Assembly: GCA_963851265.1 (NCBI GenBank)
Contig: CAWKNZ010000008.1
Location: forward strand, 96,001-160,000
Origin: an uncultured Gemmatimonadales bacterium
Lineage (GTDB): Bacteria; Gemmatimonadota; Gemmatimonadetes; Gemmatimonadales; Gemmatimonadaceae
Direction of reading: 5' to 3'
DNA: 64,000 bases
Shown one piece after another: positions 1 through 64,000 of this stretch. The notes under the pieces are model-generated. The model had not been told where the DNA came from. It saw only the letters and a list, made by a program, of their open reading frames with translations, and made no database searches. Position numbers and translations under genes: made by a program. Position 1 is the stretch's first letter. Each line of letters opens with the position of its first letter.

Positions 1-1
1 G

Positions 2-187
2 TTCGAGCAGGTGTTCGTCGACAACATCCAGTGGTCGGGCTCGTCGGGCGGCGACGACACGCCCACGGAGTCGGTGTCCTTCTCGTTCGGCAAGGTCAAG
101 GTCACCAATTACGCGCAGGACAAGGCCGGCAAGGTGGGCAACGGCGTCGAGGGCAAGTGGGACCTGCGCACGCTCACGGCGACCTGA
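2..187 (+). CDS. hcp: T6SS tube protein Hcp, C-terminal part (5' end outside the window)
   Basis: Manual translation of frame 2: FEQVFVDNIQWSGSSGGDDTPTESVSFSFGKVKVTNYAQDKAGKVGNGVEGKWDLRTLTAT*. This matches the Hcp C-terminus (P-x-E-S-V-S-F-x-F ... W-D-L). T6SS genes follow. Confidence 0.85.
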   Translation, partial: FEQVFVDNIQWSGSSGGDDTPTESVSFSFGKVKVTNYAQDKAGKVGNGVEGKWDLRTLTAT

Positions 188-228
188 GCCCGAGCGTGTC
201 CGCCGCCCCCGCCTCGGCCGCGCGTCCG

Positions 229-930
229 ATGTCCGCGCGTGCACTCTACGACGCCGGCCAGCTCGAGGCGGCGGCGGCCCTGCTCGGCGCCGAGCTCCGG
301 CACCACCCGCTCGACGCCGGGCGCCGCACCTTCCTCTTCGAGCTGCTCGCCTTCGCCGGCGAGTACGACCGCGCCGGCAGGCAGCTCGACGTCCTCGCCT
401 CCGCCGGCGGTCCGGCGGAGGCGGGGACGCTGGTCTACCGCGCCGCGCTCGAGGCCGAGCGCGTGCGTGAGCACATGTTCGCGACCGGCGACTTTCCCGC
501 GGGCGAGGCGCCCGGGCCGGTGGCCGGCACGCTCAACGGCCGGGCGTTCGCCGAGATCGCCGACGCCGACCCGCGGGTCGGCGCCCGGCTCGAGGTGTTC
601 GCGGGCGGGCGCTACCTGTGGCTTCCGTTCGCCCACCTCGCGTCCCTCCGCGTGGACGCGCCCGCGCGCCTGCGCGACCTGCGCTGGGCGCCCGCGCGCC
701 TGGCCACCGGGCCCAGCGTGCGCGACCTCGAGCTCGGCGAGGTGCTGCTCCCCGCGCTCACGCCCGCGGCGTGGCGCCACGCCGACGCCGAAGTGCGGCT
801 GGGGCGCGCGACCGACTGGGACGAGCTCCCGGGCGGCGAATGGGCGCCCGCGGGGCAGAAGCTCCTGCGCGTCGACGGCGAGCTGGTGCCGCTCGTCGAC
901 GTGCGCGAGCTGACGGTCGCGACCGCCTAA
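229..930 (+). CDS. tagJ: T6SS accessory protein TagJ (ImpE/SciE family)
   Basis: RTFLFELLAFAGEYDRA, DADPRVGARLE, YLWLPF and LRDLRWAP motifs. ATG at 229 lies within ORF 31..930. Confidence 0.85.
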   Translation: MSARALYDAGQLEAAAALLGAELRHHPLDAGRRTFLFELLAFAGEYDRAGRQLDVLASAGGPAEAGTLVYRAALEAERVREHMFATGDFPAGEAPGPVAGTLNGRAFAEIADADPRVGARLEVFAGGRYLWLPFAHLASLRVDAPARLRDLRWAPARLATGPSVRDLELGEVLLPALTPAAWRHADAEVRLGRATDWDELPGGEWAPAGQKLLRVDGELVPLVDVRELTVATA

Positions 931-954
931 CGTCCGCCGAACGGCTCCACCCAC

Positions 955-2910
955 GTGGCCGACGCCGAGCTGCTCGCCGCGGTCCTCGCGCCCGTCCCCG
1001 GCCCCGCGCCGGCCGGGCGCGACCTGCGCTACGACCCGCGCTACGACGCCCTGCGCGAGGCGAGGCGCGAGGACGCCGACCTGCCCCAGGGCGGGCTCGC
1101 CGTCGAGCGCAAGCTCGCCGACTGGCCGCGCGTCGCGAAGGACGCCGCGACGCTCCTCGCGACCGCGTCCAAGGACCTCCAGATCGCCGCGTGGCTCACC
1201 GAGGCGCTGCTGCGGCGCGACGGGCTGCGCGGGCTCGAGACGGGCCTTATCGCGTTAGGCGGGCTACTCGACGCGTTCTGGGACGGGCTGTACCCCGAGC
1301 TGGACGACGGCGACGCGGAGCTGCGGCTCGGGCCGCTCGACTGGGTCGGGGCGCGGCTCGACCTCGCCGTGCGGCAGAGCGCGGTGGCGCGCGACGGCCT
1401 CTCGCTGCTCGCCCACGAGGTGTCGCGCAGCGTGCCCACCGAGGAGGCCGCGCGGGACGACAAGGAGAAGGCCACCGCGCGCGAGGCGGCGCTCGCCGAA
1501 GGAAAGCCCTCCCCCGAGGCGGCGGACGCCTCGGTCGCGGCGACGCCCAAGGCGTTCTACAAGGAGCTGGTCGCGGCGGGTGGGGGCGTCACGGCCGCGC
1601 TCGACACACTGGAGCGCGCGGGCGAGGCCCGATTCGGCGGCGACCCGCCGAGCTACCGCGGGCTGCGTCTGGCGCTGGCGGACCTGCAGCGCTTTGCGGC
1701 GGCGACGCTCGCGCGCAAGCTCGAGCAGGACCCCGATCCGGTCGAGCCGCTCGCGCCGGTGGACGTCGGTACCTACGCGCCCCCCTCCGCAGCCGACGCG
1801 AGCGGGACGCTGGCCGCCGAGCCCGCGAGCGCCGCGGACGCGGCGGCGCGCGTGGCGGGGGCGGCCCGCTTCCTCCGCCAGCAGGACCCGACCGCGCCCG
1901 CCTCGTACCTGCTGCTGCGCGGGCTGCGCTGGGGCGAGCTGCGCGGCAACGACGGCGCCGGCGCGAACGGCGCCGGCGCGAACGGCGCCGGCGCCCCCGA
2001 CCCGCGGCTTCTCGAGGCGCCGCCGACGGCGGTGCGGACGCGGCTCAAGGGACTGCTGCTCGACGCGCGGTGGCCCGAGCTGCTGGAGCAGGGCGAACTC
2101 GTGATGGCCACCCCGGCCGGGCGCGGCTGGCTCGACCTGCAACGCTACGCGCTCACCGCCTGCGCCCGGCTCGGCGCGCCGTACGACGCGGTGGCCACGG
2201 CCGTGAGCAGCGAACTCGCCACCCTCCTCACCGCCGTGCCGGGGCTGCCGGCGATGACCCTCATGGACGACACGCCGACGGCCAACGACGAGACGCGACG
2301 CTGGCTGGACGCGCTGCTGGACGGCGGCGCGGCACAGCACGGCGCCGAACACCCGGACGCCGACGGGGGGGAGGACGCCCGCCTCCCGGACGGCAGCGAC
2401 GCACTCCTTATCGCGCTCGACGCGGAGATGGACGGCGACGCGCTCGCCGCCACGGCCCGCGGTGGCGCGGCGCGGCGCTCGACGGGGGGCCACGCCGCCC
2501 ACCACGTCGGCGCGCAGGGCGACGCGCGCGTCGCGGCCGACGCGTTCGCGCTCGCGCGCCTCGAACTCGCCCGCGGGCGCCCCAACCGCGCCGTCGAACT
2601 CCTCGTGGCGGAGCTCGACCGCGAGCGCTCGGCGCGGGGGCGCTTCGTGCGGCAGACGCAGGTCGCGCAGGTGATGGTCGAGGCGGGATTCGAGGCGGTC
2701 GCGCGCCCGATCCTCCAGCGCCTCGTGCAGACGATCGACGAGCGCACACTCGAGGACTGGGAGTCCGGGCCGCTCGTCGCGCAGCCGATGGTGCTCATGT
2801 GCCGCGTGATCGACCGGCTCGAGCTCGACGCGGACGAGCGCGAACAGCTCTACCTGCGGGTGTGCCGGCTCGACCCGCTGCAGGCGCTCGCGCTGCGGCG
2901 CGACGCCTAA
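955..2910 (+). CDS. tssA: T6SS protein TssA (ImpA N-terminal domain)
   Basis: N-terminal P-x-G-x-D-L-R-Y ... DW ... SKDLQIAAWLTEAL ... FWDGLYP (ImpA_N); C-terminal RGWLDLQRY and LEDWE. Confidence 0.9.
   Translation: MADAELLAAVLAPVPGPAPAGRDLRYDPRYDALREARREDADLPQGGLAVERKLADWPRVAKDAATLLATASKDLQIAAWLTEALLRRDGLRGLETGLIALGGLLDAFWDGLYPELDDGDAELRLGPLDWVGARLDLAVRQSAVARDGLSLLAHEVSRSVPTEEAARDDKEKATAREAALAEGKPSPEAADASVAATPKAFYKELVAAGGGVTAALDTLERAGEARFGGDPPSYRGLRLALADLQRFAAATLARKLEQDPDPVEPLAPVDVGTYAPPSAADASGTLAAEPASAADAAARVAGAARFLRQQDPTAPASYLLLRGLRWGELRGNDGAGANGAGANGAGAPDPRLLEAPPTAVRTRLKGLLLDARWPELLEQGELVMATPAGRGWLDLQRYALTACARLGAPYDAVATAVSSELATLLTAVPGLPAMTLMDDTPTANDETRRWLDALLDGGAAQHGAEHPDADGGEDARLPDGSDALLIALDAEMDGDALAATARGGAARRSTGGHAAHHVGAQGDARVAADAFALARLELARGRPNRAVELLVAELDRERSARGRFVRQTQVAQVMVEAGFEAVARPILQRLVQTIDERTLEDWESGPLVAQPMVLMCRVIDRLELDADEREQLYLRVCRLDPLQALALRRDA
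1954..1995 (+). repeat. 15-bp in-frame tandem repeat (GAGAN) inside tssA
   Basis: About 2.8 copies of ggcgccggcgcgaac. Confidence 0.7.
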
Positions 2911-2930
2911 CGCCTGACCTCCCGCGCCCC

Positions 2931-3449
2931 GTGCCCCGCACCGAGCTCGAGCGCGCCGTCCGGCAGTCGCTCCTGGACCGGCTGACCGACGACGAGCCGC
3001 GCACGCCGGCCGACCCGCCGGAGACGCGCGAGGGGTCGGCCGCGCGCTACCGCGCGTCGGTGCTGCGCGACGTCGAGTGGCTGCTGAACACGCGCCGGAC
3101 GCCGGTGCCGGTGGCGCCCGCGCTGGCCGAACTCGGGCGTTCGGTGTTCGCCTACGGGCTGCCCGACACCACCGGCGCCGCGCTCGGGACCCCGCAGGGG
3201 CGCGAGCGGCTGGTCCGCTGGGTGGAGGAGACGGTCACCACGTTCGAGCCACGGCTCTCGGGCGCGCGCGTGACCCTCGCGGCGGCGGACCAGCTCCGGT
3301 CGCCGCAGGTGCACTTCGTCCTGACCGCGACGCTGCGCATGGATCCGAGCCCCGAGCGGGTCGTCTTCGACACGGTGCTGGACCTGGCGAGCGGCGGGTA
3401 CGCGGTGCGCGACGCGGTGACCCGCGACGCAGCGGAGGCGTCGCCGTGA
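2931..3449 (+). CDS. tssE: T6SS baseplate subunit TssE (gp25-like)
   Basis: C-terminal part of ORF 618..3449: SLLDRL ... VLRDVEWLLNTR ... YGLPD ... FEPRL. GTG start at 2931. Confidence 0.9.
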   Translation: MPRTELERAVRQSLLDRLTDDEPRTPADPPETREGSAARYRASVLRDVEWLLNTRRTPVPVAPALAELGRSVFAYGLPDTTGAALGTPQGRERLVRWVEETVTTFEPRLSGARVTLAAADQLRSPQVHFVLTATLRMDPSPERVVFDTVLDLASGGYAVRDAVTRDAAEASP

Positions 3450-5320
3450 GCACGGACGCGGCGGGCGGCGGCGGGGCGCAGGGCGACCTGCTGCTCTACT
3501 ACGAGCGCGAGCTGACCTACCTGCGCCGGCTCGGCGCGGAATTCGGGGCGAAGTACCCCAAGATCGCGGCGCGCCTCCAGCTCGAGCCCGGCAAGTGCGA
3601 CGACCCGCACGTCGAGCGGCTCCTCGAAGGCGTCGCGTTCCTCAACGCGCGGTTGCACCACCGGCTCGACGACGACCTGCCCGAGCTCTCGGGCGCGCTG
3701 CTCGACGCGCTGTACCCGCTCCACGTGCGGCCCGTGCCGTCGCTGTCGGTGGTCGAGTTGGCGCTCGACCCGGAGCTCGGCGCCCTGCCCGGCGGGCACC
3801 GCGTGCCGCGCGGTGCGGAGCTACGCTCGCGCCCCGCGCACGCGGTACCGTGCCGCTTTCGCACGTGCTACGACACCGTACTCTGGCCGGCCGCCGTCGC
3901 CGCGGCCGAGTGGACGGGCCCCGAGCGCGCCGGCCCCGGGGTGCCGCTCGCCGACGCGGTCGGCGCGCTCCGCATCGAGTTGCGCGCCTTCGCGGGGCTG
4001 CGGCTGGCGCAGGTGGAGCTCGACAGCCTGCGACTGCACCTGGCCGGCGACCCGGCGGTGGCCGACACGCTCTACGAGCTGCTGTCGAGCAACGTGGCGC
4101 GCGTCGCGGTGCGCGACCCCGACCAGCCGGCACGCACGCCGACGTTGTTAGGCCCCGACGCGGTGCGCCCCGTGGGGTTCGCCGACGACGAGGCCCTGCT
4201 GCCGCTGCCGCGGCGCACGCTCGCCGCGCACCGGCTCCTGCAGGAGCTGTTCGTACTGCCACAGAAGTTCCACTTCATCGATCTCGCCGGCGTCGGCGCG
4301 GCGTTGCGCGCGCTCGGGTGCGGCCCGCGGGCGGAGCTCGTCGTGCTCGTCACGCCGTTCGAGCGGGCCGAGCGGCGCGCGGCGCTCGAGCTCGGGGTCG
4401 ACGCGGGTGCGGTCCGCCTCGGCTGCACGCCGGTGGTCAACCTGTTCGCCCAGACGGCCGAGCCGATCTTGCTGACCGAGCGGCAGCTCGAGTACCCGGT
4501 GGTCCCCGACGCGCGGCGCCGGCTCGAGATCGAGGCGTGGTCGATCGACGAGGTGGTCTCGCTGACGCCCGGCGAGGGCGACGCGCGGCCCGTGGCGCCG
4601 CTCTACGGCGTACACCGCGGCGGCGCGGCCGACCGGGGGATGGTCTACTGGCACGCCGCGCGGCGGCCGAGCGGGTGGCGTACTGACCGGTCGAGCGAGC
4701 TGTTCCTCTCGTTCGCCGACGCGGGCGGCGCGGCGCGCGCGCCCGACGCGGAGGTGGTCTCGTGCACGCTCACCTGCTGCAACGGCGACCTGCCGAGTCG
4801 GCTGCCGTTCGGGGCGGACGAGCGCGGCGACTTCGAGCTCGCGGCCGGCGGGCCGGTGCGCAGCGTGCGGTGCCTGGTGAAGCCGACCGCCGTGATCGAG
4901 CCACCGTTAGGCACGTCGCTACTCTGGCGCCTCACGTCCGCGCTCACGCTCAACCACCTCTCGCTCGTCGAGGGCGGGCGCGACGCGCTGCGCGAGCTGC
5001 TGCGGCTACACAACGCGGGCGACCGCCCCGCGGGCGAGCGGCAGATCCGGGGGCTGGCGGACGTGCGCAGCGCGCCGGCCTACGCGCGGGTGGCGAGCGA
5101 GTACGGCGTCGCCTTCGCGCGCGGGCGGCGGGTCGAGCTGGAGTTCGACGAGGAGCACTTCCCGGGCGGCGGGGCGTTCCTCTTCGCGAGCGTGCTCGAG
5201 CGCTTCCTCGCGCTCTCGGCGTCGATGAACAGCTTCACGCAGGTTGAGGCGCGGAGCCGGCAGCGGCGGCGTCCGGTAGGCGCGTGGGCGCCGAGGGCGG
5301 GGTGGCGGCCGCTGGTGTAG
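3446..5320 (+). CDS. tssF: T6SS baseplate subunit TssF
   Basis: LLYYERELTYLRRLGAEF...YPKIA...DPHVERLLEGVAFL; LGCTPVVNLF; C-terminal FLFASVLERFL...NSFTQ. GTG start overlaps the tssE stop. Confidence 0.95.
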   Translation: MSTDAAGGGGAQGDLLLYYERELTYLRRLGAEFGAKYPKIAARLQLEPGKCDDPHVERLLEGVAFLNARLHHRLDDDLPELSGALLDALYPLHVRPVPSLSVVELALDPELGALPGGHRVPRGAELRSRPAHAVPCRFRTCYDTVLWPAAVAAAEWTGPERAGPGVPLADAVGALRIELRAFAGLRLAQVELDSLRLHLAGDPAVADTLYELLSSNVARVAVRDPDQPARTPTLLGPDAVRPVGFADDEALLPLPRRTLAAHRLLQELFVLPQKFHFIDLAGVGAALRALGCGPRAELVVLVTPFERAERRAALELGVDAGAVRLGCTPVVNLFAQTAEPILLTERQLEYPVVPDARRRLEIEAWSIDEVVSLTPGEGDARPVAPLYGVHRGGAADRGMVYWHAARRPSGWRTDRSSELFLSFADAGGAARAPDAEVVSCTLTCCNGDLPSRLPFGADERGDFELAAGGPVRSVRCLVKPTAVIEPPLGTSLLWRLTSALTLNHLSLVEGGRDALRELLRLHNAGDRPAGERQIRGLADVRSAPAYARVASEYGVAFARGRRVELEFDEEHFPGGGAFLFASVLERFLALSASMNSFTQVEARSRQRRRPVGAWAPRAGWRPLV

Positions 5321-6399
5321 AGGCGCGCGAGGACGCGCGCGTGGGTGCGTTGGACCCTGCCCCGCCGGCGGCACCGCCGGCCGAGGCGCGCGGCGCGGCG
5401 CCGCCGCACCGCCTCTGGGCGGAGCCGACGGGCTTCGCCGCGTTCCAGGCCGTGCGGCTGTTAGGCCGCATGCAGCCCGGACGGGCCCCGGTGGGCGGCT
5501 GGGCCGACCCGGCGCGCGAGGTGGTGCGCTTCGCCGTGCCGCCCACGCTCGCCTTCCCGAGCGCGGAGGTGCTCGCGCTCGACCCGGGTGCGCCTAACTC
5601 GGACGGCGGCGACGGGCCGCCGCGGCTCGCGGTCGCGTTCTTCGGGCTGGTGGGGCCGCAAGGCGTGCTGCCGCAGGCGTACACGCAGCACGCCGGGGCG
5701 CGGGCCCGCGCACGCGACCCGGCGTTCCGCGACTTCGTCGACCTCTTCCAGCACCGGGCGCTCTCGCTCTTCTACCGCACGTGGACGCAGTCCAAGCCGG
5801 TGTTGGGGCACGAGGCGGGCGCGCGCGACTGGCTCCTCGACCACCTGCTCGACGTCGCGGGGCTGGGCACCGCGGGGTTGCGCGGCCGGCTCGCGGTCCC
5901 CGACGCGGCGCTCGGCTACTACGCGGGGCTCCTCGCGACGGCGGGCCGCCCCGCGGAAGGCCTCGCGCGGCTCGTCGGCGACTACTTCGGCGTGCCGGCC
6001 GCGGTCGAGCAGTTCGTCGGCGAGTGGCGGCCGGTAGGCGGCGACGGGCAGTGCGCGCTCGGCACGGACGACGACGGGGCTCGGCTCGGGCTCGGGGTGT
6101 TGGGCGACGAGGCATGGGACCCCGAGGCGCGCGTTCGGCTGCGACTCGGGCCGCTGTCGCGCGCCGATTTCGACGGGTTCCTGCCCGGCGGGGCGGCGCA
6201 CGCGGCCCTGCGGGACCTTGCGGGCGTGTACGCGGACGCGCAGGTAGGCGTCGACGCGCAGCTGGTTCTCGACCGTGCGGCGGTGGCGCCGGTGGTGCTG
6301 GGCGACGACGCGGAGCCGCCTACGTTAGGCCGCGGAATGTGGCTGGTCAGCCGGCCGCTGAGGCGGGACCCGGATGAGACGACGTTCGCGCTGTGTTAG
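5284..6399 (+). CDS. tssG: T6SS baseplate subunit TssG
   Basis: FQAVRLL, LAFP, FFGLVGPQGVLP, FRDFVDLFQHR, EQFVGEW, FLPGG motifs; overlaps the end of tssF. Confidence 0.92.
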   Translation: MGAEGGVAAAGVEAREDARVGALDPAPPAAPPAEARGAAPPHRLWAEPTGFAAFQAVRLLGRMQPGRAPVGGWADPAREVVRFAVPPTLAFPSAEVLALDPGAPNSDGGDGPPRLAVAFFGLVGPQGVLPQAYTQHAGARARARDPAFRDFVDLFQHRALSLFYRTWTQSKPVLGHEAGARDWLLDHLLDVAGLGTAGLRGRLAVPDAALGYYAGLLATAGRPAEGLARLVGDYFGVPAAVEQFVGEWRPVGGDGQCALGTDDDGARLGLGVLGDEAWDPEARVRLRLGPLSRADFDGFLPGGAAHAALRDLAGVYADAQVGVDAQLVLDRAAVAPVVLGDDAEPPTLGRGMWLVSRPLRRDPDETTFALC

Positions 6400-6434
6400 C
6401 GACACTCCTTTAGGACCGGCCTGGTTCTTAGCAG

Positions 6435-6917
6435 TCAGCGAACGAACAGTGGATTGTCCGTGAGGGTCTGGGTCAGCTGGCCGAGGTACGTGTCGAATGG
6501 GTACGCGGTCGGCGCGACGGAGGTGAGCGGGTCGTCGACGAAGAGGGTTCCGGCGTCGGTATCGATGCCCACCACGATCACGACGTGGCCGTTGAACGAG
6601 TTACCCCACGTGCCGGAGTAGACGATCGGCCCGCGCTGCGACAGCGTGCTGTACACGCCTGCGGCAGTGGGCGTCATCTCGATCGACTTGAAGCCACACC
6701 GCGCGGCCCACAGGGGCCACTCGGCCCACGATGGGTTACCGCCGCCAGTGAACCGTGTCTGCATGTCAGGGAACGTCTCGGGTCCACGCAGATCCGCTAA
6801 CGACCCCCCGGCGCGGTTTTCGAAGTACCGTACTTCCATCTGCAGGCCCGTGTACCAGCATGCTCGGGGGTTGAGCTGATGTTGGTGAGTCACTCCGGAA
6901 ATTCGGATGCTTGGCAT
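6435..6917 (-). CDS. Papain-like cysteine protease family protein (C39/C70-like)
   Basis: Q..ACWY (catalytic Cys), GHVVIVVG (His), VDDP (Asp). Lower GC than the flanks. Confidence 0.7.
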   Translation of the reverse strand: MPSIRISGVTHQHQLNPRACWYTGLQMEVRYFENRAGGSLADLRGPETFPDMQTRFTGGGNPSWAEWPLWAARCGFKSIEMTPTAAGVYSTLSQRGPIVYSGTWGNSFNGHVVIVVGIDTDAGTLFVDDPLTSVAPTAYPFDTYLGQLTQTLTDNPLFVR

Positions 6918-7032
6918 GCCGTGTTCTCCTGATTTGTCCGTATTGTGTGGTCGTATCGCTACCTGCCACGGCCCTGACTCACGTAGTTGCCCGCGCCGGC
7001 GGGAAGCACGGTGGATCCATTCCTTGCCTCGT

Positions 7033-8046
7033 CTACGGGCTGCTCACGGATTGGAGTGGGGCCACCCACTCGCCCCGCCCTACCTCTCCCTCTTCGACGA
7101 CCGCCAGGAACGCCCGCCGCAGCGGCCGCCCATGCGCCGCCCGCTCCGCGTACGCCTCGCGCAGCTCCGTTAGGCCGTCGCACTCGTAACGGTTGCACGT
7201 GTCCGACCGCAGCGCGCGCGGCAGCGCGCACCCTCCCGGGGTGTGGTACACGCACGACCCGTCCAGCGACGCCGCGGGCAGGTGCGCCGCGTACGCCGCC
7301 GCGGCCGCGCGCACCCCCGCCCCCGGGTGCTCGGCGAACCACCGCCGCAGTGTGTCCGCCGTGAGGTAGGCCCGCTCGCCGCCCATGCGGCAGCAGCGGC
7401 CGCCGCACGCCGCGCAGGCCGCGCCGACGAACGGCGCCTCGCCGGCGGCTGGGGGCGCCGGAGGCGCGCCCGGCGGGGATGCGCCCGGCGGGGGTGCGGA
7501 GGCGCGGGTGTCGAACGCGAGGCGCGCGACCCGGCGCACGTGCGCGCGGAACGCGCGCCCCCGACGCCGCGGCAGGCGCACCGGCGGCGGCGGGCGCGGC
7601 GGGATGAACATCGGAAAGCCGCACGGGTCGGCCGACGGCAGCAGCACCACCGGCGCCTCCGCACGCGCGTCGGGCCCGACGCGCGCGTCCGCGTCGCGGA
7701 GCGCCCGCGCCGCCGCGCCGAGCCGCACGGATGCCTCCGCGGCGATCGCGGCGCGCTGGCGGGCGTGCTCGCGCCCGAGTGTGGCGGCGCGGCACTCCGG
7801 CGTGCCGCAACGCCCCGCGGCGCGCGCCGATGGCGTGTCGACCGCCCGGCCGCACTCGGCGCACGTGACGAGGGCCGGGGCCGTCATGGCGCGGCGTCGG
7901 CACGCCGAGCGGCCGCAGACCGCCACCGCGCACCGCTCCCCCCGCAGGCTGGCGGGCATGGAGAGCGGCGGGGCGCCCGGGGGCACCGGCGCGGCGCAGA
8001 CCGCGCAGGGGGCGCTGCGGGGCGGCGCGTGCGGGGCAGCAAACAT
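7033..8046 (-). CDS. Cys-rich protein with a YkgJ-like CxxCxxCC Fe-S/zinc domain
   Basis: CAACGGRCC ... CVYHTPGGC ... RSDTCNRYEC, plus N-terminal CxxC pairs. GAGGAG RBS before ATG at 8046. Confidence 0.55.
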   Translation of the reverse strand: MFAAPHAPPRSAPCAVCAAPVPPGAPPLSMPASLRGERCAVAVCGRSACRRRAMTAPALVTCAECGRAVDTPSARAAGRCGTPECRAATLGREHARQRAAIAAEASVRLGAAARALRDADARVGPDARAEAPVVLLPSADPCGFPMFIPPRPPPPVRLPRRRGRAFRAHVRRVARLAFDTRASAPPPGASPPGAPPAPPAAGEAPFVGAACAACGGRCCRMGGERAYLTADTLRRWFAEHPGAGVRAAAAAYAAHLPAASLDGSCVYHTPGGCALPRALRSDTCNRYECDGLTELREAYAERAAHGRPLRRAFLAVVEEGEVGRGEWVAPLQSVSSP

Positions 8047-8183
8047 GGGCCTCCTCGGAAAGGGCACGTCCCGCGGCACGGCCGGCCGGGGAGCACGCGC
8101 CGTCTCGCTATCTCGTCTCGCTATACCGATTCGCGACGCCGGGCGCGTCGCCCGCGATCCGCCCTTCCGGGGCCCACGGCGCC

Positions 8184-8474
8184 GTGATGCCGCCCGTACA
8201 GGGGCTCGGGCGCTTCCACCACTCGGTGTTCGCGCGATTCCGCTTCGCGCAGAACCTGGTGCCAGCCTCGAAGATCCTCGGCGCGCAGGTCGGCGTGCAG
8301 CTGTCGCTGGATCTCATCAAGCACCACCTGACGGGATTCCGCAAACACGCGGTGGGCGGGTGCACAACGCTGCACGACAGCGCGGGCCCGGCCGGCCAGT
8401 CCGTGTTCGGCCAGCAGGGCACGCTGGAGTTGACGTACCGGTTCGAGCTCTGGCAGCCGGGCCAGGGACGCTGA
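8184..8474 (+). CDS. Hypothetical small protein
   Basis: 96-aa ORF with coding-like codon usage and a non-shadow composition, directly upstream of clpV. Confidence 0.5.
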   Translation: MMPPVQGLGRFHHSVFARFRFAQNLVPASKILGAQVGVQLSLDLIKHHLTGFRKHAVGGCTTLHDSAGPAGQSVFGQQGTLELTYRFELWQPGQGR

Positions 8475-8577
8475 GCGCGGGCGGCACCGGCGGGGGGTGT
8501 GATCGGCGCCGCCCCGCTCTCCGGAATTAGCTCACGCCCGCCGCACGCGCCCCCGCTCCCGCCGCACCCCACGCCGC

Positions 8578-11364
8578 ATGCCGGTCACCCTCCGCGCCCT
8601 CATCGGCAAGCTCAACGCCCCGACCCGCTCGACCATCGAAGCGGCGGCCGGACTCTGCCTCTCGCGCACGCACTACGACGTCGAGGTCGAGCACTTTCTG
8701 CTCAAGGCGCTCGACGCCACCGACGGCGACCTCGCGCAGATCCTGCGGCACTACGGGGTGAACCGCGCGCGGCTCGCCGACGACCTCGCGCGCGGGCTGG
8801 ACCGGCTCAAGAGCGGGAACGCACGCACGCCGGCCCTCGGCCCGCACCTCGTCCAGATGCTCGTCGAAGCCTGGACGATCGGCTCGATCGAGTTCGGGGC
8901 GCCGCAGGCGCGCATCGGGCACTGCGTGCTCGCCCTCGTCTCGCACGACGAGCTGCGCCGCATGGCCGGCGAGATCAGCCGCGAGCTGGAGAAGATCCCC
9001 GCCGACGCGCTGCGCAAGGACTTCGTCGCGGTCACCGCGCCGTCGGCCGAGGCGGCCGCGGAGCTGCGCGGCTCGGACGGCGCAGCGTTAGGCACGGGCG
9101 CGGCGGCGGACGGCGCCCCCCGCCCGCCCGCGGCCGGTGGCCGCACGCCCAACCTCGACCAGTACACCGTCGACCTCACCGCCCGCGCCCGCGCCGGCAA
9201 GCTCGACCCGGTGTTGGGCCGCGACGCGGAGGTGCGGCAGGTGGTCGACATCCTCACCCGCCGCCGCCAGAACAACCCGATCCTCGTCGGCGAGGCGGGC
9301 GTGGGCAAGACGGCCGTCGTCGAGGGCTTCGCGTGCCGCATCGCGGAGGGGGACGTGCCCGAGCCGCTCCGGCACGTCACCCTCCGCACGCTCGACCTCG
9401 CCCTGCTGCAGGCCGGCGCGGGGGTCAAGGGCGAGTTCGAGAACCGCCTCAAGGGACTCATCGAGGAGGTCAAGAACTCGCCGACGCCGGTCATCCTCTT
9501 CGTCGACGAGGCGCACACGATGATCGGCGCCGGCGGGCAGGCGGGGCAGAACGACGCCGCCAACCTGCTCAAGCCGGCCCTCGCCCGCGGCGAGCTGCGG
9601 ACGATCGCCGCGACCACGTGGGCGGAGTACAAGAAGTACTTCGAGAAGGACCCCGCGCTCTCACGCCGCTTCCAGCTGGTCAAGGTCGAGGAGCCGGGGG
9701 AGGAGCAGTGCCTCGTGATGCTGCGCGGCGTGGTCCCGGCGCTCGAGGCGCACCACCGGGTCCGCATCACCGACGACGGGCTCGACGCGGCCGTGCGCCT
9801 CTCGCACCGCTTCCTGCCCGACCGCCAGCTCCCCGACAAGGCGGTGAGCGTGCTCGACACCGCGTGCGCGCGGCTCGCGTTAGGCCAGCAGGCGACGCCG
9901 GCCTCGGTCGAGGCCGCGCGGCGCGAGCTCGACGACCTCGCCGTGCAGGCCCGTGTGCTCGGCCGCGAGGCCGCGCTCGGCGCCGACCACGGCGAGCGCC
10001 TCGGGGCGATCGCGGCGCGGCGCGCGGAGCTGGACGCGCACCTCGCCGCGCTGACCGAACGCTGGAACGCGGAGAGCGCCCTCGTCGGCAAGGTGCGCGC
10101 GCTGCGCGCCCGGATCGAGGACGGGGCGGACGACCTCCCCGCCTTACGGGCAGAGCTCGCGGCGCGGCAGACGGCGCTCGAGGCGCTCCAGGGCGAGACC
10201 CCGCTCGTGCGCGTCGCGGTCGACGCGTCGATCGTCGGCGAGGTGATCTCGGGGTGGACCGGCGTCCCCGTCGGCAAGATGCTCCGCGACCAGCTCGGCC
10301 TCATGCTGCAGCTCGAGCGCCGCCTCGGCGAGCGCATCATCGGGCAGGACCACGCGTTGGGCGCGGTCAGTCGCCGCGTGCGCACCTCGGCGGCCAAGAT
10401 CGAGGACCCCAACAAGCCCAAGGGCGTCTTCATGCTCGTCGGCCCCTCGGGCGTCGGCAAGACCGAGACGGCGCTCGCGCTGAGCGACCTGCTCTACGGC
10501 GGCGAGCAGAACCTCGTCACCGTCAACATGAGCGAGTTCCAGGAGGCGCACACCGTCTCCACGCTCAAGGGCTCGCCGCCCGGCTACGTGGGCTACGGCG
10601 AGGGCGGCGTGCTCACCGAGGCCGTCCGGCGCCGCCCGTACTCGGTGGTGCTCCTCGACGAGGTCGAGAAGGCGCACCCCGACGTGCTCGAGCTGTTCTT
10701 CCAGGTGTTCGACAAGGGCGTGCTGGAGGACGGCGAGGGGCGGCAGGTCGACTTCCGCAACACGCTCATCCTGCTCACGACCAACGCGGGCACGGACACG
10801 ATCATGAAGCTGACGGCGGACCCCGAGACCGCGCCCGCGCCCGACGCGCTCGCCGCCGCGCTCAAGCCCGAACTCGACCGCGCGTTCAAGCCGGCCTTCC
10901 TCGGCCGCATGGTCGTGGTGCCCTACCTCCCGGTGCGCGACGAGCACCTCCGGCGCATCGTCCGCCTCAAGCTCGGGCGGATCGCGCGCCGGCTGCGCGA
11001 GACGCACGCCGTCACGCTCGCCTACGACGACGCGCTCGTCGACGCCGTGGCCGCGCGCTGCACCGAGGTGGAGAGCGGCGCGCGCAACGTCGACCACATC
11101 CTGACCAACACCATGCTCCCCGAGCTGTCGCGCCTGCTGCTCGAGGCGGCCGGCGCGGGCACGCGGCCGGGTGCGTTGCGCGTCGGCGTGGACACGACCG
11201 GCGAGCTGACCTACGCGGCGGGCGACGGCGCACCGTCCGCCGGGGCGACGCCAGACGGGGCGACGAACGACCCCGCGTCCGAAGCGGCCGACGTCCGCGC
11301 GGCGGTGCGCGACCCCGGGTACTCGGTCGCGCCGCCCGAGGCCGCGCCGCTGGCGGCCCGGTGA
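8578..11364 (+). CDS. tssH: T6SS ATPase ClpV (TssH)
   Basis: Two AAA+ modules (GEAGVGKT, GPSGVGKT), RRRQNNPIL, LKGSPPGYVGYGEGGVLTEAVRR, and a ClpV-type N-terminus. Confidence 0.97.
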   Translation: MPVTLRALIGKLNAPTRSTIEAAAGLCLSRTHYDVEVEHFLLKALDATDGDLAQILRHYGVNRARLADDLARGLDRLKSGNARTPALGPHLVQMLVEAWTIGSIEFGAPQARIGHCVLALVSHDELRRMAGEISRELEKIPADALRKDFVAVTAPSAEAAAELRGSDGAALGTGAAADGAPRPPAAGGRTPNLDQYTVDLTARARAGKLDPVLGRDAEVRQVVDILTRRRQNNPILVGEAGVGKTAVVEGFACRIAEGDVPEPLRHVTLRTLDLALLQAGAGVKGEFENRLKGLIEEVKNSPTPVILFVDEAHTMIGAGGQAGQNDAANLLKPALARGELRTIAATTWAEYKKYFEKDPALSRRFQLVKVEEPGEEQCLVMLRGVVPALEAHHRVRITDDGLDAAVRLSHRFLPDRQLPDKAVSVLDTACARLALGQQATPASVEAARRELDDLAVQARVLGREAALGADHGERLGAIAARRAELDAHLAALTERWNAESALVGKVRALRARIEDGADDLPALRAELAARQTALEALQGETPLVRVAVDASIVGEVISGWTGVPVGKMLRDQLGLMLQLERRLGERIIGQDHALGAVSRRVRTSAAKIEDPNKPKGVFMLVGPSGVGKTETALALSDLLYGGEQNLVTVNMSEFQEAHTVSTLKGSPPGYVGYGEGGVLTEAVRRRPYSVVLLDEVEKAHPDVLELFFQVFDKGVLEDGEGRQVDFRNTLILLTTNAGTDTIMKLTADPETAPAPDALAAALKPELDRAFKPAFLGRMVVVPYLPVRDEHLRRIVRLKLGRIARRLRETHAVTLAYDDALVDAVAARCTEVESGARNVDHILTNTMLPELSRLLLEAAGAGTRPGALRVGVDTTGELTYAAGDGAPSAGATPDGATNDPASEAADVRAAVRDPGYSVAPPEAAPLAAR

Positions 11365-11398
11365 ACGGTCGGCGCCCGACCCGCCGGGTGCGGACCCG

Positions 11399-13360
11399 AT
11401 GAGCACCGCGGCGGGCGCGGTCGCGCAGGCGGGGCGCCCGGCCACGGCGGCGACCCCCTTAGGCGGTGACGCGCTCGTCGTGGTGCGCGTCGCCGGCACG
11501 GAAGAGCTGAGCCGCCCGTTCCTGTTCACCGTGGACTTCGTGTCGCGCGAGGGCGGCGTCGCGCCCGCGGCCCTGCTCGGCAAGCCGATGGCCCTGTCGT
11601 TCGAGCTGCCCGAGGGGGGCGCGCGGCCGGTGCACGGCCTCGTGCGCCGGTGGACGGCGCTCGGGTCCGCGGGGCCCGCCGGGCTGTTCCGCTACCGCGC
11701 GGAGCTGGTGCCGTGGGTCTGGATGCTCTCGCTCTCGAGCGACTGCCGCACCTTCGAGCGCCAGTCGCCGCTCGACGTGATCGAGGCGGTGTTCACGCAG
11801 GCGGGCTACCACGACTTCCGCCGCCGGGTCGCGTCGCCGCCGCCGGTCGCGCCCTACGTCGTGCAGTACGACGAGACCGACCTCGCCTTCGTCTCGCGCC
11901 TGCTCGAGGACGCCGGGCTGTACTACACGTTCGAGCATTCGGCGGACAAGCACACGCTCGTGCTCACCGACGCGCGCGGCGGGGCGGTGCCGGCCGGGCA
12001 GGTCGCGTCGGTGCCGATCGTCGGCCCCGAGCCGCACGGCGGGAACGCCGGCGACGTGGCGAGCGTGCCCAACGCGATCACCGGCTTCGAGCGCGACTAC
12101 GTGGTGCACGCCCGCGCCGTCGCGTTAGGCGACGCGCACCTGCTGCGCGCCGCGGACCGCGGTTCGTCGACCAGCGACCGCCCGGGTGCCGCGGGAGAAC
12201 GCTTCGCCTTCCTGGGCGACCTGGACGGCACGCCCGAGGCGGGGGTCGCTGCCGCGCGGGCGCGCCGCCGGATCGAGGCCGAGGAGGCGCTCGGGGACGT
12301 GGCGCACGGCACGTCGAGCTGCCCCGGGCTCGCGGCGGGCACGCGCGTCACCGTCACCGGCGGCCCGCACGGCGCCGCGGGCGCGGACTACCAGATCGTG
12401 CGCGTCACGCACGCGCTCGAGATCGGCGACGTGGCCGCGGGCGGCGGCCTCACGTCCAAGTACGAGAACACGTTCACCGCGATGCCGGCGGCCACGCTCT
12501 ACCGCCCCGCGAGCGTGACGCCGCGCCCCGCGGTGCGCGGCACGCAGACCGCGCTCGTCGTCGGCGCGGGGGGCGCCGGACAGATCGACGTCGACGCGCA
12601 CGGCTGCATCCTGCTGCAGTTCCCCTGGGACCGCGGCGCGGGCAAGGACGGCCGCTCGCAGCACCGCGTGCACGTGGCGTCGGTCTGGTCGGGCACGGGC
12701 TGGGGCGCGGTCCAGCTGCCGCGCCTCGGGCAGCGCGTGCTGGTCGAGTACCTCGGCGGCGACCCCGAGCGGCCGATCGTCACGGGCCGGGTGTACACGA
12801 GCGACAACGCGCACCCGTACGGCCTGCCCGGGAGTAAGACGCAGAGCGGCATCAAGACCCGGTCGGTCGGCGGCGGGGCCGACAACTGCAACGAACTGCG
12901 CTTCGAGGACAAGCAGGGCGACGAGCACGTCTACCTGCAGGCCGAGAAGGACCTGCAGGTCCACGTCAAGCACGACGAGACGCGCGAGGTGCTCAACGAC
13001 CGCACGGCCACGATCACCAACAACGAGACGCTGACCGTCAAGCAGGGCGACCGCACCGCGACCGTGGAGATGGGCAACGACGCGCTCGCGGTCAAGATGG
13101 GCAACCTCACGATCGGCGTGTCGCTCGGGAACGTCTCGATCAAGGCCGACGTCGGCAGCATCACGCTGGAGGCGTTGCAGGGGGTGACGCTCAAGTCGGG
13201 CCCGATGAGCTCGCTGCAGGTCACGCCCGCCGGGATCACGGTCAAGGGCGCGATGGTGAGCCTGGAGGGCCAGGTGACGGCGCAGATCAAGGCGCCGATG
13301 GTGCAGGCCAGCGCCGACGCCATGCTCATGGCCAAGGGCGCGATCACGATGATCGGCTGA
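11399..13360 (+). CDS. vgrG: T6SS spike protein VgrG (TssI)
   Basis: VQYDETDLAFVSRLLE, PRLGQRVLVEYLGGDPERP, NELRFED...QAEKD, followed by gp5-like C-terminal beta repeats. No effector extension. Confidence 0.95.
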   Translation: MSTAAGAVAQAGRPATAATPLGGDALVVVRVAGTEELSRPFLFTVDFVSREGGVAPAALLGKPMALSFELPEGGARPVHGLVRRWTALGSAGPAGLFRYRAELVPWVWMLSLSSDCRTFERQSPLDVIEAVFTQAGYHDFRRRVASPPPVAPYVVQYDETDLAFVSRLLEDAGLYYTFEHSADKHTLVLTDARGGAVPAGQVASVPIVGPEPHGGNAGDVASVPNAITGFERDYVVHARAVALGDAHLLRAADRGSSTSDRPGAAGERFAFLGDLDGTPEAGVAAARARRRIEAEEALGDVAHGTSSCPGLAAGTRVTVTGGPHGAAGADYQIVRVTHALEIGDVAAGGGLTSKYENTFTAMPAATLYRPASVTPRPAVRGTQTALVVGAGGAGQIDVDAHGCILLQFPWDRGAGKDGRSQHRVHVASVWSGTGWGAVQLPRLGQRVLVEYLGGDPERPIVTGRVYTSDNAHPYGLPGSKTQSGIKTRSVGGGADNCNELRFEDKQGDEHVYLQAEKDLQVHVKHDETREVLNDRTATITNNETLTVKQGDRTATVEMGNDALAVKMGNLTIGVSLGNVSIKADVGSITLEALQGVTLKSGPMSSLQVTPAGITVKGAMVSLEGQVTAQIKAPMVQASADAMLMAKGAITMIG

Positions 13361-13379
13361 GCCGGGGGAGCCCCTCCGC

Positions 13380-14063
13380 ATGCCCGCCCTCACCTGGCTC
13401 CGCGAGCGCGCCGCGCTCGACGCCGCCGTCCCCGACGCCGCCGACCCGGGGCGCCTCGCCGAGGCGCTGGTCGCGGGCGGAGAGCTGGCGGCCGCGCTCC
13501 GGCTCACGGCGTGCGCGCTCCCCCCGCGCGAGGGGGTGTGGTGGGCGCTCGTGGCGGCGCGCCGCGCGCAGCGGACGGCCGCGCGCGTGGGGGCCGCGGG
13601 CGACGCCGGCGCGCTGGCGGGCGCGGCGCGGGAGGCCGCAGCGCTCAAGGCCGCCGAGCGCTGGATCGCGGAGCCCACCGACGCGCACCGGCGCCAGGCG
13701 TGGGACGCCGCGCAGGCCGCGGGGCTCGAGACGCCGGCGGGCGGGGCGGCGGCCGCCGCGTTCTTCGCGACCGGCAGCCTCGCGCCGGCGACGAGCCCGA
13801 TGGCCGTGGCCCCCCCGCCCGGCGCGCACGCGACGCTGGCCGCCGGCGCGGTCCTGCTCGCCGCCGCGCGCACCAGCCCGGCACGTCTCGCCGAGGCCGT
13901 CGGCGAGTCCGTGGCCCAGGGCGCCGAGATCGCGCGCCGCCTGGGCGGCTGGGACGCCGCGGCGGCCGCCGCGCGCCGGCACTTCGAGGCGCAGGCCGAG
14001 GCGCACGCCGAGGCCGCGCGGCCGCCAGCCCCGCCCGGGGTGCCGGCCGCCGGGGGGGCCTGA
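13380..14063 (+). CDS. VgrG/PAAR-associated hypothetical protein (DUF6931-like)
   Basis: LPPREGVWWA ... AAERWIAEPTD..RR ... FF..GSL; conserved position between vgrG and PAAR. Confidence 0.65.
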   Translation: MPALTWLRERAALDAAVPDAADPGRLAEALVAGGELAAALRLTACALPPREGVWWALVAARRAQRTAARVGAAGDAGALAGAAREAAALKAAERWIAEPTDAHRRQAWDAAQAAGLETPAGGAAAAAFFATGSLAPATSPMAVAPPPGAHATLAAGAVLLAAARTSPARLAEAVGESVAQGAEIARRLGGWDAAAAAARRHFEAQAEAHAEAARPPAPPGVPAAGGA

Positions 14064-14065
14064 GC

Positions 14066-14359
14066 ATGGGCCTCCCCGCGGCGCGGATCACCGACATGCA
14101 CGTCTGCCCGATGATCACCGTGCTCGTGCCGCACGTCGGCGGCCCGATCGCGGTCCCGGGCGCGCCGATGGTGCTCGTCGCGGGCCTGCCCGCGGCCACG
14201 GTCACGAGCATGTGCGTCTGCGTCGGCCCACCCGACCTGATCGTGATGGGCTCGACCTCCGTGCTCATGGGCGGGATGCCCGCCGCCCGGCTCACGAGCC
14301 TGACGGCGCACGGCGGCACCGTGGTGTTCGGCGCGCCCACGGTGCTCGTCGGGCCGTAA
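14066..14359 (+). CDS. PAAR domain spike-tip protein
   Basis: MGLPAARITDMHVCP...PHVGGPI...PAAT...CVCVGPPD...PAARLTSLTAHGG. Confidence 0.92.
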   Translation: MGLPAARITDMHVCPMITVLVPHVGGPIAVPGAPMVLVAGLPAATVTSMCVCVGPPDLIVMGSTSVLMGGMPAARLTSLTAHGGTVVFGAPTVLVGP

Positions 14360-14420
14360 CCCCCGCCCCGCCCCCTTCCCCCGGCGATCGGTTCGAGCGC
14401 GTCCGCCGGTATCTCCTGGC

Positions 14421-16881
14421 ATGCGCAGCCTCACCCCGTCCACGTTCTGCCCGTCGTGCGGCTTCACCGCGGCCGCCGACGCGCGCTTCTGCCCCAACTG
14501 CGCGACGCCCGTCGTCGTGCCCGGCGGCGACCCGCTCTTCACCCGCGTGCGGACCGCGGTCGCGCACGAGTACGAGGTGCTGCGCGAGATCGGCCGCGGC
14601 GGGATGGCCGCGGTCTTCCTCGCGCGCGAGCTGAATCCGCGGCGCATGGTCGCCCTCAAGGTGATGCTCCCCGAGCTCGCCTACTCCGAGTCGATGCCGC
14701 AGCGCTTCCTCGCCGAGGCGCAGACCGCGGCGTCGCTCGAGCATCCCAACATCGTCACGGTCTTCAGCAGCGGCGAGGCCGGTGGCGTGCGCTACTTCGC
14801 GATGCGCTACATCGACGGCGCCTCGCTCGAGCAGCTGCTCCTGGTCGGCGGGCGGCTGCCGGTGCGGCTCGCCTGCTACGTGCTCGCGGAAGTCACGCGC
14901 GCGCTCGACTTCGCCCACGCCGAGGAGGTCGTGCACCGCGACGTGAAGCCCGGCAACGTCATGCTCGACCGGCGCTGGGGCCGCGCGATCGTGACCGACT
15001 TCGGCATCGCCAAGGTCGCCGACGGCGAGAACCTCACGCGCACCGGGCTGGCGATCGGCACGCCGGCCTACATGAGCCCCGAGCTCTGCAGCGGCCTTCA
15101 GCCGACCAGCGCGTCCGACCAGTACGCGCTCGGCGTCGTCGCCTACCAGCTGCTCACGGGAGCGCCGCCTTTCGTCGGCAACGCGCTGGAGGTGCAGAAC
15201 GCGCACGTGCGCGGCGCCCCGCGGCCGCTGCGCGAGGGGTGCCCCGATTGCTCGCCCGCGCTCGAGGCGGCAATCCTGCGCATGCTCGAGAAGTCGCCCG
15301 ACGCGCGCTGGCCCCGGCTCGCCGACGCGATGCCAGCCCTGCTCGCGCACGTCGGCCCCGAAGCCGAGTGCCAGGACGAGCTGCGGGCGAGGCTCGCGCG
15401 GCTCGCCCACTCGCCGGATTTCCCCGGGCAGGACCGCCGCGAGCACGAGCGGCGGTCGGGGCAGAATGGCACCGCGCCCGCCGCGACCCCGGTCGTCCTG
15501 ACACCGACCGGGACACCGGCCGGGACGCCGGCCGCGTACCCCGTCCTGACACCAGCGGCGCTGCCAGCCGCGATGCCCGCCGCGATCCCAGCGGCACCCG
15601 CCGTCGTACCCCTCCCAATCGCGATCCCCGCGGCAGCGGCCCAGCCTGTGGCCATGCCGCCTGTCGTGATCCCGCCGTTCGTGATCCCGCCGGTCGCGAT
15701 GCCGTCGGTCATGGCGACGTCCGTGATGGAGTCGCCGGTTATGGCCCCGCCGTCCACGGCCCCCGCGGTCATCCCGCCGCCCATCACCCCGGCGCCCATC
15801 ACCCCGGCGCCCATCACCGGCGCCCATCACCCCGGCGTTCATCGAGCCAGCGCCCATTGCCCCGGCGCCTCCCGCGCCGGCCACCGCGATCACGCTGCTA
15901 CCGCGCACCCTGCAGCTCGTCGCGGGCGAGACCGCGTCGCTGTGCGCAATCGCGACGACGGCCGACGGCAGTCCGGCGCGCGACGCGACGCTCACGTGGT
16001 CGGCGAGCGACGCCGGCGTGGTCACGGTCGACGCGATGGGGACGGTCTACGCGGTCGGACCGGGCTACGCCGGCGTCTGGGTGGCGGCGGGACTGGTCAG
16101 CGCGAGCGCCAGCGTGGTCGTCGTTGCTGCCGTGCCGGCGCCGGTGCCCGCCGTGGCCGGCGCGCCGCCGGCGACCGAGCCGGCCCGCGTCGCGGAGCTC
16201 GTGGAGGCCGCGCCGTTCGACGACGTCCCGGCATACGAGCACGCCGGCCGGTCGGGCGCGGGAGGTCGCCGGGTGCGCCCCGGCGTCGCACTCGCGGTGA
16301 CCACCTTCACCGCGCTGCTCCTCGGCACGACGGTCTACCGGCTGCAGAGCCACGCGCCAGTCCCACCCACGCGTGTTGCGGTCGGCGGTGCCGCCGCCCA
16401 CCAGCCCGAGGTGGCCCTCCCCCGGGACCCGGTGCCAACGCCCAACGTCGTGTCTCCCCCGACCGTTGCCACCGGCGATTCGGTCCCCAAGGCGGACAGC
16501 ACACACGTTCGCCAGCCGAAGGTGCGGACACCGAAGGACCCGCTCGCGGCCGGGCACGTCCTCATCGAGCGGCACGTCGGCGTTCCGACGCTCCACGTGG
16601 GCGAGACCATGCCGCTCGTCGCGTGGCTGGTCGACAACACCGGCCACGTGCTCGCCGACGGGGCCGTGCGCTGGTCGTCGAGTCAGCCCTCGGCGCTCGA
16701 CGTCACTGGCGGGGTCGCGCGCGCCCGGCACGCCGTCGACGAGCCGTTGATCGTGACGGCGCGCATCGGCAACAAGCGTGGGGAGTTGCGCGTGCGTGTT
16801 GTCTCGGCCTCCGCCGACGCGACCTCGGCGTCGGCTCCTCCGCCGAGCACCCCGGCGATCCCGCCGCCGGGCGCGCCGTAG
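14421..16881 (+). CDS. Ser/Thr protein kinase with N-terminal zinc ribbon, Pro-rich linker, Ig-like (Big_2) domains and a TM helix; frameshift near 15818
   Basis: CPSCG..CPNC, GRGGMA, HRDVKPGN, DFG, GTPAYMSPE. After a 2-nt-short repeat unit the reading continues in the frame of ORF 16018..16881 (TLTWSASDAGVVTVDAMGTV). Confidence 0.8.
15783..15840 (+). repeat. 15-bp tandem repeat (ITPAP); the third unit is 2 nt short
   Basis: atcaccccggcgccc x2, atcaccggcgccc, atcaccccggcgttc. Confidence 0.85.
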
Positions 16882-16903
16882 CGCCGCGCCGTAGCGCCGC
16901 GCC

Positions 16904-18775
16904 TTAGCGGTGCACCCGGCGGCGGAGGGCCGCGGCTTCGACCGCCGCGGAGTCCGCCACGGCGAGCCGCGCGGCCGTCACCGTCCTCGGCACCCGCTCT
17001 CCTTCGTCCACGGCGGACGGGTCGCCGTGGTCGAGGTGCCAGCGAATGGTCGCCGCCCGTCCCGCCACGCGCCGCGCCGCTGCCGAATCGCCGACCTGGT
17101 CCCACGCGCTCGCGATCGTGGTGAGCAGCTCGGCCTCCGCCTCGGGGCGCCCGGCAAGCGCGGCGGCCGCGCGTTCGCCGTGGGCCAGCATGCGGACGGC
17201 GAGGGAGTCCGGCCTTCCGCCGCGGAACGCGTGCGCGTCTACCAGATCTCGCACGGCCGAGCGCAGGCGCGCGGCACTCGCGACGGCGCGCTGCGTCTGG
17301 CGCGCCGCCTCTTGCTGGCGCGCGTACGCGCCGGCGGCGGCGCCCGCCAGGCCGGCGGCGACGAGCGCGACGCCGAGCGCGAGCCGGTGCCGCTGCACGG
17401 CGCGCAGCATCCGGAACGCCAGGCGCGCCCCGCTGCCTGCCGCGCGGGCCTCGACCGCCTCGCGCGCGAGCACACGCAGCACGTCGGCCCGGAGCGCGTC
17501 CGCCGTCGCATAGCGGTCACCCGGGTCGGGCGCGAGGGCACGCCGGACCACCGCGTCGAGGTCGCCGCGGAGGGCACGGCGCAGCGCGCGGGGCCGCGTG
17601 GCGCGCACGGCGGCGCGCACGGCGGCCTCGGGGTCCGCCGTCACGACCGCGGACGGCGGCACGAAGCGGGCCGCGAGCACGGTCTGCACCGCCTCGCGCC
17701 GCGTCCGGCCCCGCACCTCGTACGCGCGCCGCCCGGTGAGCAGCTCGTAGAGCATCAGGCCGAGCGCATACACGTCGCCGGCCGTGGAAGGCGGCTCGTC
17801 GCGGACCTGCTCGGGCGCGGCATATTGGGGGGTGAGCGGCCCCGGAGCGGCCGCCTCAAGCGTCCCGCCCGCGGCACCCGTGGCCGGGTCGAGCACCGCG
17901 GCGACCCCGAAATCGAGCAGCATCGGGCGCCCGTCGTCGGTGACGAGCACGTTGGACGGCTTGAGGTCCCGGTGGACGACGCGCCGGCGGTGCACGGCCT
18001 CGACCGCGCCGCACACCTCCGCGAACACGGCGAGGCGCTCGCGGACCCCGAGCCGACGACGGTCGCAGGCCTCGTCGAGGGGGAGCCCGTCCACGTACTC
18101 CATGGCGACCCAGGGCGCACCCTGCAGTGGTCCGTCGGCGATGATCCCGGCGTCCAGCAGGCGGGCGATGTTGGGGTGGGAAAAGCGCGCCATGGCTCGC
18201 CGCTCAGCGAGGAATCGGGCGCGCGCGCGCGCGCTGTGGGCGAGCGTCGCCCGCACCACCTTGAGCGCCACCGTCGCGCCGACGTCCTCGCGCTCGGCCA
18301 GGTACACGGTCCCCATCCCGCCCTGGCCGAGCAGCCGGACGATCCGGTAGACACCGACCGCATCGCCCGGCGCGAGCCGCACGGGCGCGGGGCGCGCGCG
18401 TCGCGCGCCCGACGTCAGGATGTCGGGGTCTCGCGTGCCCGCGGTGCGGTCCGTCCCGGTGTCGGCGTCGGGGACCAGGTCGGCCAGGAAGCCCACGGGC
18501 TGGCTGAGTGGCCCATCCGGGCGGACCGCGGCCGCGTCGGCCGCGAGCAACGCGAGCACGTCGCGGACGAGTTCGGGGCGGTCGGCGCACTGCGCGCGGA
18601 GCCACGAGGCGCGGTGCCGGGGCTCGCGCGCGAGCGCACCATGAAACAGGTTCTCGGTGCGTTCGAGCGCCTCGCGCTCGGCGGCCAGGTCGGCGTCGGG
18701 CTGGCGCGGCGGAGCCGCGTGCGGCCGCGCCGCGCCGGGCGCAGCGTGGTCCGGGAGGCGCGAATGGAGGCGCAT
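16904..18775 (-). CDS. Membrane Ser/Thr protein kinase (ECF-associated, PknS-like)
   Basis: N-terminal R.SWLRAQCADRPEL...V..LL typical of ECF-linked kinases; GQGGMGTVY, HRDLKPSN, DFG, TPQYAAPEQ, LRGDLDAVV; one TM segment. Confidence 0.9.
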   Translation of the reverse strand: MRLHSRLPDHAAPGAARPHAAPPRQPDADLAAEREALERTENLFHGALAREPRHRASWLRAQCADRPELVRDVLALLAADAAAVRPDGPLSQPVGFLADLVPDADTGTDRTAGTRDPDILTSGARRARPAPVRLAPGDAVGVYRIVRLLGQGGMGTVYLAEREDVGATVALKVVRATLAHSARARARFLAERRAMARFSHPNIARLLDAGIIADGPLQGAPWVAMEYVDGLPLDEACDRRRLGVRERLAVFAEVCGAVEAVHRRRVVHRDLKPSNVLVTDDGRPMLLDFGVAAVLDPATGAAGGTLEAAAPGPLTPQYAAPEQVRDEPPSTAGDVYALGLMLYELLTGRRAYEVRGRTRREAVQTVLAARFVPPSAVVTADPEAAVRAAVRATRPRALRRALRGDLDAVVRRALAPDPGDRYATADALRADVLRVLAREAVEARAAGSGARLAFRMLRAVQRHRLALGVALVAAGLAGAAAGAYARQQEAARQTQRAVASAARLRSAVRDLVDAHAFRGGRPDSLAVRMLAHGERAAAALAGRPEAEAELLTTIASAWDQVGDSAAARRVAGRAATIRWHLDHGDPSAVDEGERVPRTVTAARLAVADSAAVEAAALRRRVHR

Positions 18776-18884
18776 TGCATGGGCGATCGGTCCACGTCGC
18801 GACGGCGCCGCCGTCGCGTGGCCGACCGTCAGTTGCCACTACCGGGGGGCGCCGGCGTTCCGATCACGGGTGCGCCGGCCATGC

Positions 18885-19490
18885 TCAGGCCGCCCGCGTC
18901 GCGCACGGCCGGGGGGCACCCGCCCGTTCCGCGCCGGCGGGGTCCTCCTCGAGCGCCCGCTGCAGCCAGGCGCGCGCGAACCGCCAGTCGCGCTGCACCG
19001 TCGCCGTGCCGACGCCGAGCGCGGCGGCGGTCTCCTCGACCGAGAGGCCGGCGAAGTATCGGCACTCGACGACGCGCGCCTGGCGCGGGTTGAGCTGCCC
19101 GAGGCGGGCGAGCGCCTCGTCGAGCGCCAGCACCTGCTCGGGGCGCGCGGGCGCCGTCGCGCCGAGTTCGTCGTCGAGCGTCACCGCCCACGCCCCGCCG
19201 CCGCGTTTGGCCGCGACGCGGGCCTCGGCGGCGTTGACCAGCAGCTGCCGCATCGCGCGCGCCGCCGTGTTGAGGAAGTGCTCGCGGCTCATCCATCCGC
19301 CGCTCCCGCGCAGCTTGAGGTATGCCTCGTGGACGAGGCCCGTCGTGCTCAGGGTGCGCGGCGCGCCCTGGCGGCGCACGCCGTGCGCGCGGCGGTGGAG
19401 TTCTGCGTAACAGGCGACGAAAAGCGCGTCTGCCGACGACGGGGCCGAGTACTCGACGGCCTGGTGTTGGGCGATGGCCACGGGATTCAT
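18885..19490 (-). CDS. ECF RNA polymerase sigma factor (TIGR02999/ECF43-like)
   Basis: YAELHRRA, TLSTTGLVHEAYLKL, AMRQLLV..A....AAKRGGG, VVECRYFAGLS.EETA, RDWRFARAWL. Confidence 0.9.
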   Translation of the reverse strand: MNPVAIAQHQAVEYSAPSSADALFVACYAELHRRAHGVRRQGAPRTLSTTGLVHEAYLKLRGSGGWMSREHFLNTAARAMRQLLVNAAEARVAAKRGGGAWAVTLDDELGATAPARPEQVLALDEALARLGQLNPRQARVVECRYFAGLSVEETAAALGVGTATVQRDWRFARAWLQRALEEDPAGAERAGAPRPCATRAA

Positions 19491-20074
19491 AGGCGCGGCG
19501 GGGAACGCAGCAGAACGGGCGGGGGGGGGACGGGGCTGCTACAGTACGACCTGTCGCGGGGGCGCGCCATACGTGGCAGGGCGCGTCATCGCGGTGTGCG
19601 ACATCGCCGGCGCCCCAGCCGGCGGGCGCGCGGCCGTTGCGCACGCTCGCCGGTGCAGCCGGCTCTCCTCTACTATGCGGAATCGGGCCGCAAACCGGCT
19701 CACGAGTGGGTCCGCGACGTGCCGCCGGGTTCCTCGCGCAACGATCCGATTTGCCGTGCCGACGCCCGATAACGTGCGATGTGACAAGAACACGACGCTG
19801 CCGCGTTCCGGCGGGCGGAGCGGCGCGTCCGGCGCGCAGACTCGCCGCATTCGACCGCGGCCCGTGCGTGCCCACGACCGGCCGCGGGCGCGACGCTCCT
19901 CACGACGTCGAGGGTCTTCCCCGCCCCACGACGCGGCTGCCCGACCACGCCCGGGCGCGCGCCGGGCCCGACGCCGGGCCGGCCGGTCGAGCGCCGCCGC
20001 TAGCTTCGACCGCGCGCGATGCACACCGGACATCACGCCGCGCACGCGCCGCACGCCCCCCCGCCGCCCCCGAC

Positions 20075-22222
20075 ATGCTCCGATCGATCACCGCGGCCCG
20101 CGCGGCCGCACGCCGCGCCGCGCCGTTGCTCGCCGCGATGACGCTCGTGGCCCTCCGAACCGCAGGTGCGCAGTCGCTGCACCCGTCGACGTCGCCCGCA
20201 CCGGCGGCGGCCGGCCCGGCGGGTGACTGGCCCGTGTATGGCGGCGGCGACGATCACTCGCACTACACCACGCTCGACCAGATCTCGCCGGCGAACGTGC
20301 GGCACCTGAAGGTCGCGTGGACCTACGCGACGCACGACGAGTTCTCCGGCTCGGAGATGCAGGCGAATCCCGTCGTCGTCGACGGGGTGCTGTACGCGAC
20401 CACGCCCAAGCTGCAGGTGTTCGCGCTCGACGCCGCGACCGGGAAGGAGCGCTGGCGCTTCGACCCGAACAACGGCGTCCCGCCGACGTCACGCATCCGC
20501 CACCGCGGCGTCGTCGTCACCGGCGACCGCGTGCTCTTCAACTACCGCAACCGCCTGTACGCCCTCGACCGTGCGACCGGACGGCCGATCCGCACCTTCG
20601 GCGACAGCGGATGGGTGGACCTGCGCGCCGGGCTCGGGCGCCCCGTCGAGGGCCTGTCGGTCTCGGCGAGCACGCCGGGGGTCGTGTTCGAGGACCTGCT
20701 CATCATGGGGAGCACCGTCCCCGAAGTCCTGCCCAGCGCGCCCGGCGACATCCGCGCGTACGACATCCACACCGGCGCGCTGCGCTGGAGCTTCCACACC
20801 ATCCCACACCCGGGCGAGTTCGGGTACGAGACGTGGCCGCCTAACGCCTGGACGATCAGCGGCGGCGTCAACGCCTGGGCGGGCGTGACGCTCGACCGCC
20901 GGCGCGGCGTGGTGTACGCCGCGACCGGCTCGGCGTCGTACGACTTCTACGGCGCGAACCGCGTCGGCGACGACCTGTTCGCCAACACGGTTCTCGCGCT
21001 CGACGCGCGTACCGGCAAGCGCATCTGGCACTACCAGGTGCTGCGGCACGACCTGTGGGACCGCGACCTGCCGGCCGCGCCGGTGCTCGTGACCGTGCGG
21101 CGCGACGGCCGGCCGGTCGACGCCGTCGCGCAGATCACCAAGACGGGGCACGTCTACGTGCTGGACCGCGACACGGGCGCGCCGCTCTTCCCCGTCGAGG
21201 AGCGCCCGATGCCGCCGGCCGTCCTCCCGGGCGAGCGCACGGCCGCGACGCAGCACTTCCCCCTGCGGCCGCCGCCGTTCACGCGCCAGCGGCTGACGCG
21301 CGCCGACCTCACCACGCGCACGCCGGCGGCGCACGCGGCCGCGCTCAAGCTGTTCGACGCGTACGGCACGCGGCACCCCTACGACCCGCCCAACCTGCAC
21401 GGCACGATCATCTTCCCGGGCGTCGACGGCGGCGGCGAGTGGGGCGGGCCGGCGTTCGACCCGACGACGGGACTGCTCTACGTGAACGCGAACGAGATGG
21501 CGTGGCTGCTCAAGCTCGTGCCGCGGAGCGACCGGTCGCTCTACGCGGCGAACTGCGCCAACTGCCACGGCGCCGACCGGCAGGGGACGGCGATGGCGCC
21601 GTCGCTCGTCGCCGTCGGCGGCCGACGGACGCCGGCGCAGATCACGCAGATCATCCGCGAGGGCACGGGGCGCATGCCGGCGTTCGGCAGCGCGCTCGAG
21701 GGGCGCGCCGTGGCCGACATCGTGAACTACCTGCGCACCGGCCACGACGCGTCGGTGGCGGCGGGCCCCGACCCGTTCGGCGTGCCGTACCGCACGGCGT
21801 ACTTCGACATCTTCTCCGACCCGGACGGCTACCCGGCGATCAAGCCGCCGTGGGGCACCCTCTCGGCGATCGACCTGAACGGCGGGACCATCCGCTGGTC
21901 GGTCCCGTTCGGCGAGTACCCCGCGCTCGCCGCGCGCGGCCTGCGCAACACCGGCAGCGACAACTACGGGGGCGCGATCGTCACCGAGAACGGCCTGCTC
22001 CTCATCGGCGCGACGACGCACGACAACACCTTCCGCGCGTTCGACAAACGCACGGGACGCCTGCTCTGGTCCGCCCCGCTCCCCGCCGCCGGCAACGCCA
22101 CGCCGGCCACCTACATGGCCGGCGGCCGGCAGTACGTCGTGATCGCCTGCGGCGGCGGCAAGAACGGCGCGCCGAGCGGCGGGACCTACGTCGCGTTCGC
22201 GCTGCCCGACGGCGCGCGTTAG
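20075..22222 (+). CDS. PQQ-dependent dehydrogenase (quinoprotein glucose dehydrogenase-like) with an internal cytochrome c domain
   Basis: Signal peptide, DWPVYGG, PQQ beta-propeller W motifs, HDLWDRDLP, GGGEWGG, CANCH heme motif, PPWGTL. Confidence 0.88.
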   Translation: MLRSITAARAAARRAAPLLAAMTLVALRTAGAQSLHPSTSPAPAAAGPAGDWPVYGGGDDHSHYTTLDQISPANVRHLKVAWTYATHDEFSGSEMQANPVVVDGVLYATTPKLQVFALDAATGKERWRFDPNNGVPPTSRIRHRGVVVTGDRVLFNYRNRLYALDRATGRPIRTFGDSGWVDLRAGLGRPVEGLSVSASTPGVVFEDLLIMGSTVPEVLPSAPGDIRAYDIHTGALRWSFHTIPHPGEFGYETWPPNAWTISGGVNAWAGVTLDRRRGVVYAATGSASYDFYGANRVGDDLFANTVLALDARTGKRIWHYQVLRHDLWDRDLPAAPVLVTVRRDGRPVDAVAQITKTGHVYVLDRDTGAPLFPVEERPMPPAVLPGERTAATQHFPLRPPPFTRQRLTRADLTTRTPAAHAAALKLFDAYGTRHPYDPPNLHGTIIFPGVDGGGEWGGPAFDPTTGLLYVNANEMAWLLKLVPRSDRSLYAANCANCHGADRQGTAMAPSLVAVGGRRTPAQITQIIREGTGRMPAFGSALEGRAVADIVNYLRTGHDASVAAGPDPFGVPYRTAYFDIFSDPDGYPAIKPPWGTLSAIDLNGGTIRWSVPFGEYPALAARGLRNTGSDNYGGAIVTENGLLLIGATTHDNTFRAFDKRTGRLLWSAPLPAAGNATPATYMAGGRQYVVIACGGGKNGAPSGGTYVAFALPDGAR

Positions 22223-25200
22223 GCGCCGGGCGCCGGCCGGGCGTCGACGGCCGGCACGTCGAGTTCCCGGAGGAGCCGGTTGAACGCGGCGACGTCGCCG
22301 GCCTCGAGCGCGCGCAGGCGGCCGAGCTGCGCGTCGACCTTCCCGGCCAGCTCCGCGTAGACCTGCAGCGACTGCGCGGTCGGCCCGCGGTCGAAGCTGT
22401 GGACGTTGCGGTTGGCGGTGAGCAATTGGTTGTACAGCGCGACCGGGTAGTGCAGGGTGATCTGGTCGGCGTGCGAGTTCACGTCGGCGAGCGCGCTCCG
22501 CACCGCCTCGAGTTGCGCCCGCAGCGGCTGCGCGGCCGCGGCGACCCGCGCCGCGTACGGCCGCGCGTGCGTCTGCTCGACGCGCGCCCCGAGTTGCGCC
22601 TGCATGGCCTCGATGCGGCGCACCGCGTCGGCGAGCTCGTTCACCTTGTCGACGGTGCGCCGCGTGAGGTCGAACGTCGCCGCGTGCTCGGCGGCGGAGG
22701 CGCCCACGCGCGGGTCGTCGACGACGCGCAGCGGCTGCGTCTGCGGCCGGCCGTCGACCGTCAGGCGCACGGCGTACGCCCCGGGTACCGCCGTCGCGCC
22801 GGCGTACGTTCCCTCGTCGTTCACCACGTCCTTGAGCGCCCGCACGCCGGCGTAGCGCAGGTCCCACACGAAGCGGTTGAGCCCCGCCCGCGCGGGCACG
22901 ACCGAGTCCGCCGGGGCGTAGCTCGCGCTGTCCGACTCGACGCGGCGCCGCTGCGACGACTGCCCCGTGGTATCGTAGGCGGTAAGGCGCGCGAGCGAGT
23001 CGGCCGCCGTGTACGCCCTGGCCGACGTGCCCGACGAGTCGCGGCCGCCCCCGCGCGTCGTCGCGGCCCGGCCGGCCGAGTCGTGGCTCGTGTAGGTCCG
23101 AATCACCGCGCCCGCGGCGTCGAGGAACTCGAGCCGGATGGGGGTCTTCGGCCGTTCGCGCAGCCAGTAGTCGACGTACGCGCCGGCGGGCGGGTTCTCC
23201 CCCGCGTCGCCCTCGGCGCGCCGCGACCGGCCGGCCGCGAAGCGCACCGCCGTGGCCGGGGCGAACAGGTGCGCCGGCTCGGCACGCACGGCGTCGGTCA
23301 TCTGGCGCAGCGGCGCGATGTCGTCCATCACCCAGAAGGCGCGCCCGTGCGTCGCCGCGATGAGGTCGTTGTCCTTGACCGCCAGGTCGCGCACGCTCAC
23401 GCGCGGCAGGTTGAGCTGCAGCGGCCGCCAGCGCGCGCCGTCGTCGAACGACACGAAGACGCCGGTCTCGGTGCCCGCGAAGAGCAGCCCGCGCCGCCGC
23501 GGGTCCTCGCGCACGGCGCGCGCATAGCTGCCGGCCGGGATGCCGGCGTCGATGCGCGTCCAGCTGCGGCCGTAGTCGGTCGTGCGCAGCAGGTACGGGC
23601 GGAAGTCGTCCTGCTGGTAGCGGTTGGCCGCGATGTACGCGGTGCCCGGGTCGAAGTGGCTCGGCTCGACGACGCTCATCTTCGTGAACGGGCCCAGGCC
23701 GGGCGGGGTGACGTCCTGCCAGGTCACGCCGCCGTCGCGCGTGAGGTGCACGAGCCCGTCGTCGCTCCCCGCCCAGATCAGCCCCTTCGTCAGCGGCGAC
23801 TCGGCCACGGCGAACGCCATCGCGTACCACTCCGTGCCGGTCATGTCGCCGTGAATCGGGCCGCCCGAGCGCCCGAGCGTGCGCGGGTCGGCGCGCGCGA
23901 GGTCGGGCGAGATCCGCTCCCACGAGTTGCCCCCGTTGGTCGAGCGGAAGAGGTACTGGGCCGCGGCGTAGAGCGTCTTGGGGTCGTGCGGCGAGAAGAA
24001 GAGCGGGAAGGTCCACGCGAACCGGTAGGGCACGTCCTTCGCCGCCCACCCGTCGTAGTTGTCGAGCCAGACCGCGACGTTGCGCGACTGGTTGGTGCGG
24101 CGGTCGTGGCGCCAGATCTCGCCCATGTAGCCGCCGCCGTAGGTGACGTTCGGGTCGGTCGGGTCGACGGCGATGTACGCGCTCTCGCCGCCGGCCACGG
24201 GCCACCAGTCCTGCCGCGTGATCGCGCCGTTGTCCGACCGGCTGGCGATCGACACGGTGGTGTTGTCCTGCTGCGCGCCGTAGATGCGGTAGGGGAACTG
24301 GTCGTCGGTGGTGACGTGGTAGAACTGCGACGTCGGCTGATTGTAGATGCTCGACCAACTCGCGCCGCCGTCGTAGCTGACCGTCGCGCCGCCGTCGTTG
24401 CCGTGGACGAGGCGCCGCGGGTCGCTCGGGTCGACCCAGAGCACGTGCGTGTCGCCGTGCGGCACGGCGACGCGCGCCCACGTGCGCCCGCCGTCGACCG
24501 AATGCCAGGTGCCTAACGTGTTGACGTACACGCCGTTCTCGTCGCGCGGGTCGGCCGTGACGCCCGAGTAGTACCACGCGCGCACCTGCCAGCGCTGGTC
24601 GCCGTTGACGCGCTGCCAGGTCGCGCCGGCGTCGTCGGAGCGGAAGATGCCGCCGCGCGGCTGCCCGGCGGAGTCGGGCGCCTCGACCGCGGCGTACACG
24701 CGGCGCGGGTTGGCCGGCGAGACCGCGACGCCGATGCGGCCGAGCGCCGTGTTGGGCAGGCCCGGGTTGGCGCTGACGTCGGCCCACGTGTCGCCGCCGT
24801 CGGTCGACTTCCAGAGGCCGCTCCGCCCGCCGCCGGCGCGCATCCCCCACGGCAGGCGCTGGACCCGCCACATCGCCGCGAACAGCACGCGCGGGTTGCT
24901 CGGGTCCATCGCGAGGTCGACCGCGCCCGTCGAGTCGTCGACGAACAACACCTGCTTCCACGTCCTGCCGCCGTCGGTGGTGCGGTAGACGCCGCGCTCG
25001 CGGTTGGGCCCGAAGGCGTGCCCGATCGCGGCCACGTAGGCCACGTCGGGGTCGCGCGGGTGGACGCGCACCGCGCCGATCTGCTGCGTGCCCGCCAGCC
25101 CGAGGTGCTGCCACGTCTCGCCGCCGTCCGTCGTGCGATACACGCCGGTACCGTAGGTCACGTCCTCGCGCAGCCCCGACTCGCCCGTGCCCACCCAGAT

Positions 25201-25581
25201 CACGTTCGGGTCGCTCGGCGCCACCGCGATCGCGCCGACCGACGCGATCTCGGGTGCGTTGCCGCGCACCCGGAAGTCGGAGACGTTCTGCCACGACTGC
25301 CCGCCGTTCGTGGTCTTCCACACGCCGCCGTCGACCGCGCCGAAGTAGAACACGCGCGGGTCGGTGTACGAGCCCGACACGGCGACGACGCGCCCGCCGC
25401 GGAACGGCCCGATGTTGCGCCAGCGCAGCGAGCGGAACTCCGACGCGCCCGGGCGCCGTGCGCTGTCGTCGGGGGCGGACGCGGACGCGCGGACGCGCTG
25501 CGCCCCCGCGTCGGCGGCTGGGACGGCGAGCAGGGCGCACAGCCCGGCGATGCCGGCGAGCGGACGGAGCATGACGGGCAT
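22219..25581 (-). CDS. Secreted VPS10/sortilin-like BNR-repeat glycosyl hydrolase
   Basis: WRNIGPFRGGR, many S/T-x-D-G-G-x-T-W Asp-boxes, GAQQDN, ATHGR; signal peptide. Confidence 0.88.
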   Translation of the reverse strand: MPVMLRPLAGIAGLCALLAVPAADAGAQRVRASASAPDDSARRPGASEFRSLRWRNIGPFRGGRVVAVSGSYTDPRVFYFGAVDGGVWKTTNGGQSWQNVSDFRVRGNAPEIASVGAIAVAPSDPNVIWVGTGESGLREDVTYGTGVYRTTDGGETWQHLGLAGTQQIGAVRVHPRDPDVAYVAAIGHAFGPNRERGVYRTTDGGRTWKQVLFVDDSTGAVDLAMDPSNPRVLFAAMWRVQRLPWGMRAGGGRSGLWKSTDGGDTWADVSANPGLPNTALGRIGVAVSPANPRRVYAAVEAPDSAGQPRGGIFRSDDAGATWQRVNGDQRWQVRAWYYSGVTADPRDENGVYVNTLGTWHSVDGGRTWARVAVPHGDTHVLWVDPSDPRRLVHGNDGGATVSYDGGASWSSIYNQPTSQFYHVTTDDQFPYRIYGAQQDNTTVSIASRSDNGAITRQDWWPVAGGESAYIAVDPTDPNVTYGGGYMGEIWRHDRRTNQSRNVAVWLDNYDGWAAKDVPYRFAWTFPLFFSPHDPKTLYAAAQYLFRSTNGGNSWERISPDLARADPRTLGRSGGPIHGDMTGTEWYAMAFAVAESPLTKGLIWAGSDDGLVHLTRDGGVTWQDVTPPGLGPFTKMSVVEPSHFDPGTAYIAANRYQQDDFRPYLLRTTDYGRSWTRIDAGIPAGSYARAVREDPRRRGLLFAGTETGVFVSFDDGARWRPLQLNLPRVSVRDLAVKDNDLIAATHGRAFWVMDDIAPLRQMTDAVRAEPAHLFAPATAVRFAAGRSRRAEGDAGENPPAGAYVDYWLRERPKTPIRLEFLDAAGAVIRTYTSHDSAGRAATTRGGGRDSSGTSARAYTAADSLARLTAYDTTGQSSQRRRVESDSASYAPADSVVPARAGLNRFVWDLRYAGVRALKDVVNDEGTYAGATAVPGAYAVRLTVDGRPQTQPLRVVDDPRVGASAAEHAATFDLTRRTVDKVNELADAVRRIEAMQAQLGARVEQTHARPYAARVAAAAQPLRAQLEAVRSALADVNSHADQITLHYPVALYNQLLTANRNVHSFDRGPTAQSLQVYAELAGKVDAQLGRLRALEAGDVAAFNRLLRELDVPAVDARPAPGA

Positions 25582-25647
25582 CGGCGATTCGTTGGCGGGA
25601 GAGGGGCCGGAGCTTCGGTACGAACGGGACCGACGGGACGGACGCGA

Positions 25648-26949
25648 CTAACGGACCGGGGCGGGATCGCGCCGCACCACGCGCCCGTCCTTCATCACGA
25701 ACGCGACGCGCTCGGCGGCCTCGATCGTCTCCGACGGGTCGCCCGCGGTCGCGACGAGATCGGCCGCGAAGCCGGGCCGCACCTGACCGATCCGGTCCCC
25801 GAGTCCGAGCGAGCGCGCCGCGCGCGAGGTGGCGCTCACGACCGCGTCCATCGCGGGCTCGCCGCCGCGGCGCACGCGGCACACCAGCTCCTCCGCGTTG
25901 CGCCCGTGCGCGCCGGCGACGGCATCGGTGCCGAACACCAGCTGCAGCCCCGGCGTCGCGACCGCGTCGCGAATCCCGCGCTCGGCCAGCGGGAGCGCGC
26001 GCTCCATCGCCGCGAACCCGGCCGCGTTGTAGTTGCCGATCCCGTCGAACACCGGCCGGTTGTCGAGGTAGTTGCGGAAGACGAGCCCGCACTGCGGGTC
26101 GAAGTACGTCCCGCGGTCGGCCATCAGCCGCCGCGCGGCGTCGTCGGCGAACACGCCGTGCTCCACCTGCGTGCACCCCGCGCGGGCGGCCCGCGTCACG
26201 GCCTCGGCCGAGTGCGCGTGCACGAGGGCGCGCAGGCCCGACGCCCGCGCCTCGCCGCACGCGGCCGCGAGCTGCGCGTCGGACATCGTCGCGGTGCCGC
26301 CCTCGCGGATGCTCTTCGAGGCGAAGATCTTGATCAGGTCCGCGCCGTCGGCCTTGAAGCGGCGCACCGCCGCGCGCAGCGAGTCGGGGCTGCCGCCGCC
26401 GGTGCGTTCGTTGAGCGAGCCGAGCGAGGTGAGCACGCGCGGGCCCGGGATCGCGCCGCGGGCGATCGCGTCGCGCAGGGCGCGGTTCTCGGGCTCGCCG
26501 ACACTCTGCACGGTCGTGAAGCCCGCGCGCAGCGTGGCCCACGCGTTCGCCGCGCCGGCGAGCGCCTGGACGTCGGCGGGGTCGCCGTCGTCGGGCGTGT
26601 GCAGGCGACCGTGCGCGTTCACGTACCACGACAGGTGCACGTGCGTGTCGATGAGCCCCGGGAGGAGCGTGAGCGGCCCGAGGTCGACGCCGCCCGCGGG
26701 GAGCGGCCCGCGCGCCGGGCGTACCGCGGCGATGTCGCCGCCGACGACCACGACGTCCACGTTCTGCTGCCGCCCGCCGGTGCCGTCGAGCACGCGCGCG
26801 GCGCGCAGCACGACCGTGTCGCCGTCCGCGGCGAGCGGCGCGGGCCGCTGCGCGTGCAGCGCGGCGGCGCCCAGCGTGAGGCCTAACGCGGCGCCTATGG
26901 CGGCGCGGACGCGGGCCCCGGCGGCGCGCGCGAACCGCGGCACGCTCAA
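25648..26949 (-). CDS. Secreted metal-dependent amidohydrolase (imidazolonepropionase/prolidase-like)
   Basis: PGLIDTHVH, GFTTVQ, KIFAS, HAH, EHG, GTDA, G...PG..ADLV. Confidence 0.85.
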   Translation of the reverse strand: MSVPRFARAAGARVRAAIGAALGLTLGAAALHAQRPAPLAADGDTVVLRAARVLDGTGGRQQNVDVVVVGGDIAAVRPARGPLPAGGVDLGPLTLLPGLIDTHVHLSWYVNAHGRLHTPDDGDPADVQALAGAANAWATLRAGFTTVQSVGEPENRALRDAIARGAIPGPRVLTSLGSLNERTGGGSPDSLRAAVRRFKADGADLIKIFASKSIREGGTATMSDAQLAAACGEARASGLRALVHAHSAEAVTRAARAGCTQVEHGVFADDAARRLMADRGTYFDPQCGLVFRNYLDNRPVFDGIGNYNAAGFAAMERALPLAERGIRDAVATPGLQLVFGTDAVAGAHGRNAEELVCRVRRGGEPAMDAVVSATSRAARSLGLGDRIGQVRPGFAADLVATAGDPSETIEAAERVAFVMKDGRVVRRDPAPVR

Positions 26950-29900
26950 CGCTCCGCGCCGGTGACCGGCGGCAGGCCGTGCGAGACGACGGCGAGGTTG
27001 AGCGCGGCCACGTCGCCCGCGACGACCTGGTCGAGCGCGCGCAGCTCGCGGTCGAGTTCGGCGGAGAGCTCGCGGTAGACGACGTAGGCCGCGGCCGTCG
27101 GGCGCGCGTCGCCGGTCTCGACGCTGCGGCCGAGGGCGGCGAGTCGGTTGTTGAGCTTGATCGGGAAGTTGAGCGGGTCCTGGCCGCTCCGATTGCGGAC
27201 CTGGTAGAGGTGCTCCTCGACCGTCGCGAGGCGCGCCGCCGCGGCGCTCGCCGCGCGGGCGACGTCGGGCGCGTTCGCGCGCGCGGCGCGGTCGGCCGCC
27301 TGGCTGCGCAGGCGCCGGATGCGGAGGACGGCGTCGTTCGCCGCGGACACGCGGTCACGGATCTGCCGCGCGAGCGCGAACTGCGCCTGCAGGTCGGCCG
27401 CGGTCACGCCGGTGAGCCGCGGGTCGGCACGCACCGCGAGCGGGCGCGTTTCGGTGGCGCCGCCCGCCGTGACGCGCACCTGGTACGCGCCGGGCACGGC
27501 GAGCGGCCCCTCCTCGGGCGAGGCGCTCCAGAGCACCATGCATTCGAACTTCGTCGCGCCCGGGTAGCGCAGGTCCCACGTGAAGCGGTTGAGCCCCGCG
27601 CGGCCGGTCGGGCGCGCCACCGCGGGGCGGCGGCGCGGCGTCTCGCACCCGCTCGGCTGCATGATCGTGTCGCGCGTGGCGGCGCTCGAGGGCTCAGCCG
27701 CGGGGCGTCGGGCGAGGCTCGCGCTGTCGCGCTCGGCGGCCGCGCGCGACTCGGCGGAATCGCTGGCGTACTGCCCGCCGCCGGTGTACGCGCGGACGAC
27801 CTTCCCCGCGCGGTCGAGGATCTCGACGCGCACCGTGTCGGCGGGGCGCGCGAGCGCGTACTGGATGCTCGCCTCGGTCACGCCGCGCGTGGCGACGCCG
27901 GGCGTGAAGAGCTGGAGCGCGGCGGCCGGCGCCGACGCCGCGCGCGCCTCGCGGATCGGCGTCACGTCGTCGAGCACGTAGAGCGAGCGGCCGTGCGTCG
28001 CGACGACGAGGTCGCGCCCCTCGACCACGACGTCCGACACCTGCGTGTCGGGCAGCTTGAGCGAGAGCGACCGCCAGTTCGCCCCGTCGTCCCACGACAC
28101 GTAGATCCCGTGTTCCGTGCCGGCGTAGAGCAGCCCGGCGCGCACGGGGTCCTCGCGCACCGCGTGCACATAGTCATCGGCGCGGATCCCGCCGACGATC
28201 TTGGTCCACGTTCGGCCGAAGTCGTGCGTCCGGTACAGGTACGGCGCGCGGTCGTCCAGCAAGTAGTTCTTCGCGGCGAGGTACGCCGTGCCGGGCGCGT
28301 GGGGCGACGCGTCGATCAGGCTGACGCGCGCGAACTTGGGCAGGCCCGCGGGCGTCACGTCGGTCCACGTCCGCCCGCCGTCGCGCGTGACGTGCGCGAG
28401 GCCGTCGTCCGATCCCGTCCAGATCACGTTCGCGTCGCGCGGCGACGGCGCCACGGTGAAGATGGTGCCGTAGATCTCGGGGCCGTTCATGTCCTGCGTG
28501 ATCGGCCCGCCCGTCGGGCCGAGCGTCGCGGGGTCGGCGCGCGTGAGGTCGGGCGACATGCGCGTCCACGTCTGCCCCTCGTCGCGCGTGCGCCAGAGGT
28601 GCTGCGACGCGGTGTAGAGCGTGCGCGGGTCGACGGGCGAGAAGACGATCGGGTACGTCCACTGCCAGCGCTCGGGGAGCGCACTCGCCGGCTCGCCGGA
28701 GAAGAAGCGCGGGTACACCTGCACGTCGCGGATCTGCCCGTTGGACCGGTCGTAGCGCGTCAGCAGCGCGCCCTGGCTGCCGGCGTAGAAGACGTCGGGG
28801 TCGCGCGGGTCCGGCGCGATGTACCCGCTCTCGCCGCCGCCGACGTCGTACAGCCAGTCGCCGAGCGTGCGCGAGCGCGCGCCGCGCAGGTTGGCCCAGT
28901 CGTTGGAGGGCAGACAGAGCGTCGTGTTGTCCTGCTGGGCGCCGCACACGTGGTAGGGGAAGTGGCGCGTGGTCGCCACGTGGTAGAGCTGCGCGGTCGG
29001 GAAGGTCTGGTCCGTCCACGTCGCGCCGGCGTTCACGCTCACCGTGCCGCCGCCGTCGTTCGCCTCGATCATGCGCCGGTTGTCGTTAGGCGCGATCCAG
29101 AGGTCGTGGTTGTCGCCGTGCGGCACCGCGAGCGTGCTGTCGAAGTGCAGGCCGCCGTCGTCGGAGCGGAAGAAGTTCACGTTGAGCACGTACACGCGGT
29201 CCTTCACCTGCGGGTCCGCGGTGACGTGCGTGTAGTAGAAGGCGCGCTGCCGCAGCTTGCGCTCCTCGCTCGTGCGCCGCCACGACGCGCCCGCGTCGTC
29301 GGAGCGGTACACGCCGCCGTCGGCCGCTTCGACCACCGCGTACACGCGCCGGCCGTCGACCGGGGACACCGACACGCCGATGCGGCCGACCACCCCCGTC
29401 GGCATTCCCGGCGCGCGCGTGAGCTCCGTCCAGTGCTCGCCGCCGTCGGTGCTCTTGAACAGCCCGCTCCCGGGCCCCCCGCTCTCCATCTTGTAGCTGA
29501 TGCGGTACGCCTGCCAGAGGGCGGCGTAGAGCACGTTCGGGTCGCGCGCGTCCATCGAGAGGTCGATCGCGCCCGTCCGGTCGTCGCGGTAGAGCACCCT
29601 GCGCCAGTGCTGCCCGCCGTCGGTGCTCTTGAACACGCCGCGCTCGGCGTTGCGGCCGGCGGGGTGGCCGAAGGCGGCCACGTACACCACGTCCGGGTTG
29701 CGCGGGTCGACGCGGATCTTCGAAATGGCCTGCGTCTCGGCGAGGCCGACGTGCGTCCAGGTCTTGCCGCCGTCGGCGGAGCGGTACACGCCGTCGCCCT
29801 GCATGATGTTGCCGCGGATGCACGTCTCGCCCATCCCGATGTAGACCACGTCGGGGTTGGATTCCGACACCGCGACCGCGCCCACCGAACTCGATCGCAA

Positions 29901-30209
29901 TTGGCCGTCGGTGACCGGCTTCCACGTCTGGCCGCCGTCGGTGGTCTTCCACAGCCCGCCGCCGACCGCGCCGAAGTAGTACTCGAGCGGGCGCTGCACG
30001 CTGCCGGCGGCCGCGATCGAGCGCCCGCCGCGGTTGGGACCGATGGAGCGCCACTGCATCCCGCGAAACTGGACGGAGTCGACCGCCGCGGGGAGCGGCG
30101 CGCGTTGGGCGAGGACCGGTCGCGCGAGGGTCGGGAGCGCGACGAGCAGGCAGGCGATCGCGGGGAGGCGCATGCGGGGCGTGGGCGGGCGGTGGGCGGT
30201 GCTGCGCAT
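26946..30209 (-). CDS. Secreted VPS10/sortilin-like BNR-repeat glycosyl hydrolase (paralog of 22219..25581)
   Basis: WRSIGPNRGGR, Asp-boxes, HGDNHDLWI, GAQQDN, ATHGR. Start is ATG 30209 or 30173. Confidence 0.88.
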   Translation of the reverse strand: MRSTAHRPPTPRMRLPAIACLLVALPTLARPVLAQRAPLPAAVDSVQFRGMQWRSIGPNRGGRSIAAAGSVQRPLEYYFGAVGGGLWKTTDGGQTWKPVTDGQLRSSSVGAVAVSESNPDVVYIGMGETCIRGNIMQGDGVYRSADGGKTWTHVGLAETQAISKIRVDPRNPDVVYVAAFGHPAGRNAERGVFKSTDGGQHWRRVLYRDDRTGAIDLSMDARDPNVLYAALWQAYRISYKMESGGPGSGLFKSTDGGEHWTELTRAPGMPTGVVGRIGVSVSPVDGRRVYAVVEAADGGVYRSDDAGASWRRTSEERKLRQRAFYYTHVTADPQVKDRVYVLNVNFFRSDDGGLHFDSTLAVPHGDNHDLWIAPNDNRRMIEANDGGGTVSVNAGATWTDQTFPTAQLYHVATTRHFPYHVCGAQQDNTTLCLPSNDWANLRGARSRTLGDWLYDVGGGESGYIAPDPRDPDVFYAGSQGALLTRYDRSNGQIRDVQVYPRFFSGEPASALPERWQWTYPIVFSPVDPRTLYTASQHLWRTRDEGQTWTRMSPDLTRADPATLGPTGGPITQDMNGPEIYGTIFTVAPSPRDANVIWTGSDDGLAHVTRDGGRTWTDVTPAGLPKFARVSLIDASPHAPGTAYLAAKNYLLDDRAPYLYRTHDFGRTWTKIVGGIRADDYVHAVREDPVRAGLLYAGTEHGIYVSWDDGANWRSLSLKLPDTQVSDVVVEGRDLVVATHGRSLYVLDDVTPIREARAASAPAAALQLFTPGVATRGVTEASIQYALARPADTVRVEILDRAGKVVRAYTGGGQYASDSAESRAAAERDSASLARRPAAEPSSAATRDTIMQPSGCETPRRRPAVARPTGRAGLNRFTWDLRYPGATKFECMVLWSASPEEGPLAVPGAYQVRVTAGGATETRPLAVRADPRLTGVTAADLQAQFALARQIRDRVSAANDAVLRIRRLRSQAADRAARANAPDVARAASAAAARLATVEEHLYQVRNRSGQDPLNFPIKLNNRLAALGRSVETGDARPTAAAYVVYRELSAELDRELRALDQVVAGDVAALNLAVVSHGLPPVTGAER

Positions 30210-30403
30210 TGTAGCGCCCCGTTCGCGGCGTGCACGCGCCGGAGACTCCGCGGGGAGGCGCCCTGCACACCCGAGATGCACACGGCGCGCATGCCGCCCC
30301 GGCTCGAGGCACCACCGGGATGCGCGCAGCGCGGGCAACGCCTGGCGACCGTGGATCCCGTCTCGAGAAACCTCTCAACGCATCGTTCGGCGGCACGTCC
30401 GCG

Positions 30404-30808
30404 TCAGATCGCCCTGGACGCCTGAAGCAGCATCCATGACGTGCCGAAGCGATCCCGCAGCATCGCGAAGCGATTCGCGAACGGCGTCCGCTCGAGCTTC
30501 ATGAATACTTCGCCACCGTCCGCGAGCACGGCGTACGTGCGATCCGCGTCCGCCTCGCTGTCGACGGACAGGGCGAGGTAGGCACTTCGCATCGGCTCGG
30601 CCGCCGGGATGTCCGCCCCCATCAGCACCGTCGTGCCGATTTCGAGCCGCGCGTGAAGGATCTTCTCGCCCCACTCGGCCGGGATCGCGGGGTTCGGCGT
30701 CTCCCCATGACGGACGAGACCGGTGATCCTGCCGCCAAGGTGTTGCTCGTAGAAGCGGAACGCCTCCTCACAGCAACCCCGATAGTTCACGTAGACGTCC
30801 AATCGCAT
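30404..30808 (-). CDS. VOC/PhnB family protein (integron cassette 5)
   Basis: YVNYRGCCEEAFRFY...ILHARL...LMGAD...FAMLRDRFGTSWML. Confidence 0.85.
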   Translation of the reverse strand: MRLDVYVNYRGCCEEAFRFYEQHLGGRITGLVRHGETPNPAIPAEWGEKILHARLEIGTTVLMGADIPAAEPMRSAYLALSVDSEADADRTYAVLADGGEVFMKLERTPFANRFAMLRDRFGTSWMLLQASRAI

Positions 30809-30885
30809 TTCGGCAGTTCGTGCGTGCGCGCGGTTCGAGGCCGTCGCGCCGTGCGTCCGATCGAGCGACAGCGGGCGGGGGTGCC

Positions 30886-31003
30886 GCCGACCCTCCAACC
30901 TCAGTTGCGAGCTTTCGGTGCGCAACCCCGGTTGCTCGTGATGCCGCCAAGGGCCGCGCTGCGGCGTCCCCGCATAAGCGACAGCTGCAGCGACTCGTGC
31001 GAC
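30886..31003 (-). other. Degenerate attC site after lysE
   Basis: GTCGCAC-gagtcg-CTGCAGCTGTC ... CGCAACTGAG-gttggag-GGTCGGC. Confidence 0.55.
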
Positions 31004-31013
31004 GTCGAGCGCC

Positions 31014-31640
31014 TCATCGCCGGCCGGCGACGGCCAGCCGCACGCCGAGCCCCACGAACAGCGCGCCCGTCGCGCGCTCCATCAGCCGCGCCGCTCGGCC
31101 GCTCCGCCGCAATCGGGCTGACGCGCGGCTGGCGCCGAGGGCGACGACCAGGTTGACGAGCGTGCCCGACGTGTCGAAGAGGAGCCCGAGCGCGAGAACC
31201 TGCAGAGCGGGGCTGCCACGGGCTGGGTCGACGAACTGCGGCAAAAAGGCCAGGAAGAACAGCGCGACCTTGGGGTTGAGTACGTTGGTCACCACCCCCT
31301 GCCGGAACACCGCCCAGCGCGACGCGGGCGCGAGCGCGCGCTCGGCGAGCCCCGACGGCCGTAGGAGTGCGCGCCCCCCGAGGTACACGAGGTAAGCCGC
31401 GCCGGCGAGCCGCACTGCGGCGTAGGCGACCGGCACCGCGGCGAGCAGCGCGACCAGGCCGCCCGCGACGAGCGCGATGTGCACGAGGGTGCCCATCGCG
31501 ATCCCAAGCGCCGAGGCGACGCCGGCCGGCCGGCCCTCCGACGCGCTCCGGGCGGCGACGTAGAGCATGTCGGGCCCGGGTGTCACGTTGAGCGCCAGCC
31601 CGGCCGCGAGAAACGGGAGTAGCGAGTGGAGTGGTAACAT
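31014..31640 (-). CDS. LysE/RhtB family translocator (integron cassette 4)
   Basis: TPGPDMLYV, GAAYLVYLG, QGVVTNVLNPKVALFFLAFLPQFV. Confidence 0.92.
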   Translation of the reverse strand: MLPLHSLLPFLAAGLALNVTPGPDMLYVAARSASEGRPAGVASALGIAMGTLVHIALVAGGLVALLAAVPVAYAAVRLAGAAYLVYLGGRALLRPSGLAERALAPASRWAVFRQGVVTNVLNPKVALFFLAFLPQFVDPARGSPALQVLALGLLFDTSGTLVNLVVALGASRASARLRRSGRAARLMERATGALFVGLGVRLAVAGRR

Positions 31641-31662
31641 TGGGACCGCGACTTGTGGTGAC

Positions 31663-31781
31663 GCCGAACGCCCGAGGTCGGTTTCCGGCTGTGGGCGGGC
31701 GACGAAGGCAGCGTGCGTCACCGCCGAGGGCGGGGCCGGAGCGTCCCTGCATACCCGGACAGCTTCAGCGCCTCGTTGGGC
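31663..31781 (-). other. attC site after the lipoprotein cassette
   Basis: GCCCAAC-gaggcg-CTGAAGCTGTC ... GTTCGGC. Confidence 0.65.
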
Positions 31782-31801
31782 GGCGGCGCGCCGATCCCGG
31801 G

Positions 31802-32194
31802 TTACGCCCCCGTGCAGTCCTCCGCCAACGCCGGACGAACTTCCAGCACCTCGCGAACGTCCAGCGCCCAAGCGCCTGGATGCGGGCCGAGTTGGATGTC
31901 GCCGTCCTGCGCGCGCGCCGCGCGCCAACGGACGTACAGGGGAGCACCCGGCGCAACCCCGTGCGCCGCCCGCGCGCTGTCGAGTTGCGGCCCGGCCCGA
32001 CCCTCGAGCGTCACCCACCACCGCGCGTCGGCGCGCGCCGCGCCGCAAGGTCGGAACCAAATGTCGCCGGACCCACTCGTGTAGTGCCCGCGATACTCGC
32101 GCGCGGGCAGCGCGGCCACGGACGGGCGACCATGTGTGCATCCGGCGAGAGCGAGAACCGCGGCAAGTGCGAACAGCGGGTGAGCGTCCCTCAT
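31802..32194 (-). CDS. Hypothetical lipoprotein (integron cassette 3)
   Basis: LAGC lipobox after a hydrophobic signal; flanked by attC-like sites. Confidence 0.65.
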   Translation of the reverse strand: MRDAHPLFALAAVLALAGCTHGRPSVAALPAREYRGHYTSGSGDIWFRPCGAARADARWWVTLEGRAGPQLDSARAAHGVAPGAPLYVRWRAARAQDGDIQLGPHPGAWALDVREVLEVRPALAEDCTGA

Positions 32195-32218
32195 GGGCGT
32201 GTGGGCGAGGAGATTGGG

Positions 32219-32328
32219 GGCGAACCGGCCGCGGCGCCGACCGGCCTGCTACGGGGCCGCAGCGCGCCGAGTGTTGACCGGGCCAAGAGCGACTGTGCAC
32301 ACCGGTCAGCTTCAACGATTCGTTCGGT
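32219..32328 (-). other. attC-like site after cassette 2
   Basis: ACCGAAC-gaatcg-TTGAAGCTGAC; the right end is degenerate. Confidence 0.55.
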
Positions 32329-32357
32329 GACACGCGCGGCGGCGGTCGCCCGCGCGT

Positions 32358-32750
32358 TCAGGGCCTGCGACGCCACGCATCGAGCTTCTCCTCGCCGTCC
32401 GGATCGCGCGGAGCCGTCCCCTGCGTCTTGGCCGCACGGCTGAGTTCCGCGCAAAACCCCACGCGTCGCCCGAACCCCACGTCGCCAGCGCCCGCGCTGA
32501 CACCGGCCGGCCACCCGCCGGCAGGTGCCACTACGGAGACAAATTCTACCCCCTCGTACGCGCGAGCGAACCGGTCCACGACCGTGTCGACCGGGAGCGG
32601 AGAGCGGTACACCGTCTACCACCAGTAGTCCTCGCTCGCGACGATCGCCGCGGGGCCGGGTGTCGGCACCGTCCGCGCGGGGGCACGGCAAGCCGCGGCC
32701 ATGCCGGATACTGCGGCCAGCGCAGCACGCCCAACGAATCGGCACGGCAT
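32358..32750 (-). pseudogene. Probable lipoprotein gene with an in-frame TAG (integron cassette 2)
   Basis: ATG 32750 MPCRFVGRAALAAVSGMAAAC...EDYWW*TVYRSPLP..., in frame with ORF 32358..32612. Confidence 0.45.
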
Positions 32751-32781
32751 GAGGATCGGGTTCGGACCGCGATTGGGTGTC

Positions 32782-32901
32782 ACCGAAGGCCCCAGCTCAG
32801 CTGCGGCGTCGTCCGAGCGCGACGCGGGTTGCGGGTGAGAGTGGCTGCGGAGGCGTCGGAGGGTCCCGGCGCACGCCGACCGCTGCAGCGCAACGTTAGG
32901 C
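32782..32901 (-). other. attC site after hicB
   Basis: GCCTAAC-gttgcg-CTGCAGCGG ... CCGCAGCTGAG-ctgggg-c CTTCGGT (degenerate R'). Confidence 0.7.
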
Positions 32902-32916
32902 GTCGGCTCGCCGGGC

Positions 32917-33132
32917 CTACGCCGCCACGTCCACGTACGCCGCCGCCGCGCTCGGGCGCGGGACGGGTTGTCCGTCCTCCCGCAGCCCGTCCAGGTGGAA
33001 CGCGATCGCCTCGCGCATCTCGCGCTCGACGTCCGCGCGCGAGCGACCCGTCGCCACGCACCCGGCCACGTCGGGCGAGTACGCCGAGAAGCCGGTCGCG
33101 GTCGGCTCGACGATGATCAGGTACCGGCTCAT
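32917..33132 (-). CDS. hicB: HicB family antitoxin
   Basis: MSRYLIIVEPTATGFSAYSPDVAGCVATG...MREAIAFHLDGLREDGQPVP; ATGA overlap with hicA. Confidence 0.9.
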   Translation of the reverse strand: MSRYLIIVEPTATGFSAYSPDVAGCVATGRSRADVEREMREAIAFHLDGLREDGQPVPRPSAAAAYVDVAA

Positions 33133-33335
33133 GGGTCCTCCGGGCCGGGCTCCTTCAGGCCGGCCTGCTTCAGGATGCTGTTGAGGGTGCCGGGCGCGAG
33201 GTCGTCGCCACCCGCCCCGGCCACCGTGACGAGCCCCGCCTTGCTCGGGTGCTTCTACTGGGCGTGGCTGCCCCGGGTCCGGGCGAGGTACCAGCCGTCG
33301 TCGGCCAGCAAGCGGAGCACGTCGCGCACCTCCAC
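33129..33335 (-). pseudogene. hicA: HicA mRNA interferase toxin with a premature TAG at 33255-33257
   Basis: VRDVLRLLADDGWYLARTRGSHAQ*KHPSKAGLVTVAG...DLAPGTLNSILKQAGL. Confidence 0.85.
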
Positions 33336-33728
33336 CGCCGAACGATGCCCCGGCGCCGGGCCGCGCGCAACAGCCCCGCCCGCCACTCCCCACAGCGCGC
33401 CGAGCGCGGGGAACGCAGGCTGCCGACGCGGTGACGATCGGAGACGCCTAACGCCGACCAAACAGGTCCGCGTACCAGCGCCAGCCCGGCGCGGCAGTCT
33501 GCCTATCGTGCGCCGGCGCGAGTGTAACACCCGCCCTCCCGGGCAACCAGCACCCGGCGAAACCATTGCAGCATCCTCCCATCGCCGGCCACCGTCAGTG
33601 CCCACCGGGCGGGGCCGGACTGGAAAGCGCAGCCCCGCACATCGCGCGCCCGCCACGGCCGGCCACACCGCCGAGCCGACCGGCCCGAGTGGGCACTTCC
33701 GAGTGGGCCGGCAGATCGCTCGGGCTGA

Positions 33729-33880
33729 TCACGCCGCGCCCTCCCGGTTCAGCAGGTGCGTGTAGCTCATCGTCGTCCGCACGACCCGGTGCCAGAGCAG
33801 CGCCCGCACGGTCCGGATCTCGTTACCAACCTTCATCGCGTGCGTGAGGAACGAGTGCCGGAGCGCGTGGCGAGTGCGGC
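33729..33880 (-). pseudogene. intI: Degenerate C-terminal remnant of an integron integrase (tyrosine recombinase)
   Basis: [42 protein letters not shown] aligns by eye to the IntI consensus HTLRHSFATHLLE.GYDIRTVQELLGH.DV.TTMIYTHVLNR. Confidence 0.75.
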
Positions 33881-34058
33881 GCATCGAGCGCGACTTGGGA
33901 GCGGAACAGGAGACCGGCCCGTTGGGGGCACGCCTAACAGATCCGCGTGACGCGGGCGCGGCGGCCCCGGCGGGCCGCGGGGCGCCGGCCCTGGCACTCT
34001 CGGCGCGATGCTCTACCCTTCCTGAAGTACGGCCACCTCCCCCGTTTTCCCCCGCCGC

Positions 34059-36785
<2,727 letters not shown>

Positions 36786-36873
36786 GCGCGGGAACGGCGG
36801 GGCAGACCTTCACAGGCCGGTCCCGCCCCCCCGGCCGGGCGGCGATCCCGGAACGCTCAGCGCACGAGCACCG

Positions 36874-37221
36874 CTACCACTTCGCGGCGGGGTTGTCGTC
36901 GACCCACTGCGAGTCGCCCTGCCCCGGGATCCACCCCGCGCCGCCCGCGACCGTCTCGAGCGCGGCGTCGTCCAGCTCGCCGTCCGTGCTCGCCGCCGGG
37001 CGCGCCGCCATCGGCAGCACGATCAGCGCGTCGGTATCGGCCCCGCGCTCGACGAACTTGATGCGGAAGCTGGTCGGGATCTCGACCCCGAACGTGTCGC
37101 GGATGGCCGCGTGCGGCGCGGCGAGAAGCCACTGGCGGAACTGCGCGTCGGTGGTGGCCCGGTCGAGCACCTGCTGCAGGCGCGGGTCGCGGGCGGGCTG
37201 GGCGTCGAAGGACTGGCTCAT
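36874..37221 (-). CDS. NHLP-leader RiPP precursor (core AGWIPGQGDSQWVDDNPAAKW)
   Basis: RATTDAQFRQWLL..P...I, KFVE, IVLP, ELDDAALETVAGG cleavage motif. Confidence 0.85.
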   Translation of the reverse strand: MSQSFDAQPARDPRLQQVLDRATTDAQFRQWLLAAPHAAIRDTFGVEIPTSFRIKFVERGADTDALIVLPMAARPAASTDGELDDAALETVAGGAGWIPGQGDSQWVDDNPAAKW

Positions 37222-37335
37222 GGTCGAACCTCTCGGGGACGAGGGGTGGTGGACGCGGCGGCGGTCGCCGCCGCGGGGAACACGGAGCCCGGTGCGGCTC
37301 CCGTGGTAGGCACGGACGGTCAGGTCGTTAGGCGG

Positions 37336-38568
37336 TCAGCCCGGGTGCAGCCCGGCGCGAGCCAGCTCGCGCCGGGCCGCGGCGTGCGCGGCGAGCAGGC
37401 GCCGCGGCGCGTCGACGGTGGTGAGCAGTTCGACGGGCGTGCGCGCGAGCGCGACGAGCACGTCGAGGCCGTCGCGCATCGGGTCGGCGGCGCGCGGGCG
37501 GGCGCGGTCGTACGCCTCGATCGCGCCCGCCGCGCGCGCGGCGGCGCGCGCCAGCACGGCGAACGCCGCGTCGGAGAGCGGCGGGGCACCGCGGTACGTG
37601 TGCAGCCGGCCGTCGGGGCGCACCGCGTCGCCTTCGAGCCCGAAGAAGCGGAGCGCCCACCCGGCGCGGTACGGCGCGCGCGCGCGCCCGTCGCCGGCGG
37701 TCATGCCGAGGTAGTCGGCGATGAGCTCGTCGTGGAGCGCGTTGCGCATCGTGCCGAACAGGCGCTTCGTCGCGTAGTGCGCACATTCGTGCTCCAACCG
37801 GATGCGCAGCGACCGGGACCGCCAGGCCGCGTCGTCGAGCCCGAACGCCGCCGCCGCGACGCCGCTGTACGGGCCGTCGCTCAGCAGGACGAAGCGGTCC
37901 TGGTACCGCTCGCGCTCGGCCACGAGCGCGGCGAACGCCGCGCGCCACCCCGCCTCGTCGTCGGCGCCGCGGGCCGCGGCCCAACGGCGTCGCTCCTCGC
38001 GCACGCGGCCCCAGTTGTTGTAGCCGGCGACCATGCACGCGCCCATCGCGGGCGCGATGACGTCGGGCTCGTTGCGGCGCGTGAGCGACCGGACGAGCCG
38101 TTCGAAGTCGGCGCGGGCGCCGGCGACCACGACGGGGAGCGGGCCGACCACGGTCTGGTGCACGAACAGGTGCACGCGCGCGGAGTCCGCGAACGCGGGC
38201 GCACGGTCGGGCGCGGGCGCGGCGCTTTCGTCACCGCGCCGCGTGGCCGCCAGGTACGCGGCACCCTCGCTCGCCCCCGCGGCGACCGGGAACCGCAGCT
38301 GCACCAGGTGGCGCGTGAGGCACGCGGCCGCGCCAGTCGCGTCTGCCTCGGCCGCGTACCCGGCCCACACCGCGGCCGAGGGTTCCGCGGCCAGCGGTAG
38401 CGCGGGCAGCGGCGCCGTGCCGAGCGGGCTGTTGTTGTAGGCGAGCAGCTCGGCGACGGTCGCGTCGTCGGCGCCGAGCGCCGCGAGGGCCGCGGCGCGC
38501 GCCGGCGTGTCGTCCGGCGCGGGCCTCCGCGCGGACGGGGTCGCGGTGGCCCCGGTGACGATCGGCAC
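37336..38568 (-). CDS. Uncharacterised HExxH protein (DUF7005-like)
   Basis: GYNNW, YQDRFVLLSDGPYS, IRLEHECAHY...RNALHDELIADY. Family assignment is from memory, not a search. Confidence 0.6.
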   Translation of the reverse strand: MPIVTGATATPSARRPAPDDTPARAAALAALGADDATVAELLAYNNSPLGTAPLPALPLAAEPSAAVWAGYAAEADATGAAACLTRHLVQLRFPVAAGASEGAAYLAATRRGDESAAPAPDRAPAFADSARVHLFVHQTVVGPLPVVVAGARADFERLVRSLTRRNEPDVIAPAMGACMVAGYNNWGRVREERRRWAAARGADDEAGWRAAFAALVAERERYQDRFVLLSDGPYSGVAAAAFGLDDAAWRSRSLRIRLEHECAHYATKRLFGTMRNALHDELIADYLGMTAGDGRARAPYRAGWALRFFGLEGDAVRPDGRLHTYRGAPPLSDAAFAVLARAAARAAGAIEAYDRARPRAADPMRDGLDVLVALARTPVELLTTVDAPRRLLAAHAAARRELARAGLHPG

Positions 38569-38569
38569 G

Positions 38570-39811
38570 TCAGTGCGCCACGGCCACGGTGGTCACGCCC
38601 CGGCCGGGGCGCGACGCCGACAGGTACTCGAACTGCCCGTTGCGCACCTGCAGCCGCACGATCGGCTTCTCGACCGGGTCCCCGCTCGCGTCGAAGTGGA
38701 ACGACCCGGTCACGCCGGCGTAGTGCGTCGAATCGCGGAGCGCGCGGGCGACGTCGTTAGGCGCGGCAGAATGGGCGCGTCCCATCGCCGCGGCGAGCAC
38801 GTGCACCGCGTCGTAGCCGCTCGCGCTGAACATGTCGGGCTCCTGGCCGTAGCGCGCGCGGAACGCCGCGCTGAAGCGCTGGACTTCGGGGCGCGGGTCG
38901 TGCGGGTGGAACATCGACGCGACCACCGTCCCCTCGGCGGCGCGGCCGGCGACGCGCACGAGCGCGTCCGCGTGCATCGCGTCGCCGCCGAGGATGGGCG
39001 CGGTGATCCCCTGGCGGCGCGCCTCGGCGACGAGCGCCCCGGCCGCGGGCACCTCGCCCGCGACGAACAGCGCGTCGAGGTCGCGCGCCTTCCACTCCGA
39101 GAGCGTGCGCTCGAAAGCGCGCCCCGAGACCTCGTCGGTCGGGTCGTACGCCTCGCGCACCTCGACCCCCACGCCCAACGCCTGTGCGCGGTCCTCGAAG
39201 GCGTTGGCGAGGCCGCGCCCGTACGAGTTGCGGACGTAGTACACGCCGATGCGACGGTAGCCCCTCTCGGCCGCGTACTCGGCCATCTGCTTGCCCACCG
39301 CGTCCTGCGTGAACGTGCCGCGGAAGACGTGGTCGAGACCCTGCGACGTCAGCGCGGGGTCGGTGCTCACGGGCGCGAAGAGCAGGAGCCCGTTCTGGTC
39401 GTAGATCGGCGCGGCGGGGACGGTCACGTACGACTCGAGGTGGCCGATCACGGCGACCACGTTCGCGCTGTCGGCAAGGCGCTGTGCGACGAGGCGGCCC
39501 TCGTCGACGCTCTCGTGGTCGTCGACGCGGATCACGCGGAGCCGGCGGCCGCCGACGCCGCCGGCGCGGTTGACCTCGTCGACGGCGAGGTCGACGCCCG
39601 GGCCGTAGCGGAAGTCGGGGCGCTCGGCCCACGGCCAGACCGCCGCGACGACCACGTCCCCCCGGCCGCTGGACGCTCCCGCGATGCGACGCTCGGCCGG
39701 CGACTGGCGCTGGCACGCCGCGCCGGCGGCGAGCGCGGCGGCGGTGAAGAGTGCGGTCAGGGCGCGCAGGCGCGGGGCGGCGGCGCGGGCGGGCGTGGCG
39801 GGGTGGCGCAT
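38570..39811 (-). CDS. Periplasmic ligand-binding lipoprotein (LivJ/branched-chain amino acid SBP family)
   Basis: AAC lipobox, LAVDEVNRAGGVGGR, VIGH..S, YGRGLA, GYDAV, GVTGSFHFD. Confidence 0.88.
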   Translation of the reverse strand: MRHPATPARAAAPRLRALTALFTAAALAAGAACQRQSPAERRIAGASSGRGDVVVAAVWPWAERPDFRYGPGVDLAVDEVNRAGGVGGRRLRVIRVDDHESVDEGRLVAQRLADSANVVAVIGHLESYVTVPAAPIYDQNGLLLFAPVSTDPALTSQGLDHVFRGTFTQDAVGKQMAEYAAERGYRRIGVYYVRNSYGRGLANAFEDRAQALGVGVEVREAYDPTDEVSGRAFERTLSEWKARDLDALFVAGEVPAAGALVAEARRQGITAPILGGDAMHADALVRVAGRAAEGTVVASMFHPHDPRPEVQRFSAAFRARYGQEPDMFSASGYDAVHVLAAAMGRAHSAAPNDVARALRDSTHYAGVTGSFHFDASGDPVEKPIVRLQVRNGQFEYLSASRPGRGVTTVAVAH

Positions 39812-39859
39812 GGGGACGGGCCTCGGGTGGGCGGCTTGGGTGGTCGAAGCGGTCGGGCG

Positions 39860-42800
39860 TTAGGCGATCTGACGTCGGGCGAGCTCGGCGAAGAGGCCGG
39901 GCTGCGCCATGAGCTCGTCGTAGCGCCCCTGCTGGACGACGCGCCCGCGTTCGACGACCACGATCCGGTCGGCGTGTACGATGGTGCTCAGGCGGTGCGC
40001 GACGACGATGCGCGTCGCCTTGAGTCGGTCGAGGCTCTCGGTGACGACCGCCTGGGTCCGGTTGTCGAGCGCGCTCGTCGCCTCGTCGAAGAACATCAGA
40101 CGCGGGCGGTGGACGACGGCGCGGGCGATCATCAGGCGCTGGCGCTGGCCGCCGCTGAGGGTGCCGCCGCCCTCGCTCACCACGGTGTGCATGCCCATCG
40201 GCATCGCCTTCACGTCGGCGTCGAAGCCGGCCATGCGGGCCGCCTCCCACGCGTCGTCGAGCGAGGCGGGGGACGAGCCGGCGATGTTGGTGAAGATGTC
40301 GCCCGACATGAGCTGGCCGTTCTGGAGCACGACACCGATCTGGCGCCGCACCTCCTGCACGTCGAGCTGTTCCAGCTCCTGGCCGTCGTAGAGTACCGTG
40401 CCGGTCTCCGCGCGCTCGAAGCCGAGTAGAAGTCGCAGGATGGTACTTTTCCCCGACCCCGACGGGCCGACGAAGGCGACGAACTCGCCGGGCTCGATGC
40501 GCAGCGACACGTCGCGCAGCACCGGCGCGCCCTCCGGGTTGTAGCGGAAGTACAGGTTGCGCAGCTCGATCGCGCCGGCGAGCGGCCCGGGGTCGCTCTT
40601 GGCCTCGTCCACCTCCGGCGCGGTGGCGAGGATGGGGCGCGCCTGCTCGTACAGCGGGACCGTGGCGAGCGTTTGGAGCAGTGCGGTGCACATGCTCAGC
40701 AGCGCGCCCTGGCAGGCGGCGTACGCCGACAGGAAGGCGAGGAAGTCGCCGGTGGTGAGGCGCGGGCTCGAGGCGTCGCCGGCCTCGTTGGCACTGCCGA
40801 GCAGGCCTAACGCCGCCCAGAAGATCACCATGTTGGCGACCACCGGGAACGCGGACTGGATCGCCGACACGCCGCCCCCGACGCGCTCGGCGCGGAACTG
40901 CAGGCGGCGCTGCTCGCCGAAGCGGGTCGCCCAGCGCGTGAAGGCGCGCGCCTCAGCGCCCGCCACGCGCAGCTTGGTCACGCCCGTCAGCAGCTGCAGC
41001 ACGAGCCCCGACACGCGCGCCTGGACTTCGGCCACGCGGCGGTTCTGGCGCAGCTGCAGCCAGCTGCCGACGCTCGCGATGCCGACCGCGACGGCGATCA
41101 GCAGCGTGGCCCACCACGCCATGCGCGGGCTGTACGAGAACATCAGCGCGAAGTTGACGAGCGAGAACAGCCCGCCGAGGAGCGCCGTGACGGTCACGCC
41201 CGAGACCACCTGGCGGATGCCGTCGATGCCCATCGCGCGCACGGCGAGGTCGCCGGCCGAGTAGGGGCGGAAGAAGGGCATCGGGAGCGCGAGCAGCCGG
41301 TCCCACACCGCCGCCTGGACGGCGGCGCCCATCCGCCCCTCGACGCGCAGCAGGGCGACCGCGCGGGTGACGTTGAAGAGCGCGGTGGCGAGCGCGCAGA
41401 CGAGCAGCACGACGGCCAGTTGGACGAGCTGCGGGCGCTGGGCGCCCGGGATCACGGTGCTGAACAGCGCCCCCGTGGCCATCGGTGGGACCAGGCCGAG
41501 CAGGGCGCCCGCCGCGCCCACCGCGGTCACGAGCGCAAGGTCGCGCCCGCAGCCGCGCAGCCCGAAGCGCGCCACGTCGGTGATCGAGAGGGCCCGCGCC
41601 GGAAACGGTCGGTAGAACGTGTGCGCGAACGGCTCGAGCAGCGCGCCCTCGGCTAGACCGACCGGGTAACCGCGCCCGGTGAACGGGTCGTGCAGGGTGT
41701 AGCCCCGACCCCGTGCGGCCGGGATGAGCGCCACCGGGCGCGGGGTGGGCGCGTCGAGCAGCGGGTGGCGCGCGGGCGCGCTGCCGCCGGCGTCGCCGGC
41801 GCCCTCGGGCGCGGCCGCGGGGGCCGCAACGCGGGCGAGCAGCGGCCCGTGGTCGTGCGCCCACCACGCGTCGCGCAGCACCACCTGCCGGGTGCGCAGG
41901 CGCGAGGCGCGGGCGATCGCGGCGAGCGGGTCGCGGGGCGGCGCGATGCCATCGCCGCGCACGTACGGCCGCACGGTGACGCCGGCTGCCTCGCCCACGC
42001 GCTGGCACACCGCGAGCAGCGCGTCCTCGTAGCCCGCGACAGCGTGTTCGCCGGCGGCCGCGCGCAACGTGACCGCGAGCGTGGTCGCGTCGGCGCTGCC
42101 CACGCGGGGGTCGAGCGTGTCGGCGAGGCGGGCGCAGGCGCCCTGGAGCGCGCGCCGGTCGGCCGCTGCGCGGCGCGCGAGCCGCTCGTGGGCCGCGGCC
42201 GCGCCGCGCCCGACCGCCACCGCCGTGCCGCGCAGCACGAGCGCGTGCAGCCGCGCCACGCCCGCCCAGAGGGCGTCGGGGTCGTTGATCGCGAGCCCCT
42301 CGACGAGGAGGACCTCGCCGGGCTCGCGCGCCTCGAGCCACGCGCGGTGCGACACCGGCGTAAAGCCGACGCCGTTGACGGCCAGCTCGTCGACGCCTAA
42401 CAGGTGCGAGTGCCCCGCGAGGTGCCGCACCCAGGCCACCCCCGCGGTCGGCCGCGCGCTGGTGCCCGCGTCGAAGCGCGCCGGCGCGCCGTCCGGGGTG
42501 CAGCCGATCGCGCGGCAGTCGCGCGGCGCCGCGTGCCGCCCGTGGGCGCCGCCGCTCGCGCGGGCGAGCGCCTCGCCCAGGCCGGCGTAGAGCGCCTCGG
42601 CCCACCCCTCGACCGCGGCGACCACGTCGCGCGCGCCGTCGACGGTCTCGCCGTGTGCGCGTAGGGCGCCGAGCGGCACGCGCCGGAGCAGCGTACCCGA
42701 CGCGCCGACGGCCAGCAGGCCGCGCTCGGCGAGGTCGCGCTCGGCGAGGTCGCGCTCGGCGAGGTCGCGCTCGGCGGCGGCGGATGTGTTCGGCGCGTCG

Positions 42801-43075
42801 GCGTGCGGGTGCGCGTGCGGATGCGCGTGCGCGTCGTCCACGGCGAAGAGCACGGCGCCGGGTCCGGCGCGGAGGAGGTGCGCGCGGGCGCCGACGGGCT
42901 CGTGCGCCCGCAGCTCGACGGCGAACACGTCGACGGTGCCCTCGACCACCTGCCAGGCCTGGCCACCGGCGAGGAGGAACGGGGTGCCCGCGCCGACCGG
43001 CTGCGGCTCCCCGAGCCGGGCGAAGACGTCGAGCGCCGGCGCCAGCGTGTCGGGGATCGTCTCCATCGTGTCCAT
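39860..43075 (-). CDS. NHLP bacteriocin export ABC transporter, permease/ATPase subunit
   Basis: QAAVWDRLLALP..FF, GPSGSGKST, LSGGQRQR, FFDEATSALDN; long N-terminal domain without a peptidase Cys. Confidence 0.92.
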   Translation of the reverse strand: MDTMETIPDTLAPALDVFARLGEPQPVGAGTPFLLAGGQAWQVVEGTVDVFAVELRAHEPVGARAHLLRAGPGAVLFAVDDAHAHPHAHPHADAPNTSAAAERDLAERDLAERDLAERGLLAVGASGTLLRRVPLGALRAHGETVDGARDVVAAVEGWAEALYAGLGEALARASGGAHGRHAAPRDCRAIGCTPDGAPARFDAGTSARPTAGVAWVRHLAGHSHLLGVDELAVNGVGFTPVSHRAWLEAREPGEVLLVEGLAINDPDALWAGVARLHALVLRGTAVAVGRGAAAAHERLARRAAADRRALQGACARLADTLDPRVGSADATTLAVTLRAAAGEHAVAGYEDALLAVCQRVGEAAGVTVRPYVRGDGIAPPRDPLAAIARASRLRTRQVVLRDAWWAHDHGPLLARVAAPAAAPEGAGDAGGSAPARHPLLDAPTPRPVALIPAARGRGYTLHDPFTGRGYPVGLAEGALLEPFAHTFYRPFPARALSITDVARFGLRGCGRDLALVTAVGAAGALLGLVPPMATGALFSTVIPGAQRPQLVQLAVVLLVCALATALFNVTRAVALLRVEGRMGAAVQAAVWDRLLALPMPFFRPYSAGDLAVRAMGIDGIRQVVSGVTVTALLGGLFSLVNFALMFSYSPRMAWWATLLIAVAVGIASVGSWLQLRQNRRVAEVQARVSGLVLQLLTGVTKLRVAGAEARAFTRWATRFGEQRRLQFRAERVGGGVSAIQSAFPVVANMVIFWAALGLLGSANEAGDASSPRLTTGDFLAFLSAYAACQGALLSMCTALLQTLATVPLYEQARPILATAPEVDEAKSDPGPLAGAIELRNLYFRYNPEGAPVLRDVSLRIEPGEFVAFVGPSGSGKSTILRLLLGFERAETGTVLYDGQELEQLDVQEVRRQIGVVLQNGQLMSGDIFTNIAGSSPASLDDAWEAARMAGFDADVKAMPMGMHTVVSEGGGTLSGGQRQRLMIARAVVHRPRLMFFDEATSALDNRTQAVVTESLDRLKATRIVVAHRLSTIVHADRIVVVERGRVVQQGRYDELMAQPGLFAELARRQIA
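42721..42775 (-). repeat. 15-bp in-frame tandem repeat (AERDL) in the ABC transporter gene
   Basis: About 3.6 copies of cgcgctcggcgaggt. Confidence 0.8.
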
Positions 43076-43077
43076 GG

Positions 43078-45408
43078 TCACTCCGCGGCGATGAGGGTGC
43101 GGTACGGCCCGGGTACGGCGGCCATGGCCTCGTGCGTGCCGCGCTGGATGACGCGCCCGTGTTCGAGCACGAGGATCTCGTCGCAGTCGCGGATGGTGCT
43201 CAGCCGGTGCGCGACGATGAGGCACGTGCAGCCGCGGCGGCGCAGATGGTCGTCGATGCGCTGCTCGGTCGCGGGGTCGAGCGCGCTGGTCGCCTCGTCG
43301 AGCACGAGCATCGTGGGGTTACCGGCGAGGGCGCGCGCGATCTCGAGGCGCTGGCGCTGGCCACCGCTGAAGTTGCGGCCCCCCTCTTCGAGCACGGCCG
43401 CGTATCCGCCCGGGCGCGCCGCGACGTCGTCGTGGATGCACGCATCGCGCGCCGCCTGCACCAGCTCGGTCTCCGACACCGTATCGTCCCAGAGGGCGAT
43501 GTTCTCGGCGACGGTGCCTTCGAAGATGCTCACGTCCTGGTCGACCACCGCGACCGACGCGGTGATCGTGGCACGCGGGTAGTCGCCGCGCGGCCGGCCG
43601 TCGAACAGCACTTCGCCGCCCCACGGCGCGTAGAGTCCCGAAACGACCTTGGCGATCGTGCTCTTGCCACACCCCGAACCGCCGACGAGGGCGACGCGGC
43701 TACCCGGGCGCAGCACGAGGTTGAGGTCCTGCACGAGCGGCGGGTCGAGCGGGCTGTAGCCGAAGCTCACGTTCCGGAGCTCGAGGTGCCCGGAGAGTTT
43801 GGCCGGCGCGGCGTGGACGCCGTCGCGGGCGGGCTCGCCCGGCCGGTCGTCCCCGAGCTGCGGGTCGCGTCGCGCGCGCAGGACGTCGTCGAGCCGCGCG
43901 AGGTCGCCTTTCACGTCCTGCGCCGAGCCGGCGAGCTGGACGAGCCCGTTGACCGGCGCCATGAAGGCGAACATCAGCGCCTGGAACGCGATGAGCGAAC
44001 CCATGCTCAGCCGCCCGTCCATCACGCGCACGCCGCCCACGCCGAGCACGAGCGCGCTCGTGGCCGCCACGAGCAGCGGGGGCACGGCCGAGAGCAGCGC
44101 GCCGCCGAATTGCTGCTGTTGGTATCCGTTCGACACTTTGGCGTGGTAGCCCGCCCAGCGCGCGAAGAAGTCCGACTCCGAGCCCGTCGCCTTGAGCGTC
44201 TCGATCACCTGGAGCCCGTTCATCGCCGCGCCCATCATCTTGCCGCGGTCCTGCAGCAGCCGCCGGCTCGAGTCCTCGCGGCGGCGCGCGACGAGGCGCG
44301 TAACCGTCACGTTGGCCGCGGCGGCCGCGACGCCGATGAGCGTGAGCACCACGTCGTACTGGAGGAGCAGCGCGGCGTAGAACACGACTACAACCGCGTT
44401 GAGGGCGGCCGTCGCGAGGTCGCCGGCGACGAGGCGCGCCACGCGGTCGTTGACGGCCACGCGCGCGCCCACGTCTCCGGCGAAGCGCTGGGCGAAGAAC
44501 TGCGCGGGCAGCCGCAGGACGTGCCAGAGGAACTTCCCCGACGTCTCGACGGCGAGCTTGGTCTGCAGCCGCAGCAGGTAATGCTGCTGCAGCCAGACGA
44601 GCGCACCCTGGACGAGGGCGCCGACGCCCATGAACCAGAGCAGCGGCCGGACCCACTCCGTGAGGCCGCCGACGAGCACGTTGTCGACGAACACCTTCTG
44701 GAAGGCCGGCGCCACCACGCCCGGCACGACCAGCGCGAGCCCGGCGAGCAGCACGTACGCGATGGCGACCTGCGAGCCGGGGAGCCGTTGACGCACCGAG
44801 CGCACGAGGCTCGGCGCCTGGCCGCCCGCGGCGAACTCGGGCCCGCGCTCGAAGGTGAGCGCCACGCCGGTGAACGCCTGATCGAACTCGGCCTCGCTCA
44901 GCGCGGTGGGGCCGCTGCCCGGGTCGTTGATGTACGCCTTCCCCTTGCGGAACCCTTCGAAGACCACGAAGTGGTTGAAGTTCCAGTGCAGGATCATCGG
45001 CCCGGGCATCGCGCGCAGATCGGCCGGCTCGCGCTTGAAGCCCTTGGCGACGAGCCCGTACTGGCGCGCGGCCTTGAGCACGTTGCTCGCCTTGGAGCCG
45101 TCGCGCGAGACGCCGCACGACACGCGCAGCTCCTCCAGCGGCACGCGGCGCCCGAAGTGGGCGAGCACCATCGCGAGCGAGGCGGCGCCGCACTCCACGG
45201 CCTCCATCTGGAGGATGGTGGGCGTGCGCACGCGCGGCGCGGGGCGCGCGGGCGCCGCGGGCGCCCCCGACGCGGCGTTAGGCGTCGGGGCCGGCGCGGG
45301 GGGGCGCGCCGCCGGCCGCGCGGCCGCACGCACGCGGTCCCACGCGCGGCGGACCCGCGCGGGGCGGGCGCCCGCGTCCGGGGGCGGGCTCGCGACGCCG
45401 GCGCTCAC
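43078..45408 (-). CDS. NHLP bacteriocin export ABC transporter, C39 peptidase/permease/ATPase subunit
   Basis: TPTILQMEAVECGAA (Cys), HWNFNHFVV (His), INDP (Asp), GGSGCGKST, FSGGQRQR. Confidence 0.95.
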   Translation of the reverse strand: MSAGVASPPPDAGARPARVRRAWDRVRAAARPAARPPAPAPTPNAASGAPAAPARPAPRVRTPTILQMEAVECGAASLAMVLAHFGRRVPLEELRVSCGVSRDGSKASNVLKAARQYGLVAKGFKREPADLRAMPGPMILHWNFNHFVVFEGFRKGKAYINDPGSGPTALSEAEFDQAFTGVALTFERGPEFAAGGQAPSLVRSVRQRLPGSQVAIAYVLLAGLALVVPGVVAPAFQKVFVDNVLVGGLTEWVRPLLWFMGVGALVQGALVWLQQHYLLRLQTKLAVETSGKFLWHVLRLPAQFFAQRFAGDVGARVAVNDRVARLVAGDLATAALNAVVVVFYAALLLQYDVVLTLIGVAAAAANVTVTRLVARRREDSSRRLLQDRGKMMGAAMNGLQVIETLKATGSESDFFARWAGYHAKVSNGYQQQQFGGALLSAVPPLLVAATSALVLGVGGVRVMDGRLSMGSLIAFQALMFAFMAPVNGLVQLAGSAQDVKGDLARLDDVLRARRDPQLGDDRPGEPARDGVHAAPAKLSGHLELRNVSFGYSPLDPPLVQDLNLVLRPGSRVALVGGSGCGKSTIAKVVSGLYAPWGGEVLFDGRPRGDYPRATITASVAVVDQDVSIFEGTVAENIALWDDTVSETELVQAARDACIHDDVAARPGGYAAVLEEGGRNFSGGQRQRLEIARALAGNPTMLVLDEATSALDPATEQRIDDHLRRRGCTCLIVAHRLSTIRDCDEILVLEHGRVIQRGTHEAMAAVPGPYRTLIAAE

Positions 45409-46667
45409 AGCCCGACCGCCTGCTTGATCATCGGGACCACCATCTCGATGGGCCGGCGCGTGGCCACGGCGACGTTGGCCGAAGCGAGCGTCCCGCTCGC
45501 GACCTTGACCGGCGGACCGCCCGAGGACGTCCAGCGGTACTGGCTCACCGTGCGCGGGTCGACCACGAGGTCGGCGCGCACCTCGTAAGGCGCGTCCTGG
45601 CCGGAGAGCGACTGCACGAGGCGGTCGTTCTTCAGCACGCGCATCATGCCGCGCGCCGTGGCCGGGAACTCCGAGACGTAGGTGACCCGCGCGAGCATGA
45701 AGCCGTACTCCTCCTGCTTCACGGTCGTCGGCGCGATCTGGATGGTCATGCCGGGCTTGATGCGCTTGCCGTGCATCGAAGGCACGTAGACCACGGCCTC
45801 CAGTCCCTTGACCGCGCGCCCTTCGAGGTCGACGGTCAGCACCGGCTCGCCGGCGCCGACCATCGCGCCGCGGTCGGCGAGCACCTCGAGCACACGCCCG
45901 CTCGCGGGCGCGACGACGCGCGACGCCTCGCCGAGCTGGCGTTCGAGTTCCGCGACGTGCGCCGCCTGCTCGTCGACGTGCGCCTGGCTCGCGCGCGCGT
46001 CGCCGGCCGCGCCGAAGCGCGTGTCGGCCCCGCGGGCGTCGATCGAGGCGAGCTGGCTCTTCGCGTCGGCGATCTTTTCGCGGGTCGCGTCGAACGACTG
46101 GCGCGTCCCGAGGAGGCTGGAGCGCGTGAGCAGCCCCTTCGCGACCAGCTGCTGCTCGGCCTCGAGCTTCTCGCCTAACGACGCGAGCGCGTGTTCGTCG
46201 GCCTCGATCCCCTGGGTGAGGGCCAGGCGCTGGCGGTCCTGGAACTCGCCCTGCAGCCGGACGTTCTCGACGCCGCGGCGCAGCTGCTGCGCGTGCTGGT
46301 CACGCAGGGTGGCGAGCGTGGCCTTGGCCTGGTGCAGCTGGTTGGCGAGGTCGGGCTGCTCGATCCGCGCGACGACCTGCCCCTCGTGCACCTCGTCTCC
46401 GACGGCCACGGCGACGTCGGCCACGCGCCCCGGCGTCGCGGGCACCACCTGCGCCACGCCGCCGCTCTTGACGAGCATGCCGAGCCCGGCGACGGTCTCG
46501 GGGATGCTACCGAGGCAGCCCCACGCGATCCCGGTGACGAGCAGCGCGCCTAACGCGGCGAGGGCCACCCACCCGCGGCCGTCCGTGACGGTCATGAGCT
46601 GGTCGAGCTGCTCGGGCGACGCGAGGCGGTCGAGCGAGACTTTGCGGAACACGGACGACTGGCTCAC
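45405..46667 (-). CDS. NHLP bacteriocin system secretion protein (HlyD-like membrane fusion protein)
   Basis: FRKVSLDRLASPEQLDQL, KQEEYGFM, YRWTSSGGP, RRPIEMVVP. Confidence 0.93.
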   Translation of the reverse strand: MSQSSVFRKVSLDRLASPEQLDQLMTVTDGRGWVALAALGALLVTGIAWGCLGSIPETVAGLGMLVKSGGVAQVVPATPGRVADVAVAVGDEVHEGQVVARIEQPDLANQLHQAKATLATLRDQHAQQLRRGVENVRLQGEFQDRQRLALTQGIEADEHALASLGEKLEAEQQLVAKGLLTRSSLLGTRQSFDATREKIADAKSQLASIDARGADTRFGAAGDARASQAHVDEQAAHVAELERQLGEASRVVAPASGRVLEVLADRGAMVGAGEPVLTVDLEGRAVKGLEAVVYVPSMHGKRIKPGMTIQIAPTTVKQEEYGFMLARVTYVSEFPATARGMMRVLKNDRLVQSLSGQDAPYEVRADLVVDPRTVSQYRWTSSGGPPVKVASGTLASANVAVATRRPIEMVVPMIKQAVGL

Positions 46668-48559
46668 GGGGCTCTCCGGGGGGCGGCGCGGGTGGACGGG
46701 GCAACCGCGGGTGGCGCTGGCGGCGGCGCTGCTGCTGGCGCTGCGGGCGGCGCAGCCGGTGCGGCATCGGGGTACGGGTCGCGGGCGAGTACGGCGGCGA
46801 GGCTGACCGCGGCCGTCGCGGCGGCGCTCTCGGGCCCGCCCTGTGCGCCGGGGTCGACGGCCATGCTCGCTGCGCCGAGGTCGCCGGCGACGTAGCGCAG
46901 CGTGCCGACCGCGCCCGCGTAGGTGCGGCGTGCGCCGATCTCGGCGAGTTGCGCGTTCACCAGCCCGTCCTCGGCGTAGATGACGTCGATCTGCGTGCTG
47001 ACGCCGAGGCGGAACTTCTGCTTCTCGTTCTCGACGACCTCGCGCGCGAGGCGGACGGCGTCGCCGGCCTCGGCGAGGGCGCGGCGGCCGCGCTCGACGC
47101 CCGCGGCGGCCACGCCCATCGCGCTCTCGACCTGGCGCGCGAGGTCGCGTTCGCCGATGCGCGCCTGCTCGAGCGCGGCCTCGGCCTCCTCGGCGCGCCC
47201 GCGCGCGGCGAGGCGACGCGCGGGCAGCTCGTACTGCAGCTGCACGACGGTGTTGGTGCCGGGCAGCGTGCGGCCGAGCGGCGAGACGAAGCCGTTGAGC
47301 CCGAAGCCCTGCGTGAGGCCCGCGTAGCTGGCGCCCACGGTGAGGTCGACGCGCGGGCGCAGGTCGTGGTTGGCCGCGGCGAGGGCCTGGGACGCGGCCT
47401 CGCGCCGCGCGGCGGCGGCGAGGATGTCGGGGCGGCGGCCGAGCGCCGCCGCCGACACGGTGCGGGCCCAGGCCGCCGCGCGGCGCTCGTCGGCGGCGGC
47501 GGCGCGGTCACCCGGCGCGTCCGGCGCCACGTCGGACTTCGCGTTAGGCACGACGTTAGGCGAGGCGTTGGGCGCCGCGTCGAGCCGTGCGGGCGGGAGC
47601 GACGCGATCTGCTCGGCGGGCAGCCCGAGTACGACGCCGAGGCGCTGCCGGGATTCGGCGACGGCCTGCTCGGCGGTGATGCGCTGCGCGCGCTTCCCGG
47701 CGAGGCTGCCGCGGAACTGCCGCAGGTCGGCCGCCGGGCGCGCGTCGGCGCGCACCAGCTCGGCCGTCTCGTCGACGAGCACGCGGGCGCGCTGCTCGGA
47801 CGAGCGATAGGCGGCGAGGCGCTCGCCCGCGGCGGCGTAGTCCCAGTAGGCCACGGCCGCGTCGTAGCTCGCCTGGACCGCGGCCTGGCGCAGGTCGGCG
47901 CGCGCGGCGTCGAAGCCGGCGACCGCGGAGCGGCGCGCGGCAGCGAGCGCCGCGCCCATGCGGTTGCGGGCGAGCGGCACCGTGAGGTTGAGGCCGGCGG
48001 TGGCGCGGTTGGCCGGCGCGCTCGGCAGGCCGGCGACGGTCGCCTGCTGCACGTCGAGGGTGGGCGCGATCGAGAGGCCGTTGCTGAACTGCCGCCCGAC
48101 GCTCACCTGGTAGTCGAGCACGCGCTGGCGCGTGTTGATCACGGGGTTGGCGGCGAGCGCATCCGCCGGGGCGATCGCGCCGAACTCCAAGTCGCTCTGG
48201 GTGGTGTTCGCGACCGTGGTGCGGACGACGGGGTCGAGCGGCGACTCGGCGACGGCGACCGCGCCGCGGCCGGCGCGTACCTGCTGGCGCGCGGCGCGCA
48301 GCGCGGGGCTGAGGTCGAGCGCGGCGCGCAGGGCGTCGGCGAGGGAAAAGAGGGGGGCGGGCGCGGCGGCCGCGGTGTCGGCCGAGGGGGCCGGGCGCAC
48401 GGCGGGCGCGCCGGCAGGCGGGGCGCCCACGGCGGCGCGGGGCGCCGCGGCGTGCGGCTGCGCGCCGGCCGCGACGGCGACGGCCGTGCTGGCGAGCAGC
48501 GCGCCGGTACCGAACACGCCGGCGCGGGCGAGGGCGAGCAGTCGGGGGGACGGGGGCAC
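46664..48559 (-). CDS. TolC family outer membrane efflux protein
   Basis: LSL.DAL..AL, AYWD, ENEKQKFRLGVSTQIDV..AE. AGGAG RBS before GTG 48559. Confidence 0.85.
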   Translation of the reverse strand: MPPSPRLLALARAGVFGTGALLASTAVAVAAGAQPHAAAPRAAVGAPPAGAPAVRPAPSADTAAAAPAPLFSLADALRAALDLSPALRAARQQVRAGRGAVAVAESPLDPVVRTTVANTTQSDLEFGAIAPADALAANPVINTRQRVLDYQVSVGRQFSNGLSIAPTLDVQQATVAGLPSAPANRATAGLNLTVPLARNRMGAALAAARRSAVAGFDAARADLRQAAVQASYDAAVAYWDYAAAGERLAAYRSSEQRARVLVDETAELVRADARPAADLRQFRGSLAGKRAQRITAEQAVAESRQRLGVVLGLPAEQIASLPPARLDAAPNASPNVVPNAKSDVAPDAPGDRAAAADERRAAAWARTVSAAALGRRPDILAAAARREAASQALAAANHDLRPRVDLTVGASYAGLTQGFGLNGFVSPLGRTLPGTNTVVQLQYELPARRLAARGRAEEAEAALEQARIGERDLARQVESAMGVAAAGVERGRRALAEAGDAVRLAREVVENEKQKFRLGVSTQIDVIYAEDGLVNAQLAEIGARRTYAGAVGTLRYVAGDLGAASMAVDPGAQGGPESAAATAAVSLAAVLARDPYPDAAPAAPPAAPAAAPPPAPPAVAPSTRAAPRRAP

Positions 48560-48593
48560 GGCGGGCTCCTGCGGCGCGGGCGGTGAGGACGCG

Positions 48594-48794
48594 TTAGGCC
48601 TGGTGGTGGTGGCCGGCGCGGAGCGCCTCGGTCCAGGTGCGGGCGAGGCCGCCGACGACGGCTTCGAGGTCGTCTTCCGAGAGCTCGTCGTCGGCGGATG
48701 CCGCGCGCGGGGTTGCCGGCGCGTGGGCGATCGGGGTGAAGGCGATCGGAGGGAGGGCGGCGGCGGGGCGCGCGGGGGTGGGCAGCAAAGACAT
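48594..48794 (-). CDS. Short double-glycine precursor-like peptide (core LARTWTEALRAGHHHQA)
   Basis: ELSEDDLEAVVGG motif; first gene behind a sigma54 promoter. Confidence 0.65.
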   Translation of the reverse strand: MSLLPTPARPAAALPPIAFTPIAHAPATPRAASADDELSEDDLEAVVGGLARTWTEALRAGHHHQA

Positions 48795-48874
48795 GGGTCG
48801 GGGCCGGGAAGGGCGTGACACCGGGTCCGGTCGCGTGGGGCGCCGGGTGGGGGCGGTCTGACGCGCTGTCGAAG

Positions 48875-49001
48875 GGCAACCGCCGTTCCGACCTTGTCAC
48901 GAACGTAAGCGACGGCGTCGCAACGACTTGCGTTCGAAGCCGGGGCCGCGTTCCGGTCCGAATGCGCCACCCGCCACTATCTCGTAGAGCGCGGGGTCTA
49001 C
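48875..49001 (-). promoter_or_regulatory. sigma54 promoter + IHF-like site + UAS of the export operon
   Basis: cGGAACGGCGGTTGCc (48890-48875); CAACGACTTG near 48920; GTAGAGCgcggGGTCTAC at 48984-49001. Confidence 0.75.
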
Positions 49002-49095
49002 GGGCGGCGGCGGACGTCGTGAGCGCCCGAGCAGCCGCGCGGTTGCCTAACGATCCGGACCCGTCTGAGGCGGCGTCGGGCGGCGCGAACGCACC

Positions 49096-49126
49096 GCGGG
49101 CCCCCGCCGTGGTGGCGGGGGCCCGC
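49096..49126 (-). terminator. Perfect 13-bp GC hairpin downstream of the precursor at 49156
   Basis: gcgggcccccgcc-gtggt-ggcgggggcccgc; no U-tract. Confidence 0.5.
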
Positions 49127-49155
49127 GCGCATCCACCCGCACAGGCGTCGAGCCG

Positions 49156-49350
49156 TCAGGCGGTCGTGTCGCCGAGGACCGTGCCGATCGTGGGCAGCAC
49201 GGGATCAAGGATGATGATCGGAGCGATGATCGGGCCGCCGATCGGGCCGAAGTGGCCGACGGACGCGCCGCCGGCGACCGACTCAAGGGCCTCGTCGCTC
49301 AGGGTTTGCTCGTCCGACGGCTTGACGTTCTGCTCGCTGTTGCTGGACAT
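49156..49350 (-). CDS. Short double-glycine precursor (core ASVGHFGPIGGPIIAPIIILDPVLPTIGTVLGDTTA)
   Basis: TLSDEALESVAGG; GAGAGG RBS. Confidence 0.8.
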   Translation of the reverse strand: MSSNSEQNVKPSDEQTLSDEALESVAGGASVGHFGPIGGPIIAPIIILDPVLPTIGTVLGDTTA

Positions 49351-49402
49351 CAGAATACCTCTCACGGTTGGGATTCGGCCCGGGGTGGGCGACCGCCCGA
49401 GG

Positions 49403-49531
49403 GGCAAGCGCGGGACCGGCCGGCGGGGTCGGCGCAAGTCGCACACGTGCAACACGTTAGGCTCGCGCGCGCGGCCGCGCCGCAGGCCCGGCCTGGCGCC
49501 CTGCCGCGACCGGCTAGAGCTGTGGCTCCAC
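49403..49531 (-). promoter_or_regulatory. sigma54 promoter + IHF-like site + UAS
   Basis: cGGTCCCGCGCTTGCc (49418-49403); CAACACGTTA near 49450; CTAGAGCtgtgGCTCCAC at 49514-49531. Confidence 0.75.
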
Positions 49532-50140
49532 AGGCGGCGGCCCTCTACCGGGGGGCGCCTCGTGCGGCACGTCGCCGGTATCGAGGAGGAGCTCGACGCG
49601 CGAACGGTTCGCAGCAGCGCCGGTGCGCCGAACGGCGCGGTACGCGCGGTCGAAGCCGCGCGCGACCGCCGCACCCGGTTCGGGGACGACCTGCCCGAAA
49701 GATTCCGTTAGACGCTCGCGGCTACCCGCGATCCCGCCGTCGACCGACCCGCGCTCAGTCGCGTCGGCATACGCGCTCGGGAACAGACTTGTGCTGAGCA
49801 GCGTCGCGTCGTAGATCGCGCGGCGCGCTCACGCCCGCTGCGCCGTCGGGGTGAGCGCCGCCTCGAGGTCGAGGAGCAGCGGGTGCTCGCCGGACGGGAC
49901 GACGCTCTCGGATTGCGCTCTCCATCGCCGCCGTCGAGCGTCGACCGTCGAACATCCGAGAGACCGCGCGGAACGCCGAGAGCCTCCGGGCGGCAGCCGG
50001 GGTGGGAACGCTGCCCACTGGCGCGACACGCCGGCGGCCGACCACGGTCGGCCGCCGGTCGTCCAGCACCCGCGATGCCTAACACACGCGAGGGCGTCCG
50101 GCTGCTATCCGCCGGACGCCGCCCAACGTGCCACGCATCA

Positions 50141-50335
50141 CTACAGTTGTGGAAGCGTCGGGACGATCCACGGCGGCAGGCCTCCCGGGCCGCTGGTACC
50201 CATTTCGCAGCCGCCGGCGACGTTTTCCAGGGCCTCGTCGCTCAACTCCTCAACGGGCGGTTCGGTCGTGTCAATCTGGGACGCGCGCTGCGTGTTGTCC
50301 TGGGCGACCTTCTGCTGCTTGGTGTCGTCCTGCAT
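50141..50335 (-). CDS. Short double-glycine precursor (core CEMGTSGPGGLPPWIVPTLPQL)
   Basis: ELSDEALENVAGG; GGAGA RBS. Confidence 0.82.
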   Translation of the reverse strand: MQDDTKQQKVAQDNTQRASQIDTTEPPVEELSDEALENVAGGCEMGTSGPGGLPPWIVPTLPQL

Positions 50336-50391
50336 GTGAGCAATCTCCGTGAGGGGTGGTCGGTGCGTGTCACCGCGGCGGTACCGACGAG

Positions 50392-50487
50392 GGCAAGTAC
50401 ACGGCCGCCCACCCCTGGCCCGTAACTCGTTGAGCCGCTTGTGATTGCGGCTCGGATGTCACGGCACAGATAGACCTGGGGCTCTAC
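50392..50487 (-). promoter_or_regulatory. sigma54 promoter + IHF-like site + UAS
   Basis: cGGCCGTGTACTTGCc (50407-50392); TCAACGAGTTA near 50423-50433; ATAGACCtgggGCTCTAC at 50470-50487. Confidence 0.75.
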
Positions 50488-50505
50488 GCGGTAGTACCGG
50501 GTCGC

Positions 50506-53499
50506 CTAACTACAGCACGCACGAGCGGGCAGGTCGGCTTGCAGCGGCGACGGGACGGCGCTCGGGTCGGATACGCGGAGGAGCGTGTACGCAACACCGG
50601 CGACGCCCCGCAGCAGCCCGGGCGAGAGCGATTCCGCGAGTGCCGGGTACGCGTAGCTCCGGCGGCGCCTCGCGCCCGCGACGACGCGCCCCGCGAGCAC
50701 GCGGGCGTTGTGGACGAACTCGGGCCGTCCAAGCGCCGCGGCCGCGGCGAGGTTGACCTCGACTCGCGCGAAGGCACCGCAGCAGAGCGTCCACGGTGCC
50801 CGGCCGTCCATCGCGGCGTCCGACGCCGCGCCAGCCAACGCGGAGCGCCACAGCGCCTGCTCGTCGCCCGTGCCGGCCTCCGCGGCGAGCGCCGCCGCGC
50901 ACGCAAGGCCCAATCCGGGCGTGCCGCGACACCAACCACGGATCGTCGACGGACCACGCCCGCACTCGCGGCCGTCCGCCGCAGCGGTCAACGCTGCGCG
51001 CACCTCCGGCGACGCGAACCGTTCGTCACCGGCGCGCGTGCCGAGCCGGAGGAGTGCGGCCACCACGCCGGGGGGCCCGTGACCGAACCCGGGCTCGCCA
51101 ACCCTCCACTCGCACCGCACTAGGAGCCACTCGCCCCAGGCCAGGGCGAGATCAAGGGCGTCGGCGTCACCCGTAACGCCGTGTACGGCGAGGGCCCCGA
51201 GTACGCCGCCCGCCGCGCCGGCGAAAACGTCCGCCAGCACGCGGGGACGCGGCGGGCCCATTCGCACGAGCGCCGCGCGTGCCGCTTCGAGTAAACCGGC
51301 GTCGCCGAGGAAAGCCGCCGCACTCGAGAGCGCATACGCGATGCCGCCCCACCCCACCGCCAGCCCGGGTCCGGACGACACGGTACGGCGCGCCGGCTGC
51401 CGCGCGGAGTCGCACACCGGGCGCAGCGCGCGGTACGCCCACTCAGTCGCCTCGTCCGCATCGATTCCGTGTCCGCGCAGCACGTACGCGTGTGCGGCGA
51501 AAAACAACCCGATCCCTGCCCGTCCCGCCTCCAACCCGTCGCCGGCGGCAGCGATCCACCGCTGACCCCCGCCGACATCCTGCGCGTACCAGCGCGCGCC
51601 GCCCCCGGGCGACGTCGCAGCGACCGACCGGAGCAACGCGGCGAGTTGCCCCGCCTCGGCGAGCGCCTGGTCCGGCGTCAGCGGAGCGCCGTCGACCGGC
51701 GCTGCGGCGTCATGATCGCTGTCCCTCCTGCGTCGATGCCGGTCGGCGGCTAACGCGATCTTGATGTGATGAAGTTGACGGCGAAGCCGCGCGTCGCTCA
51801 TCTGCGCGACCCCGCGCCGGACGCTCGCGTACCCCGACATGCTGGCGTACCCCGCGACGAGTACTTCGCCCCCGGGCCCACACAAGTCCGTGCCGTCGGC
51901 AGGGACGGTGAAGATGGGCACGTCCGACCGCTGCATGGCATCGCGCTCCGCGTCCAACGTGGGCCACAGCCCCGGCCGTTCAGCGGCGCGGAGGTACGGG
52001 CCGCGGAGGACGTCGAGCTCCGCCAGACGCTTGGCCTCCCCGCCGAGGAAGTCGGGGTGCGTCGTGCGGCGCAGCAGCACCAGATACACCGACGTCGCCC
52101 GCAATAACACGCGTGACGCTCCGCCCGCGAACGCGGCGAGCGGGCCGGTGCCGGAGAGGAGTTCGGCCCGGCGCGCGCCCAGAACCTGATACGTCCGCCG
52201 AAACCCGCGCTGCACGGCCGCCGCAGCCGCCGTCGCGTCATACCCCCGGACCGCGGTTCGCGGCTCACGGGCTTGCGCTTCCGATTGCGGGTCCGTTGGA
52301 AGGCGCGTACGCGAGCCCCAGTGCATGGCGTCCGTGTTGACCTGCGTCCACCACGGCCCGTCCTGCCCGGGCGCGGCGGCGCGGGCACTCGTGTCGAAGT
52401 TAGGCAATAGGATTCCGCCTTCTAGGTAGCCGACGCCGTTGCCGGCCACCCTCGCTTCGGGCAGCAACCCGGTGTCGAGCACGCTCGGCTCGAGCCCGTC
52501 GTGGGCGTGTGCTCCCTCCGACGGAACCGGCCGGCAAAGCACCTCCAAGTCGATCATCACGGGATGTTCACCGGCCGCCACCACGTTCTCGGAGTGCAAA
52601 TCGCTGCCGCGCAGCACGTGCGCGAGGCAGAGGACCGCGCCCATGCGCTCGAAGTAGCGCGCGGACGCTGCCTCGTCGGCACACGGCGACGCAGCCGCGT
52701 GCTCGGCCCACCCGTGCGTGCCGCGGTCCAAGACTCGCAGCGCACGTGGACGCGGGGTGCCAGGCGGTAAAGCCTTGTCTAGCCAGGCTACGAGTTCGGC
52801 GTACGCGACGTCGAACACCAGCGAACGCGGCTTGTAAACGACCGGGCCCCCATGCGGGGGGTGGAGGATGGCGACTTGTCGCGCGTGGGCGTGTGGGTCG
52901 GAAAGACCCGCCTCGACGCGCAGGATGCGCCCGACCTTCCCGCGCCCCAGCGCCGCCGCAACAGCACACGCGTCCGCGGCGAACCGGACGAGCAGCTCCG
53001 CCGTCGCGTCGACCCAGTCGGCGACTAACGTCGCGACGAGGCGCGCGAGCACGGGGTGGGCAGCGAACAGGTCGCCGAGCCCACCCGCGAGCTGCGCACG
53101 AACGAACGCGGCGTACGCGCCAGGGGGCCGGTCCGGGTACCCGGAGTTGTAAACCCGGTAGAGCGCGCGCGTCGACAGCTCGGAGACGCGGGCCAGCAGT
53201 ACCCGCTCAACCCCGGCGTGCGCGGCGCCGGTGAAGCACGCGTACGCCCGCCGTCCGGATGCACGGCGCACGCGCCGCCGCGCCACAACGAGCAGGGGCG
53301 CCCAGACGTGCTCGAAGGGGACCGGCGCCCCCGGCGTGAACGCGCGGTCGCGCGGCAGCACTGTGGCGCCGGGCGCAGCACGCGTCGCAATCCGGTATGA
53401 CGCGTGCCGCAGCTCCGTTAGGAGGGCCGCTCCGAGCCCGTCTTCCCTTGCGCCGTTCCCGCACCGCACGGACTCATTTCTGCGCGTCGTACCAGTCAT
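50506..53499 (-). CDS. lanM: Class II lanthipeptide synthetase LanM (copy 1, WC...CCG cyclase)
   Basis: SDPH, VVYKPR, DLHSENV, IDLE, SVLDTGLLP, DVPIF; cyclase GFGHG, WCRG, LCCG. Exact start is uncertain. Confidence 0.9.
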   Translation of the reverse strand: MTGTTRRNESVRCGNGAREDGLGAALLTELRHASYRIATRAAPGATVLPRDRAFTPGAPVPFEHVWAPLLVVARRRVRRASGRRAYACFTGAAHAGVERVLLARVSELSTRALYRVYNSGYPDRPPGAYAAFVRAQLAGGLGDLFAAHPVLARLVATLVADWVDATAELLVRFAADACAVAAALGRGKVGRILRVEAGLSDPHAHARQVAILHPPHGGPVVYKPRSLVFDVAYAELVAWLDKALPPGTPRPRALRVLDRGTHGWAEHAAASPCADEAASARYFERMGAVLCLAHVLRGSDLHSENVVAAGEHPVMIDLEVLCRPVPSEGAHAHDGLEPSVLDTGLLPEARVAGNGVGYLEGGILLPNFDTSARAAAPGQDGPWWTQVNTDAMHWGSRTRLPTDPQSEAQAREPRTAVRGYDATAAAAAVQRGFRRTYQVLGARRAELLSGTGPLAAFAGGASRVLLRATSVYLVLLRRTTHPDFLGGEAKRLAELDVLRGPYLRAAERPGLWPTLDAERDAMQRSDVPIFTVPADGTDLCGPGGEVLVAGYASMSGYASVRRGVAQMSDARLRRQLHHIKIALAADRHRRRRDSDHDAAAPVDGAPLTPDQALAEAGQLAALLRSVAATSPGGGARWYAQDVGGGQRWIAAAGDGLEAGRAGIGLFFAAHAYVLRGHGIDADEATEWAYRALRPVCDSARQPARRTVSSGPGLAVGWGGIAYALSSAAAFLGDAGLLEAARAALVRMGPPRPRVLADVFAGAAGGVLGALAVHGVTGDADALDLALAWGEWLLVRCEWRVGEPGFGHGPPGVVAALLRLGTRAGDERFASPEVRAALTAAADGRECGRGPSTIRGWCRGTPGLGLACAAALAAEAGTGDEQALWRSALAGAASDAAMDGRAPWTLCCGAFARVEVNLAAAAALGRPEFVHNARVLAGRVVAGARRRRSYAYPALAESLSPGLLRGVAGVAYTLLRVSDPSAVPSPLQADLPARACCS

Positions 53500-53650
53500 T
53501 CATCTTCTGTATCACCCAATCGATCACGTCACCGCCGGCAACGGACTCGAGTTCGTCGTCGTTGAGCACCCCATCGGCGTCCTCACGTGCCGGGGCGGTC
53601 GCGGTATCAGGGGTAGGGGGGGTGCTCGGGGTCTGCTCGGAATCCGCCAT
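53474..53650 (-). CDS. Short double-glycine precursor (core DVIDWVIQKMNDWYDAQK)
   Basis: LNDDELESVAGG; GGAGG RBS before ATG 53650. Confidence 0.8.
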   Translation of the reverse strand: MADSEQTPSTPPTPDTATAPAREDADGVLNDDELESVAGGDVIDWVIQKMNDWYDAQK

Positions 53651-53720
53651 GGTGGTGTCCTCCGGTGTGCGAAGCAGTGTGCGATTCGCCGCGTACGGCC
53701 GCCTTCGACCGTGATTCGAG

Positions 53721-53847
53721 GGCAGACGGCGTGCACGGCCCGCGGCTTTGCGCAAATCGTTGGTGCCTTGGACTTGCACGTTTCGATCGGCACCGTCGCC
53801 GCACGCATGTTGCGCCCCCGTGCCGGCCCGTAGAGCCAGGGCGCTAT
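53721..53847 (-). promoter_or_regulatory. Degenerate sigma54 promoter + IHF-like site + UAS
   Basis: gTGCACGCCGTCTGCc (the -24 GG is TG); CAACGATTTG near 53755; GTAGAGCcaggGCGCTAT at 53830-53847. Confidence 0.6.
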
Positions 53848-54135
53848 CGCCGCCCTGGTGGCGCGTCCTGAACATCGGCGCCGAACACCGCACAGCGATG
53901 TCCGCGGGGAAGGCCGGCAGCAATGTCACCACTCACCGCGGTGAAGCCGTGCAGCGCCCAACGACGCCGAGGGCGCGGACGCACACCGCCATCAAGGGCC
54001 GGTGCCCGTCGACGTGCCGGCCGAGTGGATCACAGCCACGCGGCGTATCGCCTAATACGGCTACGGCGCTGGGGCGACTGGAGCGTCGTCGGCAGAATGT
54101 CGGCCACGGCGTCAGCGTTGCCCGTTCGAACTCCG

Positions 54136-55285
54136 TCACTCGTACGCGTACACCACCTTCCCGAAGCGCTCGCGGTCGTTGAATGTGCGATTGAGGAACG
54201 GCGCGACGTCGTCACCGGTGAATACGGAATCTGTCACCACGAGCAGCGCGCCCGCGGCATAGTCGCTCAATGCCCGCTCAAGTCCGTCGCTGAGGCCGAT
54301 GCAGTTGCCGACGATCGACAAGTTCTTCATGATCGCGGTCTGGAGGAGACTGGTCAGCCCGAACGGATTCCACACCGGCAGTGCGCGCCGCGTGAGGACT
54401 CTGGCCCGCGAAGCCGCACGTGATGTACGTCCCGAACGGCTGCCAGCAGCTCCAACGCGTCTTCCGCGACATGCAGGTCGAAGAACGGATCCAGCACAGC
54501 TTGGAAGCTGGAGGCCCGCCGCGGCCACGGCCGCCGCAAGCGCGCCGGCAGTCCCGGGCTCACGGGGTGCCCCAGCAGCCGCACGCGGCACGACGAGGAC
54601 CTCGGACACTCCGAGCGCCCGAATCTCGTCGGCGCGATCTTCCGACGTCGTCGACGCGTAAATCTCCGCGCTGCTGGACGCGGAGTGCCCCGATGAGCGC
54701 GAGCGACGTGTTGGAACTTCCCGCCGTCACCAGCACCCGCGTCCCCGGGCCGATGCCGGCGCGCCGAACCATGCTGTATGCGGTCTGTGCGTTCAGCGCG
54801 AACCCGGCGGCGACTGCGTCCGGCATGCACGCCGGGATCGCGGCGAGCTTCTGTTCCGGGATCACCTGCCACTCGCGCGACGCACGGTTACTGACGACCC
54901 CTTCCCGCACGCCGCCAGGCGGCGTGGCCGCACCCGTGTAGTGCTGGTCGGGGACCACGCGGTCGCCCGGGCGGAGCCCCGTCACCTCCCGCCCGACCGC
55001 GGCGACGACGCCGGTGAATTCTGAGCATATCGGAACGAAGCGGCGCGGCGGCACCGACGCCATCAGGCGGACGAAGGCGCGGTCACGGTAGTTGCACGAT
55101 GTGGCCGTGACTCGTACGAGCACCCGGCGCGCATCGTCCGCCCCCTGCGGGTCGAACCGCGGCGGCGACGTGTGAACGACGCCGCACCCGACGGTCGCGC
55201 CGTCTACGGTGACGGCCCGAGGGGCGCCGAGCCCAGCGGTGCTCAGCCGGCGCGCGCGGCCCCCAAATACGACGACGTTTCGCAT
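54136..55285 (-). pseudogene. Zn-dependent MDR dehydrogenase, LanJ(A)/LtnJ-like, with about 4 frameshifts (real or sequencing errors)
   Basis: SCNYRD, SEFTGVV..VG..V..L.PGDRV, QTAYSMVRR, VLVTAGSSNTS; then in shifting frames AEIYASTTS, VLDPFFDLH, FGTYITCG, KNLSIVGNCIG, RFGKVVY. Confidence 0.7.
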
Positions 55286-55322
55286 CAGCGTGAGGGGCAG
55301 GGTAGGTGGGGACCCCAGCGTG

Positions 55323-58300
55323 TTAGGCCCACAGGAGCACATTCGGGACGACGTCCGGCGCCGCCAGCCGCAGCAACTGGTAGCCGATCCCGGCGCTCCC
55401 CTGTGCAAGTCCTACCGCGATCGCCCCCCATCCGGTGTTGTACGCGCCGTCGACGCTGGCGCGCGCCATCACGTGGTCGGCGGCACCGCGGGCCTCGGCG
55501 ACGAGTTCGGGGCGGCGGAGGTGCCGCCCCGCACTCAGCAGAAGCTCGGTACGCCCCATGACGCCGCAGCACAGCGTGTCCGGGCCGGCGAGGAGCCGGT
55601 CCCGCGTGCGGCGCACGGCGGCATGCACCTCGGGTGAGACGTCCGGCCACGCGTCGGCTGCATCGGTCGCGGGACGGGTCACGGCCAGCCGGGCCAGACC
55701 GATGCCGCCCGCGCCGCGAGCCCACGCGGCCCGCGCGTCGTCGTCCCCCGAGAGCCCGCAGAGTTCTGGGCCCAGCACGGTGCGCTCGTACGCGAAGGCG
55801 TCCGCCGACGCCGACGCGAAGCGGGCCTCGCCGGTCGCTGTGGCCAGGCGGTGCAGCGCGTACGCGATCCCCGCATGCCCGTGCGCCATGCCAGTCTCGG
55901 GCTGGCCGCGCGGGCCGGGCCAGTACCCCGCCGCCGTCGCGCCGGCGCCTTCCCGCCGCCGCAGCAGGTGGTCGCCCAGCGCCACGGCGCGCTCCAGCGC
56001 CGCGCCGCCCGGCGCGTCGGCGAGCGCGAGCAGGCCGAGGATCGCGCCAGCCGACCCGGCCATCAGGTCACCACTGTCCCGTTCCTCGACGCACGCGACG
56101 TCGATCAGCGCGGCAACATCGGCGGCGGCGTGCATTGTCGCGGTGTCGTTAACGAGGGTACCCAGGCGGGCGAGGGCGTACGCCGTGGAGCCGAGGCCGG
56201 TGCCGGCGCCTACGTCCGTCCAGCGCCGCACGCGCACGGAGCGTCGCAGGTCGGGGAGGTGGGCGTGGAGCGGACGCAGTGACGCGAGCGCCTGGTCCGC
56301 GAACCGCCCGTCGCCTGTGACCCTGGCCAGCACCGCCAGGAAGAGGGCGAAGCCCACGTATCCGTCGAGCAGGTTCGCTGGCGCCGCGCCGAGCACGTAG
56401 CGTCGCGACGCCGCGTGGTACATGGGCGCGACCCACGCCCCCACCGCACACCGCCGCGCGCGCGACCGGGCGATCACGCGCTCCGCGATGGCGACGCCTG
56501 CGGCGAGCGCGCGGTCCGTGAAACCGTCGCCGGCCGCGGCGGCCGTGTCCGAGGGAATCGGCACCCCGGCGACCTTCGCGCGGCGGGCCCGCCGCTCCGC
56601 CGGCGGAGCGGCGGGCCCGCGCACGTCGTCCACGTCGACGGCCGCGAACGAGGCGCGGATGAGCTCGACCTGCGCCTCCTCGTCCTCGGGGCTGAGCGCG
56701 CGCATGCGCCGTACGGCCATGTCGAATGCCGAGGTCCGGAAGCACCCCTCGATCACGTCTCCGGTCGGAAGCACCAAGGCGGTGCTGTCCGCGTCGGCCG
56801 TGAACAGGGGAATGTCGAGCCGCTCGAGTGCTTCTTGCTCGGCGCGCAGGACGGGCCAGATCGTCGGCCGATCGGCGCGCGTCAGGAACGTGCGGCACAG
56901 CACGTCCAGCTCCACGCCGCGGCGCACGCCGTCGCGCAACAGGTTGGGGTGGTTGCAGCGCTCGAGCAGCGCCGCGTACAGGCTGGTGTTGCGCAGGATG
57001 AAGCGGACGCGCTGCCGCCGCATGCACGCGATCGGGCCACCCGGCGCCAACACCTCGTCGCGGCCGGCGAGGAGGGCGGCGTAGGTCCGCCGGAACCCCA
57101 CGACGAGCGCCTCCACGTGCTCACGCGCGGTAACCGCGCGGCCGTTCACCATCGGGAGGTTCGCGGGGTGCCGTTGGGCCGGCGCGCGCACTCGAACGGG
57201 CCGCATGGCCGCCGTATTCGCGGCAACCCACGTGCTGACCACCGAGTCGTCGGTGGGCTGCGCGCCCGCGCGAAACGCGCCCACCTCAACCGCCCCCCCC
57301 GAGTCGTCGACCTTGAGTTGTGGCAGCATGTGCAAGGCGAGCACGGAATCGAACAGGAAACGGCGGGCGGTTCCGTCGGCCATCGCCTGGTCGGGCGGCT
57401 CGTCGGTCGGCGCGAAGTCAGGGCTGAGCAGCGTCTCCAGATCGATGAGCACCGGCTGGTCGCCGGCAGCGATCAAGTTTTCGAAGTGGAAGTCCGATCC
57501 GTTGAGCGCGTACGCGATGCACAACAGCGCCCCGCACCGCTCGTAGAACCGGGCGACGTCGCCCTCGCGCGCGCACGGGGCGTGGGCGGCGAACTCCAGC
57601 CACCCGTGTGTCGGGCGCGCCACCACGCGCAACGGCGCCAGCGACAGCGCGGGCGCGCGGGCGTTGAGCCACCGCGCGAGGTCGCCGAAGCACTCCTCCA
57701 GCCCGACCGGGCGCGGCTTGTAGACCACCCGGTGGCCGCCGGCAAAGTGTAGGATCATCACGCCGCGGCCGCCCTCGTGCGGATCGGAGAGCGAGCACGA
57801 GAGGTCGACGACGGGGCCGAGCGGCTTCCCACCCGCCAGCACGTCGCGGATGCGCTCCGCGTCGTCGGCGAGGCGCGCGATCAGCTCCGCTGCGGCTTCA
57901 ACCCACAGGTCGACGATCGTCGCACACAGCCGAGCGGCCACGGGATACTCGACGAAGAACGCCCGCATGCCGCCGGCGCGCATGCCCGCGACGAAATCCG
58001 CGTACGCGTCGCCCGCCGTCGGCCCCATGCCCAGTGCCGCGTGCCGGCAGACCCGGTCGACCGAGAACGACACGAACAGCGCGCGCGCGCACGTCTGGCT
58101 GAGCCGCTGGAGGGCGGCTCCTTCCAGCGCGGCGTGCGCCTGCGGGGTCAGGAGGTCGTGCGCCGGCCCGACTCGCGCCCGTACGCGCTCGCGAGCGACC
58201 CGCATGAGCGGCGCGAATACGTCGCCGAACGCCACGGCAGCCGCGCCGCCGGCGGACGGCACCTCGACCGCTTCGGCGGCGGGCGCCGCTTGTAGCCGCG

Positions 58301-58610
58301 GCCCGTACGCGGCTGTGAGTGTGGCCGACCACCCGAGGTCGGCCGGCGTCGGGTCGGTGTCCCCCAGCATCCGCGCGACCACCGCGGGATCGAGCCCGTC
58401 CCACGTGAGGCGCCGATGAAGGCTGGGCCAGTCACCGCGGCTGAGGGTGGCGCACCACCCCTGCAGCTCGGGCGGTTGGACGCCCGCGTCGTGGCCCGCG
58501 TCGTGGCCCGCGCTACGCCGCCGCACACCATCGAGCCGAGACTGAAGTGTGGCGGCGCGCGTGAGCGAGAGCAGGACGGCGCCGTCGCGGGCGGTGTGAG
58601 CAAGCGTCAT
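55323..58610 (-). CDS. lanM: Class II lanthipeptide synthetase LanM (copy 2, cyclase motif WC changed to WA)
   Basis: SDPHEGG, VVYKPR, DFHFENL, IDLETL, DIPLF; cyclase GMAHG, WARG, LCCG. Confidence 0.92.
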   Translation of the reverse strand: MTLAHTARDGAVLLSLTRAATLQSRLDGVRRRSAGHDAGHDAGVQPPELQGWCATLSRGDWPSLHRRLTWDGLDPAVVARMLGDTDPTPADLGWSATLTAAYGPRLQAAPAAEAVEVPSAGGAAAVAFGDVFAPLMRVARERVRARVGPAHDLLTPQAHAALEGAALQRLSQTCARALFVSFSVDRVCRHAALGMGPTAGDAYADFVAGMRAGGMRAFFVEYPVAARLCATIVDLWVEAAAELIARLADDAERIRDVLAGGKPLGPVVDLSCSLSDPHEGGRGVMILHFAGGHRVVYKPRPVGLEECFGDLARWLNARAPALSLAPLRVVARPTHGWLEFAAHAPCAREGDVARFYERCGALLCIAYALNGSDFHFENLIAAGDQPVLIDLETLLSPDFAPTDEPPDQAMADGTARRFLFDSVLALHMLPQLKVDDSGGAVEVGAFRAGAQPTDDSVVSTWVAANTAAMRPVRVRAPAQRHPANLPMVNGRAVTAREHVEALVVGFRRTYAALLAGRDEVLAPGGPIACMRRQRVRFILRNTSLYAALLERCNHPNLLRDGVRRGVELDVLCRTFLTRADRPTIWPVLRAEQEALERLDIPLFTADADSTALVLPTGDVIEGCFRTSAFDMAVRRMRALSPEDEEAQVELIRASFAAVDVDDVRGPAAPPAERRARRAKVAGVPIPSDTAAAAGDGFTDRALAAGVAIAERVIARSRARRCAVGAWVAPMYHAASRRYVLGAAPANLLDGYVGFALFLAVLARVTGDGRFADQALASLRPLHAHLPDLRRSVRVRRWTDVGAGTGLGSTAYALARLGTLVNDTATMHAAADVAALIDVACVEERDSGDLMAGSAGAILGLLALADAPGGAALERAVALGDHLLRRREGAGATAAGYWPGPRGQPETGMAHGHAGIAYALHRLATATGEARFASASADAFAYERTVLGPELCGLSGDDDARAAWARGAGGIGLARLAVTRPATDAADAWPDVSPEVHAAVRRTRDRLLAGPDTLCCGVMGRTELLLSAGRHLRRPELVAEARGAADHVMARASVDGAYNTGWGAIAVGLAQGSAGIGYQLLRLAAPDVVPNVLLWA

Positions 58611-58745
58611 GGTGCGGCGTCGGGCGTGGCGAGGGCGGTGACCGAGGACGTGGTGAACTCCTGCCGGCAGGCCGGCCCGAGGCGCGGGCAGCGGTGGTCG
58701 GCTGCCGCGCGCCCCGAACGTCGGCGTGGCGCCGGCGGGAGTGGG

Positions 58746-59126
58746 TCAGTGCGTGGCCAGGTAGACGTCGGCGCCGGCGAGCGCGCCGGCAAGCGCCCAG
58801 AGGGCGATGGCAGCTAGCGGCGGCGACCCGCCGGCGACGGCTTCCAACTCCTCGGCCGACAGCTCGACGTTCGGGTCGACGAAGTCCGGCAGCACGAGCG
58901 TCGCGTCGCCCTGGTTCTCGACGAACTTCACGTTCCACGTGGCGTGCAGCTCCTCGGCTGGGCGGCCGACGAACTCGGCGAGCGCGGCGCGCGGGTCGGC
59001 GATGAGCTTGGTGCGGAAGCCGCGGTCCGTGGCCGACCGGGAGAGCATCGACCGGATGGCATCTTCGGCCTGTTTGGCGAAGGCAGGATTCGTGGCGAAC
59101 AGTTCGGCAGTCTGGCGCGTGTCCAT
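58746..59126 (-). CDS. NHLP-leader precursor (core SPPLAAIALWALAGALAGADVYLATH)
   Basis: SRSATDRGFRTKLIADP, KFVEN..DATLVLP, ELSAEELEAVAGG. Confidence 0.9.
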   Translation of the reverse strand: MDTRQTAELFATNPAFAKQAEDAIRSMLSRSATDRGFRTKLIADPRAALAEFVGRPAEELHATWNVKFVENQGDATLVLPDFVDPNVELSAEELEAVAGGSPPLAAIALWALAGALAGADVYLATH

Positions 59127-59164
59127 GACGGGGCCCTCTGGGGTGAAGGTGTTGGGTGGGAGCG

Positions 59165-59533
59165 CTACTTGGTGGCGGCCTGCGCCGCCCATGCGCCGAC
59201 GGCCATGCTACCGACGAAGATCATGAGCCCGATGGCGATCGGATCCGAGCCGCCGGAGACCGCCTCGAGCTCCGACTCCTGCAGCTCGGCGTCGGGGTCG
59301 ACGAACGGGGGAAGCACGAGGGTGGCGTCGGCCGTGTTCTCGACGAAGCGCACGTCCAGGCGCTCGGGGAACGCGGCGCCGAGCGCCTCGTGGAGGGCCG
59401 CACGGGGCTCGTCGAGGAGCTTGCGGCGGAAGTCGGCGTCGGTGGCGGAGCGCGTCAGCACGGAGCGGATTTGGGCGATCCCCTGCTCCGCGAGCTCGGG
59501 GTGCTGCTGGGCGATGGCGACGGTCGTGTTCAT
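59165..59533 (-). CDS. NHLP-leader precursor (core SDPIAIGLMIFVGSMAVGAWAAQAATK)
   Basis: TRSATDADFRRKLLDEP, RFVENTADATLVLP, ELQESELEAVSGG. Confidence 0.9.
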   Translation of the reverse strand: MNTTVAIAQQHPELAEQGIAQIRSVLTRSATDADFRRKLLDEPRAALHEALGAAFPERLDVRFVENTADATLVLPPFVDPDAELQESELEAVSGGSDPIAIGLMIFVGSMAVGAWAAQAATK

Positions 59534-59633
59534 GAGAGTGGGTGGCGGTGGGTCAGGGTGGTGGGACGCGCGGGCTGGCGTCGGCGGACGTTAGGCGTTC
59601 GGGGGCGCCCCGCGGCGGGGGCACCGGCCGCCG

Positions 59634-60001
59634 CTACTTCATGTCCGAGATCATCTTGATCGCGGAGATGACCCCGAGGATGCTCGCGACGATCGAGCCG
59701 ATGCACGGGTCCGTTCCGCCGGCGATGGCCTCGAGCTCCGACTCTTGGAGCTCGGCCTCGGGATCGATGTAGTCCGGGAGCACGATCGTGGCGTCCGCCG
59801 TGTTCTCGACGAAGCGCAGGTCGAGGTCGCCGATGTCGCCGCCGGTCGCCTCCTGGAGCGTCTCGCGGGGCTGCGCGATCAGGCGCTGGCGGAACGCGTG
59901 GTCGGTGGCCGACCGGCTGAGCACGGTCCGGATCCTGTCGTGGTACTCGCGGACCTCCTCGGGCGGTCGGCGGCGATGCGCTCGATCGTTTCGACGTTCA
60001 T
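59634..60001 (-). CDS. NHLP-leader precursor (core TDPCIGSIVASILGVISAIKMISDMK); 1-nt frameshift near 59962
   Basis: AGGAG RBS + ATG 60001 MNVETIERIAADRP, then after a shift in a C-run EEVREYHDRIRTVLSRSATD...ELQESELEAIAGG. Confidence 0.85.
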
Positions 60002-60081
60002 GGTGCGGCTCCTGTTGGGAGAAGGGTGATGGTAACGACATGCAACAAAATCGGGGTGCTGTCCGATCGGTCCTCTCGGAG

Positions 60082-60208
60082 GGCAACGCGCGTACCTCGC
60101 GCGGCGGTCACGTAAGCCGTTGGTGTACAACGACTCGCACGTACGCGCCGTCGCCGCGACCGGCGCCGCGGCGCGCCCGCGCTCTACGGCGTAGGGCCAC
60201 GGCTCCAC
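60082..60208 (-). promoter_or_regulatory. sigma54 promoter + IHF-like sites + UAS of the NHLP-lanM operon
   Basis: aGGTACGCGCGTTGCc (60097-60082); TAAGCCGTTG...CAACGACTCG at 60113-60137; GCTCTACggcGTAGGGCcacgGCTCCAC at 60181-60208. Confidence 0.8.
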
Positions 60209-60355
60209 CGCCGGGCGGCGGGTGGGTCGGGCGGCGAGCGCACCCGACGGAGGGCGCGGCAGGCGGGCGCGGGCGCACGGGTCTTGCACGCGCCGACGGC
60301 GTGCGCGGGGGCGCCCCGCGAGTCCGCGCCGCCACCATCTTCACATAAAAGCGTC

Positions 60356-60526
60356 ATGACAACAAACCAGCAGTACGGCGTCACGTACTTTGCCGTCGGC
60401 ACGGCGATGATCGCCTTCTACGGATTCACCTGGTACCGCCGACAGCCCCTCACGTTGATGCTCGTCATGGGGATCCTCTGCTTGGGGATGGGCGTGCTGC
60501 GCTACTTCGCCCGCGCACGCCCGTAA
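60356..60526 (+). CDS. Small membrane protein with two TM helices
   Basis: MTTNQQYGVTYFAVGTAMIAFYGFTWYRRQPLTLMLVMGILCLGMGVLRYFARARP. Confidence 0.6.
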   Translation: MTTNQQYGVTYFAVGTAMIAFYGFTWYRRQPLTLMLVMGILCLGMGVLRYFARARP

Positions 60527-60665
60527 TGCGGAGCCGTTAGACGCGCGCCCGTTCGGGGAGGAACGGGCGTGGCGCCGCGACGACGGCCGCCCGCGCGAGC
60601 AGGCCAGGGTGTGACCGGGAAGCACGGTAAGGCGCGCGCGACGTCCGCGGGCGTCCGCGGCGGCG

Positions 60666-60710
60666 GTGTACGAGCGCTTCCGGCGCTGGTCGCGGGCGGG
60701 CGTGTGCCGG
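60666..60710 (+). pseudogene. Possible short IS5-family transposase scar
   Basis: VYERFRRWSRAGVC resembles the IS5-family TVYxRFRRWxxxGVW motif. Confidence 0.3.
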
Positions 60711-61093
60711 GTCGTACGCTGGGGGGAGGCCGCCCGGCCGCATGCCGGCGCGCGACCGCGCCTCGTACCGCCGGTGCAACGTCGTCGGGCGCCTCGCGGC
60801 GCGGCGCACCGAGCGCCGCCCGCTGGTAGGCGCTGCGCGAAGCTCGTGCGACGCGACCTCGCCGTCGGGAAGCCCGCGAGGCTCGCGTGGCACCTCGCGC
60901 TCATCCGACCCGACATACCGCGCCCCGCTGCGCCAGCGTGGGGCGCCGCGGGGGTGAGTCAGTTACTTGCTGAACTGCGCGATCGCGGCCCGCGCGTCCT
61001 GCACGAACAGCTGGCGGAAATCAACCGCACGCCGATTTCCGCTTCGGTAGTACTCACGCGATTCGCGGTGAGGTGCCCCGTACTGGGCACACG

Positions 61094-62392
61094 TCACCGC
61101 TCGGTCGACGGCGCGCCCACCCGCGCACTGGCCGCGCCCGGTTTGAGGTCGTGGTGCCGCAGAAAGTCCATAAACTTCAAATAGTCCCCTTCCGCGATCG
61201 CAAACAGCCCGAGCACCCGCTTGTAACTCCCCCGCGTCGCCACGAGCCCCCGCTCCACCACCAGCCGCACCTCGGCGCGACTCAGCTCGCGCTCCATGTA
61301 CGGCCCGTGCACCAGCTCCCAGAACGTCCCCTCCCCCGCCAGCATCCGCGCGTACGGGTCCGCCCCCGCGGCACCGACGGCCCGCGTGCCGCCCGGCGGC
61401 GTCATCACCGGCACCCCCCGCAGCTCCTCGCTGCACGCCGCCCCCTCCAGCGCCTCGCCGAAGTCCCGGGCCTCGATGGTCGCCCCCTCGCACACGTAGT
61501 AACCCGTGTCGACGAGGCTCCGGAGCTCGCGCACGTTCCCGGGCCACGCGTACCGGCCTAACACCACGAGCGCGTGCGCCGAGAACCGCTTGCGCGACCC
61601 CTCCGCCTTCACCACCCGCTCCAGGTAGTGCTCCAGCACCAGCCGCCAGTCGTCGCCGCGCTCCCGGAGCGACGGCACGCGCACGTGCAGGTGCCGCAGC
61701 CGGTAGTAGAGGTCCGCGCGGAACCTCCCGCTCTCGACCATCGGCCGCAGGTCGCGGCTCGTCGCGGCGACCACCCGCACGTTGATCCGCTTGCTCTGCG
61801 TCGTCCCCACCGACAGGATCTCGCCCTCGCCCAACACGCGCAGCAGCATCGCCTGCGCCGTGACCGAGAGCTCGCCGACCTCGTCGAGGAACACCACCCC
61901 ACCGTCGGCCTCCTCGAACACGCCGCGGTGGTCACCGACGGCGCCCGTGAACGAGCCCTTGCGGTGCCCGAACAGCTCGCTCGCCAGCAGCTGGCCGTCG
62001 TGGTACTGCGCGCAGTTCACGGCGAGGAACGGCTTGCGGCTGCGGCGACTCAGCAGGTAGACCGCCCGGGCGAACAGCTCCTTGCCCGTGCCCGTCTCGC
62101 CCGTCACCAGCACCGGCCCGTCCGCCTCCGCGAAGCGCGCCGCGCGCTCCAGCGCCTGCGTGAGCGTCTCGTGCGACCCCACCACCGACACCTCGCGCGC
62201 CTCACCCCACCGTTCGCGCGACAGCTCGGCGATGCGCCGGCTGACGAACGACGCGGCGGGGGCGTCGGCCGCGCCGCGATCCGCCAACGTGTGCCCCAGT
62301 GCTCCACCGGCCGCCGGACTGTACGCGGCTCCTCCGGCCGTCCCGCCGAGCCCGCGCCGCGTGACGACCGACTGCTCCACCGCACTCATCAT
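61094..62392 (-). CDS. sigma54-dependent enhancer-binding protein with no N-terminal receiver or sensor domain
   Basis: GETGTGKE, SELFGHRKGSFTGA, FLDEVGEL, RFRADLYYRL, WPGNVREL. Confidence 0.93.
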   Translation of the reverse strand: MMSAVEQSVVTRRGLGGTAGGAAYSPAAGGALGHTLADRGAADAPAASFVSRRIAELSRERWGEAREVSVVGSHETLTQALERAARFAEADGPVLVTGETGTGKELFARAVYLLSRRSRKPFLAVNCAQYHDGQLLASELFGHRKGSFTGAVGDHRGVFEEADGGVVFLDEVGELSVTAQAMLLRVLGEGEILSVGTTQSKRINVRVVAATSRDLRPMVESGRFRADLYYRLRHLHVRVPSLRERGDDWRLVLEHYLERVVKAEGSRKRFSAHALVVLGRYAWPGNVRELRSLVDTGYYVCEGATIEARDFGEALEGAACSEELRGVPVMTPPGGTRAVGAAGADPYARMLAGEGTFWELVHGPYMERELSRAEVRLVVERGLVATRGSYKRVLGLFAIAEGDYLKFMDFLRHHDLKPGAASARVGAPSTER

Positions 62393-62523
62393 GTGTCGCT
62401 CCGGATGCCCGCCCGTACGCCAGTGGTGCCGGCGAGCGGGGCCGCGCCGGCGCGTGAGCGGCGGGAGGCCCGCCCTCACGCCCCGACGGTATGGTCGGAC
62501 GCGCGGCCCGCGGACCTCTCCGG

Positions 62524-62653
62524 GACGAGCGGAGCGAACCGCGTGACGGACGGGGTCTGGCGCGTGACCAACGGGCGCGCGGCCCGCGGCGGGCGGTGTG
62601 CCGCCGCCCGAGCCCGGCTGCCGTCCGCTCGTCCGGCCCGGCCTCCGCTCGTC
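62524..62653. promoter_or_regulatory. LytTR/AlgR-like direct-repeat boxes in a divergent intergenic region
   Basis: Minus strand: CCGCTCGTC, CCGTCCGTC, CCGTTGGTC at 62524/62545/62566 (21-bp period). Plus strand: CCGCTCGTC at 62625 and 62645. Confidence 0.6.
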
Positions 62654-62829
62654 ACGCCGCGGGGCGGGTTGGCACATGTGGGACGCGACACCGGCGCCGG
62701 GCGCACCTATCGTCTCGCCCGCCGGACGTCAGGCTACCGGCGCCGGAGCGGTCCCACGTCGCACGGCACCCCCCGAGACTCGCCCCCGCTCGACCCCCCT
62801 CCGACGACCGCCCCGGCGGCAGGTGTCAC

Positions 62830-62916
62830 ATGGAAACGATCCTCCACTGGCTCGGCATCCTGCACGGCGTCATCTCGCCCACACCGGTCCACGCCGACCC
62901 GCCGCCCTCCGCCTAA
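62830..62916 (+). CDS. Putative 28-aa peptide METILHWLGILHGVISPTPVHADPPPSA
   Basis: AGGTG RBS-like sequence, ATG 62830, TAA; coding-like codons. Confidence 0.45.
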   Translation: METILHWLGILHGVISPTPVHADPPPSA

Positions 62917-62997
62917 CCGACGACCCCGGCCGGCGTCCGCGCCGGCCCGCCCGCCGGCCCGAACGACGGCTACGTCGTGGCCGTCACCTCGTCGTCG

Positions 62998-63873
62998 TCA
63001 CGTCGTGAAGTAGAGCCGCTGCTCCAGGCGCTCGCGGTATCGCCGGCTGCACGCCACGCGCGTGCCGTCGTGCAACACCAGATCCACGTCGCCGTGGTCG
63101 CCCGGGTCCACGACCGCGACGCGCGACAGGTTGACGATCGTCGACCGGTGCACGCGCACGAACCGCGACGGGTCGAGCACCTCGCGCTCCAGCGTGGCGA
63201 GCGACTTCGAGACGAGCCGCGGCCGCTTCTGCACGTACACGCGCGAATAGTTGCCGTCCGCCTCGATCCAGTCGACGTCGGCCACGCGCACCACCGCGTA
63301 CTGCGCGCCCGCCCGGATCGCGAGCGCGTCGGGGTAGCGGGGCCGGCCGGGGTTCGCGACGAGCTCGAGCAGCAGCTGCATCCGGGGGTCGGCCGCGAGC
63401 GCGTCCCCGCGCGGCAGTTCCGGCGCGGGCGCCGCGGCGCCTGCCGAGGTCCGGTCGCCGGCCCGGTCCCGGCGCACGGCGAGCTCGCGGCGCACGCGCT
63501 CGAGCGCCTGCAGCAGCCGCCCCGCGTCGAACGGCTTCAGCACGTAGTCGATGGCGCACGCCTCGAACGCGCGCACCGCGAACTCGGAGTACGCCGACGT
63601 GAAGATCACCGGCGGCATGGCCTCCGCCCCGACGCGGCCCACCACCCCGAAACCGTCGAGCCCGGGCATTTGTACGTCGAGCAGCACTAAATCCGGGCGC
63701 GCGGCGCCGATCAGGGCGACCGCGGACTCGCCGTCGCCGCACTCGCCGACGATCTGCACGTCGGGACTCGCGTCGAGCACCTCGCGCGCGCGGCGTCGCG
63801 CGCCGGCGTCGTCGTCGACGATGAGGACGCGGAGGGTCACGTCGGGTCCTGCCGCGGGAAGGGGAGCGGACAC
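62998..63873 (-). CDS. LytR/AlgR family response regulator (REC + LytTR)
   Basis: VLIVDDD, LLDVQMPGLDG, DYVLKP, WIEADGNY, FVRVHRSTIVN. Confidence 0.95.
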   Translation of the reverse strand: MSAPLPAAGPDVTLRVLIVDDDAGARRRAREVLDASPDVQIVGECGDGESAVALIGAARPDLVLLDVQMPGLDGFGVVGRVGAEAMPPVIFTSAYSEFAVRAFEACAIDYVLKPFDAGRLLQALERVRRELAVRRDRAGDRTSAGAAAPAPELPRGDALAADPRMQLLLELVANPGRPRYPDALAIRAGAQYAVVRVADVDWIEADGNYSRVYVQKRPRLVSKSLATLEREVLDPSRFVRVHRSTIVNLSRVAVVDPGDHGDVDLVLHDGTRVACSRRYRERLEQRLYFTT

Positions 63874-63911
63874 GGGGGTGGGCGGAGGCGACGCGGGTGG
63901 CGGACGCGGGA

Positions 63912-63998
63912 TCAGCCGCCGGCCGCGGCCAGCAACGGCGTGGACGCGCCGGGCGGGGCGATGCGGTGATACGGAAGAGTTACGCGCGCGATCGTCCC
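63912..63998 (-). CDS. C-terminal end of a probable LytS-type histidine kinase (5' end outside the window)
   Basis: GTIARVTLPYHRIAPPGASTPLLAAAGG*, resembling an HATPase end, directly upstream of the LytTR regulator. Confidence 0.5.
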   Translation of the reverse strand, partial: GTIARVTLPYHRIAPPGASTPLLAAAGG

Positions 63999-64000
63999 GC

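Follow-up and report, generated by a model that had tools for sequence, protein, structure and literature searches.

An NHLP-leader gene cluster of an uncultured Gemmatimonadales bacterium pairs a LanM that lacks its first zinc ligand with an interrupted LtnJ-type dehydrogenase

The conversion of dehydroalanine (Dha) to D-alanine has been described for two reductases of the LanJA type, LtnJ and NpnJA (PMC5808125; PMC11519912). In the lacticin 3147 system, to which LtnJ belongs, the conversion of Ser to D-Ala is established (PMC7268733). For NpnJA, reduction of Dha to D-Ala was shown in work on the Npn cluster of Nostoc punctiforme, where the precursors are rich in Ser/Thr and devoid of Cys, and linear peptides containing D-amino acids were proposed as products (PMC5808125). 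The idea that a LanM and a LanJA act together on Cys-free precursors is thus not new, having been put forward for that cluster (PMC5808125), and Cys-free NHLP cores adjoining a LanM were already remarked upon in 2010 (PMC2887384). Our literature search found no product for any Cys-free LanM/LanJA cluster.

Here we describe a cluster in a 64,000-nt stretch of DNA (hereafter the window; GCA_963851265.1, contig CAWKNZ010000008.1, positions 96,001 to 160,000), whose features are collected in Table 1. A preliminary description of this DNA had proposed that a cyclase-deficient LanM and a LanJ-like dehydrogenase form a module installing D-alanine in hydrophobic NHLP cores, and our analysis, in which gene identities, motifs, clade membership, synteny and frame changes were established, supports this in part. 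We read the locus as a RiPP/bacteriocin cluster with NHLP leaders that belongs to the LanM-plus-LanJA type, and in which Ser residues of hydrophobic cores would become Dha and then D-Ala; we give this reading a probability of roughly 0.6.

Table 1. Features of the cluster, with positions in the window.
Feature	Position	Strand	Remark
Precursor D, fourth NHLP precursor	36877..37335	-	core AGWIPGQGDSQWVDDNPAAKW; TIGR03793 52.0 bits, over cut-off 50.9; syntenic with cluster in relatives
DUF7005	37339..38592	-	syntenic with cluster in relatives
Periplasmic binding protein	38573..39859	-	syntenic with cluster in relatives
Second NHLP export ABC subunit	39863..43318	-	TIGR03797, 912 bits (cut-off 709)
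C39 peptidase ABC exporter	43078..45408	-	TIGR03796, 1082.8 bits (cut-off 853.3)
NHLP bacteriocin system HlyD-type secretion protein	45405..46667	-	TIGR03794, 355 bits (cut-off 156)
TolC/OEP-type outer membrane channel	46664..48970	-	family match; true start probably further downstream
Short-leader GG peptide	49156..49350	-	core ASVGHFGPIGGPIIAPIIILDPVLPTIGTVLGDTTA
Short-leader GG peptide	50141..50335	-	core CEMGTSGPGGLPPWIVPTLPQL
LanM1, second class II synthetase	50506..53499	-	complete ligand set (WCRG, LCCG)
Short double-glycine peptide	53474..53650	-	upstream of LanM1; leader ...DDELESVAGG, core DVIDWVIQKMNDWYDAQK, no Ser/Thr/Cys
lanJ-like MDR dehydrogenase, LanJA clade	54136..55285	-	1150 nt, 1143 expected; interrupted
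LanM2, class II lanthipeptide synthetase, 1095 aa	55323..58610	-	all nine dehydratase residues kept; Ala at first zinc-ligand position
LanM2 L1013-C1014-C1015-G1016	55563..55574	-	second and third zinc-ligand positions, kept
LanM2 W963-A964-R965-G966 (tgg gct cgc ggc)	55713..55724	-	expected position of first zinc-ligand Cys
NHLP-type precursor C	58746..59192	-	core SPPLAAIALWALAGALAGADVYLATH, no Cys; TIGR03793 39.5 bits, below cut-off
NHLP precursor B	59165..59533	-	core SDPIAIGLMIFVGSMAVGAWAAQAATK, no Cys; TIGR03793 55.5 bits, over cut-off
NHLP-type precursor A	59634..60086	-	leader ...ELEAIAGG, core TDPCIGSIVASILGVISAIKMISDMK; TIGR03793 43.2 bits, below cut-off 50.9
Candidate sigma-54-like -24/-12 element	60083..60097	-	upstream of precursor A
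Sigma-54-dependent activator	61094..62677	-	kept beside cluster in L007, L009, L010

LanM2 has the domain make-up of its class, an N-terminal DUF4135 kinase/lyase domain (PF13575, E 1.5e-112) and a C-terminal LanC-like domain (LANC_like, PF05147, E 1e-36), and it matched TIGR03897 at 703.5 bits (cut-off 304) over model positions 2-932 of 932. In a phmmer alignment with 5dzt, all nine CylM residues with described roles in dehydration (D252, H254, K274, D347, H349, N352, D364, R506 and T512; PMC4550811) were conserved, in motifs reading SDPHE at 275, VYKPR at 296, SDFHFEN at 372, LIDLE at 388 and RFILRNTS at 536, in agreement with the preliminary description. The zinc site, which comprises three ligands (CylM C875, C911 and H912; Cys-Cys-Cys in CCG-type enzymes), is incomplete: opposite the WCHG of LicM2 (phmmer alignment, 6st5) LanM2 reads WARG, one base off the position previously given for this change, so that ligand 1 is Ala964, a codon two base changes away from a Cys codon. 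C1014 and C1015 (Cys codons 55571-55566) are present, and one ligand of the three is therefore missing, not all. The same position is occupied by S, G or A in all seven of the nearest LanM rows, which represent five distinct sequences (L150, the proximal LanM of L007, L105, L005=L109 and L104=L103). With the window included, the first ligand is lost in 8/8 rows of the clade, while C1014 and His910 are each kept in 8/8; identity among clade members is 41-49% in the LanC-like domain and 42-45% in the dehydratase domain. Two ligands and the catalytic His are thus retained, and conservation of the LanC-like domain matches that of the dehydratase domain. We consider LanM2 likely cyclase-deficient, as had been claimed from the loss of the first ligand, yet its LanC-like domain is, to judge from the sequence comparison, still under constraint and not decaying.

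The dehydrogenase gene begins with an ATG at 55285, directly after LanM2 as reported (37 nt past its stop), and its stop codon lies at 54136-54138. Pfam ADH_N matched a fragment of it at E 3.3e-10. The first 201 aa of its product are 35% identical to LtnJ of pMRC01, with a pairwise E of 1e-32 versus 3.4e-9 for the best PDB match among MDRs. P0001, a 380-aa protein that is the intact twin of the product, grouped with LtnJ and 80 LanJ-like rows in a quick LG+G4 tree of 97 rows, a branch with SH-aLRT 100 separating them from the source genome's own 15 MDR paralogs, with these paralogs as the only outgroup and the ingroup chosen by similarity. The predicted P0001 structure has an MDR fold (pLDDT 92.9; TM 0.7-0.8 to MDR structures), and the structures nearest to it are ADH, quinone and enoyl reductases. 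Zinc dependence, which the preliminary description implied by its Zn-MDR label, is putative: when the family was aligned to the MDRs 3uog and 2eih, Asn65 and Ser88 stood in the columns that we take to be the classical catalytic-zinc ligand positions; three Cys (64, 288 and 326) are conserved in the family. On these sequence grounds we assign the dehydrogenase to the LtnJ (LanJA) clade and not to the housekeeping MDRs, and its predicted function is the NADPH-dependent reduction of Dha to D-Ala.

In the assembly, lanJ is not one open frame but passes through frames 0>1>2>0>1 at about 54679, 54507, 54440 and 54350, shifting by +1 four times in a span of about 340 nt, and no full-length protein can be made from it as sequenced. 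Further defects are one extra codon near 54462-54464 and an apparently compensated +1/-1 pair near 54291-54281, which displaces the family-invariant Asp332. All four changes are insertions, and the excess in length over the expected gene equals 4x1 + 3 nt. A genome search recovered the locus in two pieces, one with an internal TGA, and no other lanJ locus in the source genome; splitting or shortening of this kind was seen in none of 36 family-matched ORFs, with about 49 other window ORFs scanned. The first 203 aa (5' 609 nt) are identical to those of P0001, and about 22 of the remaining 176 positions differ, mostly conservatively and at variable columns. A set of 5.8 billion proteins held no intact protein with the window's own C-terminal allele, the best match being P0001 at 87%. 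The shared sign of the changes and the length excess, the undamaged other ORFs, the match to P0001 and the compensated pair incline us toward an assembly consensus error, local to a strain-mosaic spot, as the likelier origin of the frame changes, with a true pseudogene the less probable of the two by our estimate, though a substantial one. Because the gene is interrupted four times in the assembly, conversion of Ser to D-Ala should not be assumed for the genome as sequenced, and the proposed D-alanine-installing role is weakened to that extent, while membership in the LtnJ clade speaks for it.

NHLP leaders, Gly-Gly sites and an NHLM exporter trio were all found, with the TIGR03793 cut-off passed by precursors B and D and missed by A and C. 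The true start of precursor A is uncertain, a coding-like signal setting in near 59990, and precursor C probably starts at an internal ATG near 59126. The cores upstream of LanM2 are, as previously noted, hydrophobic and nearly Cys-free: core A, TDPCIGSIVASILGVISAIKMISDMK, carries Ser at 7, 11, 17 and 23 and one Cys, and SDPIAIGLMIFVGSMAVGAWAAQAATK and SPPLAAIALWALAGALAGADVYLATH carry none. Little D-Ala would be possible in cores B and C, since they hold only 2 and 1 Ser. Core A also has Thr1 and Cys4, which leaves room for some cyclisation.

A LanM-like ORF was found in 70/160 LanJ-like loci, and in 40 of the 83 flanked by 4 kb or more on each side, about half of which show none. At least one zinc ligand was absent in 30/46 LanM ORFs with LanC coverage near LanJ-like genes, which also favours the D-alanine proposal. 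Most precursors that go with LanM2's nearest relatives are hydrophobic NHLP peptides with one Cys or none. Across the LanJ-linked loci, a heuristic cleavage-site call that skipped 60/175 precursor hits gave 102 unique cores, hydrophobic overall (median GRAVY 0.65), with no Cys in 58, one in 29 and two or more in 15; Ser/Thr was the first residue in 30.

The whole cluster is syntenic among Gemmatimonadota metagenome-assembled genomes. The order NHLP-LanM-LanJ recurs in L005, L007, L009, L010 and L104, and Sig54, DUF7005, PBP, ABC2, C39-ABC, HlyD and OEP recur in L007, L009, L010, L104, L080 and L105. Both GC and GC3 of the cluster are below those of its flanks. The candidate -24/-12 element plus one base, AGGTACGCGCGTTGCC, has an identical 16-mer in L010; sigma-54-like motifs number below chance across the window, and the element is suggestive only by its position and recurrence.

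The chemistry, substrates and export proposed in what follows are inferred from these observations. LanM2 would bind the three NHLP precursors A-C, and its kinase/lyase domain would convert Ser/Thr of the hydrophobic cores to dehydroalanine/dehydrobutyrine. Few or no thioether rings would form, since the LanC-like domain is without its first zinc ligand and most cognate cores are Cys-free. The LtnJ-family reductase encoded immediately downstream would next act on dehydroalanine, using NAD(P)H to form D-alanine. Cleavage after Gly-Gly would fall to the C39 ABC exporter, which would export the peptides together with HlyD, the second ABC subunit and the TolC-like channel. Sigma-54 probably drives expression.

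The alternatives concern lanJ, LanM2 and the cores. Were lanJ a genuine recent pseudogene, the pathway in the source strain would end at hydrophobic peptides containing Dha/Dhb, or the entire NHLP/LanM2 arm is being lost, a scenario that we regard as possible but doubtful. It would fit the crowding of the frame changes, the extra codon and the displacement of the invariant Asp into about 400 nt, as it would the absence of any second lanJ locus or intact copy of the C-terminal allele, and a GC and GC3 content like that of acquired DNA. Natural decay in bacteria, however, favours deletions, so the insertions-only pattern counts against a pseudogene; moreover, the substitutions spare conserved columns of the family, the 5' part encodes a product identical to that of the intact gene, and neither LanM2 nor any of the three precursors is damaged. 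It also seems unlikely that LanM2 is a working cyclase that uses its two remaining Cys and His910, closes a small Thr1-Cys4 ring at the N-terminus of core A and yields D-Ala lanthipeptides like lacticin 3147. Conservation of C1014, the His and the LanC-like domain throughout the clade would be expected of such an enzyme, and in 19/29 single-Cys cores the Cys falls among residues 1-7, often in the form [ST][ST]xxC, like the TDPC of core A. That motif, however, also occurs where the LanM has at most one ligand (L020, L025) or none (L026, L029), the first ligand is absent throughout the clade, and Cys is missing from 2/3 local cores and from most clade cores. Zinc-ligand mutants of lacticin 481 synthetase, too, reportedly retain dehydration and lose cyclisation.

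That the cores are essentially unmodified double-glycine bacteriocins of a class IIb-like kind, LanM2 and LanJ having other substrates or none, is in our judgement very improbable. Cores B and C do exceed the TIGR03949 (lactobin A/cerein 7B) cut-off of 21.5, at 22.3 and 28.1 bits, and hold few Ser/Thr, but the NHLP precursors lie directly 5' of LanM2, an arrangement kept with LanJ in five further loci, and Ser/Thr starts 30 of the 102 unique cores. The reading of the dehydrogenase as a housekeeping quinone/alcohol MDR beside LanM2 by chance draws on Pfam and NCBIfam matches to generic MDRs only; it is already contradicted by the tree with 15 MDR paralogs of the source genome, by the identity to LtnJ and by 32 homologues at distances of 4-600 nt from a LanM, and we give it next to no credence.

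The lacticin 3147 system (pMRC01) likewise has two LanMs (LtnM1, LtnM2) and a LanJA reductase, LtnJ, at the operon end. In contrast to LanM2, neither LtnM1 nor LtnM2 lacks a zinc ligand, and their substrates, with short leaders, many Cys and true lanthionine rings, differ from the window precursors; the host is Gram-positive, without outer-membrane export. Bicereucin (BsjM with the flavin reductase BsjJB) is said to be a LanM-made peptide with D-amino acids, one of its peptides reportedly having no ring; its reductase is a LanJB flavoenzyme, not an MDR, and its host is Bacillus. In proteusins, a radical SAM epimerase makes the D-residues, which stand in alternation with L-residues. Consistent with the preliminary description, no Radical_SAM match (Pfam) was found among about 50 window ORFs scanned, leaving the NHLP precursors without such an epimerase in that set; at most 1-4 non-alternating Ser per window core could become D-Ala, only one or two in 2/3 cores, and calling the products proteusin-like was an overstatement. 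What polytheonamide-type proteusins (PMC5808125) do have in common with this cluster is the NHLP leader and hydrophobic core, together with the D-residues of the product, which are predicted here. Class IIb bacteriocins (lactobin A/cerein 7B) similarly have a hydrophobic small-xxx-small peptide after a Gly-Gly site, but they are unmodified and have short leaders, whereas the window has NHLP leaders of about 90 aa and genes adjoining a LanM and a LanJ. The Npn cluster (Nostoc punctiforme PCC 73102) likewise joins a LanM-type dehydratase to a LanJA reductase. In the Nostoc loci L073 and L082, the LanMs beside the LanJ-like gene have 0/3 ligands, whereas LanM2 retains 2/3; the lanJ of the window, unlike its Npn counterpart, is interrupted in the assembly. 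The window has NHLP leaders, whereas the L082 precursor has one of Nif11 type, the phylum differs, and the window adds an intact LanM1 with short-leader peptides as well as sigma-54, DUF7005 and TolC-type export genes.

The preliminary description had likened the dehydrogenase encoded beside LanM2 (lanJ) to reductases of the LtnJ/NpnJ type, and our comparisons with LtnJ, the lacticin 3147 reductase, bore this out. The first 201 residues of the lanJ product were 35% identical to LtnJ of pMRC01 (pairwise E 1e-32), while the best solved MDR reached only E 3.4e-9. A database search returned an intact 380-aa twin, P0001, that is identical to the lanJ product over the first 203 residues. We placed P0001 in a tree together with LtnJ and 80 LanJ-like genes taken from species-representative genomes; of the 17 further MDR paralogs found in this genome, 15 were added (one of the two left out was a locus with no matching ORF, the other a short fragment). 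In this quick LG+G4 search, with own-genome paralogs as the only outgroup and an ingroup picked by similarity, all 82 LanJ-type rows fell on one side of a branch with SH-aLRT support of 100 and the 15 paralogs on the other, and we therefore rejected a housekeeping MDR as the identity of the enzyme. The rows nearest to the window gene came from Longimicrobium and Gemmatimonadaceae MAGs. P0001 is predicted with confidence to adopt an MDR fold (pLDDT 92.9), and the known structures closest to this model belong to alcohol, quinone and enoyl reductases; the top structural matches listed for it included no LanJA structure.

TIGR03897 identifies LanM2 as a full-length class II synthetase: the match covers positions 2-932 of the 932 in the model and scores 703.5 bits, where the cut-off is 304. 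As had been noted from the sequence, its dehydratase motifs are intact: in a phmmer alignment to CylM (5dzt), it conserves 9/9 dehydratase residues, which the CylM source consulted ties to phosphorylation and phosphate elimination (PMC4550811). The reading of WARG in place of WCxG was likewise confirmed, with W963-A964-R965-G966 (55724-55713) standing opposite the WCHG of LicM2 (6st5, phmmer). The second motif is an intact L-C-C-G, and LanM2 therefore lacks one zinc ligand out of three; the AHG motif likewise retains its His. Sequencing error was ruled out as the source of WARG, since the Ala codon GCT is two changes from either Cys codon, which leaves a single base error as no explanation, and since relatives also lack the ligand. 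Zinc-ligand mutants of lacticin 481 synthetase reportedly dehydrate their substrate without cyclising it.

For comparison we fetched 160 LanJ-like loci (designated L), 80 of them in genomes and 80 in metagenomes; the latter came from a scan with an alignment query, and a metagenome scan with P0001 as sole query found no relative. A LanM-like ORF was present in 70/160 loci, and in 40/83 of those flanked by 4 kb or more on each side. Of the LanM ORFs, 46 (43 distinct) covered the LanC domain; among these, the ligand triad was complete in 16 and at least one ligand was missing in 30, of which 13 had none, 12 had one and 5 had two. The nearest relatives of LanM2 (L150, the J-proximal LanM of L007, L105, L005 = L109 and L104 = L103) all carry Ser, Gly or Ala as ligand 1 and Cys as ligand 2, with a variable ligand 3 and a retained His, indicating that ligand-1 loss is a trait of the clade. 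Within this clade, identity to LanM2 was 41-49% in the LanC-like domain and 42-45% in the dehydratase domain, so that the former is not drifting freely; these sequence comparisons argue against a simple "dead domain" and would allow it some role, structural or otherwise. That LanM2 is cyclase-deficient, as proposed, is likely from the loss of ligand 1, a view qualified by the retained L-C-C-G ligands and His and by the conserved domain. Family-wide ligand loss with the LanC-like domain conserved raises the question of what this domain does once thioether chemistry is gone.

Features of the window, with the biosynthetic cluster in gene order
Feature	Coordinates	Strand	Position or remark
Sigma-54 activator and LytTR response regulator			Upstream of cluster
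Three NHLP-type precursors	59634-60086, 59165-59533, 58746-59192	-	First in gene order
LanM2	55323-58610	-	After precursors
MDR dehydrogenase (lanJ)	55285-54136	-	After LanM2
Short-leader Gly-Gly peptide	53474-53650	-	Between lanJ and LanM1
LanM1	50506-53499	-	
Two further short-leader Gly-Gly peptides	50141-50335, 49156-49350	-	After LanM1
Candidate extra Gly-Gly peptide	48597-48896	-	Inside long 5' extension of OEP open frame
TolC-like channel, HlyD, C39-ABC exporter, second ABC subunit		-	In that order after short-leader peptides
Periplasmic binding protein, DUF7005, fourth NHLP precursor (36877-37335)	36877-39859	-	End of gene order
Type VI secretion genes: ImpE, VasJ/ImpA, TssE-like gp25, TssF, TssG, ClpV-type ATPase, VgrG, PAAR protein	1-14400	+	Every domain match full-length
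Three Ser/Thr protein kinases	14304-16904, 16907-18838, 34026-36782		
Two Sortilin/BNR-repeat open frames	22222-25647, 26949-30374	-	1142 codons each; amidohydrolase between

The scores of all three exporter genes exceeded the cut-offs curated for the NHLP-bacteriocin equivalogs TIGR03796, TIGR03797 and TIGR03794. The G+C content of the window is 72-78% and is lowest, at 71-73%, in the 50-62 kb stretch. Third-position G+C was 0.84-0.90 in the LanM and LanJ genes (50000-62000), against typically 0.94-0.98 in most other scored window genes, which is consistent with acquired DNA. LanM2-like genes were not found in 39 of the 40 relatives searched with LanM2 as query; the remaining one, a same-genus genome, had a distant 32% match.

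As assembled, the key reductase gene is unreadable, which calls for caution with this genome. Relative to P0001, the lanJ frame passes 0>1>2>0>1 near 54679, 54507, 54440 and 54350, with an extra codon near 54462-54464; from ATG to stop it measures 1150 nt where 1143 are expected, an excess that four inserted single bases and three more would account for. The A-T-D of P0001, whose Asp is invariant in 36 family members, is encoded one base out of frame near 54291-54281, where the frame in use reads S-D-G; this resembles the outcome of an insertion and a subsequent deletion. Compared with P0001, none of the first 203 residues differ and about 22 of the last 176 do, most of these changes being conservative and falling at variable columns. 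Among about 49 other window ORFs scanned, none showed a break, indicating that the trouble is local to lanJ; 36 of these matched a family, many over the full model (e.g., TssF 4-608 of 608, both LanMs 2-932 of 932). That all four frame changes are insertions, that the mosaic boundary is sharp and that conserved residues are spared favours a consensus error at the junction of two strain haplotypes, a reading to which we assign a probability of roughly 60%. That lanJ is a true pseudogene is less likely than this, and a serious contender nonetheless: our protein database search found no intact protein with the window's own C-terminal allele (the closest was P0001 at 87%), and no second lanJ was found in this genome. 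In L010, a Gemmatimonadaceae MAG and the closest syntenic relative, the LanM, LanJ, HlyD and C39-ABC genes are split over several frames (5828-11118, 14819-18540), as expected of error-prone long-read assembly, and such breaks therefore do occur in public MAGs of this group.

The window shares the sigma-54 activator, DUF7005, binding protein, both ABC subunits, HlyD and outer-membrane channel with L007, L009, L010, L104, L105 and L080 at 42-74% identity, and the trio of fourth NHLP precursor, DUF7005 and binding protein accompanies the LanM/LanJ cluster in L007, L009, L080 and L105. L007 also encodes another LanM, whose ligand set is complete and whose gene follows that of a three-Cys short-leader peptide. 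This LanM resembles LanM1 of the window in that both have short-leader peptides nearby (three Gly-Gly peptides in the window), and this parallel points to two arms in the island, which seem to consist of NHLP cores with LanM2 and LanJ on the one hand and short-leader peptides with the intact LanM1 on the other. The three short leaders flanking LanM1 share the motif ...L(S/N)D(E/D)(A/E)LE(S/N)VAGG. One of their cores contains Cys and Ser/Thr, one contains Ser/Thr and no Cys, and one, DVIDWVIQKMNDWYDAQK, has none of these; it could act as a bacteriocin without modification, or as a signalling peptide sensed through the LytTR regulator close by. L007 and L005 encode short-leader peptides of a similar kind, each with 2-3 Cys. 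The candidate extra peptide reads ...DDLEAVVGG followed by LARTWTEALRAGHHHQA.

A profile built from the window leaders retrieved 175 precursor ORFs from the fetched loci. Defining cleavage as Gly-Gly preceded by acidic residues skipped 60 of these hits and left 102 unique cores, with a median hydropathy of 0.65 and Ser+Thr making up 20% of residues; the core of the fourth NHLP precursor of the window, AGWIPGQGDSQWVDDNPAAKW, is not hydrophobic. Cys was absent from 58 unique cores, occurred once in 29 and at least twice in 15. In 19 of the 29 single-Cys cores it lay at one of residues 1-7, often as [ST][ST]xxC, a type of pattern that the TDPC of a window core fits; this N-terminal Cys motif also occurred where the LanM of the locus retains no more than one ligand (L020, L025) or has lost all of them (L026, L029). 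Ser or Thr begins 30/102 unique cores, including all three window cores. An exposed N-terminal dehydro residue gives rise to a keto group, and D-Ala formation at a dehydrated residue 1 would avoid this.

Elements resembling sigma-54 -24/-12 promoters (GG-N10-GC) lie upstream of precursor genes in the window (60083-60097, minus strand), L010 (near 12470), L104 (near 1421) and L007 (near 4854), and the window and L010 have the 16-mer AGGTACGCGCGTTGCC in common. Across the whole window the motif was not enriched, with 32 matches against a shuffle mean of 51, and only the site at 60083-60097 is suggestive, by its position and its recurrence in L010.

If the chemistry holds, clusters of this kind would readily supply D-Ala-placing enzymes for ribosomal peptides, as well as hydrophobic peptides that resist proteases and come from little-studied phyla, Gemmatimonadota among them. 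A broader picture, which we regard as speculative and rather doubtful, is that of a widespread Gram-negative double-glycine bacteriocin family, driven by sigma-54 promoters and exported through TolC-type channels. Its LanMs would lack ligand 1 and have a LanC-like domain selected for a non-cyclase job (e.g., holding the greasy dehydrated core for LanJA, or choosing which Dha is reduced), yielding linear or single-ring, transmembrane-helix-like products in which residue 1 and further, spaced residues are D-Ala.

Our literature search found no natural product of any Cys-free LanM/LanJA cluster. The sources consulted describe LtnJ as converting dehydroalanine to D-Ala in lacticin 3147 and NpnJA as doing the same in vitro (PMC5808125, PMC7268733, PMC11519912), and one of them states that linear D-amino-acid peptides were proposed for the Nostoc punctiforme cluster with its Cys-free prepeptide (PMC5808125). 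NHLP precursors beside LanM were noted by Haft et al., in whose account Cys-free ones would stay dehydrated unless new tailoring steps exist (PMC2887384). Since these proposals were already published, the preliminary interpretation amounts to a published idea in a new lineage. It is supported in part: its LtnJ-type reductase and ligand-1 loss stand, and the reductase gene on which it depends is interrupted. The label "proteusin-like" does not fit, as the scanned window ORFs matched no Radical_SAM family and each core has just one to four Ser, which do not alternate. The closer likeness is to the Npn system. The Nostoc loci L073 and L082 of our set carry ligand-less LanMs near a LanJ-like gene. 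Judged by its genes, the window probably holds a LanM/LanJA cluster of this Npn-like type, with a conserved Gemmatimonadota-type architecture and a reductase gene interrupted in the assembly.
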